This document shows, piece after piece, positions 1 through 36,739 of a stretch of 36,739 nucleotides of DNA. The notes under the pieces were generated by a model. The model searched no databases and was not told where the DNA came from. It was given only the letters and a program-made list of their open reading frames with translations. The position numbers and the translations under genes are program-made. The stretch is from the NCBI GenBank assembly GCA_002452635.1, contig DKEU01000237.1:1-36739 (forward strand), read 5' to 3'. This DNA comes from Desulfovibrionaceae bacterium UBA6814. GTDB taxonomy: Bacteria > Desulfobacterota > Desulfovibrionia > Desulfovibrionales > Desulfovibrionaceae. How positions within the stretch are numbered: the first letter of the stretch is position 1; every line of letters starts with the position of its first letter.

Positions 1-1
1 C

Positions 2-364
2 AACCCGGTGCTGGGCGACATCTGCACCACCCTGCGCGCGTCCATCTCCAGGCATTTCAAGGAGAAGGGCATGGACTTCACCCTGAAGTTCATCGACCCC
101 AGCTACATCATCCGCTCGGTGCCGGCCAACGCCAACGACCGGGTCTACTGCGGCCTCCTGGGCCAGCACGCGGTGCATGCGGCCATGTCCGGCAAGACCG
201 GCATGGTGGTGTCCATGATCCGGGGCAACTTCGTGCACCTGCCCCTGTCCCTGGTGGTGGGCGGCCGCCGCCGCATCAACGTGAACTCCGACTTCTGGCG
301 CGCGGTCATGGAGTCCACGGGCCAGCTCATGTACATGAACCACTGCCGGGCCGACGCCTCCTGA
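2..364 (+). CDS. 6-phosphofructokinase family protein (ATP- or PPi-dependent), C-terminal fragment; the 5' end lies outside the window
   Basis: The frame is open from the window edge to TGA 362-364. The tail FIDPSYIIRSVPANANDRVYCGLLGQHAVHAAMSGKTGMVV resembles the conserved C-terminal region of PFK-family enzymes as I recall it. Confidence 0.75.
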   Translation, partial: NPVLGDICTTLRASISRHFKEKGMDFTLKFIDPSYIIRSVPANANDRVYCGLLGQHAVHAAMSGKTGMVVSMIRGNFVHLPLSLVVGGRRRINVNSDFWRAVMESTGQLMYMNHCRADAS

Positions 365-372
365 GCCGCCCC

Positions 373-1923
373 GTGCCCAGCCTGCACCATGCGACGGACC
401 GCCACGTCACCATCGATCGCCGCCCCGGCCACTACCTGAGCTTCCCGGACGTGGCGCTCACCCGCGACGGCCGGCTCCTGTGCGCCTACCAGCAGTCCGA
501 CGTGCACGTGGCCACCCGGCGCGCCCTGCTCCTGGCCGAGAGCCCGGACCTGGGCGCCACCTGGTCCGCGCCCCGGTACCTCAATTCCACGGCCGCGCAC
601 TGCCCCCGGATCACCGTGCTGGAAGACGGCGAGGCGCTCATCATAGACGGCAGCCTCTACCGGTCCCTGGACCACGGCGCGACCTTCGCCGCCGCGCCCC
701 TGATCGGATTCACCCACGACATGCCGGACCGCATCATCCACCTGGGCGGGGACCGGTTCTACACCACCGGCCACACCCACCGCGGAACCATCCCCCAGCC
801 CTTTATCCGCCAAGCCCCAGCCGAGCAGATGGGCTACCTGTCCGAGAACCGCGGAGGTGCCTGGACCCCGTTCTCGATCCTGGCCTGCGAGCGCAACCTG
901 GTGCTTTGCGAGGCATCGGTCATCCGGATGCCCGACGGCCGGCTGCTCGCCCTGCTGCGCGAGAACAGCGGGGCGTTCGAGCCCATGTACCGGGTGGAGA
1001 GTTCCGACCTGGGCCGCACCTGGAGCGCCCCTCTGCCTACTCCGCTCATCGGCCACCGGCCCTGCCTGGGCCTGACCTCGGCAGGCAAGCTCCTGGTCAC
1101 CTACCGGAACGTGGGACCGGACGGCGGAACCGCGGCCTGGCTGGGAGACCCGGATGAGCTGAAGAATTTCGCGGTGCACGGCCTGGCCCGGGACCCGGGC
1201 AATCCGCAGCTCACGGCCAAGGGCCTGGTCATCGCCACCAGGCGGGGTTTCCCCGGGCCGCAGCGGCCGGACGGCGACGCTGTGATCTACTCCTTGCGCC
1301 CCATAACCGACCTGGACCGGGCCACCGCCGAACTCACGGTGCGGGTCAAGGTCGGGGCCGGCGGAGAGAACGCCTGCGCGGTGCGCCTGGGCTGCTGGTG
1401 GCGCATCCGGCCCGACCGCCTGGTGGCGGACGTGGCCCAGCCCCCGGACATCCCCCTGGCTCCGCGCCGGTTCCACGACCTTCGCTTCACATACTCGGCC
1501 GGAACCGTGACCGTACACGTGGACAACGAGCGGCGGGCCAAGGTACGGGTGGAGCAGACCGCCATGGCGCGCCGCATCCTCCTGGGCAACGCCCCGGGCA
1601 AGGACGGCCAGGAGGGACGCAGCACCTGGACCCATATCACCCTCAAGATACGCGAACCGCGCCAGGGCCGCACCTACGCCTGGTCCTGGGCCCACACCCA
1701 GGGCCTGCCCGACGCCTGGGCGCGGGCCAACGTGCTGGAGCTGGCCAACGGCTGCTTCGCCAACCCCGGGGATTTCGGCTACTCGGGCTGGGTGGAGCTA
1801 CCCGACGGGCGCTTCTTCTGCGCCTACCACCACGCCGAGGGGACGGACCCCGGCTATGCCGAGGGCCGCTCCGCGCACATCAGGGGAACATGGTTCACTG
1901 CCGACGACTTCTCCTCTGCCTAG
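373..1923 (+). CDS. BNR/sialidase-like beta-propeller protein with an inserted jelly-roll (LamG/concanavalin-like) segment
   Basis: 516-codon ORF starting at GTG 373. It has Asp-box-like motifs SPDLGATWS, SLDHGATF and SSDLGRTWS. The central stretch FHDLRFTYSAGTVTVHVDNERRAKV looks like a lectin-fold insert. Codon usage matches the host. The start codon is not certain. Confidence 0.7.
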   Translation: MPSLHHATDRHVTIDRRPGHYLSFPDVALTRDGRLLCAYQQSDVHVATRRALLLAESPDLGATWSAPRYLNSTAAHCPRITVLEDGEALIIDGSLYRSLDHGATFAAAPLIGFTHDMPDRIIHLGGDRFYTTGHTHRGTIPQPFIRQAPAEQMGYLSENRGGAWTPFSILACERNLVLCEASVIRMPDGRLLALLRENSGAFEPMYRVESSDLGRTWSAPLPTPLIGHRPCLGLTSAGKLLVTYRNVGPDGGTAAWLGDPDELKNFAVHGLARDPGNPQLTAKGLVIATRRGFPGPQRPDGDAVIYSLRPITDLDRATAELTVRVKVGAGGENACAVRLGCWWRIRPDRLVADVAQPPDIPLAPRRFHDLRFTYSAGTVTVHVDNERRAKVRVEQTAMARRILLGNAPGKDGQEGRSTWTHITLKIREPRQGRTYAWSWAHTQGLPDAWARANVLELANGCFANPGDFGYSGWVELPDGRFFCAYHHAEGTDPGYAEGRSAHIRGTWFTADDFSSA

Positions 1924-2315
1924 GCCTGCTGGCCCTCTGGGCCCTCCCGGCCTCCCCGGCCCTGGCCAACGGCGCGGCCCTGGCCCACGCCGCCCGGGAA
2001 GGCGAGGAACAGGTCCAGGTGCTCCTGCCCACCGAGGCCTACGAGGCCCCGGCCATCGAGGTCCTGGGCGGGCGCACGCCCCGGGTGGTGGTGGACTTCA
2101 GCGGCATCGCGGCCTGGGACGGGCCGGATTTCCTGGAGGTGGGCTCGCCCCTGGTGCGCCGGGTGCGGGCCTGGCTGCACGGCGACGAGAAGCGCCTGCG
2201 GGTGGTCCTGGACCTGGCCGAGGACCCCGCGCGGCTGCTGGTGACCCATACCTACGAGCCCGCCCCGGGCGGGGTGCGCGCCGTGCTCATCCTGCTCCCG
2301 GTGGGACCCCGCTGA
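1890..2315 (+). CDS. Secreted AMIN-domain protein
   Basis: ATG 1890 is in frame with the 1398-2315 ORF. The signal peptide is MVHCRRLLLCLGLLALWALPASPALA. The AMIN-like pattern is PRVVVDFSG ... VRRVRAWLH ... LRVVLDL. It overlaps the upstream gene by 34 nt. Confidence 0.55.
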   Translation: MVHCRRLLLCLGLLALWALPASPALANGAALAHAAREGEEQVQVLLPTEAYEAPAIEVLGGRTPRVVVDFSGIAAWDGPDFLEVGSPLVRRVRAWLHGDEKRLRVVLDLAEDPARLLVTHTYEPAPGGVRAVLILLPVGPR

Positions 2316-2384
2316 CGCCCTTTACCCGCGCCCGGATTTCAGGTACGCCCCTGCCTCTCCCATCGTCTTCCTGCGAGTTTCATT

Positions 2385-2966
2385 ATGCACAGCATTTGCG
2401 TCTTCCTCGGCTCCAATCCCGGCTTTGACCCGCGCTTTGCCCAGGCCGCCCAGGACATGGGCCGCGAACTGGCCCGGCGCGGCCTGACCCTGGTCTACGG
2501 CGGCTCCAACGTGGGGCTCATGGGCCTGTTGGCCGACACCGTGCTGCAGGCCGGGGGCACGGCCATCGGGGTCATCCCCGCGGCGCTGCGCGACAAGGAG
2601 ATCGCCCACGCCGGGCTCACCGAGCTGCACGTGGTGGACTCCATGCACCAGCGCAAGGCGCTCATGGCCGAGCTGTCCGACGGCTTCGCGGCCCTGCCCG
2701 GGGGCATGGGCACCCTGGAGGAGCTGTGCGAGGTGCTCACCTGGGGCCAGCTCGGATTCCACGCCAAGCCCTGCGGGGTGCTGAACGTGAACGGCTACTG
2801 GCAGGACCTGGCCCGGTTCCTGGAGACCATGGTGCAGAACGGGTTCCTGCACCCGTCGCACCGGGACATGCTCCTGGCCGCGGACACCCCGGCCGGGCTC
2901 CTGGACGCCTTTGCCGCCTACGTCCCGCCCCGGGCCAAGAAATGGCTCTCGGCCAAGGAACTGTAG
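2385..2966 (+). CDS. LOG-family protein (cytokinin riboside 5'-monophosphate phosphoribohydrolase / nucleotide nucleosidase type)
   Basis: 193 aa. It has the hallmark motifs LVYGGSNVGLMG and PGGMGTLEEL (PGGxGTxxE). The stop is TAG 2964-2966. Confidence 0.9.
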   Translation: MHSICVFLGSNPGFDPRFAQAAQDMGRELARRGLTLVYGGSNVGLMGLLADTVLQAGGTAIGVIPAALRDKEIAHAGLTELHVVDSMHQRKALMAELSDGFAALPGGMGTLEELCEVLTWGQLGFHAKPCGVLNVNGYWQDLARFLETMVQNGFLHPSHRDMLLAADTPAGLLDAFAAYVPPRAKKWLSAKEL

Positions 2967-2972
2967 GCGCCG

Positions 2973-3000
2973 TTGACAATTTCCCGCTGCGGCATAGCAT
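2973..3000 (+). promoter_or_regulatory. Sigma70-type promoter candidate upstream of the phospholipase-C-like gene
   Basis: A perfect -35 TTGACA (2973-2978) is followed by a 16-nt spacer and a -10-like TAGCAT (2995-3000). It lies 30 nt upstream of ATG 3030. Confidence 0.4.
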
Positions 3001-3029
3001 GTAAGAACGGGTCACCCGGCCACACGCCC

Positions 3030-3971
3030 ATGCGCATGATACTCTTCGCCCTGGCGGCGCTCTTCGCGGTCATCCTGCTGCCGGCCACCGACGCCCTGGC
3101 TTGGGGTCCGGGAGTGCACCTGGCGGTCGGGGATTACCTGCTGGGCAACCTGGACCTGCTGCCCGAGATGGCCGCCCGGATCCTGGCCGCGGACCCCCGG
3201 GGCTTCCTGTACGGCGCCCTGTCCCCGGACATCTTCCTGGGCAAGGGCTGCCGGATGAAGCCCGCGCACAGCCACAACTGGGCCACGGCCCGGGCGGTGC
3301 ACGACCAGGCCGACACCCTGCACCTGGCGGCCCACGCCCTGGGCTACCTCACCCACCTGGCCGCGGACGTGGTGGCGCACAACTACTACGTGCCCAACCT
3401 GCTGGCCTCGGTGCCGGTGGGCGGCCGGCTGCCCCACGTGTACCTGGAGATGCAGGCCGACGCCTGGGTGGACTGGGACGCGTCCTTTGCCCGGCGGCTC
3501 CTGTCCCGGGGCCCGGAGCCCGCGGACTGGTCCATGGTCAAGGCCACGGGCAAGAACCGCTCCTTGTTCCTGCTGCGCAAGGAGCTGTTCAGCCGCAGCT
3601 TCCACCTCTGGGAATCGCCCCTGTCCGCGCGCTCCCTGCGCCTGGCCGAACGCCGCCTGCCCCTGCTCGGCAACCGCGAGCTCATGCACAGCATGTTCGA
3701 CCTGGCCCTGGACCTGGCCACCCACGTGCTCCAGGACCCGGAACACTCCCCGGTGCTGGACTTCGACCCCATCGGCAGCCGCAACCTGCGCCGCGCCGGC
3801 CGGCTCTCCCGCTCCCTGCGCCGGGCCTGGCGGCGCGACCAGGAGCTGGCCTTCCCGGTGGCCCCCATGCTCCTGGAGCTGCACGAGTCCATGCGCGATG
3901 CGGACCACAAGCGGCCCTACCCGTTCCTGGCCACCCCGGAACAGACGGGGACAGAGGCCGTGCTCTCGTGA
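3030..3971 (+). CDS. Secreted zinc-dependent phospholipase C family protein
   Basis: ATG 3030 is in frame with the 2973 ORF. The signal peptide MRMILFALAALFAVILLPATDALA is followed by WGPGVH. A mature N-terminal Trp plus His is the zinc-ligand arrangement of the Zn-PLC fold. Additional motifs are HSHNW and YLTHLAADVVAHNYY. Confidence 0.65.
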   Translation: MRMILFALAALFAVILLPATDALAWGPGVHLAVGDYLLGNLDLLPEMAARILAADPRGFLYGALSPDIFLGKGCRMKPAHSHNWATARAVHDQADTLHLAAHALGYLTHLAADVVAHNYYVPNLLASVPVGGRLPHVYLEMQADAWVDWDASFARRLLSRGPEPADWSMVKATGKNRSLFLLRKELFSRSFHLWESPLSARSLRLAERRLPLLGNRELMHSMFDLALDLATHVLQDPEHSPVLDFDPIGSRNLRRAGRLSRSLRRAWRRDQELAFPVAPMLLELHESMRDADHKRPYPFLATPEQTGTEAVLS

Positions 3972-4462
3972 ACCAGGCCCGGCGGACGGCCCGCTACCTG
4001 CGGGCCACGCCCCTGCCCCATGTCGCGGCCGGCCTGTGCCTGGCCGCGTGCCTCGGCCTGGCCGCCCTGGCCCTGCGCCTCGCCCCCTCCCACCCGTTGG
4101 AGTCTGCGGCCCTGGCCGGCCTGGCCGCAGTCTGGCTGGGCCTGGGCCTGGTGGCCCTGGCCGACGGCCTGGCCCGCTTCCGGGAGTTCGTGCGCCTGCG
4201 CCGGATGCTCGCGCGCTACGGGTTCCGGCCCCGCATCCTGCGCCCGGCCGCGGGCTCGCGCTGCCAGCGCGACGCGGCCTTGGCCGCGGCAACCGAGGCC
4301 GGATGCGCAGCCGAGGCCCGGGCCTATTTCCGCAGCCTGGGCTACACCCCGCTCCACCTGGTCCCGGACCGGGTGGCCGCCGCGCCGCAACTGTTGCTCT
4401 CCCCGGCCTTCGTGGCCGAGACCTTCCTCCCGCGCCGGCGCAGCTCCCGCCGCACCGGCTGA
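3968..4462 (+). CDS. Hypothetical membrane protein (two predicted TM helices)
   Basis: GTG 3968 overlaps the upstream stop (GTGA). Hydrophobic stretches AAGLCLAACLGLAALAL and LAGLAAVWLGLGLVALA are present. It sits in frame within the 3101-4462 ORF. I recognise no family. Confidence 0.45.
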   Translation: MNQARRTARYLRATPLPHVAAGLCLAACLGLAALALRLAPSHPLESAALAGLAAVWLGLGLVALADGLARFREFVRLRRMLARYGFRPRILRPAAGSRCQRDAALAAATEAGCAAEARAYFRSLGYTPLHLVPDRVAAAPQLLLSPAFVAETFLPRRRSSRRTG

Positions 4463-4487
4463 GCCGCCCCGGGTCCCAGGACACGCC

Positions 4488-4940
4488 GTGCACCTCTACG
4501 CCGACGCCGACGCCCTGCCCACGCCCATCAAGGAGATACTCTTCCGCGCGGCCCAGCGCCTGCGCATGCGGCTGACCCTGGTGGCCAACAAGACCCTGGC
4601 CGTGCCCGAGTCCGAGTTCATCGACGCCGTCCGGGTGGGCCAGGGCTTCGACGTGGTGGATGCGGTGATCGCGGAGCGCGTGGCCCCGGGCGACCTGGTG
4701 GTCACCCAGGACATCCCCCTGGCCGCCCAGGTCATCGCCAAGGACGCCCACGCCCTGAGCCCCCGGGGCGAGGTGTTCAGCAAGGACAACATCCAGGGCC
4801 GCCTGGCCATGCGCAACCTGCTCTCGGAACTGCGCGACGGCGGCGTGGTGACCGGGGGCCCCGCGCCCCTGAGCCGACGGGATATCGAGGGGTTCGCCAA
4901 CCAGTTCAACCAGTTGGTGAGCCGGCTCCGCAACGCGTGA
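4488..4940 (+). CDS. yaiI: YaiI/YqxD family protein (UPF0178/DUF188)
   Basis: The GTG 4488 start gives 150 aa beginning VHLYADADALP, the typical UPF0178 N-terminus (xIWVDADACP). The length fits the family. Confidence 0.75.
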   Translation: MHLYADADALPTPIKEILFRAAQRLRMRLTLVANKTLAVPESEFIDAVRVGQGFDVVDAVIAERVAPGDLVVTQDIPLAAQVIAKDAHALSPRGEVFSKDNIQGRLAMRNLLSELRDGGVVTGGPAPLSRRDIEGFANQFNQLVSRLRNA

Positions 4941-4948
4941 GCCGACCG

Positions 4949-4967
4949 GGGACCGCGGCACGGTCCC
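4949..4967. terminator. Weak hairpin between convergent genes
   Basis: GGGACCG (4949-4955) and CGGTCCC (4961-4967) form a 7-bp stem with a 5-nt loop. There is no clear U-tract. Confidence 0.25.
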
Positions 4968-4992
4968 TATCCAATCGGCCCCCGCATGGGCC

Positions 4993-5532
4993 CTATTGCA
5001 TGGGAATCACGAATTCCTTGGCAAAGCGGCGGAAGGTGTCGCGGTGCCAGTCGTGCAGGTCGGCCCAGTCCGCGCTGTAGGTGAGGACCACGAACACCGT
5101 AGCCTGCTCGGCCACGGCCACCGTGGCGCGGGGCCCGAGGGCCGGGGCGGCCAGGTCCAGAGTGCGGGCCGCGAAGTTCCGGGCAAAGGGGATGTCCAGG
5201 CCCCAGTCCGCGCTGTACGTGTCGCCGTGCCGCTTCTTGAACCGGTTGATCTCGGCCTGCCACAGGTCGTTCAGGGAGATGTCCGAGCGGAACACCACCC
5301 GCACCCGGATGGACACCGGCGCGCTGGCCGGGTCGTCCTTCTCCGGCGTGAGCAGGGCCCGCACGTCCGCGTCCCCCGCATCCTTGAAAAAGAAGCACCA
5401 CCCGCTGGGCGCGGTCAACATGTACCCGAACCCCGGCCCGGTCACCGCCCCGCCGTCGGTGCACTCCCCGGCCAGGGCCGGCGAGGCCAGCAGAAGAAAA
5501 GCCGCCATGGCGGCCAGCAGCATCCTGCGCAT
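4993..5532 (-). CDS. Secreted hypothetical protein
   Basis: ATG at 5532 gives 179 aa. The signal peptide is MRRMLLAAMAAFLLLASPALAGEC. The composition is non-artefactual (F, W, D, K rich). I recognise no family. Confidence 0.6.
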   Translation of the reverse strand: MRRMLLAAMAAFLLLASPALAGECTDGGAVTGPGFGYMLTAPSGWCFFFKDAGDADVRALLTPEKDDPASAPVSIRVRVVFRSDISLNDLWQAEINRFKKRHGDTYSADWGLDIPFARNFAARTLDLAAPALGPRATVAVAEQATVFVVLTYSADWADLHDWHRDTFRRFAKEFVIPMQ

Positions 5533-5537
5533 CCGTC

Positions 5538-5954
5538 CTACTCCCCGATGATCTTGATGAGCACCCGCTTCTTCCGGCGGCCGTCGAATTCGCCGTAGAA
5601 TATCTGCTCCCAGGTGCCGAAGTCCAGGCGGCCTTCGGTGATGGCCACCACCACCTCGCGGCCCATGATCTGGCGCTTCATGTGGGCGTCGGCGTTGTCC
5701 TCGCCGCGGTTGTGGCGGTAGCCGGAAACCGGCTCGTGGGGCGCGAGCTTCTCCAGCCAGACCTCGTAGTCGTGGTGCAGGCCGGACTCGTCGTCGTTGA
5801 TGAACACGCTGGCCGTGATGTGCATGGCGTTGACCAGGCACAGGCCCTCGCGCACGCCGCTGGCGCGCAGGGCCTCCTCCACCTGGGGGGTGATGTTCAC
5901 GAAGCCCCGGCGGGACGGAACGTTGAACCACAGTTCCTGGCGATACGATTTCAT
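5538..5954 (-). CDS. yjbQ: YjbQ family protein (UPF0047, secondary thiamine-phosphate synthase-like)
   Basis: ATG 5954 is preceded by GGGAGG. The 138-aa product contains FVNITPQV...[26 protein letters not shown]...NADAHMK, which is typical of YjbQ. Confidence 0.85.
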
Positions 5955-6019
5955 GCGGCCTCCCGGCTGTTTCCCCTGCACTACCCGCGGCCGGGCGTGA
6001 AATCAATCCGGCCCTGCGG

Positions 6020-6601
6020 CTAGTCGGGAATCTCCGGCAGCCTCCGGCGTCGCCGGGCGCGCCAGTAGTTCAGGAGCCAGACCAGGAGGCCCAGCCCGGC
6101 CAGGCCGCCGAACACCCACAGCTCGTATTTCTTGAGCTTGCCCAGGAAGAGCTCCAGGCCGGTTCCCAGGGCGTAGCCGCCCCAGGCCACGCTCGCCGCC
6201 CAGACAATCGCGCCCAGGAGATTGAGCACGAAGAAGGTGGGCACCCGCACCGGGCCCGCGCCGATGACGTAGGGCAGCACCGCGCGCAGGCCGTACAGGA
6301 AGCGGAACCCCAGCATCACCGGCACCCGGTGCCGGTCCAGCAGGCTGCCGGCCCGGACCATCTTGTCCCGCATGGTGGGGAAGCGCACCACGGGCCGGTT
6401 GCGGTGCCGCCGGCCCAGGAAGAAGAAGAACTGGTCCCCGAGCAGGCTGCCCAGCCCGCCCACCAGCATGACCCAGTGCAGCTCCAGGAACCCCCGCTTG
6501 GCCGCCAGCCCGGAGAGCACCATGATGGTCTCGCCCTCCAGGAAGGTGCCGATGAACAGGGCCAGGTAGCCGTAGTCCGTGACCAGTTGTTCCAGGCTCA
6601 A
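6020..6601 (-). CDS. DedA family inner-membrane protein
   Basis: The TTG 6601 start is preceded by GGGAGG plus a 6-nt spacer. The N-terminus LSLEQLVTDYGYLALFIGTFLEGETIMVLSG is the canonical DedA opening. The Arg-rich upstream extension to 6802 looks non-coding. Confidence 0.8.
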   Translation of the reverse strand: MSLEQLVTDYGYLALFIGTFLEGETIMVLSGLAAKRGFLELHWVMLVGGLGSLLGDQFFFFLGRRHRNRPVVRFPTMRDKMVRAGSLLDRHRVPVMLGFRFLYGLRAVLPYVIGAGPVRVPTFFVLNLLGAIVWAASVAWGGYALGTGLELFLGKLKKYELWVFGGLAGLGLLVWLLNYWRARRRRRLPEIPD

Positions 6602-6714
6602 CGCGCGCCTCCCGCCCCCTGCCCGCCGCTGCGGGCGCGGCGCAGCGCCTCGTCCAGCTTCCTGGCCTTGCCGCAGATCTCGCACCGCACGCGGGCGCTG
6701 TGGGACTCGTCCAT
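6598..6714 (-). CDS. Small ORF (38 aa) with a single CxxC, translationally coupled to dedA
   Basis: ATG 6714 is preceded by GGGAGG plus a 5-nt spacer. The product is MDESHSARVRCEICGKARKLDEALRRARSGGQGAGGAR. Its TGA overlaps the dedA TTG (TTGA). Confidence 0.35.
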   Translation of the reverse strand: MDESHSARVRCEICGKARKLDEALRRARSGGQGAGGAR

Positions 6715-6744
6715 GGCGACCTCCCTGTCTACGGCGGGACGGCG

Positions 6745-6773
6745 TTGCAACGGCCCGCCGGGCCGTGTAGTGT
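6745..6773 (+). promoter_or_regulatory. Sigma70-type promoter candidate for the DUF202/ZIP/GH3 gene run
   Basis: TTGCAA (6745-6750) is followed by a 17-nt spacer and TAGTGT (6768-6773). It lies 47 nt upstream of ATG 6820. Confidence 0.3.
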
Positions 6774-6819
6774 GCCTGGAGCCGGAAGACCCGGCAATGC
6801 AAGGAACACGGATAGCCTC

Positions 6820-7173
6820 ATGTCCCTGAACGCCCCCGACGTCAAGCCGCCCGACTGCCCGGAATCCGCGGCCATCGGCCAGGTGCAGCTCCTCCTGGCC
6901 GAAAAGCGCACCTCCCTGGCCGCCCTGCGCACCGGCATCGCGGTGTTCGCCCTGCCCCTGTCCGTGCTTGGGCTCCTGGTGGCCACGTCCAAATATTATG
7001 ACGCGGCCGAGGTGCTGCACTTCCTGCTGCCCTTGCTTGCGCTCTCCGCGGCCCTGGCCGCGCTGGGGGCCTGGCTGTGCGTGCGCGCGGCGCTGCGGCT
7101 GCGCCACGAGGACCGGCTCATCCGCCGCATCAAGGCCCGGTGCTCCAGCCTGGCCGAGCTCATCGAGGAGTGA
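6820..7173 (+). CDS. DUF202 (YidH-like) membrane protein
   Basis: ATG 6820 gives 117 aa. LAEKRTSLAALRTGIAVFALPL resembles the DUF202 signature (ANERTFLAWIRT). Two further TM helices follow. Confidence 0.55.
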   Translation: MSLNAPDVKPPDCPESAAIGQVQLLLAEKRTSLAALRTGIAVFALPLSVLGLLVATSKYYDAAEVLHFLLPLLALSAALAALGAWLCVRAALRLRHEDRLIRRIKARCSSLAELIEE

Positions 7174-7176
7174 CCC

Positions 7177-7983
7177 GTGGACTTCGCCTCCCTGTCCCCC
7201 GTGCTCCAGGCCTTCCTGGCCACCTGCTTCACCTGGGGCGTCACCGCCCTGGGCTCGGCCGTGGTGTTCCTGGCCAAGGACGTGTCCCGCAAGGTCCTGG
7301 ACGTGATGCTGGGCTTTGCGGCCGGGGTGATGATCGCGGCCAGCTACTGGTCGCTGCTGGCCCCGGCCATCGAGATGTCCGCGGACCTGGGCAAGTTCGC
7401 CTTCGTGCCCGCCCTGGTGGGCTTCGTGGCCGGCGCGGTGTTCCTGCGCCTGGTGGACCGGTTCCTGCCCCACCTGCACCTCAACGCCCCGCGCAGCGAG
7501 GCCGAGGGCGTGCAGGTGGAGTGGCAGCGCAGCGTGCTGCTGGTGCTGGCCATCACCCTGCACAACATCCCCGAGGGCCTGGCCGTGGGCGTGGCCTTCG
7601 GCGCGGTGGCCGCGGGCCTGCCCTCGGCGGACCTGGCCGGAGCCGTGGCCCTGGCCATCGGCATCGGCATCCAGAACTTCCCCGAGGGCACGGCGGTGTC
7701 CGTGCCCCTGCGCCGCAACGGCATGAGCCGCCTGAAGAGCTTCTGGTACGGCCAGCTCTCGGGCATCGTGGAGCCCATTGCCGGGGTGCTGGGGGCCATG
7801 GCCGTGCTGGTGGCCCGGCCGCTCCTGCCCTACGCCCTGGCCTTCGCCGCCGGGGCCATGATCTTCGTGGTGGTGGAGGAGGTCATCCCCGAGTCCCAGT
7901 CCTCGGGCTACGGCGACCAGGCCACCATGGGCGTGGTCTTCGGCTTCGCGGTGATGATGACCCTGGACGTGGCCCTGGGCTGA
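7177..7983 (+). CDS. ZIP family divalent-metal transporter (ZupT/GufA-like)
   Basis: GTG 7177 is preceded by GAGGAG. The motifs HNIPEGLAVG and QNFPEGTAV are typical of ZIP transporters. The protein has multiple TM helices. Confidence 0.9.
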   Translation: MDFASLSPVLQAFLATCFTWGVTALGSAVVFLAKDVSRKVLDVMLGFAAGVMIAASYWSLLAPAIEMSADLGKFAFVPALVGFVAGAVFLRLVDRFLPHLHLNAPRSEAEGVQVEWQRSVLLVLAITLHNIPEGLAVGVAFGAVAAGLPSADLAGAVALAIGIGIQNFPEGTAVSVPLRRNGMSRLKSFWYGQLSGIVEPIAGVLGAMAVLVARPLLPYALAFAAGAMIFVVVEEVIPESQSSGYGDQATMGVVFGFAVMMTLDVALG

Positions 7984-7988
7984 ACCGC

Positions 7989-9665
7989 GTGCGCCGCCTC
8001 CTCTGCATCCTCCTCCTGGCGGCCCTGGGCGCGGCGGCCCTGCCGGCGCGGGCCGGAATGCCCGAGCCCCGGGACCCGGCGGACCTGGTGGCCGGCCAGT
8101 GGCTCGCGGCCATGAGCCTGGAGGAGAAGGTCGGCCAGCTCTTCATGGTGTTCTTCGAAGGCCCCACCCTCTCCCCCGGGGCCATGGAGCTCCTGGCCCG
8201 CCGCCGCGCGGGCGGCATCTGCCTGTTCTCCCGCACCGGCAACGTATCGGACCCGGCCCAGGTGGCCCGGCTCACGGCCGAGGCCCGGCGCATGGCCTCG
8301 CCCCTGGACCAGGGGCCGGGGCTGTTCGTGGCCGTGGACCAGGAGGGCGGCCCGGTGGCGCGGCTGACGCAAGGATGCACGGTCATGCCCCCGGCCATGC
8401 TCCTGGGGGCCAGCGGCGACCCGGAGAACGCCCGCCGCGCCGCCCGGATAACCGCCGAGGAACTGACCGCCCTGGGCATCAACGTGAACCTGGCCCCGGT
8501 GCTGGACGTGAACCTGAACCCGGCCAACCCGGTCATCGGCGCGCGCTCCTTCGGCGCGGACCCCGAGGCCGTGGCCCGCTTCGGCCTGGCCGCCCTGGAG
8601 GGCTACGAGGACGGCGGGGTCATGCCGGTGGCCAAGCACTTCCCCGGGCACGGGGACACGGCCGTGGACTCCCACGCCGCCCTGCCCACCCTGCCCCACG
8701 CCCGGGACCGGCTGGAGGCGGTGGAGCTTGCGCCCTTCCGCCGGGCCGTGGCCGCGGGCGCGCCCGCAATCATGACCGCGCACCTGGCGGTCCCGGCCCT
8801 GGACCCGTTGGAGCGGCCGGCCACCTTCTCCCCGCCGGTGCTGGGCCTCTTGCGCGAGGCCGGATTCGACGGGCTCCTTTTCACCGACTCCCTGGGCATG
8901 GGCGCGGTGGCCCGCCACATGGACGCCCCCACCGCGGCCCTGGCCGCCTTCTCGGCCGGGGCCGACGTGCTGCTCTTCGGCGCGGACAAGGATTTCGACC
9001 CCCGGGACCAGGACCGGGCCATGGCCCGGGTGCTGGCCGCGGCCCAGGCCGGCGAGATTCCCGCCGCGCGCCTGGACGCCTCGGTGCGCCGCATCCTGCG
9101 GGCCAAGGCCCGCTTCGACATCAAAGGCAGCCGCGGCCCGGACCCCAGGCGGGCCGCAGCGGCCTGCGGCACGGCCGAGCACCGCGCCGCGGCGCAGGGC
9201 CTGGCCGCGGCCGGCCTCACCCTGGTGCGCCCCGCTCCCGGCCTGCTCCCCCTGGCCCCGGACGCGCCGGTGCTGGCCCTGTGGCCGGGCGGCGACCCGG
9301 ACCTGGCCCGGGCGCTCTCCCTGGCCGCCCCGGGAATGCGGGTGCGGCTGCTCGCCGGCGACCCGGACCCGGAGGAGATCGCGGCGGCCGTGGGCGAGGC
9401 CGCGGCCGCGCCGGTGGTGGTGCTGCTCGCCACCCGCGCCGACCGGAGTCCCGGCCAGGAGAAACTGGGCGCGGCCCTGCCCGGAGAAAAGCTGGTGGTG
9501 GTCTCCCTGGCCGAGCCCTACGACCTGGCCCGGTTCCCCCACGCCGCCGGGCTGGTGGCGGCCTACGGCCGCACCCCCTGCGTGCTGGAGGCCCTGGCCG
9601 CGGCGCTATACGGGCTGGGGCCCATGGGCGGGAAGCTGCCCGTGGCCGTGCCCGGCCTGCCCTGA
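7989..9665 (+). CDS. Exported glycoside hydrolase family 3 protein (beta-N-acetylhexosaminidase, NagZ-like, with C-terminal domain)
   Basis: GTG 7989 is in frame with the 7077-9665 ORF. The signal peptide is VRRLLCILLLAALGAAALPARA. GH3 motifs present are VGQLFM, VDQEGGPVARL, GINVNLAPVLDV and KHFPGHGDT. Confidence 0.85.
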   Translation: MRRLLCILLLAALGAAALPARAGMPEPRDPADLVAGQWLAAMSLEEKVGQLFMVFFEGPTLSPGAMELLARRRAGGICLFSRTGNVSDPAQVARLTAEARRMASPLDQGPGLFVAVDQEGGPVARLTQGCTVMPPAMLLGASGDPENARRAARITAEELTALGINVNLAPVLDVNLNPANPVIGARSFGADPEAVARFGLAALEGYEDGGVMPVAKHFPGHGDTAVDSHAALPTLPHARDRLEAVELAPFRRAVAAGAPAIMTAHLAVPALDPLERPATFSPPVLGLLREAGFDGLLFTDSLGMGAVARHMDAPTAALAAFSAGADVLLFGADKDFDPRDQDRAMARVLAAAQAGEIPAARLDASVRRILRAKARFDIKGSRGPDPRRAAAACGTAEHRAAAQGLAAAGLTLVRPAPGLLPLAPDAPVLALWPGGDPDLARALSLAAPGMRVRLLAGDPDPEEIAAAVGEAAAAPVVVLLATRADRSPGQEKLGAALPGEKLVVVSLAEPYDLARFPHAAGLVAAYGRTPCVLEALAAALYGLGPMGGKLPVAVPGLP

Positions 9666-9753
9666 AAATCCCCGCAATGACACGGCGGTTGATTACCCAG
9701 GCCCGAATTGGTAAGTGAGATGGTTCGCGGCACTCCGCGTAAGGATACACCGA

Positions 9754-10224
9754 ATGAATGTCAAAGAAGACGCCAAGATAGTAAAGCCGTTCCTGCACGC
9801 GGTGGAGAACGTCATCACCACCATGGCCATGGTCGAGGTGAAGGCCGGCAAGCCCTACATCAAGCGCGACTCCGTGGCCAGCGGCGACGTGAGCGGCATC
9901 ATCGGCATGTCCGGGGACCGCAACGGCACCATCTCGGTGACCTTTTCCGAGACGGCCATCAAGGTCATCGTGTCCAACATGCTCGGCGAGGAGATCACCG
10001 AGATGAACCAGGACGTGAAGGACGCGGTGGGCGAGCTGACCAACATGATCTCGGGCCAGGCCCGGCGCGGTCTGGCCGAAATCGGCATGACCATGAACGG
10101 CGGCATCCCCACGGTCATCACCGGCAAGGACCACTCCATCTCCCACATCTCCAAGGACCCCCTGCTGGCCATCCCCTTCGAGACGCCCAACGGCCCGTTC
10201 ACGGTCGAGGTCTCCCTGGAATAG
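9754..10224 (+). CDS. cheX: Chemotaxis phosphatase CheX
   Basis: ATG 9754 gives 156 aa. FLHAVENVITTMAMVEV ... DVSGIIGMSG ... DAVGELTNMISGQAR is the CheX/CheC-type pattern. Confidence 0.8.
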   Translation: MNVKEDAKIVKPFLHAVENVITTMAMVEVKAGKPYIKRDSVASGDVSGIIGMSGDRNGTISVTFSETAIKVIVSNMLGEEITEMNQDVKDAVGELTNMISGQARRGLAEIGMTMNGGIPTVITGKDHSISHISKDPLLAIPFETPNGPFTVEVSLE

Positions 10225-10343
10225 CGCCAGCCCCGCCTTTTTCCCCTCCCGGGTGTTGTGCCACGCCCCGGGAGGAGGTAGCATGGCCTCCGAATCCCCT
10301 GCCGCGCCCCGCCCGGCGGAAAAACGGAATCGGAGGTCCCGCC

Positions 10344-12494
10344 ATGGCCAAGCTCCTCAAGATCCTCGGCATCGCCCTCGGCACGCTGATCGCGCTGGTG
10401 GTCCTCGCCGCCCTGATCCTGCCCCGGGTGGTGAATCCCAACGCCTACAAGACCGAGATCGCGGAGCTGGTGCGCGAGAAGACCGGCCGCACCCTGTCCT
10501 TCGGCGGCGACCTCTCCCTGTCGGTGTTCCCCTGGCTGGGGGTGCGCACCGGCGCCCTGTCCCTGTCCAACGCCCCGGGCTTCGGGGATGCGCCCTTCGC
10601 CGCGGTGTCCGAGGCGGACGTTCGGGTCAAGCTTTTGCCCCTCATCTCCCGCGAGGTGGAGGTGGCCACCGTGGTGGTGCGCGGCCTGTCCCTGAACCTG
10701 GCCCGCGACGCCCAGGGCAAGGGCAACTGGGAGGACCTGGCCGGGGCCAAGGCGGAGCCCGCCCGGGAAATCAAGGAGGAGGACCTGGGCCGCGGCGCGG
10801 CCAAGGCCGACGAGGGCCTGCCCATCACCTCCCTGGCCGTGGGCGGGGTCCGGGTGGAGAAGGCCGCCATCACCTGGGACGACCGCGCCGGCGGCCGGAA
10901 GGTGGCGCTTCGGGACCTGGACCTGACCACCGGCGAACTGGTCCTGGGCCAGCCCGTGGACATCGCCTTCTCCACCCGCGTGGAGTCCGCGGCCCCCAAG
11001 CTGGCCGGCGCCGTCAGCCTCAAGGCCCGCGCCCGGTACGCGCCCGAGGCCAAGCAGAGCTCCCTGTCCGGCCTGGCGCTGCAGGTGGACCTGGCCGGCG
11101 AGGGCCTGCCCGGCGGCAAGCTGGCCGCCAGCCTGGACGCGGACCTGGCCATGGACTACGCCAAGCACCGCCTGGACGTGGCCAACCTCAAGCTGGCCGC
11201 CCTGGGCGTGGAACTCGCGGGCAAGGCCGCGGTGGACAACCTGCCCGCGTCCCCGACGGTCTCCGCCGACCTCACCCTGGCCGAGTGCAACCCCCGCACG
11301 GTGCTGGCCGCCCTGGGCCAGGCCGCGCCCGCGCTCAATGACGAAAAGGCCCTGACCCGGCTGGCCGCGGCCCTGTCCCTCAAGGCCTCGGCCCAGCGGG
11401 CGGAGCTGTCCGGCCTCAAGCTCACCCTGGACGACACCACCCTCACCGGCCGGGCCGCGGCCTGGGATTTCCAGCGGCCCGCGGCCAGCTTCGAGCTGGC
11501 GGCCGACGCCCTGGTCCTGGACCGCTACCTGCCCGCCGGGGGCCAGGACGCCGGCAAGCAGCCCGCGGCCAAGCCCGCAGACAAGGCGGACCCGAAGGCG
11601 GGCAAGGACGCCAAGGCGGGCAAGGACGCCGGCCTGCCCAAGGACACGCTGCGCGCCCTGTTCCTGGACGGCTCGCTCACGGTGGGCTCGCTCACGGCCT
11701 ACGGCGCCAAGCTCACGGACATGAACCTCAAGGTGTCGGCCAAGGACGGGGTGCTCAAGGTCTCGCCCTTCACCGCCGCGCTCTACGGCGGCCGGCTGCA
11801 CACCGACCTGGTGACGGACCTGCGCAAGGACCAGCCCCACACCACCCTGGGCCTGAACCTCTCGGACATGCTCCTGGGCGGCCTGCTCAAGGACGTGCTG
11901 GGCGAGGAGAAGGCCACCGGCACCACCCAGCTCAAGCTGGACCTGGCCGCGGACGGGGAAGACGCGGGGACCCTGGCCCGCAGCCTGGACGGTCTGGCCA
12001 GCGTGGCCCTCAAGAGCGGGGTCATCAAGGGCTTCCAGGTCATTCCCAAGGCGGTGCGCGCCCAGGCCGCGGCCAGCGATCCCAAGAAGCGGGTGGACAC
12101 CGCGGAGAAGGAGCAGGAGTTCTCGGACATCACCGCCACCTTCAAGATCAAGGACGGGGTGGCCCGCACCGGCGACCTGCTGTTCAACGCCGACCACCTC
12201 AAGGTCACGGGCTCGGGCCTGGCGGACCTGGGCAGGCAGGCCGTGGACTACAAGATCAAGGCGGACATCACCGGGATGCCCATGATCCCCTTCACGGTGA
12301 GCGGCCCGTTCGACAACGTGTCCGCCTCCCTGGACGCGGCGGAGTTCGCCAAGGGCCTGGCCATGGGCGCGATCAAGCTGCCCGAGACCGTGGGCAAGGG
12401 CGCGCTGGACGTGGGCAAGGGCGCGCTGGAGAGCATCGGCCAGGGCCTGGGCTCCATCTTCGGCGGGTCCAAGAAGAAGGACGAGAAGCAGTAG
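10344..12494 (+). CDS. AsmA family protein
   Basis: ATG 10344 is preceded by GGAGG (10333-10337). The N-terminal anchor is MAKLLKILGIALGTLIALVVLAALILP. It is followed by a long repetitive beta-rich body, and the C-terminal region matches AsmA-like proteins. Confidence 0.8.
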   Translation: MAKLLKILGIALGTLIALVVLAALILPRVVNPNAYKTEIAELVREKTGRTLSFGGDLSLSVFPWLGVRTGALSLSNAPGFGDAPFAAVSEADVRVKLLPLISREVEVATVVVRGLSLNLARDAQGKGNWEDLAGAKAEPAREIKEEDLGRGAAKADEGLPITSLAVGGVRVEKAAITWDDRAGGRKVALRDLDLTTGELVLGQPVDIAFSTRVESAAPKLAGAVSLKARARYAPEAKQSSLSGLALQVDLAGEGLPGGKLAASLDADLAMDYAKHRLDVANLKLAALGVELAGKAAVDNLPASPTVSADLTLAECNPRTVLAALGQAAPALNDEKALTRLAAALSLKASAQRAELSGLKLTLDDTTLTGRAAAWDFQRPAASFELAADALVLDRYLPAGGQDAGKQPAAKPADKADPKAGKDAKAGKDAGLPKDTLRALFLDGSLTVGSLTAYGAKLTDMNLKVSAKDGVLKVSPFTAALYGGRLHTDLVTDLRKDQPHTTLGLNLSDMLLGGLLKDVLGEEKATGTTQLKLDLAADGEDAGTLARSLDGLASVALKSGVIKGFQVIPKAVRAQAAASDPKKRVDTAEKEQEFSDITATFKIKDGVARTGDLLFNADHLKVTGSGLADLGRQAVDYKIKADITGMPMIPFTVSGPFDNVSASLDAAEFAKGLAMGAIKLPETVGKGALDVGKGALESIGQGLGSIFGGSKKKDEKQ

Positions 12495-12617
12495 CCCGAC
12501 GGTGGGGGCGCTCCCTGATTCGCCTTGATTTGGCTGCGTCCCTGGGGCATTGAACCGGGTGCGGCCGAAGCCTGCCCAGGGAGCGGGAGCGGCCGACTCG
12601 CCCCCCAAGGACGTTGC

Positions 12618-13532
12618 ATGGCCCTCCGCGGATACATTTTCGTGCTCCTGGCCGCCGTGTGCTGGGGCGTCACCGGCCCGTTCGCCAAGCTGGCCTTCAG
12701 CCAGGGCGTGCCCCCCCTGGAGGTGGCCTTCTGGCGCTGCGTCCTGGGCTTCGTTCCCTTCACCCTCCAGGCTTTGCTCCACCCCGACCGGGCCGGCCTG
12801 CGCCTGGCCCCCCGCGACCGCGGGCCCATGCTGGCCTTCGCCCTGCTCTGCGTGGCCGGGTTCTACGGGGTGTACCAGCTGGCGATCCAGGCGGGCGGCG
12901 CGGCCCTGGCCTGCGTGCTCATGTACACCGCCCCGGCCTTCGTGGCGGTCATGGCCTGGCTGGTGCTGGGCGAGCGCATGACCCCGGCCAAGCTGGCCGC
13001 GGTGGCCGCCACCCTGGCCGGGGTGGCCGCGGTGTCCGGGCTGCTCTCCCCGGGCGCGGCCCTGTCCGCCGGGCCGGCGGCCGTCACCTTCGGCCTGCTC
13101 TCGGGCTTCACCTACGCGCTCTACTACATCTTCGGCAAACGCTTCCTGTCGCGCTACCGCACCCCGGTCATCTTCATGTACGCCCTGCCCGTGGGCGCGG
13201 TGGTGCTGTGGCCCCTGTTCGAGTTCGCGGACAAGACCCCCGCCGCCTGGCTGGCCATCGGGGTCTGCGGCATCGTGGCCACCTACCTGGCCTACTCCTT
13301 CTACTACGCCGGCCTGCGTTGCCTGGAGGCCACCCGCGCCGCGGTGGTGGCCACCCTGGAGCCGGTGGTGGCGGCGGTGCTGGCCTTCACCTGGTGGGGC
13401 GAGAGCTTCTCCGGCCCGGCCTACCTGGGCAGCGCCCTGATCCTGGGCGCGGTGGGCCTCACCCTGTGGGACGGCCGGCGCAGCGCCGCCGCGGCCCTGC
13501 GCCGGGCCCAGGGCGCGGAGCTGGCCCCATGA
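12618..13532 (+). CDS. EamA/DMT superfamily transporter
   Basis: ATG 12618 gives 304 aa and about 10 TM helices. The opening is FVLLAAVCWGVTGPFAKLA, and the protein has a duplicated EamA-like organisation. Confidence 0.85.
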   Translation: MALRGYIFVLLAAVCWGVTGPFAKLAFSQGVPPLEVAFWRCVLGFVPFTLQALLHPDRAGLRLAPRDRGPMLAFALLCVAGFYGVYQLAIQAGGAALACVLMYTAPAFVAVMAWLVLGERMTPAKLAAVAATLAGVAAVSGLLSPGAALSAGPAAVTFGLLSGFTYALYYIFGKRFLSRYRTPVIFMYALPVGAVVLWPLFEFADKTPAAWLAIGVCGIVATYLAYSFYYAGLRCLEATRAAVVATLEPVVAAVLAFTWWGESFSGPAYLGSALILGAVGLTLWDGRRSAAAALRRAQGAELAP

Positions 13533-16500
13533 CCCCCCGCACGGACCTGGGTCCGGCCCAGGCCCCCTTTCTCCAGCTCACGGCCTCGGCCGGCTCGGGC
13601 AAGACCTTTGCCCTGACCCGACGCTTCCTGGACCTCCTGGCCGCGGCCGGACCTGCGGACACCACCCGCGCCTGCCGGCGCGACCCGGGCGCGGGCTACG
13701 GCTGGCCGGAAATCCTGGCCGTGACCTTCACCCTCAAGGCCGCGGCCGAGATGCAGGAGCGCATCCTCACCAGCCTCAAGGCCCGCGCCCTGGGCCAGGC
13801 TCCGGACGGTCCGGCCCAGGCCCTGGCCCCGCGCCAGGCGGGCCGCTGGATCGAGCGCCTGCTGCGCCACTTCCACCAGCTCAACGTCCGCACCATCGAC
13901 AGCCTGCTCCACCTCTTCCTGGCCCTGTTCGCCCCGGAACTGGGCCTGCCCCCGGACTTCACCCCGGCCTTCGACCTGGACGAGCTGTTCGACGAGCTCT
14001 ACGACGCGGTGTGCGCCGCAGCCGAGGCCGGGGACGCCGAGGCCCGCCAGGTGCTGGACCAGGCCCAGGCCACCCTGCTGGACCTGGACAACACCCCGGG
14101 CTTCGACCTGTTCGCCCGCACCCGGCAGCGGCTCCTGCCGCTCCTGGCGCTGCGGCTCACGGACCGCACCCCCTACCTGGCCGACCCGGCGCGGCTGCAC
14201 GCCAAGCTGGAGGCCCTGCTCGGGACCCTGCACGCCGCCGCCCGGGACATGACCGCTTCGGTTGCGGCCCACCGCCTGGCCCCGGTGGCGCACTTCCGGA
14301 ATTTCCTGGCCAAGCTGGCGGCCCATACCCTGGACCAGCCGCTCCCCATCTCGGCCTACGGGGCCAAGCCCGGGCTGGACGACTGCCTGCCCAAGGCCGC
14401 CCAGGGCACGGCCCCGGCAGCGGCCGAGACGGCCTACGCCCGGCTGCGCGAGGCCTACGCGGCCTACGTCCTGGGCCGGCCCCTGCTGGTGCGCGCCCGG
14501 GGCCTGGCCGGCTTCCTCAACCTGGCCGACGCCCTGGCCGCGGAGCTGCCGGATCTGGAGCGCCGGCGCGGCCTGCTCCTCAACCTGCTCTGGCCGGAGA
14601 TGGTCAAGGAGGTGCTGGAGAACGGCCCGCCCGAGGCCTTCTGCCGCCTGGGCACCCGGCTGCACCACCTGCTCCTGGACGAGTTCCAGGACACCAGCCG
14701 GCCCCAGTGGGAGGCCATGTACCCCCTGGCCGAGGAGTGCCTGTCCAAGGGCGGCGGGGTGTTCGCGGTGGGCGACGTGAAGCAGGCCATCTACGGCTGG
14801 CGCGGGGGCGACGCCCGGCTCTTTGCGGAGATGGCCGCCCCCGGCGGGCTGTCCCGCATCTGCCCGGTGGTCCGGGACTCCCTGCCCTGCAACTGGCGCA
14901 GCCACCGGGAGGTGGTGGGGTTCGTGAACCGCTGCTTCGGCCCCCTGGGCGACCCGGAGCGCGCCGCAACGGTGGCGTCGGCCATGGCCGCGGCCACGGG
15001 CAAGGACTCGGGCCAGGGCCGGGCCGCGCGGCTGCTGGCCGACTCCCTGGCCCAGGCCTTCGCCGACTGCGAGCAGGAGGTGCCCGCCAAGCACGCGGAC
15101 ACCGCGGGCCTGGTGCGGCTCTACGCGGTGCGCGGCGACAACCGGGACGACCTGTACCAGCGGGCCGAGGCGGTGCTGCGCGAGGTGTTCGCGGATCTGC
15201 GCGGCCGCCGGCCCCTGGCCGACCTGGCGGTATTGGTGCGCAGCAACGCCCAGGCCGCGGCCGTGGCCCGCTGGCTCCTGGCCATGGGCATCCCGGTGGT
15301 CACCGAGAACAGCGTGAGCCTGGCCGAGCACCCCCTGGTGCGCTGGCTGGCCTCCTTCCTGGCCTGGCTGGACTTCCCGGCCGACGACCTGGCCTTCTGG
15401 GCCGTGGTGCAGGCCGACCCCTTCCGCAGCGCCGCGGGCCTGGACCGGGACGAACTGGCGGACTGGCTGGCGTCCGAGGCCCGGCCGCCCCTGTTCGCCG
15501 GGTTCCGGGAGCGGTTCCCCGCTGCCTGGGACGCCTGGCTGGCCCCGTTCCACGCGGGCGCGGGATTCATGACTCCGTACGACGCCCTGCGCGAGGCGTC
15601 CCTGGCCTTCGGGCTGGAACGCGACCCTGCGGACGCGGCCTTCGTGCGCCGCTTCCTGGAGGTGGCCCACGCGGCCGAGAAGGAGGGCCGCCAGACCCTG
15701 TCCGCCTTCCTGGACTGGTGGCGGGACCAAGGCGGGGACGAGGCCCTGCCCCTGCCCGAGACCCTGGACGCGGTGCGCATCATGACCATCCACGGGTCCA
15801 AGGGTCTGGAGTTCCCGGCCGTGGTGGTCCCCTTCCACCACTGGGGCTTCGACCTGTCCGGCCGGCTGGGGTCCGTGGACCTGGACGGCGATGCGCTGCT
15901 CGCCTTCCTGGACAAGGACATGGGCGAGTCCTGGGAAAGCGCCATGGCCGCGTCCCTGCTGGAGGACCTGGACCTGCTCTACGTGGCCTGGACCCGGGCC
16001 AAGGAGGAACTGCACGGGCTGGTCACCCGCAGCGATTTCTACGACAGGCGCTCCCCCATCCTGGCCGCCCTGGACCTGATGCTGGGCGAGAACCCCTGGA
16101 CCATGCAGCGCTGCGGGGTCCCGGCCCTGGAGGTCGGGCAGGTCCCGGCGCCCCGGGCCCCGGCCCCGGCCGCCGCGCCGCCGGAAGCTGCCCCGGAAGG
16201 GCCGGCCGCGCCCCTGGCGCCCGCGCGCACGCCCATGGCCTGGCTGCCCCGGCTCAAGATCCACCGCCATTTCTCCAAGGACGTGTCCCGGGAGGACCTG
16301 TTCACCCGGCCGGGCTTCGACGAGATGGTGCGCGGCACCGTGTTCCACGAGGCCCTGGCCGGGCTGGCCGGCGGCCGCATGGAGCCCGAGGCCGCGGCCC
16401 GCGCGGCCCTGGCCCTGCACGCCACGTCCCTGCCCCCGGAGCCCGGGGAGCGCGACCGTCTGTTCGCCCAGGTGTCGGACGCCCTGGCCTGGGTCCTGGC

Positions 16501-16765
16501 CCGGCCCGACCTGGCCGAGGCCATTGCCGCGGGCCAGGCCGAACAGACCGTGCTGGACGCGGACGGACAGCTCCACCGCGCCGACCTGGTGGCCCTGTTC
16601 CCGGACCGCACCGTGGTGCTGGAGTACAAGACCGGCGGCGCGGACCCGGCCTACCCGGAGCAGGTGCGCCGCTACCTGGGCCTGCTGGCTGCGGCTGACC
16701 CGGGCCGGCCCGCGCGGGGCTTCCTGGTCTACCTGGACCGCAAGACCGTGGAGGAGGTAGCCTAG
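13529..16765 (+). CDS. AddA-like UvrD-family helicase with C-terminal PD-(D/E)XK nuclease domain
   Basis: ATG 13529 overlaps the upstream stop (ATGA). The Walker A is ASAGSGKTF. Helicase motifs are LLDEFQDTS, GDVKQAIYGWRGG, NWRSHREV, TIHGSKGLEFPAVVV and YVAWTRAKEEL. The nuclease region is GTVFHEAL ... ADLVALFPDRTVVLEYKTG ... QVRRYL. Confidence 0.85.
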   Translation: MTPRTDLGPAQAPFLQLTASAGSGKTFALTRRFLDLLAAAGPADTTRACRRDPGAGYGWPEILAVTFTLKAAAEMQERILTSLKARALGQAPDGPAQALAPRQAGRWIERLLRHFHQLNVRTIDSLLHLFLALFAPELGLPPDFTPAFDLDELFDELYDAVCAAAEAGDAEARQVLDQAQATLLDLDNTPGFDLFARTRQRLLPLLALRLTDRTPYLADPARLHAKLEALLGTLHAAARDMTASVAAHRLAPVAHFRNFLAKLAAHTLDQPLPISAYGAKPGLDDCLPKAAQGTAPAAAETAYARLREAYAAYVLGRPLLVRARGLAGFLNLADALAAELPDLERRRGLLLNLLWPEMVKEVLENGPPEAFCRLGTRLHHLLLDEFQDTSRPQWEAMYPLAEECLSKGGGVFAVGDVKQAIYGWRGGDARLFAEMAAPGGLSRICPVVRDSLPCNWRSHREVVGFVNRCFGPLGDPERAATVASAMAAATGKDSGQGRAARLLADSLAQAFADCEQEVPAKHADTAGLVRLYAVRGDNRDDLYQRAEAVLREVFADLRGRRPLADLAVLVRSNAQAAAVARWLLAMGIPVVTENSVSLAEHPLVRWLASFLAWLDFPADDLAFWAVVQADPFRSAAGLDRDELADWLASEARPPLFAGFRERFPAAWDAWLAPFHAGAGFMTPYDALREASLAFGLERDPADAAFVRRFLEVAHAAEKEGRQTLSAFLDWWRDQGGDEALPLPETLDAVRIMTIHGSKGLEFPAVVVPFHHWGFDLSGRLGSVDLDGDALLAFLDKDMGESWESAMAASLLEDLDLLYVAWTRAKEELHGLVTRSDFYDRRSPILAALDLMLGENPWTMQRCGVPALEVGQVPAPRAPAPAAAPPEAAPEGPAAPLAPARTPMAWLPRLKIHRHFSKDVSREDLFTRPGFDEMVRGTVFHEALAGLAGGRMEPEAAARAALALHATSLPPEPGERDRLFAQVSDALAWVLARPDLAEAIAAGQAEQTVLDADGQLHRADLVALFPDRTVVLEYKTGGADPAYPEQVRRYLGLLAAADPGRPARGFLVYLDRKTVEEVA

Positions 16766-19684
16766 ATGCCGCGTCCCTTCTCCATCGTGGACTGGGGCCG
16801 GGACTTCCCGCGCGCCCTGGCCGGGCTGCTGCCGGATGGCGCGGACCTGGGCCGCACCCTGGTGGTGTTCCCGCACCAACGGCCCCGGCGCTACCTGTAC
16901 CTGGCCTTGCAGGAGCGCGCTGCCGGCCGGCCGGTGCTGGCCCCGGAGATCGCGACCATAGGCGAGCTGTTCCCGCTGCTACGCCGCCGCCTGGAGGGCC
17001 GGGTGCTGGCCCCGGCCCTGGACCTGGACCAGGCCGGGCTCCTGGCCGACATCGTGCGGGACCTGGGCGCAGCGGCCGGCCCCCTGGCCAGGCTCGCGCC
17101 CGAGCGGTTCTTCCCCTGGGGCCTGCGCCTGGCCGGGCTGCTGGAGGAGCTGGCCGCGCACAACCTGGACCCGTCCAATCTGGCCGGGCTGGAGGGCTCG
17201 GTGGAGGACGCGGCCGCGGAGATACTGGCGCGGCTCGCGCGCCTGGGCCGGGCCCTGGACGCCCAACTGGACGGGCTGGGCCTCACCACCCCGGGCCGGG
17301 ACGCGGCCTGGGTGGCGCGCCACGCCGAGGAGGCCTGCGCCGCCCTAGAGGGACGGCAGGTGGTGCTGGCCGGATTTCACGCCCTGACCGGGTGCGAGGA
17401 CGCCCTGTTCCGCGCCCTGTGGCGCTGCAGCGCGCAGGTGGTGCTGCACACCGACGCCAAGCTGGCCGAGTCCCCGGACGCGGCGCACTGGTCCTGCGCG
17501 GAGCACGCCGACTGGCTCGCCCGGTGGAGCGCCCGGGCCGAGGCTGCGGTCCCGGCCCTGCCGAACCCCGAGCAGCACATCCATTTCCACGAGGGCTACG
17601 ACCTGCACTCCCAACTGGGCCTGCTGCCCGGGCTCCTGGCCGAACCGGCGCAGGGGCCCACCGCGGTGGTCCTGCCGGACACCGGCCTGCTCATGCCCGT
17701 GCTGCACCACCTGCCCATGAAGGAGGTCAACGTGAGCATGGGCTACCCCCTGGCTCGGTCCAACCTGGCCCGGCTGGTGGAGTGCCTGTGTTCGCTCCAG
17801 GAGAACGCCCGGGAGCCCGAGCGCGGGGGCGGCTATTTGTGGCGCGACCTGGTGGCCCTGGTGCGGCACCCCTACCTGCGCATGCTCCCGGCCGGGGGCG
17901 GCCGCACCCTGCGCAGCGTGTTCAAGGTGCTGGAGGAGCGGCTGCGCACCGGCCGGACCTACGCGGACCCGCGCGGCGTGCTCCTGGAGGACGGGGACCT
18001 GCCCGAGGGCGTGGACCCGGCCCTGGTCCGGGACGCCTTGGAACAGGCCTGGACGGTCTGCCTGGACCGCTTCGCCCAGGCCGGGACCCTGGCCGGCCTG
18101 GGGGAGGCCCTGCTGGACCTGGCCCGGCTGCTGGTGCCGGAGGAGTCTCCCGACGGCGCGGAGCGGCACGGGCTGTGGCACCGGTTCCCGGTGGACGCCG
18201 AGTGCCTGTGCCGGCTCACCCGGTCCGTGGCCCCCACGCTCCTGGAGAGCCGGGCCAGCGCCACGCCCCTGCCCCGGGAGACCCTGTTCACGGTGCTGCG
18301 CGAGCTGCTGGCCCGGGAGCGCGCGCCCTTCGAGGCCGAGCCCCTGACCGGCGTGCAGGTGCTGGGCATGCTGGAGACCCGGCTGCTCTCCTTCGACCGG
18401 GTGCTGGTGCTGGACGCCACCGAGGACAGCCTGCCCGGCCCGCCGTCGCGCGACCCGCTCCTGCCCGACCCCCTGCGCCGGGACCTGGGCCTGCCGGACA
18501 GCCGGCAGCGCAGCCGGGTGGCGGCGCACACCTTCTTCGCCCTGCGCGCCGCGGGCCGGGACATCCACCTGCTCACCCAGCGCGGGGCCGTGAGCCGCGG
18601 CCCGCTCTCGGGCAAGAGCGTGCGCAGCCGCTTCCTGGAGGAGCTGCTCTGGGAGGAGGAGCAGCGCCGCGGCGACTTGGTCAAGGCCGGCGACCCCTTC
18701 CTGGGCGCGGTGCCCCTGCGGGTGGCCGCGCCCCGGCCGCTCACGCCGGGCCAGGCCAAGACCCCGGCCGTGGCGGACAAGCTCTCGCGCATGCTGGCCA
18801 CCAAAGCTTTCTCGGCCTCGCGCCTGGACGCGTACCTGAACTGCCCGCTCCAGTTCTTCCACCGCTACCTCACGCCCCTGCGCGAGGTGGAGGAGGTGAG
18901 CGAGGACGGCGACCCGGCCGAGCTGGGCACCCTGGTGCACGACCTGCTGGCCCAGGCCCTGCGGCCGCACCTGGACCGGGACATCGGGCCGGACACCCTG
19001 GACCCCGCGGCCCTGGCCGCCGACTTCGCGGCCCGGCTGGAGGGCGCGGCCTTCTTCCGCAACATGCCCTGGCGCAGGCGGCAGGCCCTGCAGCGGGTGG
19101 GCATGGAGCGGCTGCGCCGCTTCGCCTGCGCCGTGCCCCCGGGCCGGCTCCTGGCCCTGGAGACCGACTGCAGCGCCCACCTGGCCGGCGGCGCGGGCGG
19201 GCGCAGCCTGTTCGGCCGGCTGGACCGGGTGGACCGCCGGGCAGACGGGTGCTGGGTGCTGGACTACAAGACCGGCGGCCCGCGCAAGCCGAGCCAGGGC
19301 TTCTGGAGCAACGATTCCCTGTGGGAGCGCATGGAGGCCTGGGCCCCGGGCCAGGACGAGACCCTGCTCGCGGACCTGGCGGGCACGGTGCAGAGCGTGC
19401 AGTTGCCGCTCTACCTGCACCTGTGGTTCAAGGACCGGGGCGAGGCCCCGGCCAATGCCGCGGCCGTGGAGTTGCGGCTGTCCGGGGCCGAGATGCCCCT
19501 GTTCCCGGACAAGTCCCCCGAGGGGCTGGCCGCGAAGGTGGCCACGGACCTGGCCCCGCGCCTGGCCGCGTTCCTGCTGCGCCACCTGGAGGAGTCGGAA
19601 TCGTTCGCGGCCCGGACCGGGCCGCACTGCACCTGGTGCGTGTACGGCTACGCCTGTCCCGCGCCGGAAAAACCCCGCAGGTGA
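16766..19684 (+). CDS. AddB-like PD-(D/E)XK nuclease subunit with an Fe-S-type cysteine set
   Basis: ATG 16766 follows the addA-like stop directly. No Walker A is visible in the N-terminal half. The C-terminal nuclease region is SASRLDAYLNCPLQFFHRYL, GTLVHDLL, GRLDRVD...VLDYKTGG and QLPLYL. The cysteines are C...CTWCVYGYAC (CxxCx5C plus an upstream Cys), as in AddB/Cas4-type clusters. Confidence 0.8.
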   Translation: MPRPFSIVDWGRDFPRALAGLLPDGADLGRTLVVFPHQRPRRYLYLALQERAAGRPVLAPEIATIGELFPLLRRRLEGRVLAPALDLDQAGLLADIVRDLGAAAGPLARLAPERFFPWGLRLAGLLEELAAHNLDPSNLAGLEGSVEDAAAEILARLARLGRALDAQLDGLGLTTPGRDAAWVARHAEEACAALEGRQVVLAGFHALTGCEDALFRALWRCSAQVVLHTDAKLAESPDAAHWSCAEHADWLARWSARAEAAVPALPNPEQHIHFHEGYDLHSQLGLLPGLLAEPAQGPTAVVLPDTGLLMPVLHHLPMKEVNVSMGYPLARSNLARLVECLCSLQENAREPERGGGYLWRDLVALVRHPYLRMLPAGGGRTLRSVFKVLEERLRTGRTYADPRGVLLEDGDLPEGVDPALVRDALEQAWTVCLDRFAQAGTLAGLGEALLDLARLLVPEESPDGAERHGLWHRFPVDAECLCRLTRSVAPTLLESRASATPLPRETLFTVLRELLARERAPFEAEPLTGVQVLGMLETRLLSFDRVLVLDATEDSLPGPPSRDPLLPDPLRRDLGLPDSRQRSRVAAHTFFALRAAGRDIHLLTQRGAVSRGPLSGKSVRSRFLEELLWEEEQRRGDLVKAGDPFLGAVPLRVAAPRPLTPGQAKTPAVADKLSRMLATKAFSASRLDAYLNCPLQFFHRYLTPLREVEEVSEDGDPAELGTLVHDLLAQALRPHLDRDIGPDTLDPAALAADFAARLEGAAFFRNMPWRRRQALQRVGMERLRRFACAVPPGRLLALETDCSAHLAGGAGGRSLFGRLDRVDRRADGCWVLDYKTGGPRKPSQGFWSNDSLWERMEAWAPGQDETLLADLAGTVQSVQLPLYLHLWFKDRGEAPANAAAVELRLSGAEMPLFPDKSPEGLAAKVATDLAPRLAAFLLRHLEESESFAARTGPHCTWCVYGYACPAPEKPRR

Positions 19685-19714
19685 GCCAGATGAGAGAAAT
19701 GAGGGAGGTGAGCC

Positions 19715-20155
19715 ATGCAGGCGGCTGAAGCGACCCTGGGCCGGGTGTTCGTGCTGCGGCTGGGCGACGGGGATCGGGTTCCCGGCTGCATCGAGGAGTT
19801 CGCCCAGGACAAGGGCGTGCTGCGGGGCTTCTGCCTGCTCCTGGGCGGGGTGGGCGGCGGCAAGGTGGTGGTGGGCCCCGAGGACGGGGACGCCGCGCGC
19901 ATCACGCCCATGGTGGCGGCCCTGGCCGGGGTGCACGAGATCGCGGCCGTGGGCACCCTCTTCCCTGACGAATCAGGGACCCCCAGGCTGCACATGCACG
20001 CGGCCCTGGGCCGCGGCGGCGCGCCGGTGGTGGGCTGCGTGCGCCAGGGCGTGAACATCTGGCGGCTGGGCGAGGTCGTCCTGGTGGAGCTCCTGGGCTC
20101 CATGCGCCGCGCCGTTGACCCGGCCTTCGGCTTCGAGGTGCTGAAGGTGGAGTGA
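19715..20155 (+). CDS. PPC-domain (DUF296) protein
   Basis: ATG 19715 is preceded by GAGGGAGG. The 146-aa product contains RVFVLRLGDGDRVPGCIEEFAQDKGV ... HEIAAVGTLFPDESG.PRLHMHAALG, which fits the PPC/DUF296 pattern. Confidence 0.7.
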   Translation: MQAAEATLGRVFVLRLGDGDRVPGCIEEFAQDKGVLRGFCLLLGGVGGGKVVVGPEDGDAARITPMVAALAGVHEIAAVGTLFPDESGTPRLHMHAALGRGGAPVVGCVRQGVNIWRLGEVVLVELLGSMRRAVDPAFGFEVLKVE

Positions 20156-20394
20156 TGCAGTTAGCGAAGAATCGAACCTACACCCTGGCCGAGGTCTTCC
20201 CGGATCTGCACCAGGGCAGCGCCATCCGTGGCCTGCGCTACCGCGAGGGCCTGACCCAGAAGCGTCTGGCCGAGATGGTTGGCATCCACCCCAGCCATAT
20301 CTCCGAAATGGAGCGCGGCAAGCGGCCCATCGGCAAGGCCATGGCCAAGCGCCTGGCCAAGGCCCTGGGCACGTCGTACAAGGTGTTTCTCTAG
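20155..20394 (+). CDS. XRE-family helix-turn-helix transcriptional regulator (79 aa)
   Basis: ATG 20155 overlaps the PPC gene stop (TGATG); GTG 20152 is an alternative start. The HTH is LTQKRLAEMVGIHPSHISEMERGKRPIGKAMAKRLAKAL. Confidence 0.8.
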   Translation: MQLAKNRTYTLAEVFPDLHQGSAIRGLRYREGLTQKRLAEMVGIHPSHISEMERGKRPIGKAMAKRLAKALGTSYKVFL

Positions 20395-21359
20395 CCCTTT
20401 CCCTTTCCTTTCTTCCCGGCCTGGGCCCCGGGATGGGCCTTGTCGTAGGCCTCCACGAGCTTCTGGATGGAGAGGTGGGTGTAGCGCTGGGTGGTGGTGA
20501 GGCGGGAGTGGCCGAGGAGCTCCTGCACGCTGCGCAGGTCCGCGCCGGCCTCCAGCAGGTGGGTGGCGAAGGTGTGGCGCAGCACGTGGGGGTGCACGCC
20601 GGCGGGCAGGCCGGCCGACTTGGCCATCTGCTCCAGGATGCGGGCCGCCACCCGGCGGTTCAGGCGGCCGCCCCGGTTGCCCACGAACAGGGCCTCCTCG
20701 TCGGGCAAGGGCTCGAACGCGTCGCGGCAGGACAGGTACTCCCGGATGCGCTTCTTCCCCGCCTCGGTGAGGGGCACGGTGCGCTCCTTGGAGCCCTTGC
20801 CCAGCACCCGCACCCAGCCCCCGGCCAGGTCCACGTCGTCCACGTTCAGGCCCGTGGCCTCGGACACCCGCAGGCCCGAGCCGTAGAGCAGCTCGGCCAG
20901 GGCCATGTCGCGCAGGCCCTCGGGGTCCTCCAGGCGGCCGGCCTCCATGAGGGCCAGGGCCTGGTCCACGTTGAGCGCGTCCGGGTGGCGCTTGTCCGCC
21001 CTGGGGTTGGCCACCCCGGCCACCGGGTTCTCCCGGGCCTGGCCGGTACGCAGCAGGTGCTTGAACAGGCCGCGCAGGGCCGAGAGCTTGCGCCCGGCCG
21101 AGGACTTGCCCACCCCGCGGCGGTGCAGCTCGGCCAGGAAGCCGCGCACCTCCACCCGGCCCACGGCCGCGGGCTCGGCCAGGGACTTGCCCCGGGTGGC
21201 CAGGAACTCCTCGAACTGGGCCAGGTCCCCGGCATAGGCCGCCAGGGTGGCCGGGCTGTAGCCCTTCTCCACCGCCAGCCGGGCCACCCAGGCCTCGGCG
21301 GCCGCGGGCAGCGGGGGCAGGTCGGGCAGGCTGTCCTGCGGGGCCGCCTTGCGCCTCAC
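20391..21359 (-). CDS. xerC: Tyrosine recombinase, XerC/XerD family
   Basis: GTG 21359 overlaps the histidine kinase stop (GTGA). The 322-aa product carries LAELLYGSGLRVSE, VLGKGSKERTVPL, HVLRHTFATHLLEAGADLRSVQELLGHSRLTTTQRYTH (the catalytic R..HxxR..Y set). It has an unusual Lys/Gly-rich C-terminal tail. The choice between XerC and XerD is not resolved. Confidence 0.85.
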   Translation of the reverse strand: MRRKAAPQDSLPDLPPLPAAAEAWVARLAVEKGYSPATLAAYAGDLAQFEEFLATRGKSLAEPAAVGRVEVRGFLAELHRRGVGKSSAGRKLSALRGLFKHLLRTGQARENPVAGVANPRADKRHPDALNVDQALALMEAGRLEDPEGLRDMALAELLYGSGLRVSEATGLNVDDVDLAGGWVRVLGKGSKERTVPLTEAGKKRIREYLSCRDAFEPLPDEEALFVGNRGGRLNRRVAARILEQMAKSAGLPAGVHPHVLRHTFATHLLEAGADLRSVQELLGHSRLTTTQRYTHLSIQKLVEAYDKAHPGAQAGKKGKGKG

Positions 21360-24058
21360 GCAGCCGGCCTCTGCGCCCGGTCGCCGGCCGCATCCGTCTG
21401 GGCCAGGGGCAGGGTGAAGCGGAAGACGCTGCCCCGGCCCGCCTCGCTCTCGACCCAGATGCGGCCCCCGTGCAGCTCCACGATGTGCTTGCAGATGGAC
21501 AGGCCCAGGCCCGTGCCCCGCGGCTTGTCGGTCAGGGTGTCCGAGAGCTGCACGAACTTGCCGAAGAGCTTGCCCATGTCCTGGGCCGGGATGCCGATGC
21601 CGGTGTCCGCCACCTCCACCAGGGCCTTGTTCCCGTCGCGGCGCAGGCGCACCCGCACCGAGCCGGACGGGGTGAACTTCACCGCATTGGAGATGAGGTT
21701 CATGAGCACCTGGAGCACCTTGTCCGGATCGCAGAGAGCCGGGGGCATCCCCCCCTCCAGGTCGTCGGCCCAGGCCAGTCCCTGGGTCTCGAACAGGGAA
21801 CTGGTCTTGTCCCGGGCTTCGCGCACCAGGTCGGCCAGGTCCACGGGCCGGGGCCGCCACTCGGCCCGGCCGGCCTCCAGCTTGGCCAGGTCCAGCACGT
21901 CCCCCATCATCACGGTCAGCCGTTCGCCCTCGGCCAGGATGATCTGCAGGTTGCGCACCACCTGGCCCCCGGCGGCCCGGGCCCGGCCGTTGTTGTCGGC
22001 CAGGGCCGGCAGCACGTCCCGCTCCAGGCGCTTGAGGATGATCTTGGCGAAGCCCAGGATGGAGGTCATGGGCGTGCGCATCTCGTGGGAGAGCATGGTG
22101 ATGAACTCGCTCTTCAGGCGGCTCACCTCCTCGGCCTGCTCCTTGGCCCGCTGCAGGGCCTCCTCCGCGGCCCGGCGCACGGACACGTCCCTCACCACCA
22201 GCACGGTCTCCCTGCCCTCCCGGCCGGCCACCGTGGACAGAGACAACTCCACCGGCACCTCGCGGCCCCCACCCGCGTGCAGGTCGCACTCCACGGTCAT
22301 GCCGGCCTGGACCTCGCCCACGTCTCGGGGAAAGCCCGGCATTTCCTTGCATGTGAAGAGCCCGGCCGCGTCAGCCCCGGCCAATGCGCCGGACGCCCCG
22401 CCGAAGAGGCGCTCCGCCGCCGGGTTGGCGTAGGACACCAGGCCCTGGGGATCGAGCATGAGGATGGCGTCGTAGGCCGAGCCGGTGATCCGGGCCAGGC
22501 GCTCCCGGCTCTCGCGCAGTCCGGCCTCGGCCAGCTCCCGGTCCGCGATCTCGGCCCGCAGGAGGGCGTTGGAGGAATTGAGCTCCTCGGTGCGGGCCTG
22601 CACCCGGGCCTCCATCTGGGCATAGGCCATCTGCAGGGCCTCCTCGGCCCGGCGGCGGTCGGTGTCGTCGAAGAGGACCGCGTGGATCAACCGCTGCCCG
22701 CCGGCCTCCACCAGGCCGGTCTGCACCATGACCTCGCGCATGTCGCCCGAGGCCAGGCGCTGCCGGCACTCGAAGCGGGCCGGCCCGCCGGTCAGGGCCG
22801 TGGCCATGACGGAGCCCAGTTCCTGCCGGGAGAGCATGCACAGGTTGAGCATGGGCATGCCCCGCAGGTCCGCCAGGGGATAGCCGTAGAACTCCGCGGC
22901 AGCGGCGTTGGCGTCCAGCACCAGGCCGGAATCGGGGTCCAGCAGCAGCATCACCGCCCGGTGGTCCGAGAACATGGCCCGGTGCTGCTCCTCGCTCTGG
23001 CGCAGGGCCTCTTCCGAATGCTCCAGGTCCGCGAGCATGGTGTTGATGGACTGCCCCAGCCGGGCCAGCTCGTCCTGGCCGTCCACGGCCACCCGACGGG
23101 ACAGGCCGCCTCCGCCGATGCCCTCCACCTCCTGGGACAGGCCCGCCACCCGGGACAGGATGCGGCGGTCCACCAGCACGTAGAACGCCAGTCCCAGGAG
23201 CAGCACCGTGGAGGCCACGGCAGCCACGGTGTAGTGCAAGGTGTTGCGGCCCTGGCGCATGATGTCCCGGGCGCTGGACACCCGCAGGAGAAAGGCCGGG
23301 CGGCCGCGGGTGTCGCGCAGCAGGGAGAATCCGTCCACAGTGTCCTGGGATACGGCCTGCACCACCATGCCCTGGCCGGCGTTCAGCGCGGCCAGGGCGT
23401 CCGCGGCGTCCACCCCCAGGCCCTCGGCCCGGGCCGGAACCAGGGCCAGGTCCAGGAGGGTGCGCTTGCGCAGCTCCTCCACCAGGGCCTTGTCCACGAA
23501 GCGCCCCATGACCAGGGCGCCCTGCACCGGCCCCTCGGCGTTGCTGTTCAGAATGGGCAGGGCGCCCAGCAGGAGGATGTCGTCCCCAGCCTGCACCAGC
23601 CCGGAATGCTGGCCGCCGGCCGACGTGAAGCGGACCCAGGGCGAATCCGGGGTGAACAGCCTCAACAGCTCCGCCGGAAACGGAACCTCCTTGTCCTCAC
23701 CCGGGTCGTATCGCTTGGCAAAGGCCCGCCGGCCGTCCGGGGCGAAGAACAGCATGACGTCGACCTGGAGGTTCCTGAACGTGGCGTCCATGAGGTTGGA
23801 CTCCATGTAGCCCTCGTCCAGGCCGGCGACAAAACGCGCCGTGTCGTCCCAGTAGGCCCAGTCCTTGAGCACGGTCATCATCCGGGACGTCTCGCCGTCC
23901 AGGGCCACCCGGGCCCGGTGCAGGCTGCTGCTCACATGGCCGCGCTCCAGGTCGGCGTAGCCGGCCATGATGATGCGCTCGGACACCACGGACACCACCG
24001 CAATGCAGACCGCTGCGGTGGCTCCGGCGATGAGCAGGGTGGTTTGCCTCAAGTTCAT
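21356..24058 (-). CDS. Sensor histidine kinase: CHASE4-like periplasmic domain, HAMP, two PAS domains, HisKA, HATPase_c
   Basis: ATG 24058 gives 900 aa. The domains follow in this order:
- N-terminal TM helix
- LKDWAYWDDTARFV, the CHASE4 hallmark
- second TM helix and a HAMP-like segment
- two PAS-like blocks
- H-box EFITMLSHEMRTPMTSI
- N, G1 and G2 boxes: LMNLISNAVKFT, DTGIGIP, GTGLGLSICK. Confidence 0.9.
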   Translation of the reverse strand: MNLRQTTLLIAGATAAVCIAVVSVVSERIIMAGYADLERGHVSSSLHRARVALDGETSRMMTVLKDWAYWDDTARFVAGLDEGYMESNLMDATFRNLQVDVMLFFAPDGRRAFAKRYDPGEDKEVPFPAELLRLFTPDSPWVRFTSAGGQHSGLVQAGDDILLLGALPILNSNAEGPVQGALVMGRFVDKALVEELRKRTLLDLALVPARAEGLGVDAADALAALNAGQGMVVQAVSQDTVDGFSLLRDTRGRPAFLLRVSSARDIMRQGRNTLHYTVAAVASTVLLLGLAFYVLVDRRILSRVAGLSQEVEGIGGGGLSRRVAVDGQDELARLGQSINTMLADLEHSEEALRQSEEQHRAMFSDHRAVMLLLDPDSGLVLDANAAAAEFYGYPLADLRGMPMLNLCMLSRQELGSVMATALTGGPARFECRQRLASGDMREVMVQTGLVEAGGQRLIHAVLFDDTDRRRAEEALQMAYAQMEARVQARTEELNSSNALLRAEIADRELAEAGLRESRERLARITGSAYDAILMLDPQGLVSYANPAAERLFGGASGALAGADAAGLFTCKEMPGFPRDVGEVQAGMTVECDLHAGGGREVPVELSLSTVAGREGRETVLVVRDVSVRRAAEEALQRAKEQAEEVSRLKSEFITMLSHEMRTPMTSILGFAKIILKRLERDVLPALADNNGRARAAGGQVVRNLQIILAEGERLTVMMGDVLDLAKLEAGRAEWRPRPVDLADLVREARDKTSSLFETQGLAWADDLEGGMPPALCDPDKVLQVLMNLISNAVKFTPSGSVRVRLRRDGNKALVEVADTGIGIPAQDMGKLFGKFVQLSDTLTDKPRGTGLGLSICKHIVELHGGRIWVESEAGRGSVFRFTLPLAQTDAAGDRAQRPAA

Positions 24059-24119
24059 GGTAATGCCCCGGATACAATCCGGTCTCCTACGCCCATGGTA
24101 GGGCCTACTGCCCTGCCGG

Positions 24120-25304
24120 TCAATGACGCGGGCCGGCGGCGAAGCGCATCCCGGGCAACTGGTGGAGCAGCCCCTTGAGCTCCATGGCCAGCAGCACCCG
24201 GCCGGTGCGGGCCGCGTCCCAGCCCAGGGAGCGGGTGAGTTCGTCCACCTGCCGCCGCTCCGAGCCCAGGAGGGCGAGCACCGCGCGCTCCTCCTCGGTG
24301 TCCCCCTGGGGCGGGGCCGGCGGGGGCGGCGCAGGCGCGGCCGTGGCCGCGGCGCGGGCGCGGGGTTTCGCAACGCGGCGGGGGGCCGGCCGGGAGGCCA
24401 GCTCCGCCTTGAGCTGGGGCGCCAGGTCCAGGATGACCTCGCCGGCCGAGGCCACCCGCAGGGCGCCCTGCTCCAGGAGTTCGCGCGAGCCGGCGAAGTT
24501 CGGGCTGTCCCCCGGCCCCTCCAGCACGTAGACCTCGCGGCCCTGGTCCAGGGCCAGGCGGGCGGTGATGAGCGCCCCGCTCTTGGCCGGGGCCTCGACC
24601 ACCACCACGCCCAGGCTCAGGCCGCTGATGATCCGGTTGCGCTGCGGGAAATGGCTGCCCCGGGGCTCCGCGCCGGGGGGGAACTCGCTGAGCACCAGGC
24701 CGCGCTCCTTCAGGTCCGCCTGGAGCCCGGCGTTCTCCGCCGGGAAGCACACGTCCAGGCCGCAGCCCAGCACCGCCGCCGTGCCGCCCGGGCCGGCCAG
24801 CCCGCCCAGGTGGGCGGCGCGGTCGATGCCCCGGGCCAGGCCCGAGACCACCGTGATCCCGGCCTCGGACAGGCCCGCGGCCAGGTGCTCGGCCGCCTGC
24901 ACGGCCGGGGCCGAGCAGCGCCGGGTGCCCACCACGGCCACGCAGGGACCGTTGGCCAGCTCGATGCGGCCGGCGCAGTACAGGAGCAGGGGGGGATCCG
25001 GAAGCTGGCGCAGGCGCTCGGGAAAGGCGGGAGAGGCCCAGGTGACCACGCTCAGGTCCGCGGCCCGGGCTGCGGCGAACTCGGCCTTGGCCGCGGCCTC
25101 CCATTCCCGGGCCTGAAACGCCGCGGCCACCTCGGGCGCGGCCAGGTCCAGGCCGGCCCATTGGCCGGCCGCGCCGAAGGCCTCCCAGGCGCTGCCGAAA
25201 TGGCGCAGGAGCGGCCCCCAGGAGCGCGGCCCCAGGCCCGGCGCATGGCGCAGGGCCAGACAGGACTTGAACTCCCTCTCGTCCCACTCCTTCGGGCCGT
25301 TCAT
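24120..25304 (-). CDS. dprA: DNA-processing protein DprA (Smf)
   Basis: 394 aa. Rossmann-fold motifs are VAVVGTRRCS, VVSGLARGIDRAAH, AVLGCGLDVCFP and FPQRNRIISGLS. A C-terminal winged-helix region is present. Confidence 0.9.
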   Translation of the reverse strand: MNGPKEWDEREFKSCLALRHAPGLGPRSWGPLLRHFGSAWEAFGAAGQWAGLDLAAPEVAAAFQAREWEAAAKAEFAAARAADLSVVTWASPAFPERLRQLPDPPLLLYCAGRIELANGPCVAVVGTRRCSAPAVQAAEHLAAGLSEAGITVVSGLARGIDRAAHLGGLAGPGGTAAVLGCGLDVCFPAENAGLQADLKERGLVLSEFPPGAEPRGSHFPQRNRIISGLSLGVVVVEAPAKSGALITARLALDQGREVYVLEGPGDSPNFAGSRELLEQGALRVASAGEVILDLAPQLKAELASRPAPRRVAKPRARAAATAAPAPPPPAPPQGDTEEERAVLALLGSERRQVDELTRSLGWDAARTGRVLLAMELKGLLHQLPGMRFAAGPRH

Positions 25305-25319
25305 GCCGCGGTCCAGGCG

Positions 25320-26090
25320 CTATTTCAGGCTGGAGAGCAGCTTGCGCGCCAGGCCCGCGGGATCGGACTTGGGATAGTCCGCCACCAGGGCTTCCCAATA
25401 GAAGCGGGCGTTCTGGGAATCGCCCAGCTTCTGGTAGGACATGCCCATCTTGAGCAGGGCCGCGGCGGCCTTGTCGTGCTTGGGATGCTGCTGGTGGACC
25501 TGGCGGAAGCTGATGACGGCGTCCGCATAGCGGTCCTGGTTGTAGAAGCTCTCGCCGATCCAGTACTGGGCGTTGGCGGCCAGGTCGCTCTTGGGCCAGG
25601 AGGCCAGGAAGGCCTCGAAGCCCTTGCGCGCCGCCTCGGGCTTGCCTGCGCGCAGGGTGGCCAGGGCGCGGTCGTACTCGGCCTGGGCCCCGGACGCGGC
25701 CGGGGCCGGCTTGGCCGGGGCCTTGGCGGGCGCGGGTTTGGCGGGCGCAGGGGCCGGCTTGGCCATCTTCTCGGGGGCCATGGCCTGGGGAGCCATGGGC
25801 TGGGCGGCCATCTCCGGCACGGGCCGGGACTTGGCCAGATCGTCGAGCATGGCCTTGACCTCGTCCTGGGACTTGGCCAGGCCGTCCACGCGGGACTCCA
25901 GGGCGGCCAGGCGAGCGGTGGCCTGCTGCTCCTGGTCGCTGCGCTGCATGGCCATCTCCTGGGCGGCCAGGGCGTGCTCCTCCAGCTTGCGCAGCCGCCA
26001 TTCGGTGCTGCCCTCGGACTGGTGCGAGGCGCACCCCGCCAGCAGGCCCAGCATCGCCGCCATTCCCACGGCCTTGCGCCATGCGCCCAT
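25320..26090 (-). CDS. cpoB: Tol-Pal-associated cell division coordinator CpoB (YbgF)
   Basis: The lipobox/signal is MLGLLAGC. A coiled-coil N-terminal region and a Pro/Ala/Lys linker follow. The C-terminal TPR block is AEYDRALATLRAGK...AANAQYWIGESFYNQDRYADAVISF...LLKMGMSYQKLGD. Confidence 0.8.
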   Translation of the reverse strand: MGAWRKAVGMAAMLGLLAGCASHQSEGSTEWRLRKLEEHALAAQEMAMQRSDQEQQATARLAALESRVDGLAKSQDEVKAMLDDLAKSRPVPEMAAQPMAPQAMAPEKMAKPAPAPAKPAPAKAPAKPAPAASGAQAEYDRALATLRAGKPEAARKGFEAFLASWPKSDLAANAQYWIGESFYNQDRYADAVISFRQVHQQHPKHDKAAAALLKMGMSYQKLGDSQNARFYWEALVADYPKSDPAGLARKLLSSLK

Positions 26091-26419
26091 GGTCCCTCCC
26101 GCGCTGACCTTTCTCCAGTAGCGGGGCGTCCGACCCCGGCCGCCCCGCCCCCTGGAAAGATTCAGATACGTTTAGGCGACAAACCGCGAAAACTCAAGGA
26201 CGGCCCATCCCCCGGCAGCACCCCGGAATGGCCGGGCGGACCCGGCGGCGCGCCGGGAGCGGCCCGTGTCCCGCCTTGCCAAAGGCCGAACATTGCGGCA
26301 CAACGTCCACGCCGCGCCCTGCGCTGCCGCCCCTCCCGGCGCATGCCGGCCAGAGGACCCGGCGGCTGATGCGGCCGGCAACCTGCGGGGCTCCTGCCCG
26401 CATCCCACGGAGAACCGCC

Positions 26420-27358
26420 ATGCAACCCGATTTCGGCTCCCTGGTCCTCTTGGTAGCCTTGTCCCTGCAACTGCTCCTGGAGCTCTCCGGCCTGGGCTCC
26501 CTGGCCGTGGCCTTCCTGGCCGAGGGCCTGGCCGAAACCCGCAAACAGGTGTTCCTACGCAAGCTGGCCCAGCAGGTCTCGACCATGAGCCTGTGGCTGC
26601 TCGGCTACACCCTGGTCTCGGGCGGCGGCATGCTCTGGCTCGTCCACAGCAGCCAGCCGGACAGCTTGAAGCCCTGGATAGCCACGCCCGTCCTGGCCCT
26701 GCCCCTGGCCGTGGCCTTCGGCCTGGCCGTGCTCCTGGCCGTGCTCTACCGCGCCACCTGGAAGCCCTTGCGGGAGCGCAAGACCCTGCACCGCTCCATC
26801 GGACTCCTGGCCGCCCTGTCCGGCTTCCTCGGCCTGGCCCTGGCCGTGGCCGCCAAGATAACCCTGGCCGACCCCCTCCTGTACGGGTGGTACTACCTGC
26901 CCTCCACCGTACAGGGCCTGTACCTGTACGCCCCGGCGGCCACCTTCTGGCCCATGCTGGCCCACGTCCTGCTCTGGGCCGTGGCCGGCGGCGCGGGCCT
27001 GGGCCTGGTCTACCTGCTCATGCGCCGCAACCGGGACGACTTCGGCCGGGACTACTACACCTATGCGGTGCGCTGGCTGGCGCGCTGCGCCGCCGTGCCC
27101 GCCCTGCTCCAACTGGGCGCGGCCGCGGCGCTCATCGCGCCGGCCTGGGGCGCGCTGCCCCAGGAGATGAAGAGCACCGCCACCGGCCTGGCCGCAGGCG
27201 GGGCCATGGCCGCGGTGCTGGCCGCGATTCTCCTGTGCAACGTCTCCCGCGCCGAAGCCCCCCTGCGCTCCAAGCCCGCCATCCTGGGCGCCGTCGCGCT
27301 CCTGGCCGCCGCCCTGGCCGGCCCCACCGGCGTCATCATGATGCTGCTCCTCAAATAG
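26420..27358 (+). CDS. Polytopic membrane protein of unknown function
   Basis: ATG 26420 is preceded by GGAGA. The 312-aa product has about 8 hydrophobic segments. The region upstream in the same ORF (from 26228) is Arg/Pro-rich and unlikely to be coding. Confidence 0.55.
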   Translation: MQPDFGSLVLLVALSLQLLLELSGLGSLAVAFLAEGLAETRKQVFLRKLAQQVSTMSLWLLGYTLVSGGGMLWLVHSSQPDSLKPWIATPVLALPLAVAFGLAVLLAVLYRATWKPLRERKTLHRSIGLLAALSGFLGLALAVAAKITLADPLLYGWYYLPSTVQGLYLYAPAATFWPMLAHVLLWAVAGGAGLGLVYLLMRRNRDDFGRDYYTYAVRWLARCAAVPALLQLGAAAALIAPAWGALPQEMKSTATGLAAGGAMAAVLAAILLCNVSRAEAPLRSKPAILGAVALLAAALAGPTGVIMMLLLK

Positions 27359-27380
27359 CCGCCCGGCATGCGCCAAGACA

Positions 27381-27407
27381 AAGCGGGGGAGCCGGAAGGC
27401 TCCCCCG
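27381..27407 (+). repeat. Left copy of the 27-nt direct repeat (GC-rich hairpin) bracketing the 1.8-kb insert
   Basis: AAGCGGGGGAGCCGGAAGGCTCCCCCG is identical to 29195-29221. It forms a 10-bp stem (27384-27393 / 27398-27407) with a GGAA loop. It lies 23 nt after the membrane-protein stop codon. Confidence 0.9.
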
Positions 27408-27471
27408 AGCCCCCTTGTGTGGGGGTGTTCAGTCCTGGGGACTCCTGATATAGGGACCTTGCGAGGCCCCC

Positions 27472-28074
27472 ATGGACTACCGGAAGGAACTGGACGAACT
27501 CCTGCGGGTGGAAGACCCCTTGCGGCGCAAGGCCCGCTTCATGGGCATCCTGTCCCGGGAAGTCCTGCGGGAATCGGGCAAGACCCCGGTCATCGTGGGC
27601 GGATTCGCGGTGGAGGTGTTCACGGTCGGGCGCTACACCTCCCTGGACGTGGATGTGAAGGGGCCCAAGGAGAGCATCACCCGCATCCTGGGGGAGATGG
27701 GCTTCCGGCACGACGGCACGCACTTTGTCCACGAGGGCCTGGATATCTTCATCCAATGGCTGGGCGAGGGACCGAGTCCCCTCAGCGAGAGCCTGGAGCG
27801 CCTGGTCAACGTGCCCGTGGACCACGCCGCCGGCCTCTTCATCCGCCTCATCGGCTTCGAGGACCTCATCATCGACCGCCTCAACCAGGCCAAGCACTGG
27901 AAGGTGGCGGACGCCGGGATGTGGGCTGCTCGCATCCTGGAGGCGGCCCTCACCGGCGAGGACGTGTCTCTGGATTTCGACTACCTGAGACAGCGCGCCG
28001 AGGCGGAAGACGTGATGGACGTGCTAGACGACCTGCTCAGTGACGTGAACATCATCCCGGAACCCGGAGCCTGA
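27472..28074 (+). CDS. Minimal nucleotidyltransferase-fold protein (DUF2204/DUF6036/AbiEii-like; family not resolved)
   Basis: ATG 27472 is preceded by GAGG. In the 200-aa product, VIVGGFAVEVFTVGRYTSLDVDVKG approximates the Pol-beta-type NTase signature hG[GS]-x9-13-Dh[DE]h (here 14 residues separate GG from the first Asp). A later acidic segment is IRLIGFEDLIIDRL. Confidence 0.5.
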   Translation: MDYRKELDELLRVEDPLRRKARFMGILSREVLRESGKTPVIVGGFAVEVFTVGRYTSLDVDVKGPKESITRILGEMGFRHDGTHFVHEGLDIFIQWLGEGPSPLSESLERLVNVPVDHAAGLFIRLIGFEDLIIDRLNQAKHWKVADAGMWAARILEAALTGEDVSLDFDYLRQRAEAEDVMDVLDDLLSDVNIIPEPGA

Positions 28075-28076
28075 CC

Positions 28077-28298
28077 ATGCGCACCATCCCCCTGGAAGAC
28101 CTCCTGGCCGCGGGCCGCAAGGCCACGGCAGAAGCCTACCTCGCCGGCCGCATGTCCGAGCGCGCCCGCCTGCGCACCGCCCCCCGCGACCCCGAAAAAC
28201 TCGCCGCCCTGGCCCGCTATGTGAGCGACTACATTCGAAAGCATCCGATCCGCAGGATGGAGAATGGGATGATCTGGGTGCCGGGACTCTCAGAATAA
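28077..28298 (+). CDS. Small hypothetical protein (73 aa) coupled to the NTase-fold gene
   Basis: ATG 28077 lies 2 nt after the upstream TGA. The product looks helical (MRTIPLEDLLAAGRKATAEAYLAGRMSERARL...). I recognise no family. The stop is TAA 28296-28298. Confidence 0.45.
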   Translation: MRTIPLEDLLAAGRKATAEAYLAGRMSERARLRTAPRDPEKLAALARYVSDYIRKHPIRRMENGMIWVPGLSE

Positions 28299-28331
28299 AG
28301 CCATCCGTGACTATATTTCTTGGAGGACAAT

Positions 28332-29177
28332 ATGCCTTACAATGCAACTGTATACAAAGTAATGATTGCTTCTCCAAACGATGTAGCGCATGAAAGATCC
28401 ATCATTAGAGATGTTCTAAATGAGTGGAACACTGTAAACTCTGATTCAAGAAAAATCGTTTTACTTCCAATCGGATGGGAAACGCATACTTCCCCAGAAA
28501 TGGGAGAGAACCCCCAAGAAATAATTAACAAACAAATTGCTAAAGACTGTGACCTTCTTGTCGGGGTGTTTTGGACAAGAATTGGGACGCCAACTCAATC
28601 ATATTTGAGTGGGACTGTAGAAGAGATCGAAGAGCATATAGCAAAAGACAAACCCACAATGTTATATTTCTCTAGTGCTCCCATCCATCCGGATATCGTT
28701 GATCAATCTCAATATAATGAGTTAAAAAAGTTTAAGGAGGCTTGCAGCACACGAGGAATATACGAAACTTATTCCGACTTATCAGAATTCAAGAGTAAAT
28801 TCTATAGACAGCTACAAATCAAACTAAACAAAGATAAATTTTTTACAACTAACAACCAAGGAGAAACTCGCCCTTTTGAACTTGTTGAATCCAAGCCGGT
28901 AGAAATACCACACTTATCAGAAGAAGCTAAAGTATTATTAGTTGAGACAGCAAATGATTCCCATGGACATATTTTACGCTTACACCATTTAGGTGGCGTT
29001 ACGATACAAACTGGAAGCAAGACTTTTGTAAATGACAGTAATCCAAGAAATCGTGCGACATGGGAGGGAGCTATTAAAGAGCTTGAAGAAAATGGACTAA
29101 TCGAACCGCTCAATCCAAAGAGAGAAATATTTCAAATAACACGAAGAGGATATGACATTGCAGAATTACTAGGGTAA
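28332..29177 (+). CDS. AT-rich orphan gene: DUF4062/TIR-like (nucleoside-deoxyribosyltransferase-like) Rossmannoid N-domain fused to a winged-helix-like C-domain
   Basis: GGAGG (28322-28326) plus a 5-nt spacer precedes ATG 28332; the track start TTG 28320 is less likely. The product is 281 aa. The N-domain pattern is YKVMIASPNDVAHER ... DCDLLVGVFWTRIGTPT ... SGTVEEIEEHI ... KPTMLYFS. The C-terminus is ATWEGAIKELEENGLIEPL...FQITRRGYDIAELL. Sampled lines give 25-37% G+C against about 70% in the flanks. An intrinsic terminator follows. Confidence 0.8.
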   Translation: MPYNATVYKVMIASPNDVAHERSIIRDVLNEWNTVNSDSRKIVLLPIGWETHTSPEMGENPQEIINKQIAKDCDLLVGVFWTRIGTPTQSYLSGTVEEIEEHIAKDKPTMLYFSSAPIHPDIVDQSQYNELKKFKEACSTRGIYETYSDLSEFKSKFYRQLQIKLNKDKFFTTNNQGETRPFELVESKPVEIPHLSEEAKVLLVETANDSHGHILRLHHLGGVTIQTGSKTFVNDSNPRNRATWEGAIKELEENGLIEPLNPKREIFQITRRGYDIAELLG

Positions 29178-29194
29178 GATAAGAAAGCAAAACC

Positions 29195-29221
29195 AAGCGG
29201 GGGAGCCGGAAGGCTCCCCCG
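29195..29221 (+). repeat. Right copy of the 27-nt direct repeat
   Basis: AAGCGGGGGAGCCGGAAGGCTCCCCCG is identical to 27381-27407. Confidence 0.9.
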
Positions 29222-29229
29222 CTCTTTTT
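29197..29229. terminator. Bidirectional intrinsic terminator between the AT-rich gene (+) and cheA (-)
   Basis: GCGGGGGAGCC (29197-29207) and GGCTCCCCCGC (29212-29222) form an 11-bp stem with a GGAA loop. It is followed by TCTTTTT and preceded by an A-rich tract (AAGAAAGCAAAACCAA), which supplies a U-tract on the minus strand. Confidence 0.8.
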
Positions 29230-29247
29230 GTCTCGTTGCCCCGGGGC

Positions 29248-32025
29248 CTACGCCCGGGTGGTGGCCATCTTGTAGACCTCGTGGGGGTCGAGGATGAGGA
29301 CCACCGAGCCGTCGCCCATGATGGTGGCGCCGGACAGGCCGCGGCAGTCGCCCAGGTAGGAGCCCAGGGGCTTGATCACGATCTCCTGGCGCTCCAGCAG
29401 GCGGTCCACCACCAGGCCCAGGCGGCGCTGGTTGTCCTGGATCACCACCACCGGCAATATCTCCCGCTCGGTCTGGTTGCGGGGCAGCTCCAGAAGCTCG
29501 GCCAGCTCCACGATGCCCAGCACCTCGCCGCGCAGGGTCACGGCGTTGCGGCCGTTGACCTCGGTGAGCAGGTCCGCCTCGATCTTGGTGGTCTCGGACA
29601 CCGCGTCCAGGGGGATGGCGTACATCTGCTCGTCCACCATGATCATGAGCGCGTCGATGATGGCCAGGGTGAGCGGCAGGGACAGGATGAACTTGGTGCC
29701 CTTGCCCAGGTGGGTCTGCACGTCCACCGTGCCCTTGAGGTTCTTGATGTTGGTGCGCACCACGTCCATGCCCACGCCGCGGCCCGAGATGTCGGTGATC
29801 TTCTCCGCGGCGGAGAAGCCCGGGGCGAAGATGAGGTCCACGGCCGCGGCGTCGTCCAGGGCGTTGGCCTCCTCCTGGGTGACGATGCCCTTCTTGACGC
29901 CCACCTCGCGCATCTTCCTGGGGTCGATGCCCCGGCCGTCGTCCTCCACCTCGATGGCCACCGAGTTGCCGCGGTGGTAGGCGCGCAGCCACACCCGGCC
30001 CACCTCGGGCTTGCCCGCGGCCACCCGCTCGTCGTTGGGCTCCAGGCCGTGGTCCATGGAGTTGCGCATGAGGTGGACCAGGGGGTCGCCGATGACCTCG
30101 ATGACGCTCTTGTCCAGCTCGGTCTCCTCGCCCTCGGTGATGAGCTCCACCTTCTTGCCGCTCTTGCGGGACAGGTCGCGCACCAGGCGGGGGAAGCGGG
30201 TGAACACCGTGGACACCGGCACCATGCGCACCTTCATGATGGTGTCCTGCAGGTCGTCGGAGATGCGGGCCATGGCGTAGGTGGTCTCGGTGAGGTCCGT
30301 GGCGGTGCGCGCCAGGTCCATCTTTTCCGTGCGCTCCTCCATGCTCTTGGCGATCATGGAGAAACGGTTGCGGTTGATGATGAGCTCGCCGATGAGGTTC
30401 ATGAGGTGGTCGAGCTTCTCGTGGTCCACCCGGATGGTGGACGAGGTGGCGGCGGGTTTGCCCTTCTTGGCCGCGGCTCCCGCGGCGGGCGCGGCGGCCC
30501 GGCCGGGCCTGGCCGCCGGGGCGTCCTCCTCGGCGGACTCGGTGGGCTCGGCGGGCTCGGGCTCCTCGGCCGGCTCGGGCTCGGGCTCGGGAGCCGGGGC
30601 CGCCGGGGCGGGCGCAGGGGCAGGCTTGGGAGCAGGAGCGGGAGCCGGGGCAGGAGCCGCGGCCGGAGCCGGTGCGGCGGCCGCCTGGCTGATCTGCCGC
30701 TCCACCATGTCCTTGAGGATGGAGCACTCCTGCTTGAGGATGTCGAGCATGAGCTCGAAGTCCAGGTCCGACTTGCGGGCCTGGTCCACCAGGCCGGCGG
30801 TGCGCTCGGCCGTGGTCTTGATCTCGGCGAAGCCCATGTACTGGGCGGAATTCTGGATGCCCACCAGGGAGCGGAACAGGCCGTCCACGTAGTCGCGCTG
30901 CCCGGCGTCCCTGGCCAGCTCGGCCAGGGCCAGGTCGATGTTGGCGAGCTGTTGGCCCACGGTGGACTCGAACACCGCCAGGTCGTCGTCGTCCACGCCC
31001 CCGGCCCCGGCCGGGGACTCGGCCGCGGGAGCCGCAGCCGCGGCGGGCTCGGGTTCGGGGGCCGGGACGGGCTCTTCGCCCGCGGCCTGCAGCCGGGCCA
31101 CCACCGCGCGGGTGTCCACCGGGGTCACCTCGTGCTTCTCCCGGTCCACGCCCTCCAGCAGGCCCGCGATGCCGTCCACCGCGGCCAGGAGCACGTCGGT
31201 GAGGCCCTGGGTGGCGGCGATCTCGCCCTTGCGCACCCGGTTGAGCAGTGTCTCGGCCTCGTGGGTCAGGGAGTTGAGCTCCGCATAGCCCACGATGCCG
31301 CTGTTGCCCTTCAGGTTGTGGAAATAGCGGAAGATGTCGTTGACCAGCCCCTCCCGGCCCGGGTCCTTCTCCATGTCCACCAGGGCCGCGGACAGGGACT
31401 CCACGATCTCCTTGGCCTCGTCCAGGAAGTCGTCCAGGTGCTCCTTGGCCACCACCTGCAAGCCGTAGGTGGTGGGGGTGAAGGGCGGCAGGCTGGCCGC
31501 CGGGGCAGCGGGAGCCGGGGCAGCGGGAGTCGGGGCGGGCGCGGGGGCCGGGGCCGGCGCGGGGGCCGGGGCCGGGGCCGCCGGGGCGGGCTTGGGTTTG
31601 GGCTTGGGCTTGGCCGCGGCGGGCGGGGTGCCGCCGGCCAGCAGCGCGTCCAGGGTGGCGATGAGGGACGCGGTGTCCACCTCGCCTTCGCTGCCCTCGG
31701 TTTCCAGGTTCTCGATCATCTGGCGCAGGGCGTCGGTGGAGGACAGGATCACGTCCATGATCTCGGAGGTGACCGCCATGTTGCCCTTGCGCAGTTCGTC
31801 CAGGATGTTCTCCGAGCGGTGGGCCAGGACGTTCATCTTGTTCAGGCCGAGAAAGCCCGAAGCTCCCTTCAGGGAGTGCATGGGCCGGAAGATGTCGTTC
31901 AGGAGATCGAGGTTCTCCGGGCTCTGCTCCAGTTCGAGCAGGTTGGGCTCGATGGTCTCCAGATGTTCCTTGGCTTCGACGATGAAGTCGGCGAAGATTT
32001 CCGGATCCATGAACTCTTGGCTCAT
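29248..32025 (-). CDS. cheA: Chemotaxis histidine kinase CheA with three Hpt-like modules
   Basis: ATG 32025 is preceded by GAGG plus a 7-nt spacer; the track start GTG 32031 is less likely. Residue numbers below follow the track numbering. The modules are:
- Hpt1: FRPMHSLKGASG
- Hpt2: FRYFHNLKGNSG
- degenerate Hpt3: FRSLVGIQNSAQ
- dimerisation segment: STIRVDHEKLDHLMNLIGEL
- HATPase boxes: HLMRNSMDHG, DDGRGID, GRGVGMDVV
- C-terminal CheW-like domain. Confidence 0.9.
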   Translation of the reverse strand: MSQEFMDPEIFADFIVEAKEHLETIEPNLLELEQSPENLDLLNDIFRPMHSLKGASGFLGLNKMNVLAHRSENILDELRKGNMAVTSEIMDVILSSTDALRQMIENLETEGSEGEVDTASLIATLDALLAGGTPPAAAKPKPKPKPAPAAPAPAPAPAPAPAPAPTPAAPAPAAPAASLPPFTPTTYGLQVVAKEHLDDFLDEAKEIVESLSAALVDMEKDPGREGLVNDIFRYFHNLKGNSGIVGYAELNSLTHEAETLLNRVRKGEIAATQGLTDVLLAAVDGIAGLLEGVDREKHEVTPVDTRAVVARLQAAGEEPVPAPEPEPAAAAAPAAESPAGAGGVDDDDLAVFESTVGQQLANIDLALAELARDAGQRDYVDGLFRSLVGIQNSAQYMGFAEIKTTAERTAGLVDQARKSDLDFELMLDILKQECSILKDMVERQISQAAAAPAPAAAPAPAPAPAPKPAPAPAPAAPAPEPEPEPAEEPEPAEPTESAEEDAPAARPGRAAAPAAGAAAKKGKPAATSSTIRVDHEKLDHLMNLIGELIINRNRFSMIAKSMEERTEKMDLARTATDLTETTYAMARISDDLQDTIMKVRMVPVSTVFTRFPRLVRDLSRKSGKKVELITEGEETELDKSVIEVIGDPLVHLMRNSMDHGLEPNDERVAAGKPEVGRVWLRAYHRGNSVAIEVEDDGRGIDPRKMREVGVKKGIVTQEEANALDDAAAVDLIFAPGFSAAEKITDISGRGVGMDVVRTNIKNLKGTVDVQTHLGKGTKFILSLPLTLAIIDALMIMVDEQMYAIPLDAVSETTKIEADLLTEVNGRNAVTLRGEVLGIVELAELLELPRNQTEREILPVVVIQDNQRRLGLVVDRLLERQEIVIKPLGSYLGDCRGLSGATIMGDGSVVLILDPHEVYKMATTRA
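30442..30687 (-). repeat. Low-complexity Pro/Ala/Glu-codon tract (CheA inter-domain linker)
   Basis: It encodes AAAPAPAAAPAPAPAPAPKPAPAPAPAAPAPEPEPEPAEEPEPAEP.... Degenerate short GC-rich codon repeats here generate spurious ORFs in other frames. Confidence 0.7.
31474..31632 (-). repeat. Low-complexity Pro/Ala/Lys-codon tract (CheA linker between Hpt1 and Hpt2)
   Basis: It encodes GGTPPAAAKPKPKPKPAPAAPAPAPAPAPAPAPAPTPAAPAPAAPAAS. Confidence 0.7.
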
Positions 32026-32124
32026 TGACACACCTCAGGGCGCGGGCAGTCCCGACGCCGGCTAGCGCAGTTTGCCTTGAAACAAGGCGCAGAGCTAAAA
32101 TACTATTCTGTTATTTCAGCAAAC

Positions 32125-32140
32125 TGCATAAGAGCATCCA
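32125..32140 (-). promoter_or_regulatory. Sigma54-like -24/-12 element in the cheY-cheA spacer
   Basis: The minus strand reads TGGATGCTCTTATGCA. The GG and GC dinucleotides have the spacing of the TGGCAC-N5-TTGCA consensus. It lies about 100 nt upstream of the cheA ATG. This is a motif match only. Confidence 0.25.
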
Positions 32141-32163
32141 ATCTCTCCCAAAGGTAAGATGCT

Positions 32164-32535
32164 CTAAACACCGAGCAGCATGCGGACGTTCTTCACCATC
32201 TTCTCGGGCTGGGCGGGCTTGACCATGTAGAGGTTGGCCCCCAGGCCCAGGCCCTGCTGGATGTCCTTCTCCTGCCCCTCGGTGGACAGGATGACGATGG
32301 GCACATCCCGGTACGTCTCCTGCTCGCGCACGGTCTTGATGAAGGTGAACCCGTCCATGCGCGGCATGTTCACGTCGGAGATGATGAGGTCCACCTTCTC
32401 CATGGAATAGAGCTTTTCCAAGCCGTCCAGGCCGTCCTCGGCCGCGGTGACCTTGAACCCCTCCTTCTTCATGATGAAGGCGACTAGGTTCCGCACCGTC
32501 TTCGAATCGTCCACTATCAGGATTTGTTTAGACAT
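32164..32535 (-). CDS. cheY: Chemotaxis response regulator CheY
   Basis: 123-aa single receiver domain: ILIVDDSKTVRNL ... DLIISDVNMPRMDG ... VILSTEG ... YMVKP. Confidence 0.95.
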   Translation of the reverse strand: MSKQILIVDDSKTVRNLVAFIMKKEGFKVTAAEDGLDGLEKLYSMEKVDLIISDVNMPRMDGFTFIKTVREQETYRDVPIVILSTEGQEKDIQQGLGLGANLYMVKPAQPEKMVKNVRMLLGV

Positions 32536-32544
32536 GGCTTGCTC

Positions 32545-33303
32545 CTAGCCCCTGAGGACCTTGTCTACGATGCGGTCGATGGAGATGACGCCCACGAGCT
32601 TGCCCTGCTCCGATTTCATGAGCCCGGCCACGAACTCCACGTTGGCGCCCAGGCTGCTCTCCACGCCCCAATCGATGCCTTTCTGATCCACGCGGTACAT
32701 GGTCTTCACCGTATCAATCATGAGGCCCAGCTGCAGGCCCTTGCGCCGCACCACCACGATGAAGCGCGAGTCCGCGTCCGCGCCGCCCACGCCGAGCAGC
32801 GTGCGCAGCCGCACCAGGGGGGTGACCCGGCCGCGGAGGTTGATGATGCCGGCCAGGAAATAGGGCGCGGCCGGAAGCTGGGTGGGGGTCACGTGGCGGA
32901 TGACTTCCTGCACCACCACGATGGGCACGGTGAACTCCTGCCCCCCCACCTTGAAGCCCACCAGCTGGACGAACTCCTCGCCCTTGAGGGACACCAGGAT
33001 GTCCGGCTCGTCGGGCACGGCCGGCCGGGCCTTCCCGGCCGGGGCCGCTGCCGGGGCCGCAGCCGGGGCCGGGGCCGCGACGGACGGCGCAGGCGCGGCA
33101 GGGGCGGCAGGGGCGGCGAAGCCGGGAGCGGCCTCCACCCGCGCCGGGGCGGGCATGGACACCGCTCTCGCCCCCTCCGGGGCCTTGTCCTCGCCCCAGC
33201 CCATGTACTTCTGCAGGAAGGCGGTCTCGGCCGGGGTGTAGCCCGCCCCCTCGCCCTCGGGCAGGAAGTTCTTCTCCAGGAAGTATTCTTCAGGCGTTTT
33301 CAT
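32545..33303 (-). CDS. cheW: Chemotaxis coupling protein CheW with a Pro/Ala-rich N-terminal extension
   Basis: The 252-aa product has a C-terminal CheW domain: FKVGGQEFTVPIVVVQEVI...AGIINLRGRVTPLVRLR...LGLMIDTV. The N-terminal ~100 aa are low complexity. Confidence 0.9.
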   Translation of the reverse strand: MKTPEEYFLEKNFLPEGEGAGYTPAETAFLQKYMGWGEDKAPEGARAVSMPAPARVEAAPGFAAPAAPAAPAPSVAAPAPAAAPAAAPAGKARPAVPDEPDILVSLKGEEFVQLVGFKVGGQEFTVPIVVVQEVIRHVTPTQLPAAPYFLAGIINLRGRVTPLVRLRTLLGVGGADADSRFIVVVRRKGLQLGLMIDTVKTMYRVDQKGIDWGVESSLGANVEFVAGLMKSEQGKLVGVISIDRIVDKVLRG

Positions 33304-34072
33304 TGTGCACGATCTCTTTGGCCAGAAGTGAGTATTCCACCGCGCCGCGGCTGTTGGGGTCTATCTCGTAGATGACCTTGCCCTTGGCGCTGGCCTCCCG
33401 GAAATTGGTGTCCAGGTTGATGACCGTCTCGAACATCTTGTCCCCGATCTTCTTGCGCAGCAGGTTCAGGACCCGGCGGCAGGCTCCGGCCCGGCGGTCG
33501 AACATGGTGGGCAGGGCGCGGAACTGGATGGGCTGGGGCAGGATGCGGTTCAGGGTGCGGATGGTGTCGCAGATGAGCCGCAGCCCGTGCAGGGCCAGGA
33601 AGTCGGTCTGGATGGGGATGATGACCAAATCCGCGGCCACCAGGGCGTTGACCAGGAGCACCCCCACATGGGGCGGGCAGTCCACCACGATGTAGTCGTA
33701 GTTCTCGCGCACCAGGATGAGGGCGTCGTGGAAAATCTGCCCCCGGCCCGGCCGGGACTTGAGATCCATCTCCAGTTCCGAGAGCCGGATGCTGGAGGCC
33801 ACGAAGTCGAAGCCTCCGGCCTCGGAGGGTTTGACCACCTCCTTCCACAGCCCGGGCCAGTCGGTGCGCTCGGCCTGGAAGATGTCGTAAGCCGTGACCT
33901 TCATGTCCTCAGGGTAGAACGCCAAGTGGATGGACGCGCAGGCGTGCGGGTCCAGGTCCATGACCAGGGTCTTCTTGCCCATGCGCGCCAGCGCGGCCCC
34001 GAGGCTCAACGACGTGGTGGTCTTGCCCACCCCGCCTTTCTGGTTGGCCACGGCCAGAACCTTCGCTCCCAC
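33290..34072 (-). CDS. ParA/MinD-family ATPase embedded in the chemotaxis operon (ParC/PpfA-like)
   Basis: GTG 34072. The deviant Walker A is ANQKGGVGKTTT. DLDPH and VVDCPP are also present. Its 3' end overlaps the cheW start by 14 nt. Confidence 0.85.
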   Translation of the reverse strand: MGAKVLAVANQKGGVGKTTTSLSLGAALARMGKKTLVMDLDPHACASIHLAFYPEDMKVTAYDIFQAERTDWPGLWKEVVKPSEAGGFDFVASSIRLSELEMDLKSRPGRGQIFHDALILVRENYDYIVVDCPPHVGVLLVNALVAADLVIIPIQTDFLALHGLRLICDTIRTLNRILPQPIQFRALPTMFDRRAGACRRVLNLLRKKIGDKMFETVINLDTNFREASAKGKVIYEIDPNSRGAVEYSLLAKEIVHNENA

Positions 34073-34132
34073 GTCGGCCCACTCCTTGTGCCCCGGCGCA
34101 TCGGCTGCCGGAACGTCTCGGGCGTTTACCGT

Positions 34133-34522
34133 CTAGTGCGCCTTGGCGATGAAGTTGCGCAAGGCGTTCCAGTCGTCATGGTCGATGTCCAGGAACCGGA
34201 TGCCTATGTGCCAGCTGGTGAAGGGGACCACGTCGTCCACCCGCACCACCTCGGCGATAGCCTGGAGAAACTGTCCCGCATCGCTCTCGAAGACCTTGAA
34301 GAACCCGGGATGATACTTGTTCAGGCTGGGGATGAAGATCTTCACCTGCAGCTTGTCCCCTGCCTCGAACTTCTTGCGGCATTCCAGGAGCAGCCCGCCG
34401 GCGCTGATGTCGGCGCACGTCACCTCGTAGCTGGGCTGCTTGGCCAGGGGGAAGCGGAACTCCCGGATCTCCACCCGGAAATTCTTCTCCAACCGGCAAT
34501 CCTTGCGCTTGTCGTCGGACAT
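34133..34522 (-). CDS. PilZ-domain protein (c-di-GMP receptor type)
   Basis: 129 aa. RKDCR (RxxxR) and DISAGG (DxSxxG) are both intact. It starts 7 nt downstream of the cheR stop. Confidence 0.85.
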   Translation of the reverse strand: MSDDKRKDCRLEKNFRVEIREFRFPLAKQPSYEVTCADISAGGLLLECRKKFEAGDKLQVKIFIPSLNKYHPGFFKVFESDAGQFLQAIAEVVRVDDVVPFTSWHIGIRFLDIDHDDWNALRNFIAKAH

Positions 34523-34529
34523 GCCCGCC

Positions 34530-35408
34530 TCACTCCTCCTTCCGATAGATAATGGCCCCGGGGTAGTGCATGGGCTTGAAGGCCCGCGAGATGTTGTGCA
34601 GCGACTCCGAATGGCCGATGAGCAGGAAGCCTCCGGGCAACAGGTTGTCGTAGAAGGAGGCGATGACCTGCTTCTTCATTTCGTCGTCGAAGTAGATGAT
34701 GACATTGCGGCAGAAGACCACGTGGGACCGCTCCACCCTTTTGAGTTGGGCGCGGTCCGACAGGTTGATCTGGCCGAAGCTGACCAGGCGCTTGGCCTCC
34801 TGCTTGACCTTGAAGGTCCCGCTGTCCTGCTCGAAATACCTGGTCACCACCTCCTTGGGGGTGGTGCGCAGGGAATACTCGTTGTAGACCCCCTTGCGGG
34901 CCGAGGCCAGCACCGCCTCGGACAGGTCGTTGGCCGTGATCTTCACGTCCCAGGAGGGCAGCTCCCCGCCCAGCACCTCCATGGCCTGCATGGCCACGGT
35001 GTAGGGCTCCTCGCCGGTGGAGCAGCCCGCGCTCCAGATGCGCAGCTTCTTCTCGCCCTTCTTGCGCTGGGCCGCCACCACCTCGGACAGGACGTTGTCC
35101 TGGAACACCTTGAGCTGGGGCGGGTTGCGGTAGAAGCTGGTCTCGTTGGTGGTGACCACCTCGAAGAGCCGGTTCAGCTCCTGCTTGCGCTGCGGGTCGT
35201 ACTGCAAATAGTAGTAGTATTCCCCGAAGGACTTGAGGTTGAGCTGCTTCAGGCGGTTGCGCAGCCGGTTCTCCAGCAGGTACTTGCGGTTGTCCGCGAT
35301 GTAGATGCCGCTCTGGGCGTAGATGTAGTCCCGCAACTGGCGGAACTCGTCGTCGCTGATGACGAATTCCTTGCCCAGGGAAATGGTCTTGGCGAACAGG
35401 GCCGACAT
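34530..35408 (-). CDS. cheR: Chemotaxis protein methyltransferase CheR
   Basis: ATG 35408 gives 292 aa. The motifs are NETSFYRNPPQ, LRIWSAGCSTGEEPYT and VFCRNVIIYFD. The start overlaps the upstream TAA (TAATG). Confidence 0.95.
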   Translation of the reverse strand: MSALFAKTISLGKEFVISDDEFRQLRDYIYAQSGIYIADNRKYLLENRLRNRLKQLNLKSFGEYYYYLQYDPQRKQELNRLFEVVTTNETSFYRNPPQLKVFQDNVLSEVVAAQRKKGEKKLRIWSAGCSTGEEPYTVAMQAMEVLGGELPSWDVKITANDLSEAVLASARKGVYNEYSLRTTPKEVVTRYFEQDSGTFKVKQEAKRLVSFGQINLSDRAQLKRVERSHVVFCRNVIIYFDDEMKKQVIASFYDNLLPGGFLLIGHSESLHNISRAFKPMHYPGAIIYRKEE

Positions 35409-36739
35409 TACGCGCCCCCCTCGCCCTCGTTGCCTTCCTGCTGGATGCGCTCCAGCGCCTCCTCGGCCGGGCCGTGCAGGTCGGCATTGTCGGTATTGAG
35501 GATATCCAGCAGCGAGCGGAAGGCGGCATGGCCGCCGATGGACCCCAGGGCCTCGATGGCCTTGATGGCCAGAAGCTTGTTGGGCTCGACCAAAAGCTCC
35601 ACCAGCCGCTGCACGGCCTCCCGGGATTGGCGCAGGCCCAGGGCCTCCACGGCCCGCACCCGCACCCAGTCGTCCCCGTCGGACAGGGCCTCCAGCAGGT
35701 AGGGCTCCACCTCGGGCCCGGTGCAGGCCCCCATGATGTCCACCACCGTGAGCCGCACGTCCCGGTTCTCGTCCGTGAGCTTGGCCACCACGTGGGGCAG
35801 GTTGGCGGGCAGGTCCAGGACGCACAGCCCGGCAAAGGCCTCCAGGGCCACCTTGCGGATGTCCGGGACCTCGTCCTCCAGGGCCTGGTTGAGCTCCTCG
35901 GTGAAGTTCTCCGGCCCCAGCTTGCCCATGGCGTACACCGCCATGAGCCGCTGCACCGGGTCCTCCGAGGCGAAGAGCCGGCGGAAGCGGTCGCCCATCT
36001 CGGCCCCGTCCACCGCGATGCAGGCCTCCAGGGCGGCCTCCTTCACGTCGTCGTAGGGGTGGGCCAGGAAACCGAAGAGCTGCTCGCCCACCGAGGGATC
36101 CGGGGACAGGCCGCCCAGGACCGTGAGCGCGCTCTTGATGACCGTGCCGTCCTTGTGCCGGTCCAGCACCCGGACCAGGAACTCGGCCAGTCCCTCCACG
36201 CTGGAGCTCTTGAGGGCCACCAGGATGAGACGCTGCACGTCCCGCTCCCGGTCCCAGAACACCTCCATGAGCAGCTTGGCCGCCTCCGGGGAGCGCAGCC
36301 GGGAGAGCACCTCCACCGCGACCCGGCAGGCCTCTGGGGAGCCGGTGCGCACCGCCGCCTCCAGGGCCGGGGTCATGCCGATGGTGGCCAGGGACCGCAC
36401 CGTGGCCTCCAGGCGTTCGGTGGCGTGGTCCGGGTCCATGCGCGCGGCCAGGCCCATCACCGCGGCCGCGGCCTTGGCCCCGCCCACGTGGCCCAGGCCG
36501 GAGATGGCCGCGTCCTGGATGTCCTCCTCCTCGTCGTCCAGGGCCACCAGCAGGTACTCCCGGAACTTCTCCTTCTCGGCCACGGAGAGCAGGTTCAGGG
36601 AGCGGCCCCCCAGGATCTGCACCACGGCCTTGACGATCTTGTTGCGCAGGGCGGTGGAGCTCTTGTCCATGTAGCGCAGGAGCAGGGGCACGGCCTTGAC
36701 GTTGCCCATCTCGCCCAGGGCCTCGGCGATCATGGAGGC
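35408..36739 (-). CDS. HEAT-repeat (PBS-lyase HEAT-like) protein, first visible gene of the chemotaxis operon; the 5' end may lie outside the window
   Basis: The frame is open to the window edge; ATG 36733 is a possible start. There are many repeats of the type A..ALG.ig...Avp.L...L.D....VR..A..AL. Confidence 0.8.
   Translation of the reverse strand, partial: ASMIAEALGEMGNVKAVPLLLRYMDKSSTALRNKIVKAVVQILGGRSLNLLSVAEKEKFREYLLVALDDEEEDIQDAAISGLGHVGGAKAAAAVMGLAARMDPDHATERLEATVRSLATIGMTPALEAAVRTGSPEACRVAVEVLSRLRSPEAAKLLMEVFWDRERDVQRLILVALKSSSVEGLAEFLVRVLDRHKDGTVIKSALTVLGGLSPDPSVGEQLFGFLAHPYDDVKEAALEACIAVDGAEMGDRFRRLFASEDPVQRLMAVYAMGKLGPENFTEELNQALEDEVPDIRKVALEAFAGLCVLDLPANLPHVVAKLTDENRDVRLTVVDIMGACTGPEVEPYLLEALSDGDDWVRVRAVEALGLRQSREAVQRLVELLVEPNKLLAIKAIEALGSIGGHAAFRSLLDILNTDNADLHGPAEEALERIQQEGNEGEGGA

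Follow-up and report, generated by a model that had tools for sequence, protein, structure and literature searches.

Introduction

Most chromosomal hotspots of accessory and defence genes lack a recognisable integrase, and the route by which DNA enters them is largely unexplained. Minimal mobile elements (Saunders and Snyder 2002, cited in PMC1797815) are exchanged via homologous recombination in their flanking genes. The locus described here resembles these elements in having two conserved flanking genes, alternative cassettes or none between them and no mobility genes, as well as in a cargo enriched in defence and toxin-antitoxin-type genes. In contrast to them, DNA appears to enter at one palindromic terminator that is duplicated around the cargo, and the homologous exchange of flanks that defines minimal mobile elements was not detected in our sparse sampling.

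Direct repeats that bracket an insert and are present in a single copy at empty sites are likewise found with transposon duplications and attL-attR pairs. Insertion sequences are recognised by a transposase, terminal inverted repeats and a duplication of fixed short length, and integrative elements by an integrase inside the repeats. The segment studied here has none of these, and none of its three open reading frames (ORFs) has a recombinase match. The repeats at the locus are 28-42 nt long and vary from one event to the next, in contrast to the fixed short length or fixed core of transposon and att repeats.

Integron cassettes and the pdif modules of Acinetobacter are similar to our locus in that recombinase-less modules are bounded by short palindromes and occur in different combinations between strains. 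attC sites, typically ~55-140 nt long, are imperfect palindromes with R''/L''-L'/R' boxes that separate co-oriented cassettes, and an integron is further recognised by its integrase with attI. In contrast, the repeat at our locus measures 28 nt with a perfect 10-12-bp stem, the hairpin flanks showed no GTTRRRY box, the cargo is in mixed orientation, the duplication extends beyond the palindrome, and there is no integron integrase, the nearest tyrosine recombinase being a XerC-scoring protein ~6 kb away. The perfect 12-bp GC stem, 4-nt loop and T-tract are those of a canonical intrinsic terminator. dif sites are AT-rich, with an 11-6-11 layout. CRISPR spacer integration duplicates a palindromic repeat of ~28-37 bp via staggered attacks on both sides, followed by fill-in. 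The duplication of a palindromic repeat of similar size at our locus is a likeness that we treat as a lead only, as the locus has no cas genes, its inserts are kilobase-sized gene cassettes and the repeat is present in two copies only. Finally, template switching at inverted repeats leaves spacer inversion and arm homogenisation as signatures (PMC8604942, PMC8794818). These papers deal with local mutations in one hairpin, from which the capture of kilobases of DNA with duplication of the hairpin, as considered here, is an extrapolation.

Results

The window, i.e., the whole stretch of 36,739 nucleotides that was analysed, contains AAGCGGGGGAGCCGGAAGGCTCCCCCG exactly twice, on the plus strand in both cases, namely as the two copies at 27381-27407 and 29195-29221 that had been noted originally. 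Beyond these, no match to the 27-mer with up to three mismatches was found in the window, and 100 dinucleotide-preserving shuffles gave none. The 27-mer is the longest exact direct repeat of the window, the runners-up being 21 nt long and located in low-complexity coding sequence. Together with the three preceding bases the match comprises 30 nt with one mismatch (ACA versus ACC), as originally noted, and repeat finding and local alignment extend it further to 34 nt with two mismatches (Table 1). Folding of 61-nt windows confirmed that each copy forms a GC-rich hairpin with a GGAA loop, with energies of -39.2 and -32.5 kcal/mol and z-scores of -4.6 and -5.2, respectively. The same structure is present at 99.99-100% identity in contigs from two other samples (ENA ERZ27315029 and Logan SRR5324013), which rules out an assembly artefact. 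An Rfam search of positions 27000-29600 returned chance-level matches only.

Table 1. Coordinates of the repeats, the enclosed genes and the flanking genes in the window
Feature	Position	Strand	Basis and details
Left flanking core gene, 312-aa multi-pass membrane protein	26420..27358	+	ORF/gene call
Repeat copy 1	27374..27407		34 nt, perfect 27-mer at 27381-27407
g1, 200-aa protein with predicted nucleotidyltransferase fold	27472..28074	+	Weak DUF6036 match, phrog_13263 match
g2, 73-aa partner of g1	28077..28298	+	ORF; start 2 nt past g1 stop
g3, 281-aa single-gene DUF4062 (TIR-like NADase) protein, 37.6% GC	28332..29177	+	Pfam, PADLOC
Repeat copy 2	29188..29223		34-nt repeat 29188-29221; full hairpin with 12-bp stem 29196-29223, then CTCTTTTTGTCTCG
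cheA, core gene on the right flank (927 aa)	29248..32031	-	Three Hpt stretches, H-kinase_dim, HATPase_c, CheW domains

The two copies are not equivalent. Copy 1 consists of CGGGGGAGCC-GGAA-GGCTCCCCCG at 27384-27407 with a 10-bp stem. Its A-rich left flank is ancestral, with homology to the corresponding flank of empty sites, but the T-tract to the right of the hairpin has been lost, leaving a T-tail on the minus strand only and no T-run after the hairpin on the plus strand. In copy 2 the stem measures 12-13 bp and either strand has a T-tail; the copy was scored as a terminator in both directions, and its flanks match those of the single hairpin at the empty sites of lineages L003 and L132. The layout of a bidirectional intrinsic terminator between convergent genes, with a GC stem and a T-run on either strand, is thus found in copy 2, whereas copy 1 has it on the minus strand only. 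Copy 2 is predicted to be an intact bidirectional terminator for g3 and cheA.

The membrane protein encoded on the left has no Pfam or NCBIfam match and belongs to a narrow family with ~10 relatives in 5.8 billion proteins. Of the three ORFs that lie between the repeat copies, g1-g2 have a GC content of 65.5%, compared with 70.5% for the entire window and the far lower value of g3. In agreement with the original prediction that the segment carries no integrase, transposase or inverted terminal repeats, profile searches of the segment against Pfam, NCBIfam, PHROGs and PADLOC gave no integrase or transposase match, and the repeat search found no terminal inverted repeats besides the palindromic stems themselves. 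The nearest recombinase gene lies ~6 kb upstream, and its product scores 329 and 291 bits with the XerC/XerD models and 139 bits with the integron-integrase model (cut-off 265). The gene is conserved whether the site of a genome is empty or occupied. An integron or Xer hypothesis built on this neighbour was rejected, the enzyme being a conserved core-gene product of the XerC/D type.

The AF2 model of g1 (pLDDT 89.6) points to a MenT/ANT(2'')-like nucleotidyltransferase fold, Foldseek returning 5uvd, MenT1 (8an5_B/8an4) and ANT(2'')-Ia at E ~1e-3, TM ~0.5 and 14-16% identity, and LnuA as a further match. An alignment of 12 homologues showed no variation at the residues of its GG...DxD motif (G43, G44, D59 and D61). 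g2 has no family match and is always paired with g1, as 200 + 73 or 196 + 73 aa, in L136, L137, L138-L140 and L141. g1-g2 are a putative toxin-antitoxin-type module. MenT and AbiEii modules share with it the nucleotidyltransferase fold with the GG...DxD motif, MenT1 being among the top structural neighbours, a tightly coupled small partner gene and homologues carried on mobile elements. In contrast to these modules, the partner g2 is located downstream and has no family assignment, and the structural similarity of g1 is modest at the TM score and identity given above. Distant g1-g2 homologues are located on an integrase-bearing element adjoining a tRNA, without g3.

g3 matches Pfam DUF4062 over residues 9-100 (29.3 bits, gathering cut-off 24.7) and PADLOC PDC-S60 at 1e-33 over the N-terminal 168 positions of the model only. 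Sequence searches of g1 and of g3 against solved structures returned no significant match. A defence function of DUF4062 NADases has been described (bioRxiv 10.64898/2026.05.01.722283, 10.64898/2026.06.25.731849, 10.64898/2026.09.04.749371), with the DUF4062/NIR NADase proteins named Swarozyc, Evangelion and Vulcan and catalytic glutamates reported at E97 in KpSwz and E98 in Vulcan (bioRxiv 2026). Depletion of NAD+ upon phage infection is a further hallmark of these proteins. g3 shares with them the N-terminal DUF4062, a C-terminal auxiliary region and the single-gene layout, and, by position, has glutamates E97-E98 within GTVEEIE. Judged from its sequence, g3 with its C-terminal auxiliary region is a probable abortive-infection anti-phage gene. 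Its 2853 homologues, mostly of ~280 aa, form a widespread stand-alone family that also occurs on plasmids. The original suggestion that the insert is a mosaic is borne out by this stand-alone family, by g1-g2 homologues that travel without g3 and by L137, in which g2 is followed by a different sequence and g3 is missing.

Five lineages, namely L003 (MAG311), L131, L132 and L133/L134, have an empty site, where a single hairpin separates the membrane-protein gene from cheA. The hairpin is flanked by an A-tract and CTCTTTTTGTCTC, and in all of these lineages it has the layout of the one bidirectional terminator that had been predicted by joining the outer flanks of the two copies. A 72-75-nt spacer holding a single terminator, composed of A-tract, 12-bp GC stem, 4-nt loop and T-tract, is probably the ancestral state. 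A 25-mer search on both strands of 185,579 species genomes gave one match in the relative MAG311, a single copy within the contigs of that MAG, and otherwise matches in only two unrelated MAGs. A dispersed REP/BIME element, of which tens to hundreds of intergenic copies would be expected per genome, was therefore rejected, and on the evidence of this one MAG, whose completeness is not established, the hairpin appears to be specific to the locus. The hairpin with its flanks had no match in viral contigs, i.e., no attP-like copy. A degenerate-loop scan of metagenomes returned >120 loci, nearly all of them unrelated terminators that share a generic 11-bp stem with various loops; the four exceptions are L084, L116, L118 and a short hairpin-only match in L019. 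The stem alone is common in metagenomes, and the scan is useful only as a warning of that. Within the clade the stem varies unusually little, 13 of 15 copies being identical across lineages whose membrane-protein genes differ by up to 27% at the nucleotide level. A role in protein recognition would also explain this constancy.

Relatives do not all carry the same three genes at this position: five empty lineages and four types of cargo were found between the same two genes, as expected from the cassette-like hotspot that had been proposed. L128/L129 carry a 4.9-kb insert between two direct-orientation hairpins, with a GAF-sigma54 activator, TM_HPP and Prismane/Hcp; the L128 cargo genes are in mixed orientation. 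L130 has a 1.1-kb insert of 38% GC with a 277-aa ORF of unknown function, again between two direct-orientation hairpins. In L084, an 8-kb block holds the hairpin twice in direct orientation, and a different terminator lies towards cheA. Family searches with the L084 and L130 cargo gave no mobility or known defence match except DUF4760. The second hairpin copy of L084 can be traced to a gene that was duplicated in tandem together with its terminator (protein identity of the paralogues, 65%), so that not all hairpin copies stem from insertion. An FRG-gene insertion in L132 has no direct repeats around it and therefore gave no test of a general long-duplication mechanism. The duplicated stretch comprises 34 nt with two mismatches in the window, 42 nt with three in L128 and 28 nt with one in L130. 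The left copies of L128 and L130 retain GCT.TT of the T-tract, which is missing from the left copy of the window, and thus cannot descend from a window-type duplication.

g1-g2 are present at the same site in L136 and L137, whose membrane protein is 68% identical to that of the window, and L136 also has an interrupted g3. Between the window and L136, dS is 0.42-0.43 for g1, 0.36 for g2 and 0.45 for the membrane-protein gene. The cassette has diverged between lineages as much as its flanking gene and, on these values, is old; the perfect repeats are therefore not a fresh target duplication. The prediction of an insertion at the terminator with duplication of the site thus stands as far as empty sites and other cargo are concerned, but the repeats are not the trace of a recent event. 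A recent lateral transfer between L136 and the window lineage was rejected on the same dS values and on a sliding-window comparison, in which, given sparse sampling and short fragments, no L136-like tract was seen in the flanking genes of the window. To account for g1-g2 in two distant subclades, the cassette must have been lost independently many times or, as a possible alternative, transferred laterally at an early stage. L141, the nearest relative, shares the left junction of the window and has a different left hairpin, in which the loop is TTCC and G:C has been replaced by A:T in a compensatory manner, indicating that the identity of the repeats in the window was maintained or re-created. 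Both loops of the window are GGAA, the exact reverse complement of the TTCC found in most relatives.

Discussion

Taken together, these data make it probable that a palindromic terminator serves here as a hotspot of host-mediated insertion, with duplication of the terminator upon insertion. The segment would be an old accessory cassette in this strain-variable hotspot, at the terminator common to the convergent membrane-protein gene and cheA. It gives no sign of current mobility and is not an active mobile element. DNA would have entered the palindrome several independent times within a narrow Thermodesulfobacteriota clade, in most cases leaving a 28-42-nt stretch with the whole hairpin on both sides of the insert, so that neither convergent gene is deprived of a terminator and the cargo is insulated at the level of transcription. 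As the cargo has no recombinase and the boundaries differ by event, we infer that host-mediated illegitimate recombination is most likely, either by template switching during replication or through staggered breaks that flank the hairpin and are then repaired. Both the reverse-complement loop and the one-step compensatory stem change of L141 support such routes and resemble the published signatures of template switching (PMC8604942, PMC8794818). Against these routes stands that no microhomology, filler DNA or intermediate was demonstrated at the junctions. Some of the similarity beyond the hairpin is in A-rich sequence of low complexity and could in part be convergent, given that a T-tract is required for cheA. 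Selection may retain only those insertions that regenerate the terminator on both sides, and the direct repeats would dispose the cargo to precise loss, restoring the single-hairpin site. g1-g2 would be the older part of the cargo, to which g3 was added separately. The 27-nt identity probably results from purifying selection on the terminator stems and gene conversion between the copies, which would explain why both loops share the derived spacer inversion, GGAA for TTCC.

Alternatively, the terminator could have been duplicated only once, when g1-g2 arrived, with subsequent turnover of cargo by homologous exchange between strains and deletion between the fixed hairpins; empty sites would then be deletion scars. 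In favour of this reading, g1-g2 occur with flank-like dS both in window/L141 and in L136/L137, the two subclades that lie furthest apart, which puts a two-hairpin site at a deep position in the tree. Repeats that are 28-42 nt long and in direct orientation permit precise deletion, and conserved flanks with variable cassettes and no mobility genes are the pattern of minimal mobile elements (PMC1797815). We nevertheless regard a single ancestral duplication as unlikely, since the inner boundaries of the duplication vary by cargo type, no common cargo-derived remnants lie beside the hairpins, the flanking genes of the window show no L136-like tract, and the T-tract bases in the left copies of L128 and L130 indicate that at least those were made anew.

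Still less probable is a dedicated recombination system, in which the 28-bp 12-4-12 palindrome (AGCGGGGGAGCC-N4-GGCTCCCCCGCT) would be a lox/dif/attC-like site for a recombinase acting in trans, and circular cassettes with one copy would integrate and excise, e.g., via the Xer-type enzyme 6 kb upstream. The arms are inverted around an asymmetric spacer, the copies are always in direct orientation, the two spacers of a site agree in all but one of the four occupied configurations (the exception being L130, TACC versus TTCC), and the stem is strongly conserved in the clade. The cargo has no recombinase of its own, as with pdif modules (PMC6449649, PMC13141974). The duplicated stretch of L130 is exactly the 28-bp palindrome; that of L128, however, runs well past it into the left flank, where 14 nt are shared without change with the orthologous flank of L132, and the left copy of the window is truncated within the stem. 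In addition, the sequence does not resemble dif, falls far short of attC in length and is devoid of R/L boxes, the nearby enzyme scores as XerC/XerD, below the integron-integrase cut-off, and is present at empty and full sites, and the divergence of the cassette is of a vertical type, with no recent spread and no copy on viral contigs.

That the two copies are independent insertions of a REP/MITE-like self-spreading palindrome is very improbable and largely refuted: the same 11-bp stem does occur in the >120 unrelated metagenome contigs and the internal copy of L084 does adjoin a cargo gene, but the unrelated matches have differing loops and no common flanks, as expected of convergent GC-rich terminators, the L084 copy is explained by the tandem duplication, the hairpin is confined to the locus within the clade (one in MAG311, two in the window), and no RAYT or transposase gene was found.

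With host-mediated insertion at the terminator as the preferred reading, the locus offers a compact natural series in which sites are empty, have been filled independently (at least three of them) or, in one case, have decayed, with entry resolved to one terminator. It is tempting to speculate, although we consider it doubtful at present, that palindromic bidirectional terminators between convergent genes are general, recombinase-independent gene-capture sites, at which template switching or staggered-break repair would bring in foreign DNA, the terminator being duplicated automatically in the process, yielding a self-insulating and precisely losable cassette. If the pattern were general, it would amount to host-driven gene capture that keeps convergent neighbours insulated and has precise loss built in. 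In a stronger variant, which overlaps with the dedicated recombination system considered above, the 12-4-12 palindrome may be the recognition site of a trans-acting recombinase, in an integron/pdif-like system of Thermodesulfobacteriota. The pattern can be searched for in pangenomes as accessory segments between convergent genes that are flanked by duplicated terminators. The locus also calls for caution, as a cassette bracketed by perfect direct repeats is not necessarily a recent insertion; here the repeats were probably held identical by selection and gene conversion. A single base of the left flank (ACAAAGC versus ACCAAGC) was considered as a marker of left and right copies and dropped, since the left copy of L141 has the right-type base.

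Insertions at a Single Terminator

The spacer between the convergent membrane-protein gene and cheA contains an insertion hotspot at a single palindromic terminator, which has been duplicated recurrently and with variable boundaries. In the window, the perfect 27-nt repeat of the original prediction (AAGCGGGGGAGCCGGAAGGCTCCCCCG) is indeed present in two copies, left and right of the three cassette genes g1, g2 and g3 (see table), and local alignment extends their similarity further. No additional copy was found in the window with up to three mismatches, none of the copies is expected by chance, and the 27-mer is the longest exact direct repeat of the 36.7 kb. Most other repeats in the window derive from the long Ala/Pro-rich low-complexity linkers that separate three Hpt stretches of cheA. 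Folding agreed that each copy forms a GC-rich hairpin with a GGAA loop. The stem of copy 2 spans 12 bp with T-tails on both strands, which predicts a bidirectional terminator; that of copy 1 is shorter, at 10 bp, and this copy retains the A-rich left flank and lacks a T-run on the plus strand. Two contigs from other samples show the identical arrangement at 99.99-100% identity, which excludes an assembly artefact. Family profile searches and repeat searches detected neither recombinase or transposase genes between the repeats nor terminal inverted repeats at the cassette, as had been noted from the sequence.

Coordinates and properties of the repeats, genes and inserts in the window and in loci of relatives or metagenome matches (L numbers)
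Locus	Feature	Position (strand)	Description
Window	PCC-domain gene	19715-20155	
Window	HTH gene	20155-20394 (+)	79 aa, Xre/HigA-like
Window	xerC/D-like gene	20391-21359 (-)	
Window	Membrane-protein gene	26420-27358 (+)	
Window	Repeat copy 1	27381-27407	GGAA loop at 27394-27397
Window	g1	27472-28074	ORF between copies
Window	g2	28077-28298	ORF between copies
Window	g3	28332-29177	ORF between copies
Window	Repeat copy 2	29195-29221	GGAA loop at 29208-29211
Window	Duplicated stretch	27374-27407 and 29188-29221	34 nt, 2 mismatches
Window	cheA	29248-32031 (-)	Hpt stretches at 30550-30700, 31020-31110 and 31480-31600
Window	Deduced empty-site junction		...CAAGACAAAGC-hairpin-GCTCTTTTTGTCTCG
Window	Hypothetical circle junction of cassette		...GCAAAACCAAGC-hairpin-GAGCCCCCTTGTG
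L128/L129	Insert		4.9 kb, in 700-kb contig Ga0209269_1000004; GAF-sigma54 activator, TM_HPP protein, hybrid-cluster protein; one hairpin per insert end
L128	Duplicated stretch		42 nt, 3 mismatches
L130	Insert		1.1 kb, 38% GC; single 277-aa ORF; hairpin at either end
L130	Duplicated stretch		28 nt, 1 mismatch
L084	Insert		~8 kb; several ORFs, almost no family hits; two hairpin copies, different terminator on cheA side
L084	Hairpins	1742-1763 and 3361-3382	
L084	Tandem paralogous genes	1794-3038 (-) and 3413-4885 (-)	
L084	Low-GC block	6900-8400	24-30% GC
L132	FRG-domain gene	1877-2731 (-)	
L136	g3	2071-2586, downstream to 2916	
L136	Nucleotide identity to window		Membrane gene 74%, g1 86%, g2 90%, g3 75.5%, cheA 3' end 92%
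L141	Left hairpin	165-190	
L008-L127	Unrelated any-loop matches (metagenome)		Stem GCGGGGGAGCC/GGCTCCCCCGC

The membrane-protein family is tiny, with about 10 relatives, and its junctions with cheA were recovered by a hairpin scan of the genome collection, by a metagenome scan followed by blastn, and by contig look-ups. The search for an empty site in relatives, as advised in the original prediction, yielded one in five lineages (L003, which is the Thermodesulfobacteriota MAG311, L131, L132 and L133/L134), each with a single hairpin in a spacer of 72-75 nt and with the A-tract and GCTCTTTTTGTCTC on either side. The terminator that had been rebuilt by joining the outer flanks of the two window copies is the terminator of these lineages, and the empty sites are equivalent to the products of precise loss. 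Other relatives carry different cargo at this position. Together with the mosaic make-up of the cassette, the empty sites and the other cargo support the insertion reading as a whole. The low-GC block of L084, within a contig of otherwise 53-75% GC, holds a 395-aa ORF without a family hit and represents extremely foreign DNA at this site.

Duplicated stretches were measured by local alignment of both copies in each occupied genome. The right copy of L128 has a 14-nt left flank (CGCCAAAACCAAGC) identical to the orthologous flank of the L132 empty site, so the duplicated DNA is local and was not imported. The left copies of L128 and L130 keep GCT.TT of the ancestral T-tract, and that of the window stops inside the stem; as the left-copy ends differ, the copies do not all come from one duplication. 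Judged from these ends, the window-type, L128 and L130 duplications are, at minimum, separate events. One ancestral duplication followed by cargo turnover consequently ranks lower as an explanation, its difficulty being the unequal boundaries at these three loci. Two tandem minus-strand paralogues in L084 encode signal-peptide proteins with 65% protein identity and no family hit, and a hairpin lies 3' of each. Since the 3' untranslated regions of these paralogues align too, the internal hairpin copy is attributed to duplication of a gene together with its terminator. The two L084 hairpin copies are identical although the genes have diverged by 35%.

Age and Composition of the Cassette

In the most distant subclade, L136 and L137, the membrane protein is about 68% identical to that of the window and its gene differs in 27% of nucleotides; both loci carry g1-g2 at the same position. 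Between the window and L136, the membrane gene had a dS of 0.45, g1 of 0.42-0.43 and g2 of 0.36, and g3 reached a much higher value of about 2.2. The membrane-gene dS between the window and L128, L130, L132 and L003 was 0.19-0.25. Because the cassette has diverged from L136 by more than this, it would, under vertical inheritance, predate those splits, and the L128, L130, L132 and L003 lineages would have repeatedly lost or replaced it. Equally, a later transfer into the window lineage may have brought the cassette from a lineage that is unsampled and just as diverged. The genes flanking the cassette in the window show no L136-like tract.

The cassette, which we take to predate these splits, is a mosaic, as had been claimed. 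The GC content is 65.5% for g1-g2 and 37.6% for g3, compared with 70.5% for the whole window. L137 has unrelated GC-rich sequence after g1-g2 and no g3, and g1-g2 homologues without g3 (64% identity, 196 aa and 73 aa) occur in L138 (198-7366), L139 and L140, at the distal end of an element that contains tyrosine integrase, HTH_17, HTH_36 and ERCC4 genes and abuts the apparent 3' end of a tRNA gene. In L136, a stop interrupts g3 after 171 codons; the sequence beyond the stop still shows about 80% identity to the window, so the gene has either been split or recently become a pseudogene. Both L136 and L137 have a decayed left hairpin.

The nearest relative of the window, L141 (93.6% identity over the final 140 nt of the membrane gene), shares its left junction (TGGGGGTGTTCAGTCC...). 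In L141 the left hairpin combines a TTCC loop with a stem change from G:C to A:T that is perfectly compensatory (GGGGGAGCC/GGCTCCCCC to GGGGAAGCC/GGCTTCCCC). The TTCC loop is also found in L003, L131, L132, both copies of L128 and of L084, and the right copy of L130, with other loops in L133/L134, L136, L142 and the left copy of L130 (the variants among relatives being TACC, TGCC, TCAC and GAAA). The GGAA loops of both window copies are the exact reverse complement of TTCC. As the insertion is older than the split between the window and L141, both copies gained the same derived loop after that split. A spacer inversion common to copies 1.8 kb apart implies gene conversion or two parallel flips, and the simplest account is that one copy inverted and gene conversion then passed the change to the other. 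Inverted repeats can acquire spacer inversions and one-step compensatory changes through template switching (PMC8604942, PMC8794818), and the hairpin bears these signatures. Of 15 copies in the clade, 13 have an identical stem, indicating that the terminator is probably under purifying selection. Given the shared derived loop and the constraint on the stem, the perfect 27-mer is not evidence of recent insertion: the proposed insertion with a duplicated site stands, with the correction that the repeats are maintained and not fresh.

The g3 product has a DUF4062 domain scoring above the Pfam cut-off and aligns with the N-terminal part of a PADLOC candidate, PDC-S60. Its family is large, consists of proteins of about 280 aa and extends across many phyla and plasmids; the best non-self identity is 67%. 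Recent work has shown DUF4062 to be a TIR-like NADase that acts in the single-gene abortive-infection systems Swarozyc, Evangelion and Vulcan, which depend on a catalytic glutamate at about position 97-98 as well as on a C-terminal auxiliary region. The g3 product carries E97-E98 (GTVEE), and its C-terminal region, about 110 aa long, faintly resembles a winged helix. The g1 product is a nucleotidyltransferase-fold protein in which GG...DxD is invariant in the alignment; its AF2 model (pLDDT 89.6) has MenT1 toxin and ANT(2'')-Ia among its structural neighbours. Because g1 is always accompanied by the 73-aa g2, the pair suggests a toxin-antitoxin-like module.

Origin of the Insertions

We infer that host processes capture DNA at the palindrome. 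Capture might proceed by template switching, with the hairpin copied anew after synthesis on foreign DNA; alternatively, staggered breaks to the left and right of the hairpin might be filled in and the ends then joined. Selection would retain only those events that leave both convergent genes a terminator. A trans-acting recombinase recognising the 12-4-12 palindrome also ranks lower, given the unequal duplication boundaries. The cargo was found to encode no recombinase, and the sole one in the neighbourhood, the xerC/D-like gene of the window, is of XerC/XerD type by score and falls far short of the integron-integrase cut-off; a gene of this type is present in empty-site and occupied-site genomes alike.

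A self-spreading palindromic element is a further rival. Scanning for the hairpin with any loop returned more than 120 metagenome contigs, among which the loop takes dozens of forms; beyond the hairpin, blastn showed similarity to the window in none of them but four relatives. The varied loops and the lack of similarity beyond the hairpin identify the 11-bp stem as a common GC-rich terminator solution and not a mobile repeat; it is a convergent "generic" terminator, unusable alone as a marker. The hairpin with its immediate flanks had no match in viral contigs, and Rfam returned nothing at the locus. A dispersed REP element was rejected by the copy count that had been suggested for this distinction: in the genome collection an exact 25-mer, searched on both strands and hence in both loop orientations, matched once in MAG311, at this locus, and otherwise only in two unrelated MAGs.

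The behaviour of the locus is that of a minimal mobile element or chromosomal hotspot (PMC1797815). Its resemblance to att- or attC-bounded cassettes and pdif modules is superficial, and the defining tests of integrons, transposons, integrative elements and REP elements each exclude it. Its unusual features are an entry point narrowed down to one terminator and the duplication of that terminator in most events.

Variation was also seen at other positions. One relative, L132, has an inserted FRG-domain gene (1e-46 to the PADLOC candidate PDC-S15) separating a TPR gene from the membrane gene, and no direct repeats were found flanking it. In the window, the 79-aa HTH gene fits tightly into the gap separating the convergent PCC-domain and xerC/D-like genes, sharing one base or a few-bp overlap with each. 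L130 and L131 have no such gene, and there the PCC-domain and xerC/D-like genes overlap; L128 has a different, 154-aa gene at the position, which is a second variable spot between convergent genes.

Follow-up and report, generated by a model that had tools for sequence, protein, structure and literature searches.

The 281-aa protein encoded on the + strand at 28332..29177 of the window, by which we mean the whole 36,739-nt stretch of Desulfovibrionaceae bacterium UBA6814 DNA that was analysed, is a real and recently imported candidate for a single-protein anti-phage defence system, and its class of architecture has already been described. Namely, three 2026 preprints, dealing with Swarozyc (Osinski et al., bioRxiv 10.64898/2026.05.01.722283), Evangelion (Ibarra-Chavez et al., bioRxiv 10.64898/2026.06.25.731849) and NIR proteins, as DUF4062 has been renamed (Le Mouellic et al., bioRxiv 10.64898/2026.09.04.749371), present DUF4062 as a TIR-like NADase effector that acts through abortive infection. 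We consider it likely that the gene constitutes, on its own, a self-contained abortive-infection defence system of this DUF4062 (NIR) class. The first-pass annotation had arrived at the two domains and at a defence role; its further claim that the arrangement is undescribed and belongs to no named system does not hold, since a DUF4062 domain and a C-terminal sensor in one polypeptide is the Swarozyc/Evangelion architecture. The parts of the gene are the following.

28322..28326, + strand: Shine-Dalgarno sequence GGAGG, 5 nt upstream of the ATG, read from the sequence
28332..29177, + strand: coding sequence of the 281-aa DUF4062 (NIR) plus winged-helix protein, from the list of open reading frames and the sequence
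28332..28835, + strand: DUF4062/NIR TIR-like effector domain, residues 1-168 (Pfam, PADLOC, AF2, Foldseek)
28608..28625, + strand: predicted active-site motif S93-G-T-V-E97-E98 (conservation and alignment with Eva01)
28836..28919, + strand: variable acidic interdomain linker, residues 169-196, predicted to be disordered (pLDDT, conservation)
28920..29174, + strand: winged-helix-like domain, residues 197-281, presumed sensor or AUX (AF2, Foldseek, fusions)

The reading frame starts at ATG 28332 and stops at TAA 29175-29177, and all the peptide motifs quoted for it earlier are found in the translation. At 37.6% G+C, as compared with 70.5% for the window, 69.6% for cheA and 65-67% for the two upstream genes, it is indeed compositionally foreign, the mismatch with its surroundings being -0.32. 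The earlier hand counts of 22/60 for 28381-28440 and 43/60 for 29281-29340 were reproduced on recount, while the one for 28801-28860 comes to 16/60 instead of 15/60, a correction that leaves the AT-richness of that stretch standing. The gene was acquired horizontally from a source of lower G+C and sits at the cheA-proximal end of an insert. That it brought its own expression signals is true only in part. Namely, TATATT (28312-28317), GGAGG and the ATG lie where they had been placed, and the strong intrinsic terminator was found by the terminator scan at 29196-29223, with 12 pairs (10 of them G-C) followed by CTTTTTGT. The promoter, on the other hand, was not borne out: a sigma-70 scan found none on the + strand upstream of the gene, and with just 4 nt between TATATT and the Shine-Dalgarno sequence, the 5' end of a transcript made from this hexamer would fall within GGAGG or beyond it. 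Given the lack of a sigma-70 match and a gap of only 33 nt to the preceding gene, an independent promoter is unsupported, and co-transcription with the upstream gene pair is equally likely.

The insert itself is delimited by two copies of a hairpin, and its elements are these.

27374..27407, + strand: left hairpin copy, which terminates the upstream membrane-protein gene and forms the left edge of the 1.8-kb insert
27472..28298, + strand: two G+C-rich cargo genes of the insert (G+C 0.65-0.67)
27472-28074, + strand: gene for a 200-aa DUF6036-like nucleotidyltransferase (weak DUF6036 match, E 0.051)
28077-28298, + strand: gene for a 73-aa protein, cargo of the same 1.8-kb insert
29188..29233, + strand: right hairpin copy, 12-13 pairs plus a T-run, found by the terminator scan on both strands

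The direct repeats said to bracket the insert are real. They measure 34 nt each (27374-27407 and 29188-29221), are 94% identical and 1814 nt apart, share an identical 25-nt hairpin core, and two such matches arose in 0 of 100 shuffles. What they enclose is not the AT-rich gene alone, but three genes (27472-28074, 28077-28298 and 28332-29177), and the right copy serves as terminator for the DUF4062 gene as well as, read from the opposite strand, for cheA, which is convergent with it. The cargo genes gave a match to phrog_13263 in PHROGs (E 7e-5); the 200-aa and 73-aa genes are missing from all other homologue loci and do not accompany the DUF4062 gene as conserved partners. Both flanks are common to related genomes at 76-94% identity, the flank homology stops exactly at the left hairpin copy, and at the same site these genomes hold 4.9 kb or 8 kb of unrelated cargo, in which Pfam and PADLOC annotate almost nothing, DUF4760 being the only match. 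The space between the membrane-protein gene and cheA is, in other words, a variable hotspot with a duplicated-hairpin boundary. The hairpin-bounded site may be one at which cassettes accumulate, the cargo differing from one related genome to the next and the AT-rich gene being a newcomer at the cheA-proximal end. A general cassette signature around homologues was considered and rejected: at six other homologue loci flanking direct repeats are absent or are short, probably chance, matches.

The identity of the N-terminal domain, proposed earlier as DUF4062/TIR-like/NDT-like, is borne out by profile and structure searches alike. PF13271 (DUF4062) matches residues 9-100 with 29.3 bits against a gathering score of 24.7 (E 9.7e-7), the Pfam model being one that spans only about half of the true domain (supplement of Osinski et al., bioRxiv 10.64898/2026.05.01.722283), and residues 7-166 match positions 4-168 of the PADLOC defence candidate PDC-S60 (E 1.1e-33). 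PDC-S60 is a profile of 906 positions, of which only these were matched; membership in it as a whole protein is ruled out, the common part being the N-terminal effector domain only, and a full-text search for PDC-S60 gave no result. In the AF2 model (pLDDT 81, with a low-confidence BB-loop-like segment at 48-60), strands 6-13, 42-47, 75-80, 109-114 and 144-147 alternate with five helices in the order b-a-b-a-b-a-b-a-b-a over residues 6-167, which is the five-strand/five-helix TIR-like/NDT-like fold. The closest structures in Foldseek are nucleoside 2-deoxyribosyltransferases (E 7e-6 to 7e-4), other top matches are a protein annotated as dUTPase and a CMP/hmCMP hydrolase, and the plant TIR domains L7/L6 match more weakly (E about 1e-3), all at a modest TM of 0.3-0.56; the NIR paper gives the same structural-match profile for DUF4062 (bioRxiv 10.64898/2026.09.04.749371). 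When the full model is compared with the PDB, Ras and flavodoxin folds outrank TIR, which appears at ranks 24 and 35, at TM values of 0.3-0.55, and this comparison, led by generic Rossmann-like folds, is not decisive alone. The canonical TIR families PF01582 and PF13676 gave no match at E <=1 in Pfam, and the relation to TIR is at the fold or superfamily level only. The 281-aa protein had no match in NCBIfam or PHROGs, and searches of PDB chains with the whole protein, the family profile and the C-domain profile returned nothing meaningful, the PDB copy searched containing no DUF4062 structure.

The SGTVEE motif, which had been singled out as a functional site, contains the predicted catalytic glutamate. 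In a 53-member alignment S93, G94, E97 and E98 are invariant, as are S14, P15, D17, E21, W49, H52, Q62, N66, D74, F80-W81-T82-R83, G85 and H102. The motif aligns with S82-Y-T-E-M-E87 of Eva01 such that E98 falls on E87, and in the model the helix 94-104 bears the glutamate of S-x-T-x-x-E near its start; on this alignment we predict E98, with E97 adjacent to it, to be catalytic. Defence is lost in Eva01 E87A (bioRxiv 10.64898/2026.06.25.731849), in equivalent mutants of KpSwz (bioRxiv 10.64898/2026.05.01.722283) and in mutants of Vulcan E98, VstA E103 and PsAvs2 E108 (bioRxiv 10.64898/2026.09.04.749371), and for KpSwz, PsAvs2, Vulcan, VstA and Eva01 these preprints together report glutamate-dependent phage protection, NAD+ depletion and abortive infection.

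By homology and analogy with the systems in the 2026 preprints, one can outline how the protein may work. The N-domain (1-168) would be a TIR-like/NDT-like NAD+ glycohydrolase with E98 as its predicted catalytic glutamate, kept inactive in the uninfected cell, probably as a dimer or small oligomer. The C-domain (197-281), carried on a flexible acidic linker, would be the sensor; it would bind a trigger supplied by the phage, for which a multimeric phage protein is a better candidate than DNA, and this binding would cluster or re-orient the N-domains to form composite active sites, with abortive infection as the outcome. We think it unlikely that the protein is a defence or conflict effector with some other chemistry, namely that its NDT-like N-domain hydrolyses or transfers another nucleotide or nucleoside (e.g. 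of the dNMP/CMP type) or makes a signalling nucleotide. It is true that the best structural matches are nucleoside 2-deoxyribosyltransferases, an annotated dUTPase and a CMP/hmCMP hydrolase, that the DUF4062 of PsAvs2 was first annotated as a CMP hydrolase (bioRxiv 10.64898/2026.09.04.749371), that activation of Eva01 perturbs several adenine- and guanine-containing metabolites, its authors claiming no direct enzymology (bioRxiv 10.64898/2026.06.25.731849), and that DUF4062 mechanisms may exceed NADase activity in complexity (bioRxiv 10.64898/2026.05.01.722283). However, NAD+ depletion has been seen with every active DUF4062 protein assayed so far, in vitro for KpSwz and TEP1 and in vivo, with NARP1-pathway rescue, for PsAvs2, Vulcan and Vesta (2026 preprints), and the context of the catalytic glutamate is conserved in the window protein. 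That said, human NWD1, NWD2 and NPHP3 are inactive in vitro, and NADase activity is not universal in DUF4062 (bioRxiv 10.64898/2026.05.01.722283).

The two domains are joined by a linker that is variable in length across the family, has a median pI of 4.3 and shows pLDDT below 50 at residues 176-179 and 184-189. Family-wide identity to the window protein is lowest in the linker, at 23%, and reaches 49% in the C-domain and 70% in the N-domain. The C-domain figure is unusually high for a sensor engaged in an arms race, and it counts against the sensor reading.

The assignment of the C-terminus as a winged helix agrees with a confident AF2 model of residues 190-281 (pLDDT 94.5, pTM 0.86), with the top Foldseek matches, which are nearly all winged-helix though none is significant (best E 0.096, TM <=0.58), and with the Pfam matches of related C-domains in other proteins to HTH_45, MksE, EarA and Mrr_N. 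The domain is found in 1,286 cluster representatives (clusters at 50% identity), often in 2-3 tandem copies. Among the 91 representatives scanned it lies C-terminal to TIR_2 (15), TIR-TM (7), SpbK-like TIR (4), ThsB_TIR (3), CAP12 TIR (3) and DUF4062 (12 by Pfam, 34 by PADLOC), with SEFIR, PNP_UDP_1, CHAT and ThsA-Macro as further partners, and it is because of its fusion to TIR, SEFIR, PNP and CHAT effectors that we read it as a sensor. The idea that it is a portal sensor shared with SpbK was rejected: the sensor of SpbK is an N-terminal 4-helix bundle (PMC12847820), and therefore the four PADLOC spbK matches must be to the TIR domain. A 1,126-aa protein (P0229) with 12 apparent C-domain stretches was disregarded as a probable low-complexity artefact, and a homologue on a Salmonella plasmid, truncated by IS3, is unusable for comparing this domain.

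A winged helix also invites the view that the protein is a housekeeping or regulatory one, i.e. a transcription factor that responds to a nucleotide ligand through its Rossmann-like N-domain and plays no part in conflict. Weak MarR-like and Mrr_N-like similarity of the C-domain and the location of several homologues amid housekeeping genes speak for such a regulator, yet we hold it to be very improbable. Unlike a typical DNA-binding wHTH, the C-domain lies slightly on the acidic side (median pI 5.7, net charge -2); it is fused to the effectors listed above, the invariant catalytic-type glutamate pair is kept, there is no conserved target operon, and the spread of the protein is patchy, crossing phyla and domains at 55-67% identity and accompanied by an AT shift.

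As to this spread, the gene had been called an orphan, which it is not: the protein has 2,853 homologues, and the best 120 of them are nearly all full-length at 55-67% identity, their sources including Burkholderia, Lentisphaerae and an archaeal MAG. Further full-length homologues occur in E. coli and on a Synechococcus plasmid, and five S. elongatus pANL records carry one that is 50% identical to the window protein, while a contig search with the protein as query returned one locus only, in the archaeal MAG. In 11 of 12 loci the homologue is richer in A+T than its flanking DNA. At four loci PADLOC recognises defence genes no more than a few kb away (AriA/AriB, NsnA, NsnB/HEC-03B and PDC-S32), and mobile neighbours include resolvases, a tRNA-Leu island, a MobQ element, Y1 transposases and plasmids; about half of the contexts are plain housekeeping neighbourhoods, no neighbour gene is conserved across the 12, and the window locus has no recognisable defence neighbours. 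The defence and mobile neighbours, the scattered occurrence of the gene, its AT shift and the domains to which the C-domain is fused are together consistent with the reading of the gene as a defence module.

The same mobile neighbours raise the alternative that the gene is an addiction or stabilisation toxin, or selfish, hitch-hiking mobile cargo, and not a phage sensor, perhaps silent in this host, which we judge to be quite improbable. In E. coli Nissle the homologue lies 14 nt from a serine recombinase/resolvase and the Paraburkholderia homologue also adjoins one, BrnT/BrnA are near the homologue on Synechococcus pANL, Y1 transposases are neighbours elsewhere, no promoter was found in the window, and a G+C mismatch as extreme as -0.32 points to a very recent arrival, all of which would suit cargo or a toxin. 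Against this, there is no cognate antitoxin-like partner, purifying selection is strong across phyla and in both domains (bacteria and archaea), the partners of the C-domain are typical immune effectors and not toxins of TA systems, and the characterised single-gene DUF4062 systems are non-toxic until triggered by a phage protein (2026 preprints).

How does the window protein compare with its characterised relatives? Swarozyc KpSwz of Klebsiella pneumoniae (WP_202404386) is likewise one polypeptide, with an N-terminal DUF4062 NADase (glutamate near residue 97) and a C-terminal HTH/winged AUX of ~90 aa with a beta-hairpin, which is needed for defence and binds the phage portal, its trigger; it spreads horizontally and is found in islands (bioRxiv 10.64898/2026.05.01.722283). 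The order and size of the parts are the same in the two proteins, as compared by published description only. The KpSwz residues D16, R18, D71, W176 and W238/Y239 do not map co-linearly onto the window family, and the tip of the hairpin is L-G-G in the window protein versus W-Y in KpSwz. In KpSwz an intertwined beta-sheet and a helical stalk (alphaF) lie between the domains, whereas the linker here is variable and predicted to be disordered; no stalk is seen in the monomer model, in which residues 169-196 are low-confidence coil, although one that forms only in the oligomer is possible. EcSwz (UniParc UPI0002A39D72) does not appear in the accession listings for the E. coli homologues.

Evangelion Eva01 (S. 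aureus pMW2, WP_000072390.1) is a single gene as well, with a DUF4062 core and an essential C-terminal AUX. The cores are 26% identical over ~160 aa (BLASTP E 0.048; hhalign E 0.006) and have in common the motifs D17/D18, E21-R22/E22-R23, Q62/Q50 and S-x-T-x-x-E (E98/E87; window/Eva01 throughout). The aromatic F11 of Eva01 is M11 in the window protein, the window family has a ~10-residue insertion in the BB-loop region (GWETHTSPEMG), and the lengths are 324 aa for Eva01 and 281 aa for the window protein. Alignment by BLASTP and hhalign is limited to residues 1-162 of the window protein and 1-149 of Eva01, and neither program finds similarity to the Eva01 AUX (residues ~177-324, including F212) in the window protein. 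A further difference is that Eva01 binds recombination-like DNA, the C-domain of the window protein being acidic. Membership in the Eva01 lineage is ruled out, as the AUX regions do not align. The protein does qualify as an Evangelion in the broad usage of the authors (a DUF4062 core with a diversified AUX), because the domain layout fits and no partner gene is conserved in the 12 contexts, but with an AUX different from that of Eva01 it is only partly placed as to lineage. In the Evangelion plasmid screen, Synechococcus made up 1.1% of 447 plasmids, or about 5 (bioRxiv 10.64898/2026.06.25.731849), and these are presumably linked to the five S. elongatus pANL records mentioned above.

Vulcan, Vesta and NIR-Avs2 (bioRxiv 10.64898/2026.09.04.749371) share the effector domain family. 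The sensor of Vulcan consists of C-terminal HEAT repeats, whereas the window protein ends in a winged-helix-like alpha/beta domain of 92 aa, in which no HEAT match was found; Vesta (VstA/VstB) is an operon of a small NIR protein and an alkaline phosphatase, and no phosphatase adjoins the gene in the window or at any homologue locus examined; Avs2 has STAND and TPR modules. None of the HEAT, phosphatase, STAND and TPR features is present here or beside the 12 homologues examined. Finally, SpbK (PMC12847820), a TIR-effector single-protein Abi system, follows the same logic, i.e. an NADase, a flexible linker and a small sensor that cluster on a multimeric phage protein, but the order is reversed, with an N-terminal 4-helix-bundle sensor and a canonical C-terminal TIR, as against DUF4062 first and a winged-helix-like sensor last in the window protein.

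The case illustrates that composition and motifs alone can suffice to single out a probable DUF4062 NADase defence gene against a G+C-rich background, and the locus is a clear instance, found in nature, of a small hotspot in an intergenic region where cargo is exchanged between convergent terminators. The lineage of ~280 aa that joins the DUF4062/NIR immune effectors is large, tightly conserved and cross-domain, and is common in E. coli and other Enterobacterales; as far as we could establish, neither it nor its sensor has been characterised. The authors of the Evangelion study describe AUX regions as having no recognisable conserved domains (bioRxiv 10.64898/2026.06.25.731849). The conservation of the C-domain across bacteria and archaea suggests that it recognises a conserved phage feature, and we put forward, as a tentative and rather doubtful proposal, that this domain of ~90 aa is a widespread, unnamed immune sensor module with interchangeable effectors, and that, separately, the hairpin-bounded site is a cassette-accumulating hotspot. 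If this is true, defining the C-domain family and its trigger would add a new shared class of sensor, and not merely another member of DUF4062, and identifying the trigger a single time would account for how many systems that look unrelated are activated.

The gene under study and its immediate neighbours in the window are arranged as follows:

27472-28074, + strand: G+C-rich gene whose 200-aa product weakly resembles DUF6036/DUF2204 nucleotidyltransferases and matches phrog_13263 (E 7e-5)
28077-28298, + strand: G+C-rich gene for a 73-aa protein without a match, beginning 2 nt past the 27472-28074 stop
28332-29177, + strand: the AT-rich gene, a 281-aa ORF from ATG 28332 to TAA 29175-29177 (ORF list and sequence)
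29248-32031, - strand: cheA, convergent to the AT-rich gene

The AT-rich gene has a G+C content of 0.376, against 0.705 for the whole window, 0.696 for cheA and 0.65-0.67 for the two genes immediately 5' of it, and the drop coincides exactly with the stop codon that ends the 73-aa gene. The hand counts of the first-pass annotation were all within one base, 22/60 and 43/60 being exact and 15/60 being recounted as 16/60. The Shine-Dalgarno sequence GGAGG does lie at 28322-28326, where that annotation had put it, 5 nt 5' of the ATG, and a terminator scan bears out the terminator 3' of the stop, namely a hairpin at 29196-29223 with 12 pairs, 10 of them G-C, and a T-run, which scores on both strands, the opposite strand serving cheA. 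The proposal that the gene has its own promoter fared less well. Namely, the string TATATT is present at 28312-28317, but it ends 4 nt ahead of the Shine-Dalgarno sequence, a promoter scan revealed nothing sigma-70-like on the + strand for the gene, and the 33 nt between the upstream gene and this one contain no terminator according to the terminator scan, so that an independent promoter is unsupported. CheA itself contains several long linkers of low complexity, rich in Ala and Pro (PAPAPAPA... runs), which produce spurious long ORFs opposite its gene.

The N-terminal domain had been taken for DUF4062, and this assignment is firm, with a Pfam score of 29.3 bits against a gathering score of 24.7 over residues 9-100. 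The PADLOC defence candidate PDC-S60 also matches (E 1.1e-33), limited to profile positions up to 168 of 906, and NCBIfam and PHROGs gave no match to the protein. In an AlphaFold2 model (mean pLDDT 81.3) computed from a tight 53-sequence family alignment (mean column identity 66%), residues 6-167 form an alternating five-strand/five-helix domain, in which a low-confidence loop, residues 48-60, occupies the TIR BB-loop position. A Foldseek search of the PDB with the model returned generic Rossmann-like folds first and the plant TIR domains L7 and L6 at E about 1e-3; the predicted viral structures closest to the N-terminal domain were nucleoside 2-deoxyribosyltransferases (E 7e-6 to 7e-4, target TM up to 0.56), with CMP/hmCMP hydrolase also among the best matches. 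Alongside such matches one may consider a different nucleotide substrate for the protein, which we regard as unlikely; DUF4062 has been described by Osinski et al. as a TIR-like NADase (10.64898/2026.05.01.722283).

This work is one of three 2026 bioRxiv preprints on DUF4062 found by full-text search, and because they describe the architectural class, the suggestion that this single-protein defence module was undescribed has been overtaken, even as the domain calls and the defence reading stand. In particular, KpSwz of Klebsiella pneumoniae (Swarozyc) is a single polypeptide with a DUF4062 domain carrying the catalytic E97, a helical stalk and an HTH/winged C-terminal auxiliary region (AUX), which binds the phage portal, leading to NAD+ hydrolysis and abortive infection (10.64898/2026.05.01.722283). 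Evangelion (Ibarra-Chavez et al., 10.64898/2026.06.25.731849) is a single gene with a DUF4062 core and a diversified AUX; Eva01 requires F11, E87, W162 and its AUX region, NAD+ levels drop upon infection, and escapers are mutated in phage recombination genes. Finally, Le Mouellic et al. rename DUF4062 as NIR, report that an Avs2 protein, Vulcan (NIR with HEAT repeats) and Vesta (in which a small NIR protein is paired with an alkaline phosphatase) deplete NAD+ in a Glu-dependent manner, and find NIR genes near defence systems in 20.0% of cases against a chance expectation of 3.9% (10.64898/2026.09.04.749371).

How close is the protein to these systems? Vesta, Vulcan and PDC-S60 are each excluded as its identity by architecture. 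In layout and domain sizes it agrees with KpSwz as published, although the residues named for KpSwz are not co-linear with its family and a disordered linker takes the stalk position in the monomer model. Against Eva01 (WP_000072390.1, 324 aa, on pMW2) only the core aligns, at 26% identity over about 160 residues (BLASTP E 0.048, hhalign E 0.006), with about 10 additional residues round the GWETH motif in the family studied here, and neither program aligned the AUX regions. In broad usage, the protein nonetheless fits the definition of Evangelion. The invariant N-terminal residues in the family alignment include S14, P15, D17, E21, W49, H52, Q62, N66, D74, F80-W81-T82-R83, G85, S93, G94, E97, E98 and H102; since Eva01 S82-Y-T-E-M-E87 aligns with S93-G-T-V-E97-E98, E98 is the residue predicted to be catalytic. 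It is our belief that the gene is probably a single-protein abortive-infection system, in which the winged-helix sensor domain would recognise a phage product, recognition would drive assembly of the DUF4062 NADase, and the assembled enzyme would deplete NAD+, both chemistry and activation logic being proposed by analogy with homologues.

The linker (residues 169-196) is poorly conserved, with pLDDT below 50 at residues 176-179 and 184-189. The C-terminal domain, modelled alone as residues 190-281 (pLDDT 94.5, pTM 0.86), consists of a helix, three strands, a long helix, a beta-hairpin wing and a helix, with A242, W244, L251, T270 and G273 invariant in the family alignment. Its Foldseek matches are non-significant (best E 0.096), yet almost all are winged-helix proteins (MarR family, eukaryotic ribosomal winged-helix proteins, SSV1 F-93, ETS, MukE/F), and homologous domains elsewhere match the Pfam winged-helix families HTH_45, MksE, EarA, Mrr_N and GMT-wHTH, so that the original guess of a winged helix holds qualitatively. 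A search of 1.84 billion cluster representatives, with residues 190-281 as the sole query, gave 1,286 matches to this domain at E <=1e-3 and 307 at <=1e-10, in carriers of 67 to >500 aa, often with two or three copies in tandem; some DUF4062 proteins 370-490 aa long (among the proteins retrieved, P0121, P0124, P0132, P0151 and others) carry such tandems, a possible sign that they recognise a repetitive or multimeric target multivalently. Among 91 carriers scanned, the Pfam partners were TIR_2 (15), DUF4062 (12), TIR (4), ThsB_TIR (3), CAP12/Pycsar TIR (3), SEFIR, PNP_UDP_1, CHAT and ThsA_Macro, and PADLOC recognised PDC-S60-type N-terminal domains (34), TIR-TM (7), SpbK-like TIR (4), ThsB, bSEFIR, ThsA and PDC-S35/S66. 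In the ten examples whose coordinates were compared, the effector is N-terminal and the shared domain C-terminal. Such exchange among NAD+-/nucleotide-targeting and protease effectors is a signature of modular immune proteins, and is the strongest new evidence in this analysis for a sensor role. With a median pI of 5.7 and a net charge of -2 the domain is mildly acidic, and this makes a protein or ligand slightly likelier than DNA as its trigger. The SpbK-like matches do not imply a common portal sensor, since SpbK senses the portal by an N-terminal helical bundle (PMC12847820).

Far from being an orphan, the protein has 2,853 homologues at E <=1e-3 in a protein database search. The best 120 of these are nearly all full-length, most 270-300 aa long, at 55-67% identity, and their named sources include Lentisphaerae, Burkholderia multivorans, Paraburkholderia and Pseudomonadota MAGs. 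A full-length homologue occurs in 390 of 5,426 complete E. coli genomes (WP_054627070.1, 53% identity; WP_000331917.1, in Nissle 1917 among others, 45%), and others in Klebsiella grimontii, Raoultella and Serratia and on plasmids (Synechococcus elongatus pANL, 50%; a Caulobacter plasmid, 42%). The Evangelion plasmid screen reports about five Synechococcus plasmids (10.64898/2026.06.25.731849), which we infer to be the five pANL records carrying a full-length homologue. On pANL (L051, 507-1992) a small HEAT-repeat protein gene lies 5' of the homologue and the toxin-antitoxin pair BrnT/BrnA 3' of it; HEAT repeats are the sensor of Vulcan (10.64898/2026.09.04.749371). A Methanotrichaceae archaeon MAG (L001, 8001-8837) has a full-length homologue at 59% identity, implying bacteria-archaea transfer or a mis-binned contig. 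In Salmonella Senftenberg NCTC10384 'plasmid 2' (L049, 6001-6573) a homologue with 48% identity over the N-terminal domain lies directly 3' of the terminase large-subunit gene in a prophage packaging module and is cut after about 190 aa by an IS3 element.

Twelve contexts of the gene and its homologues revealed no conserved neighbour, and in 11 of the 12 there is an AT shift of 0.05-0.32 relative to the flanks, the largest being that of the window. In four loci PADLOC places defence genes within a few kb: AriA/AriB (PARIS) in B. multivorans, NsnA in Paraburkholderia, NsnB/HEC-03B in E. coli 05-3629 and PDC-S32 in Nissle 1917. Mobile-element neighbours recur (a tRNA-Leu island with integrase, a MobQ/RepL element, Y1 transposases), and in two genomes a small serine recombinase/resolvase lies directly upstream:

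L003 7427-8846, E. coli Nissle 1917: resolvase and homologue on the same strand, 14 nt apart
L004 9029-10843, Paraburkholderia: resolvase and homologue on the same strand

Resolvase and homologue may form a recombinase-linked mobile unit. Recombinase fragments clustered with the E. coli DUF4062 protein in the protein collection, which suggests fused gene calls. Next to this mobile company, a mainly addiction or selfish-cargo role comes into view, which we consider quite improbable. Other homologues are clean single-gene insertions amid housekeeping genes; that the protein should itself be a housekeeping regulator strikes us as very improbable indeed.

The direct repeats that had been said to bracket the insert are confirmed at 27374-27407 and 29188-29221 (34 nt, 94% identity, 1814 nt apart). 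They share an identical 25-nt hairpin core found at no third place in the window, and 0/100 shuffles gave two matches. The repeats enclose three genes, the DUF6036-like gene, that of the 73-aa protein and the AT-rich gene; the first two may form a toxin-antitoxin-like pair and accompany no other DUF4062 homologue among the loci compared. Metagenome contigs were scanned for the hairpin and then compared with the window flanks by blastn, and the intergenic region that separates the membrane-protein gene from the convergent cheA is a variable hotspot: in three related genomes (window 27374-29221; contig L031, 1742-9760; L043 5526-6933 with L042 1-152) the flanks are common at 76-94% identity and enclose unrelated cargo of 1.8, about 8 and 4.9 kb respectively. 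In L031 the left flank matches the window to 27407 at 76% identity and stops precisely at the hairpin, the right flank picks up again at window 29216 (94%), and the cargo of about 8 kb, unrelated to that of the window, contains the hairpin a second time as well as an AT-rich block; its features include:

7131-8318, + strand: 395-aa ORF of 25-30% G+C, within the AT-rich block, without a Pfam or PADLOC match
9076-9684, + strand: DUF4760 protein (E 4e-16)

Both are possible further unannotated conflict genes. Pfam and PADLOC found almost nothing annotatable in the alternative cargo. The 700-kb contig formed by L043 and L042 has both flanks at 86-92% identity and hairpin copies 4.9 kb apart, with different cargo again. 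The hairpin is duplicated in all three genomes, with no integrase within the insert, and in the window and L031 the cargo gene with the lowest G+C is situated towards the cheA side. As the cargo differs among genomes and comparable flanking repeats are absent at six DUF4062 homologue loci elsewhere, the duplication belongs to the site and not to the gene. The locus is a tidy example of a cargo hotspot, and the main interest lies in this hotspot together with a C-terminal domain that seems to be an immune sensor of wide occurrence, as yet uncharacterised.
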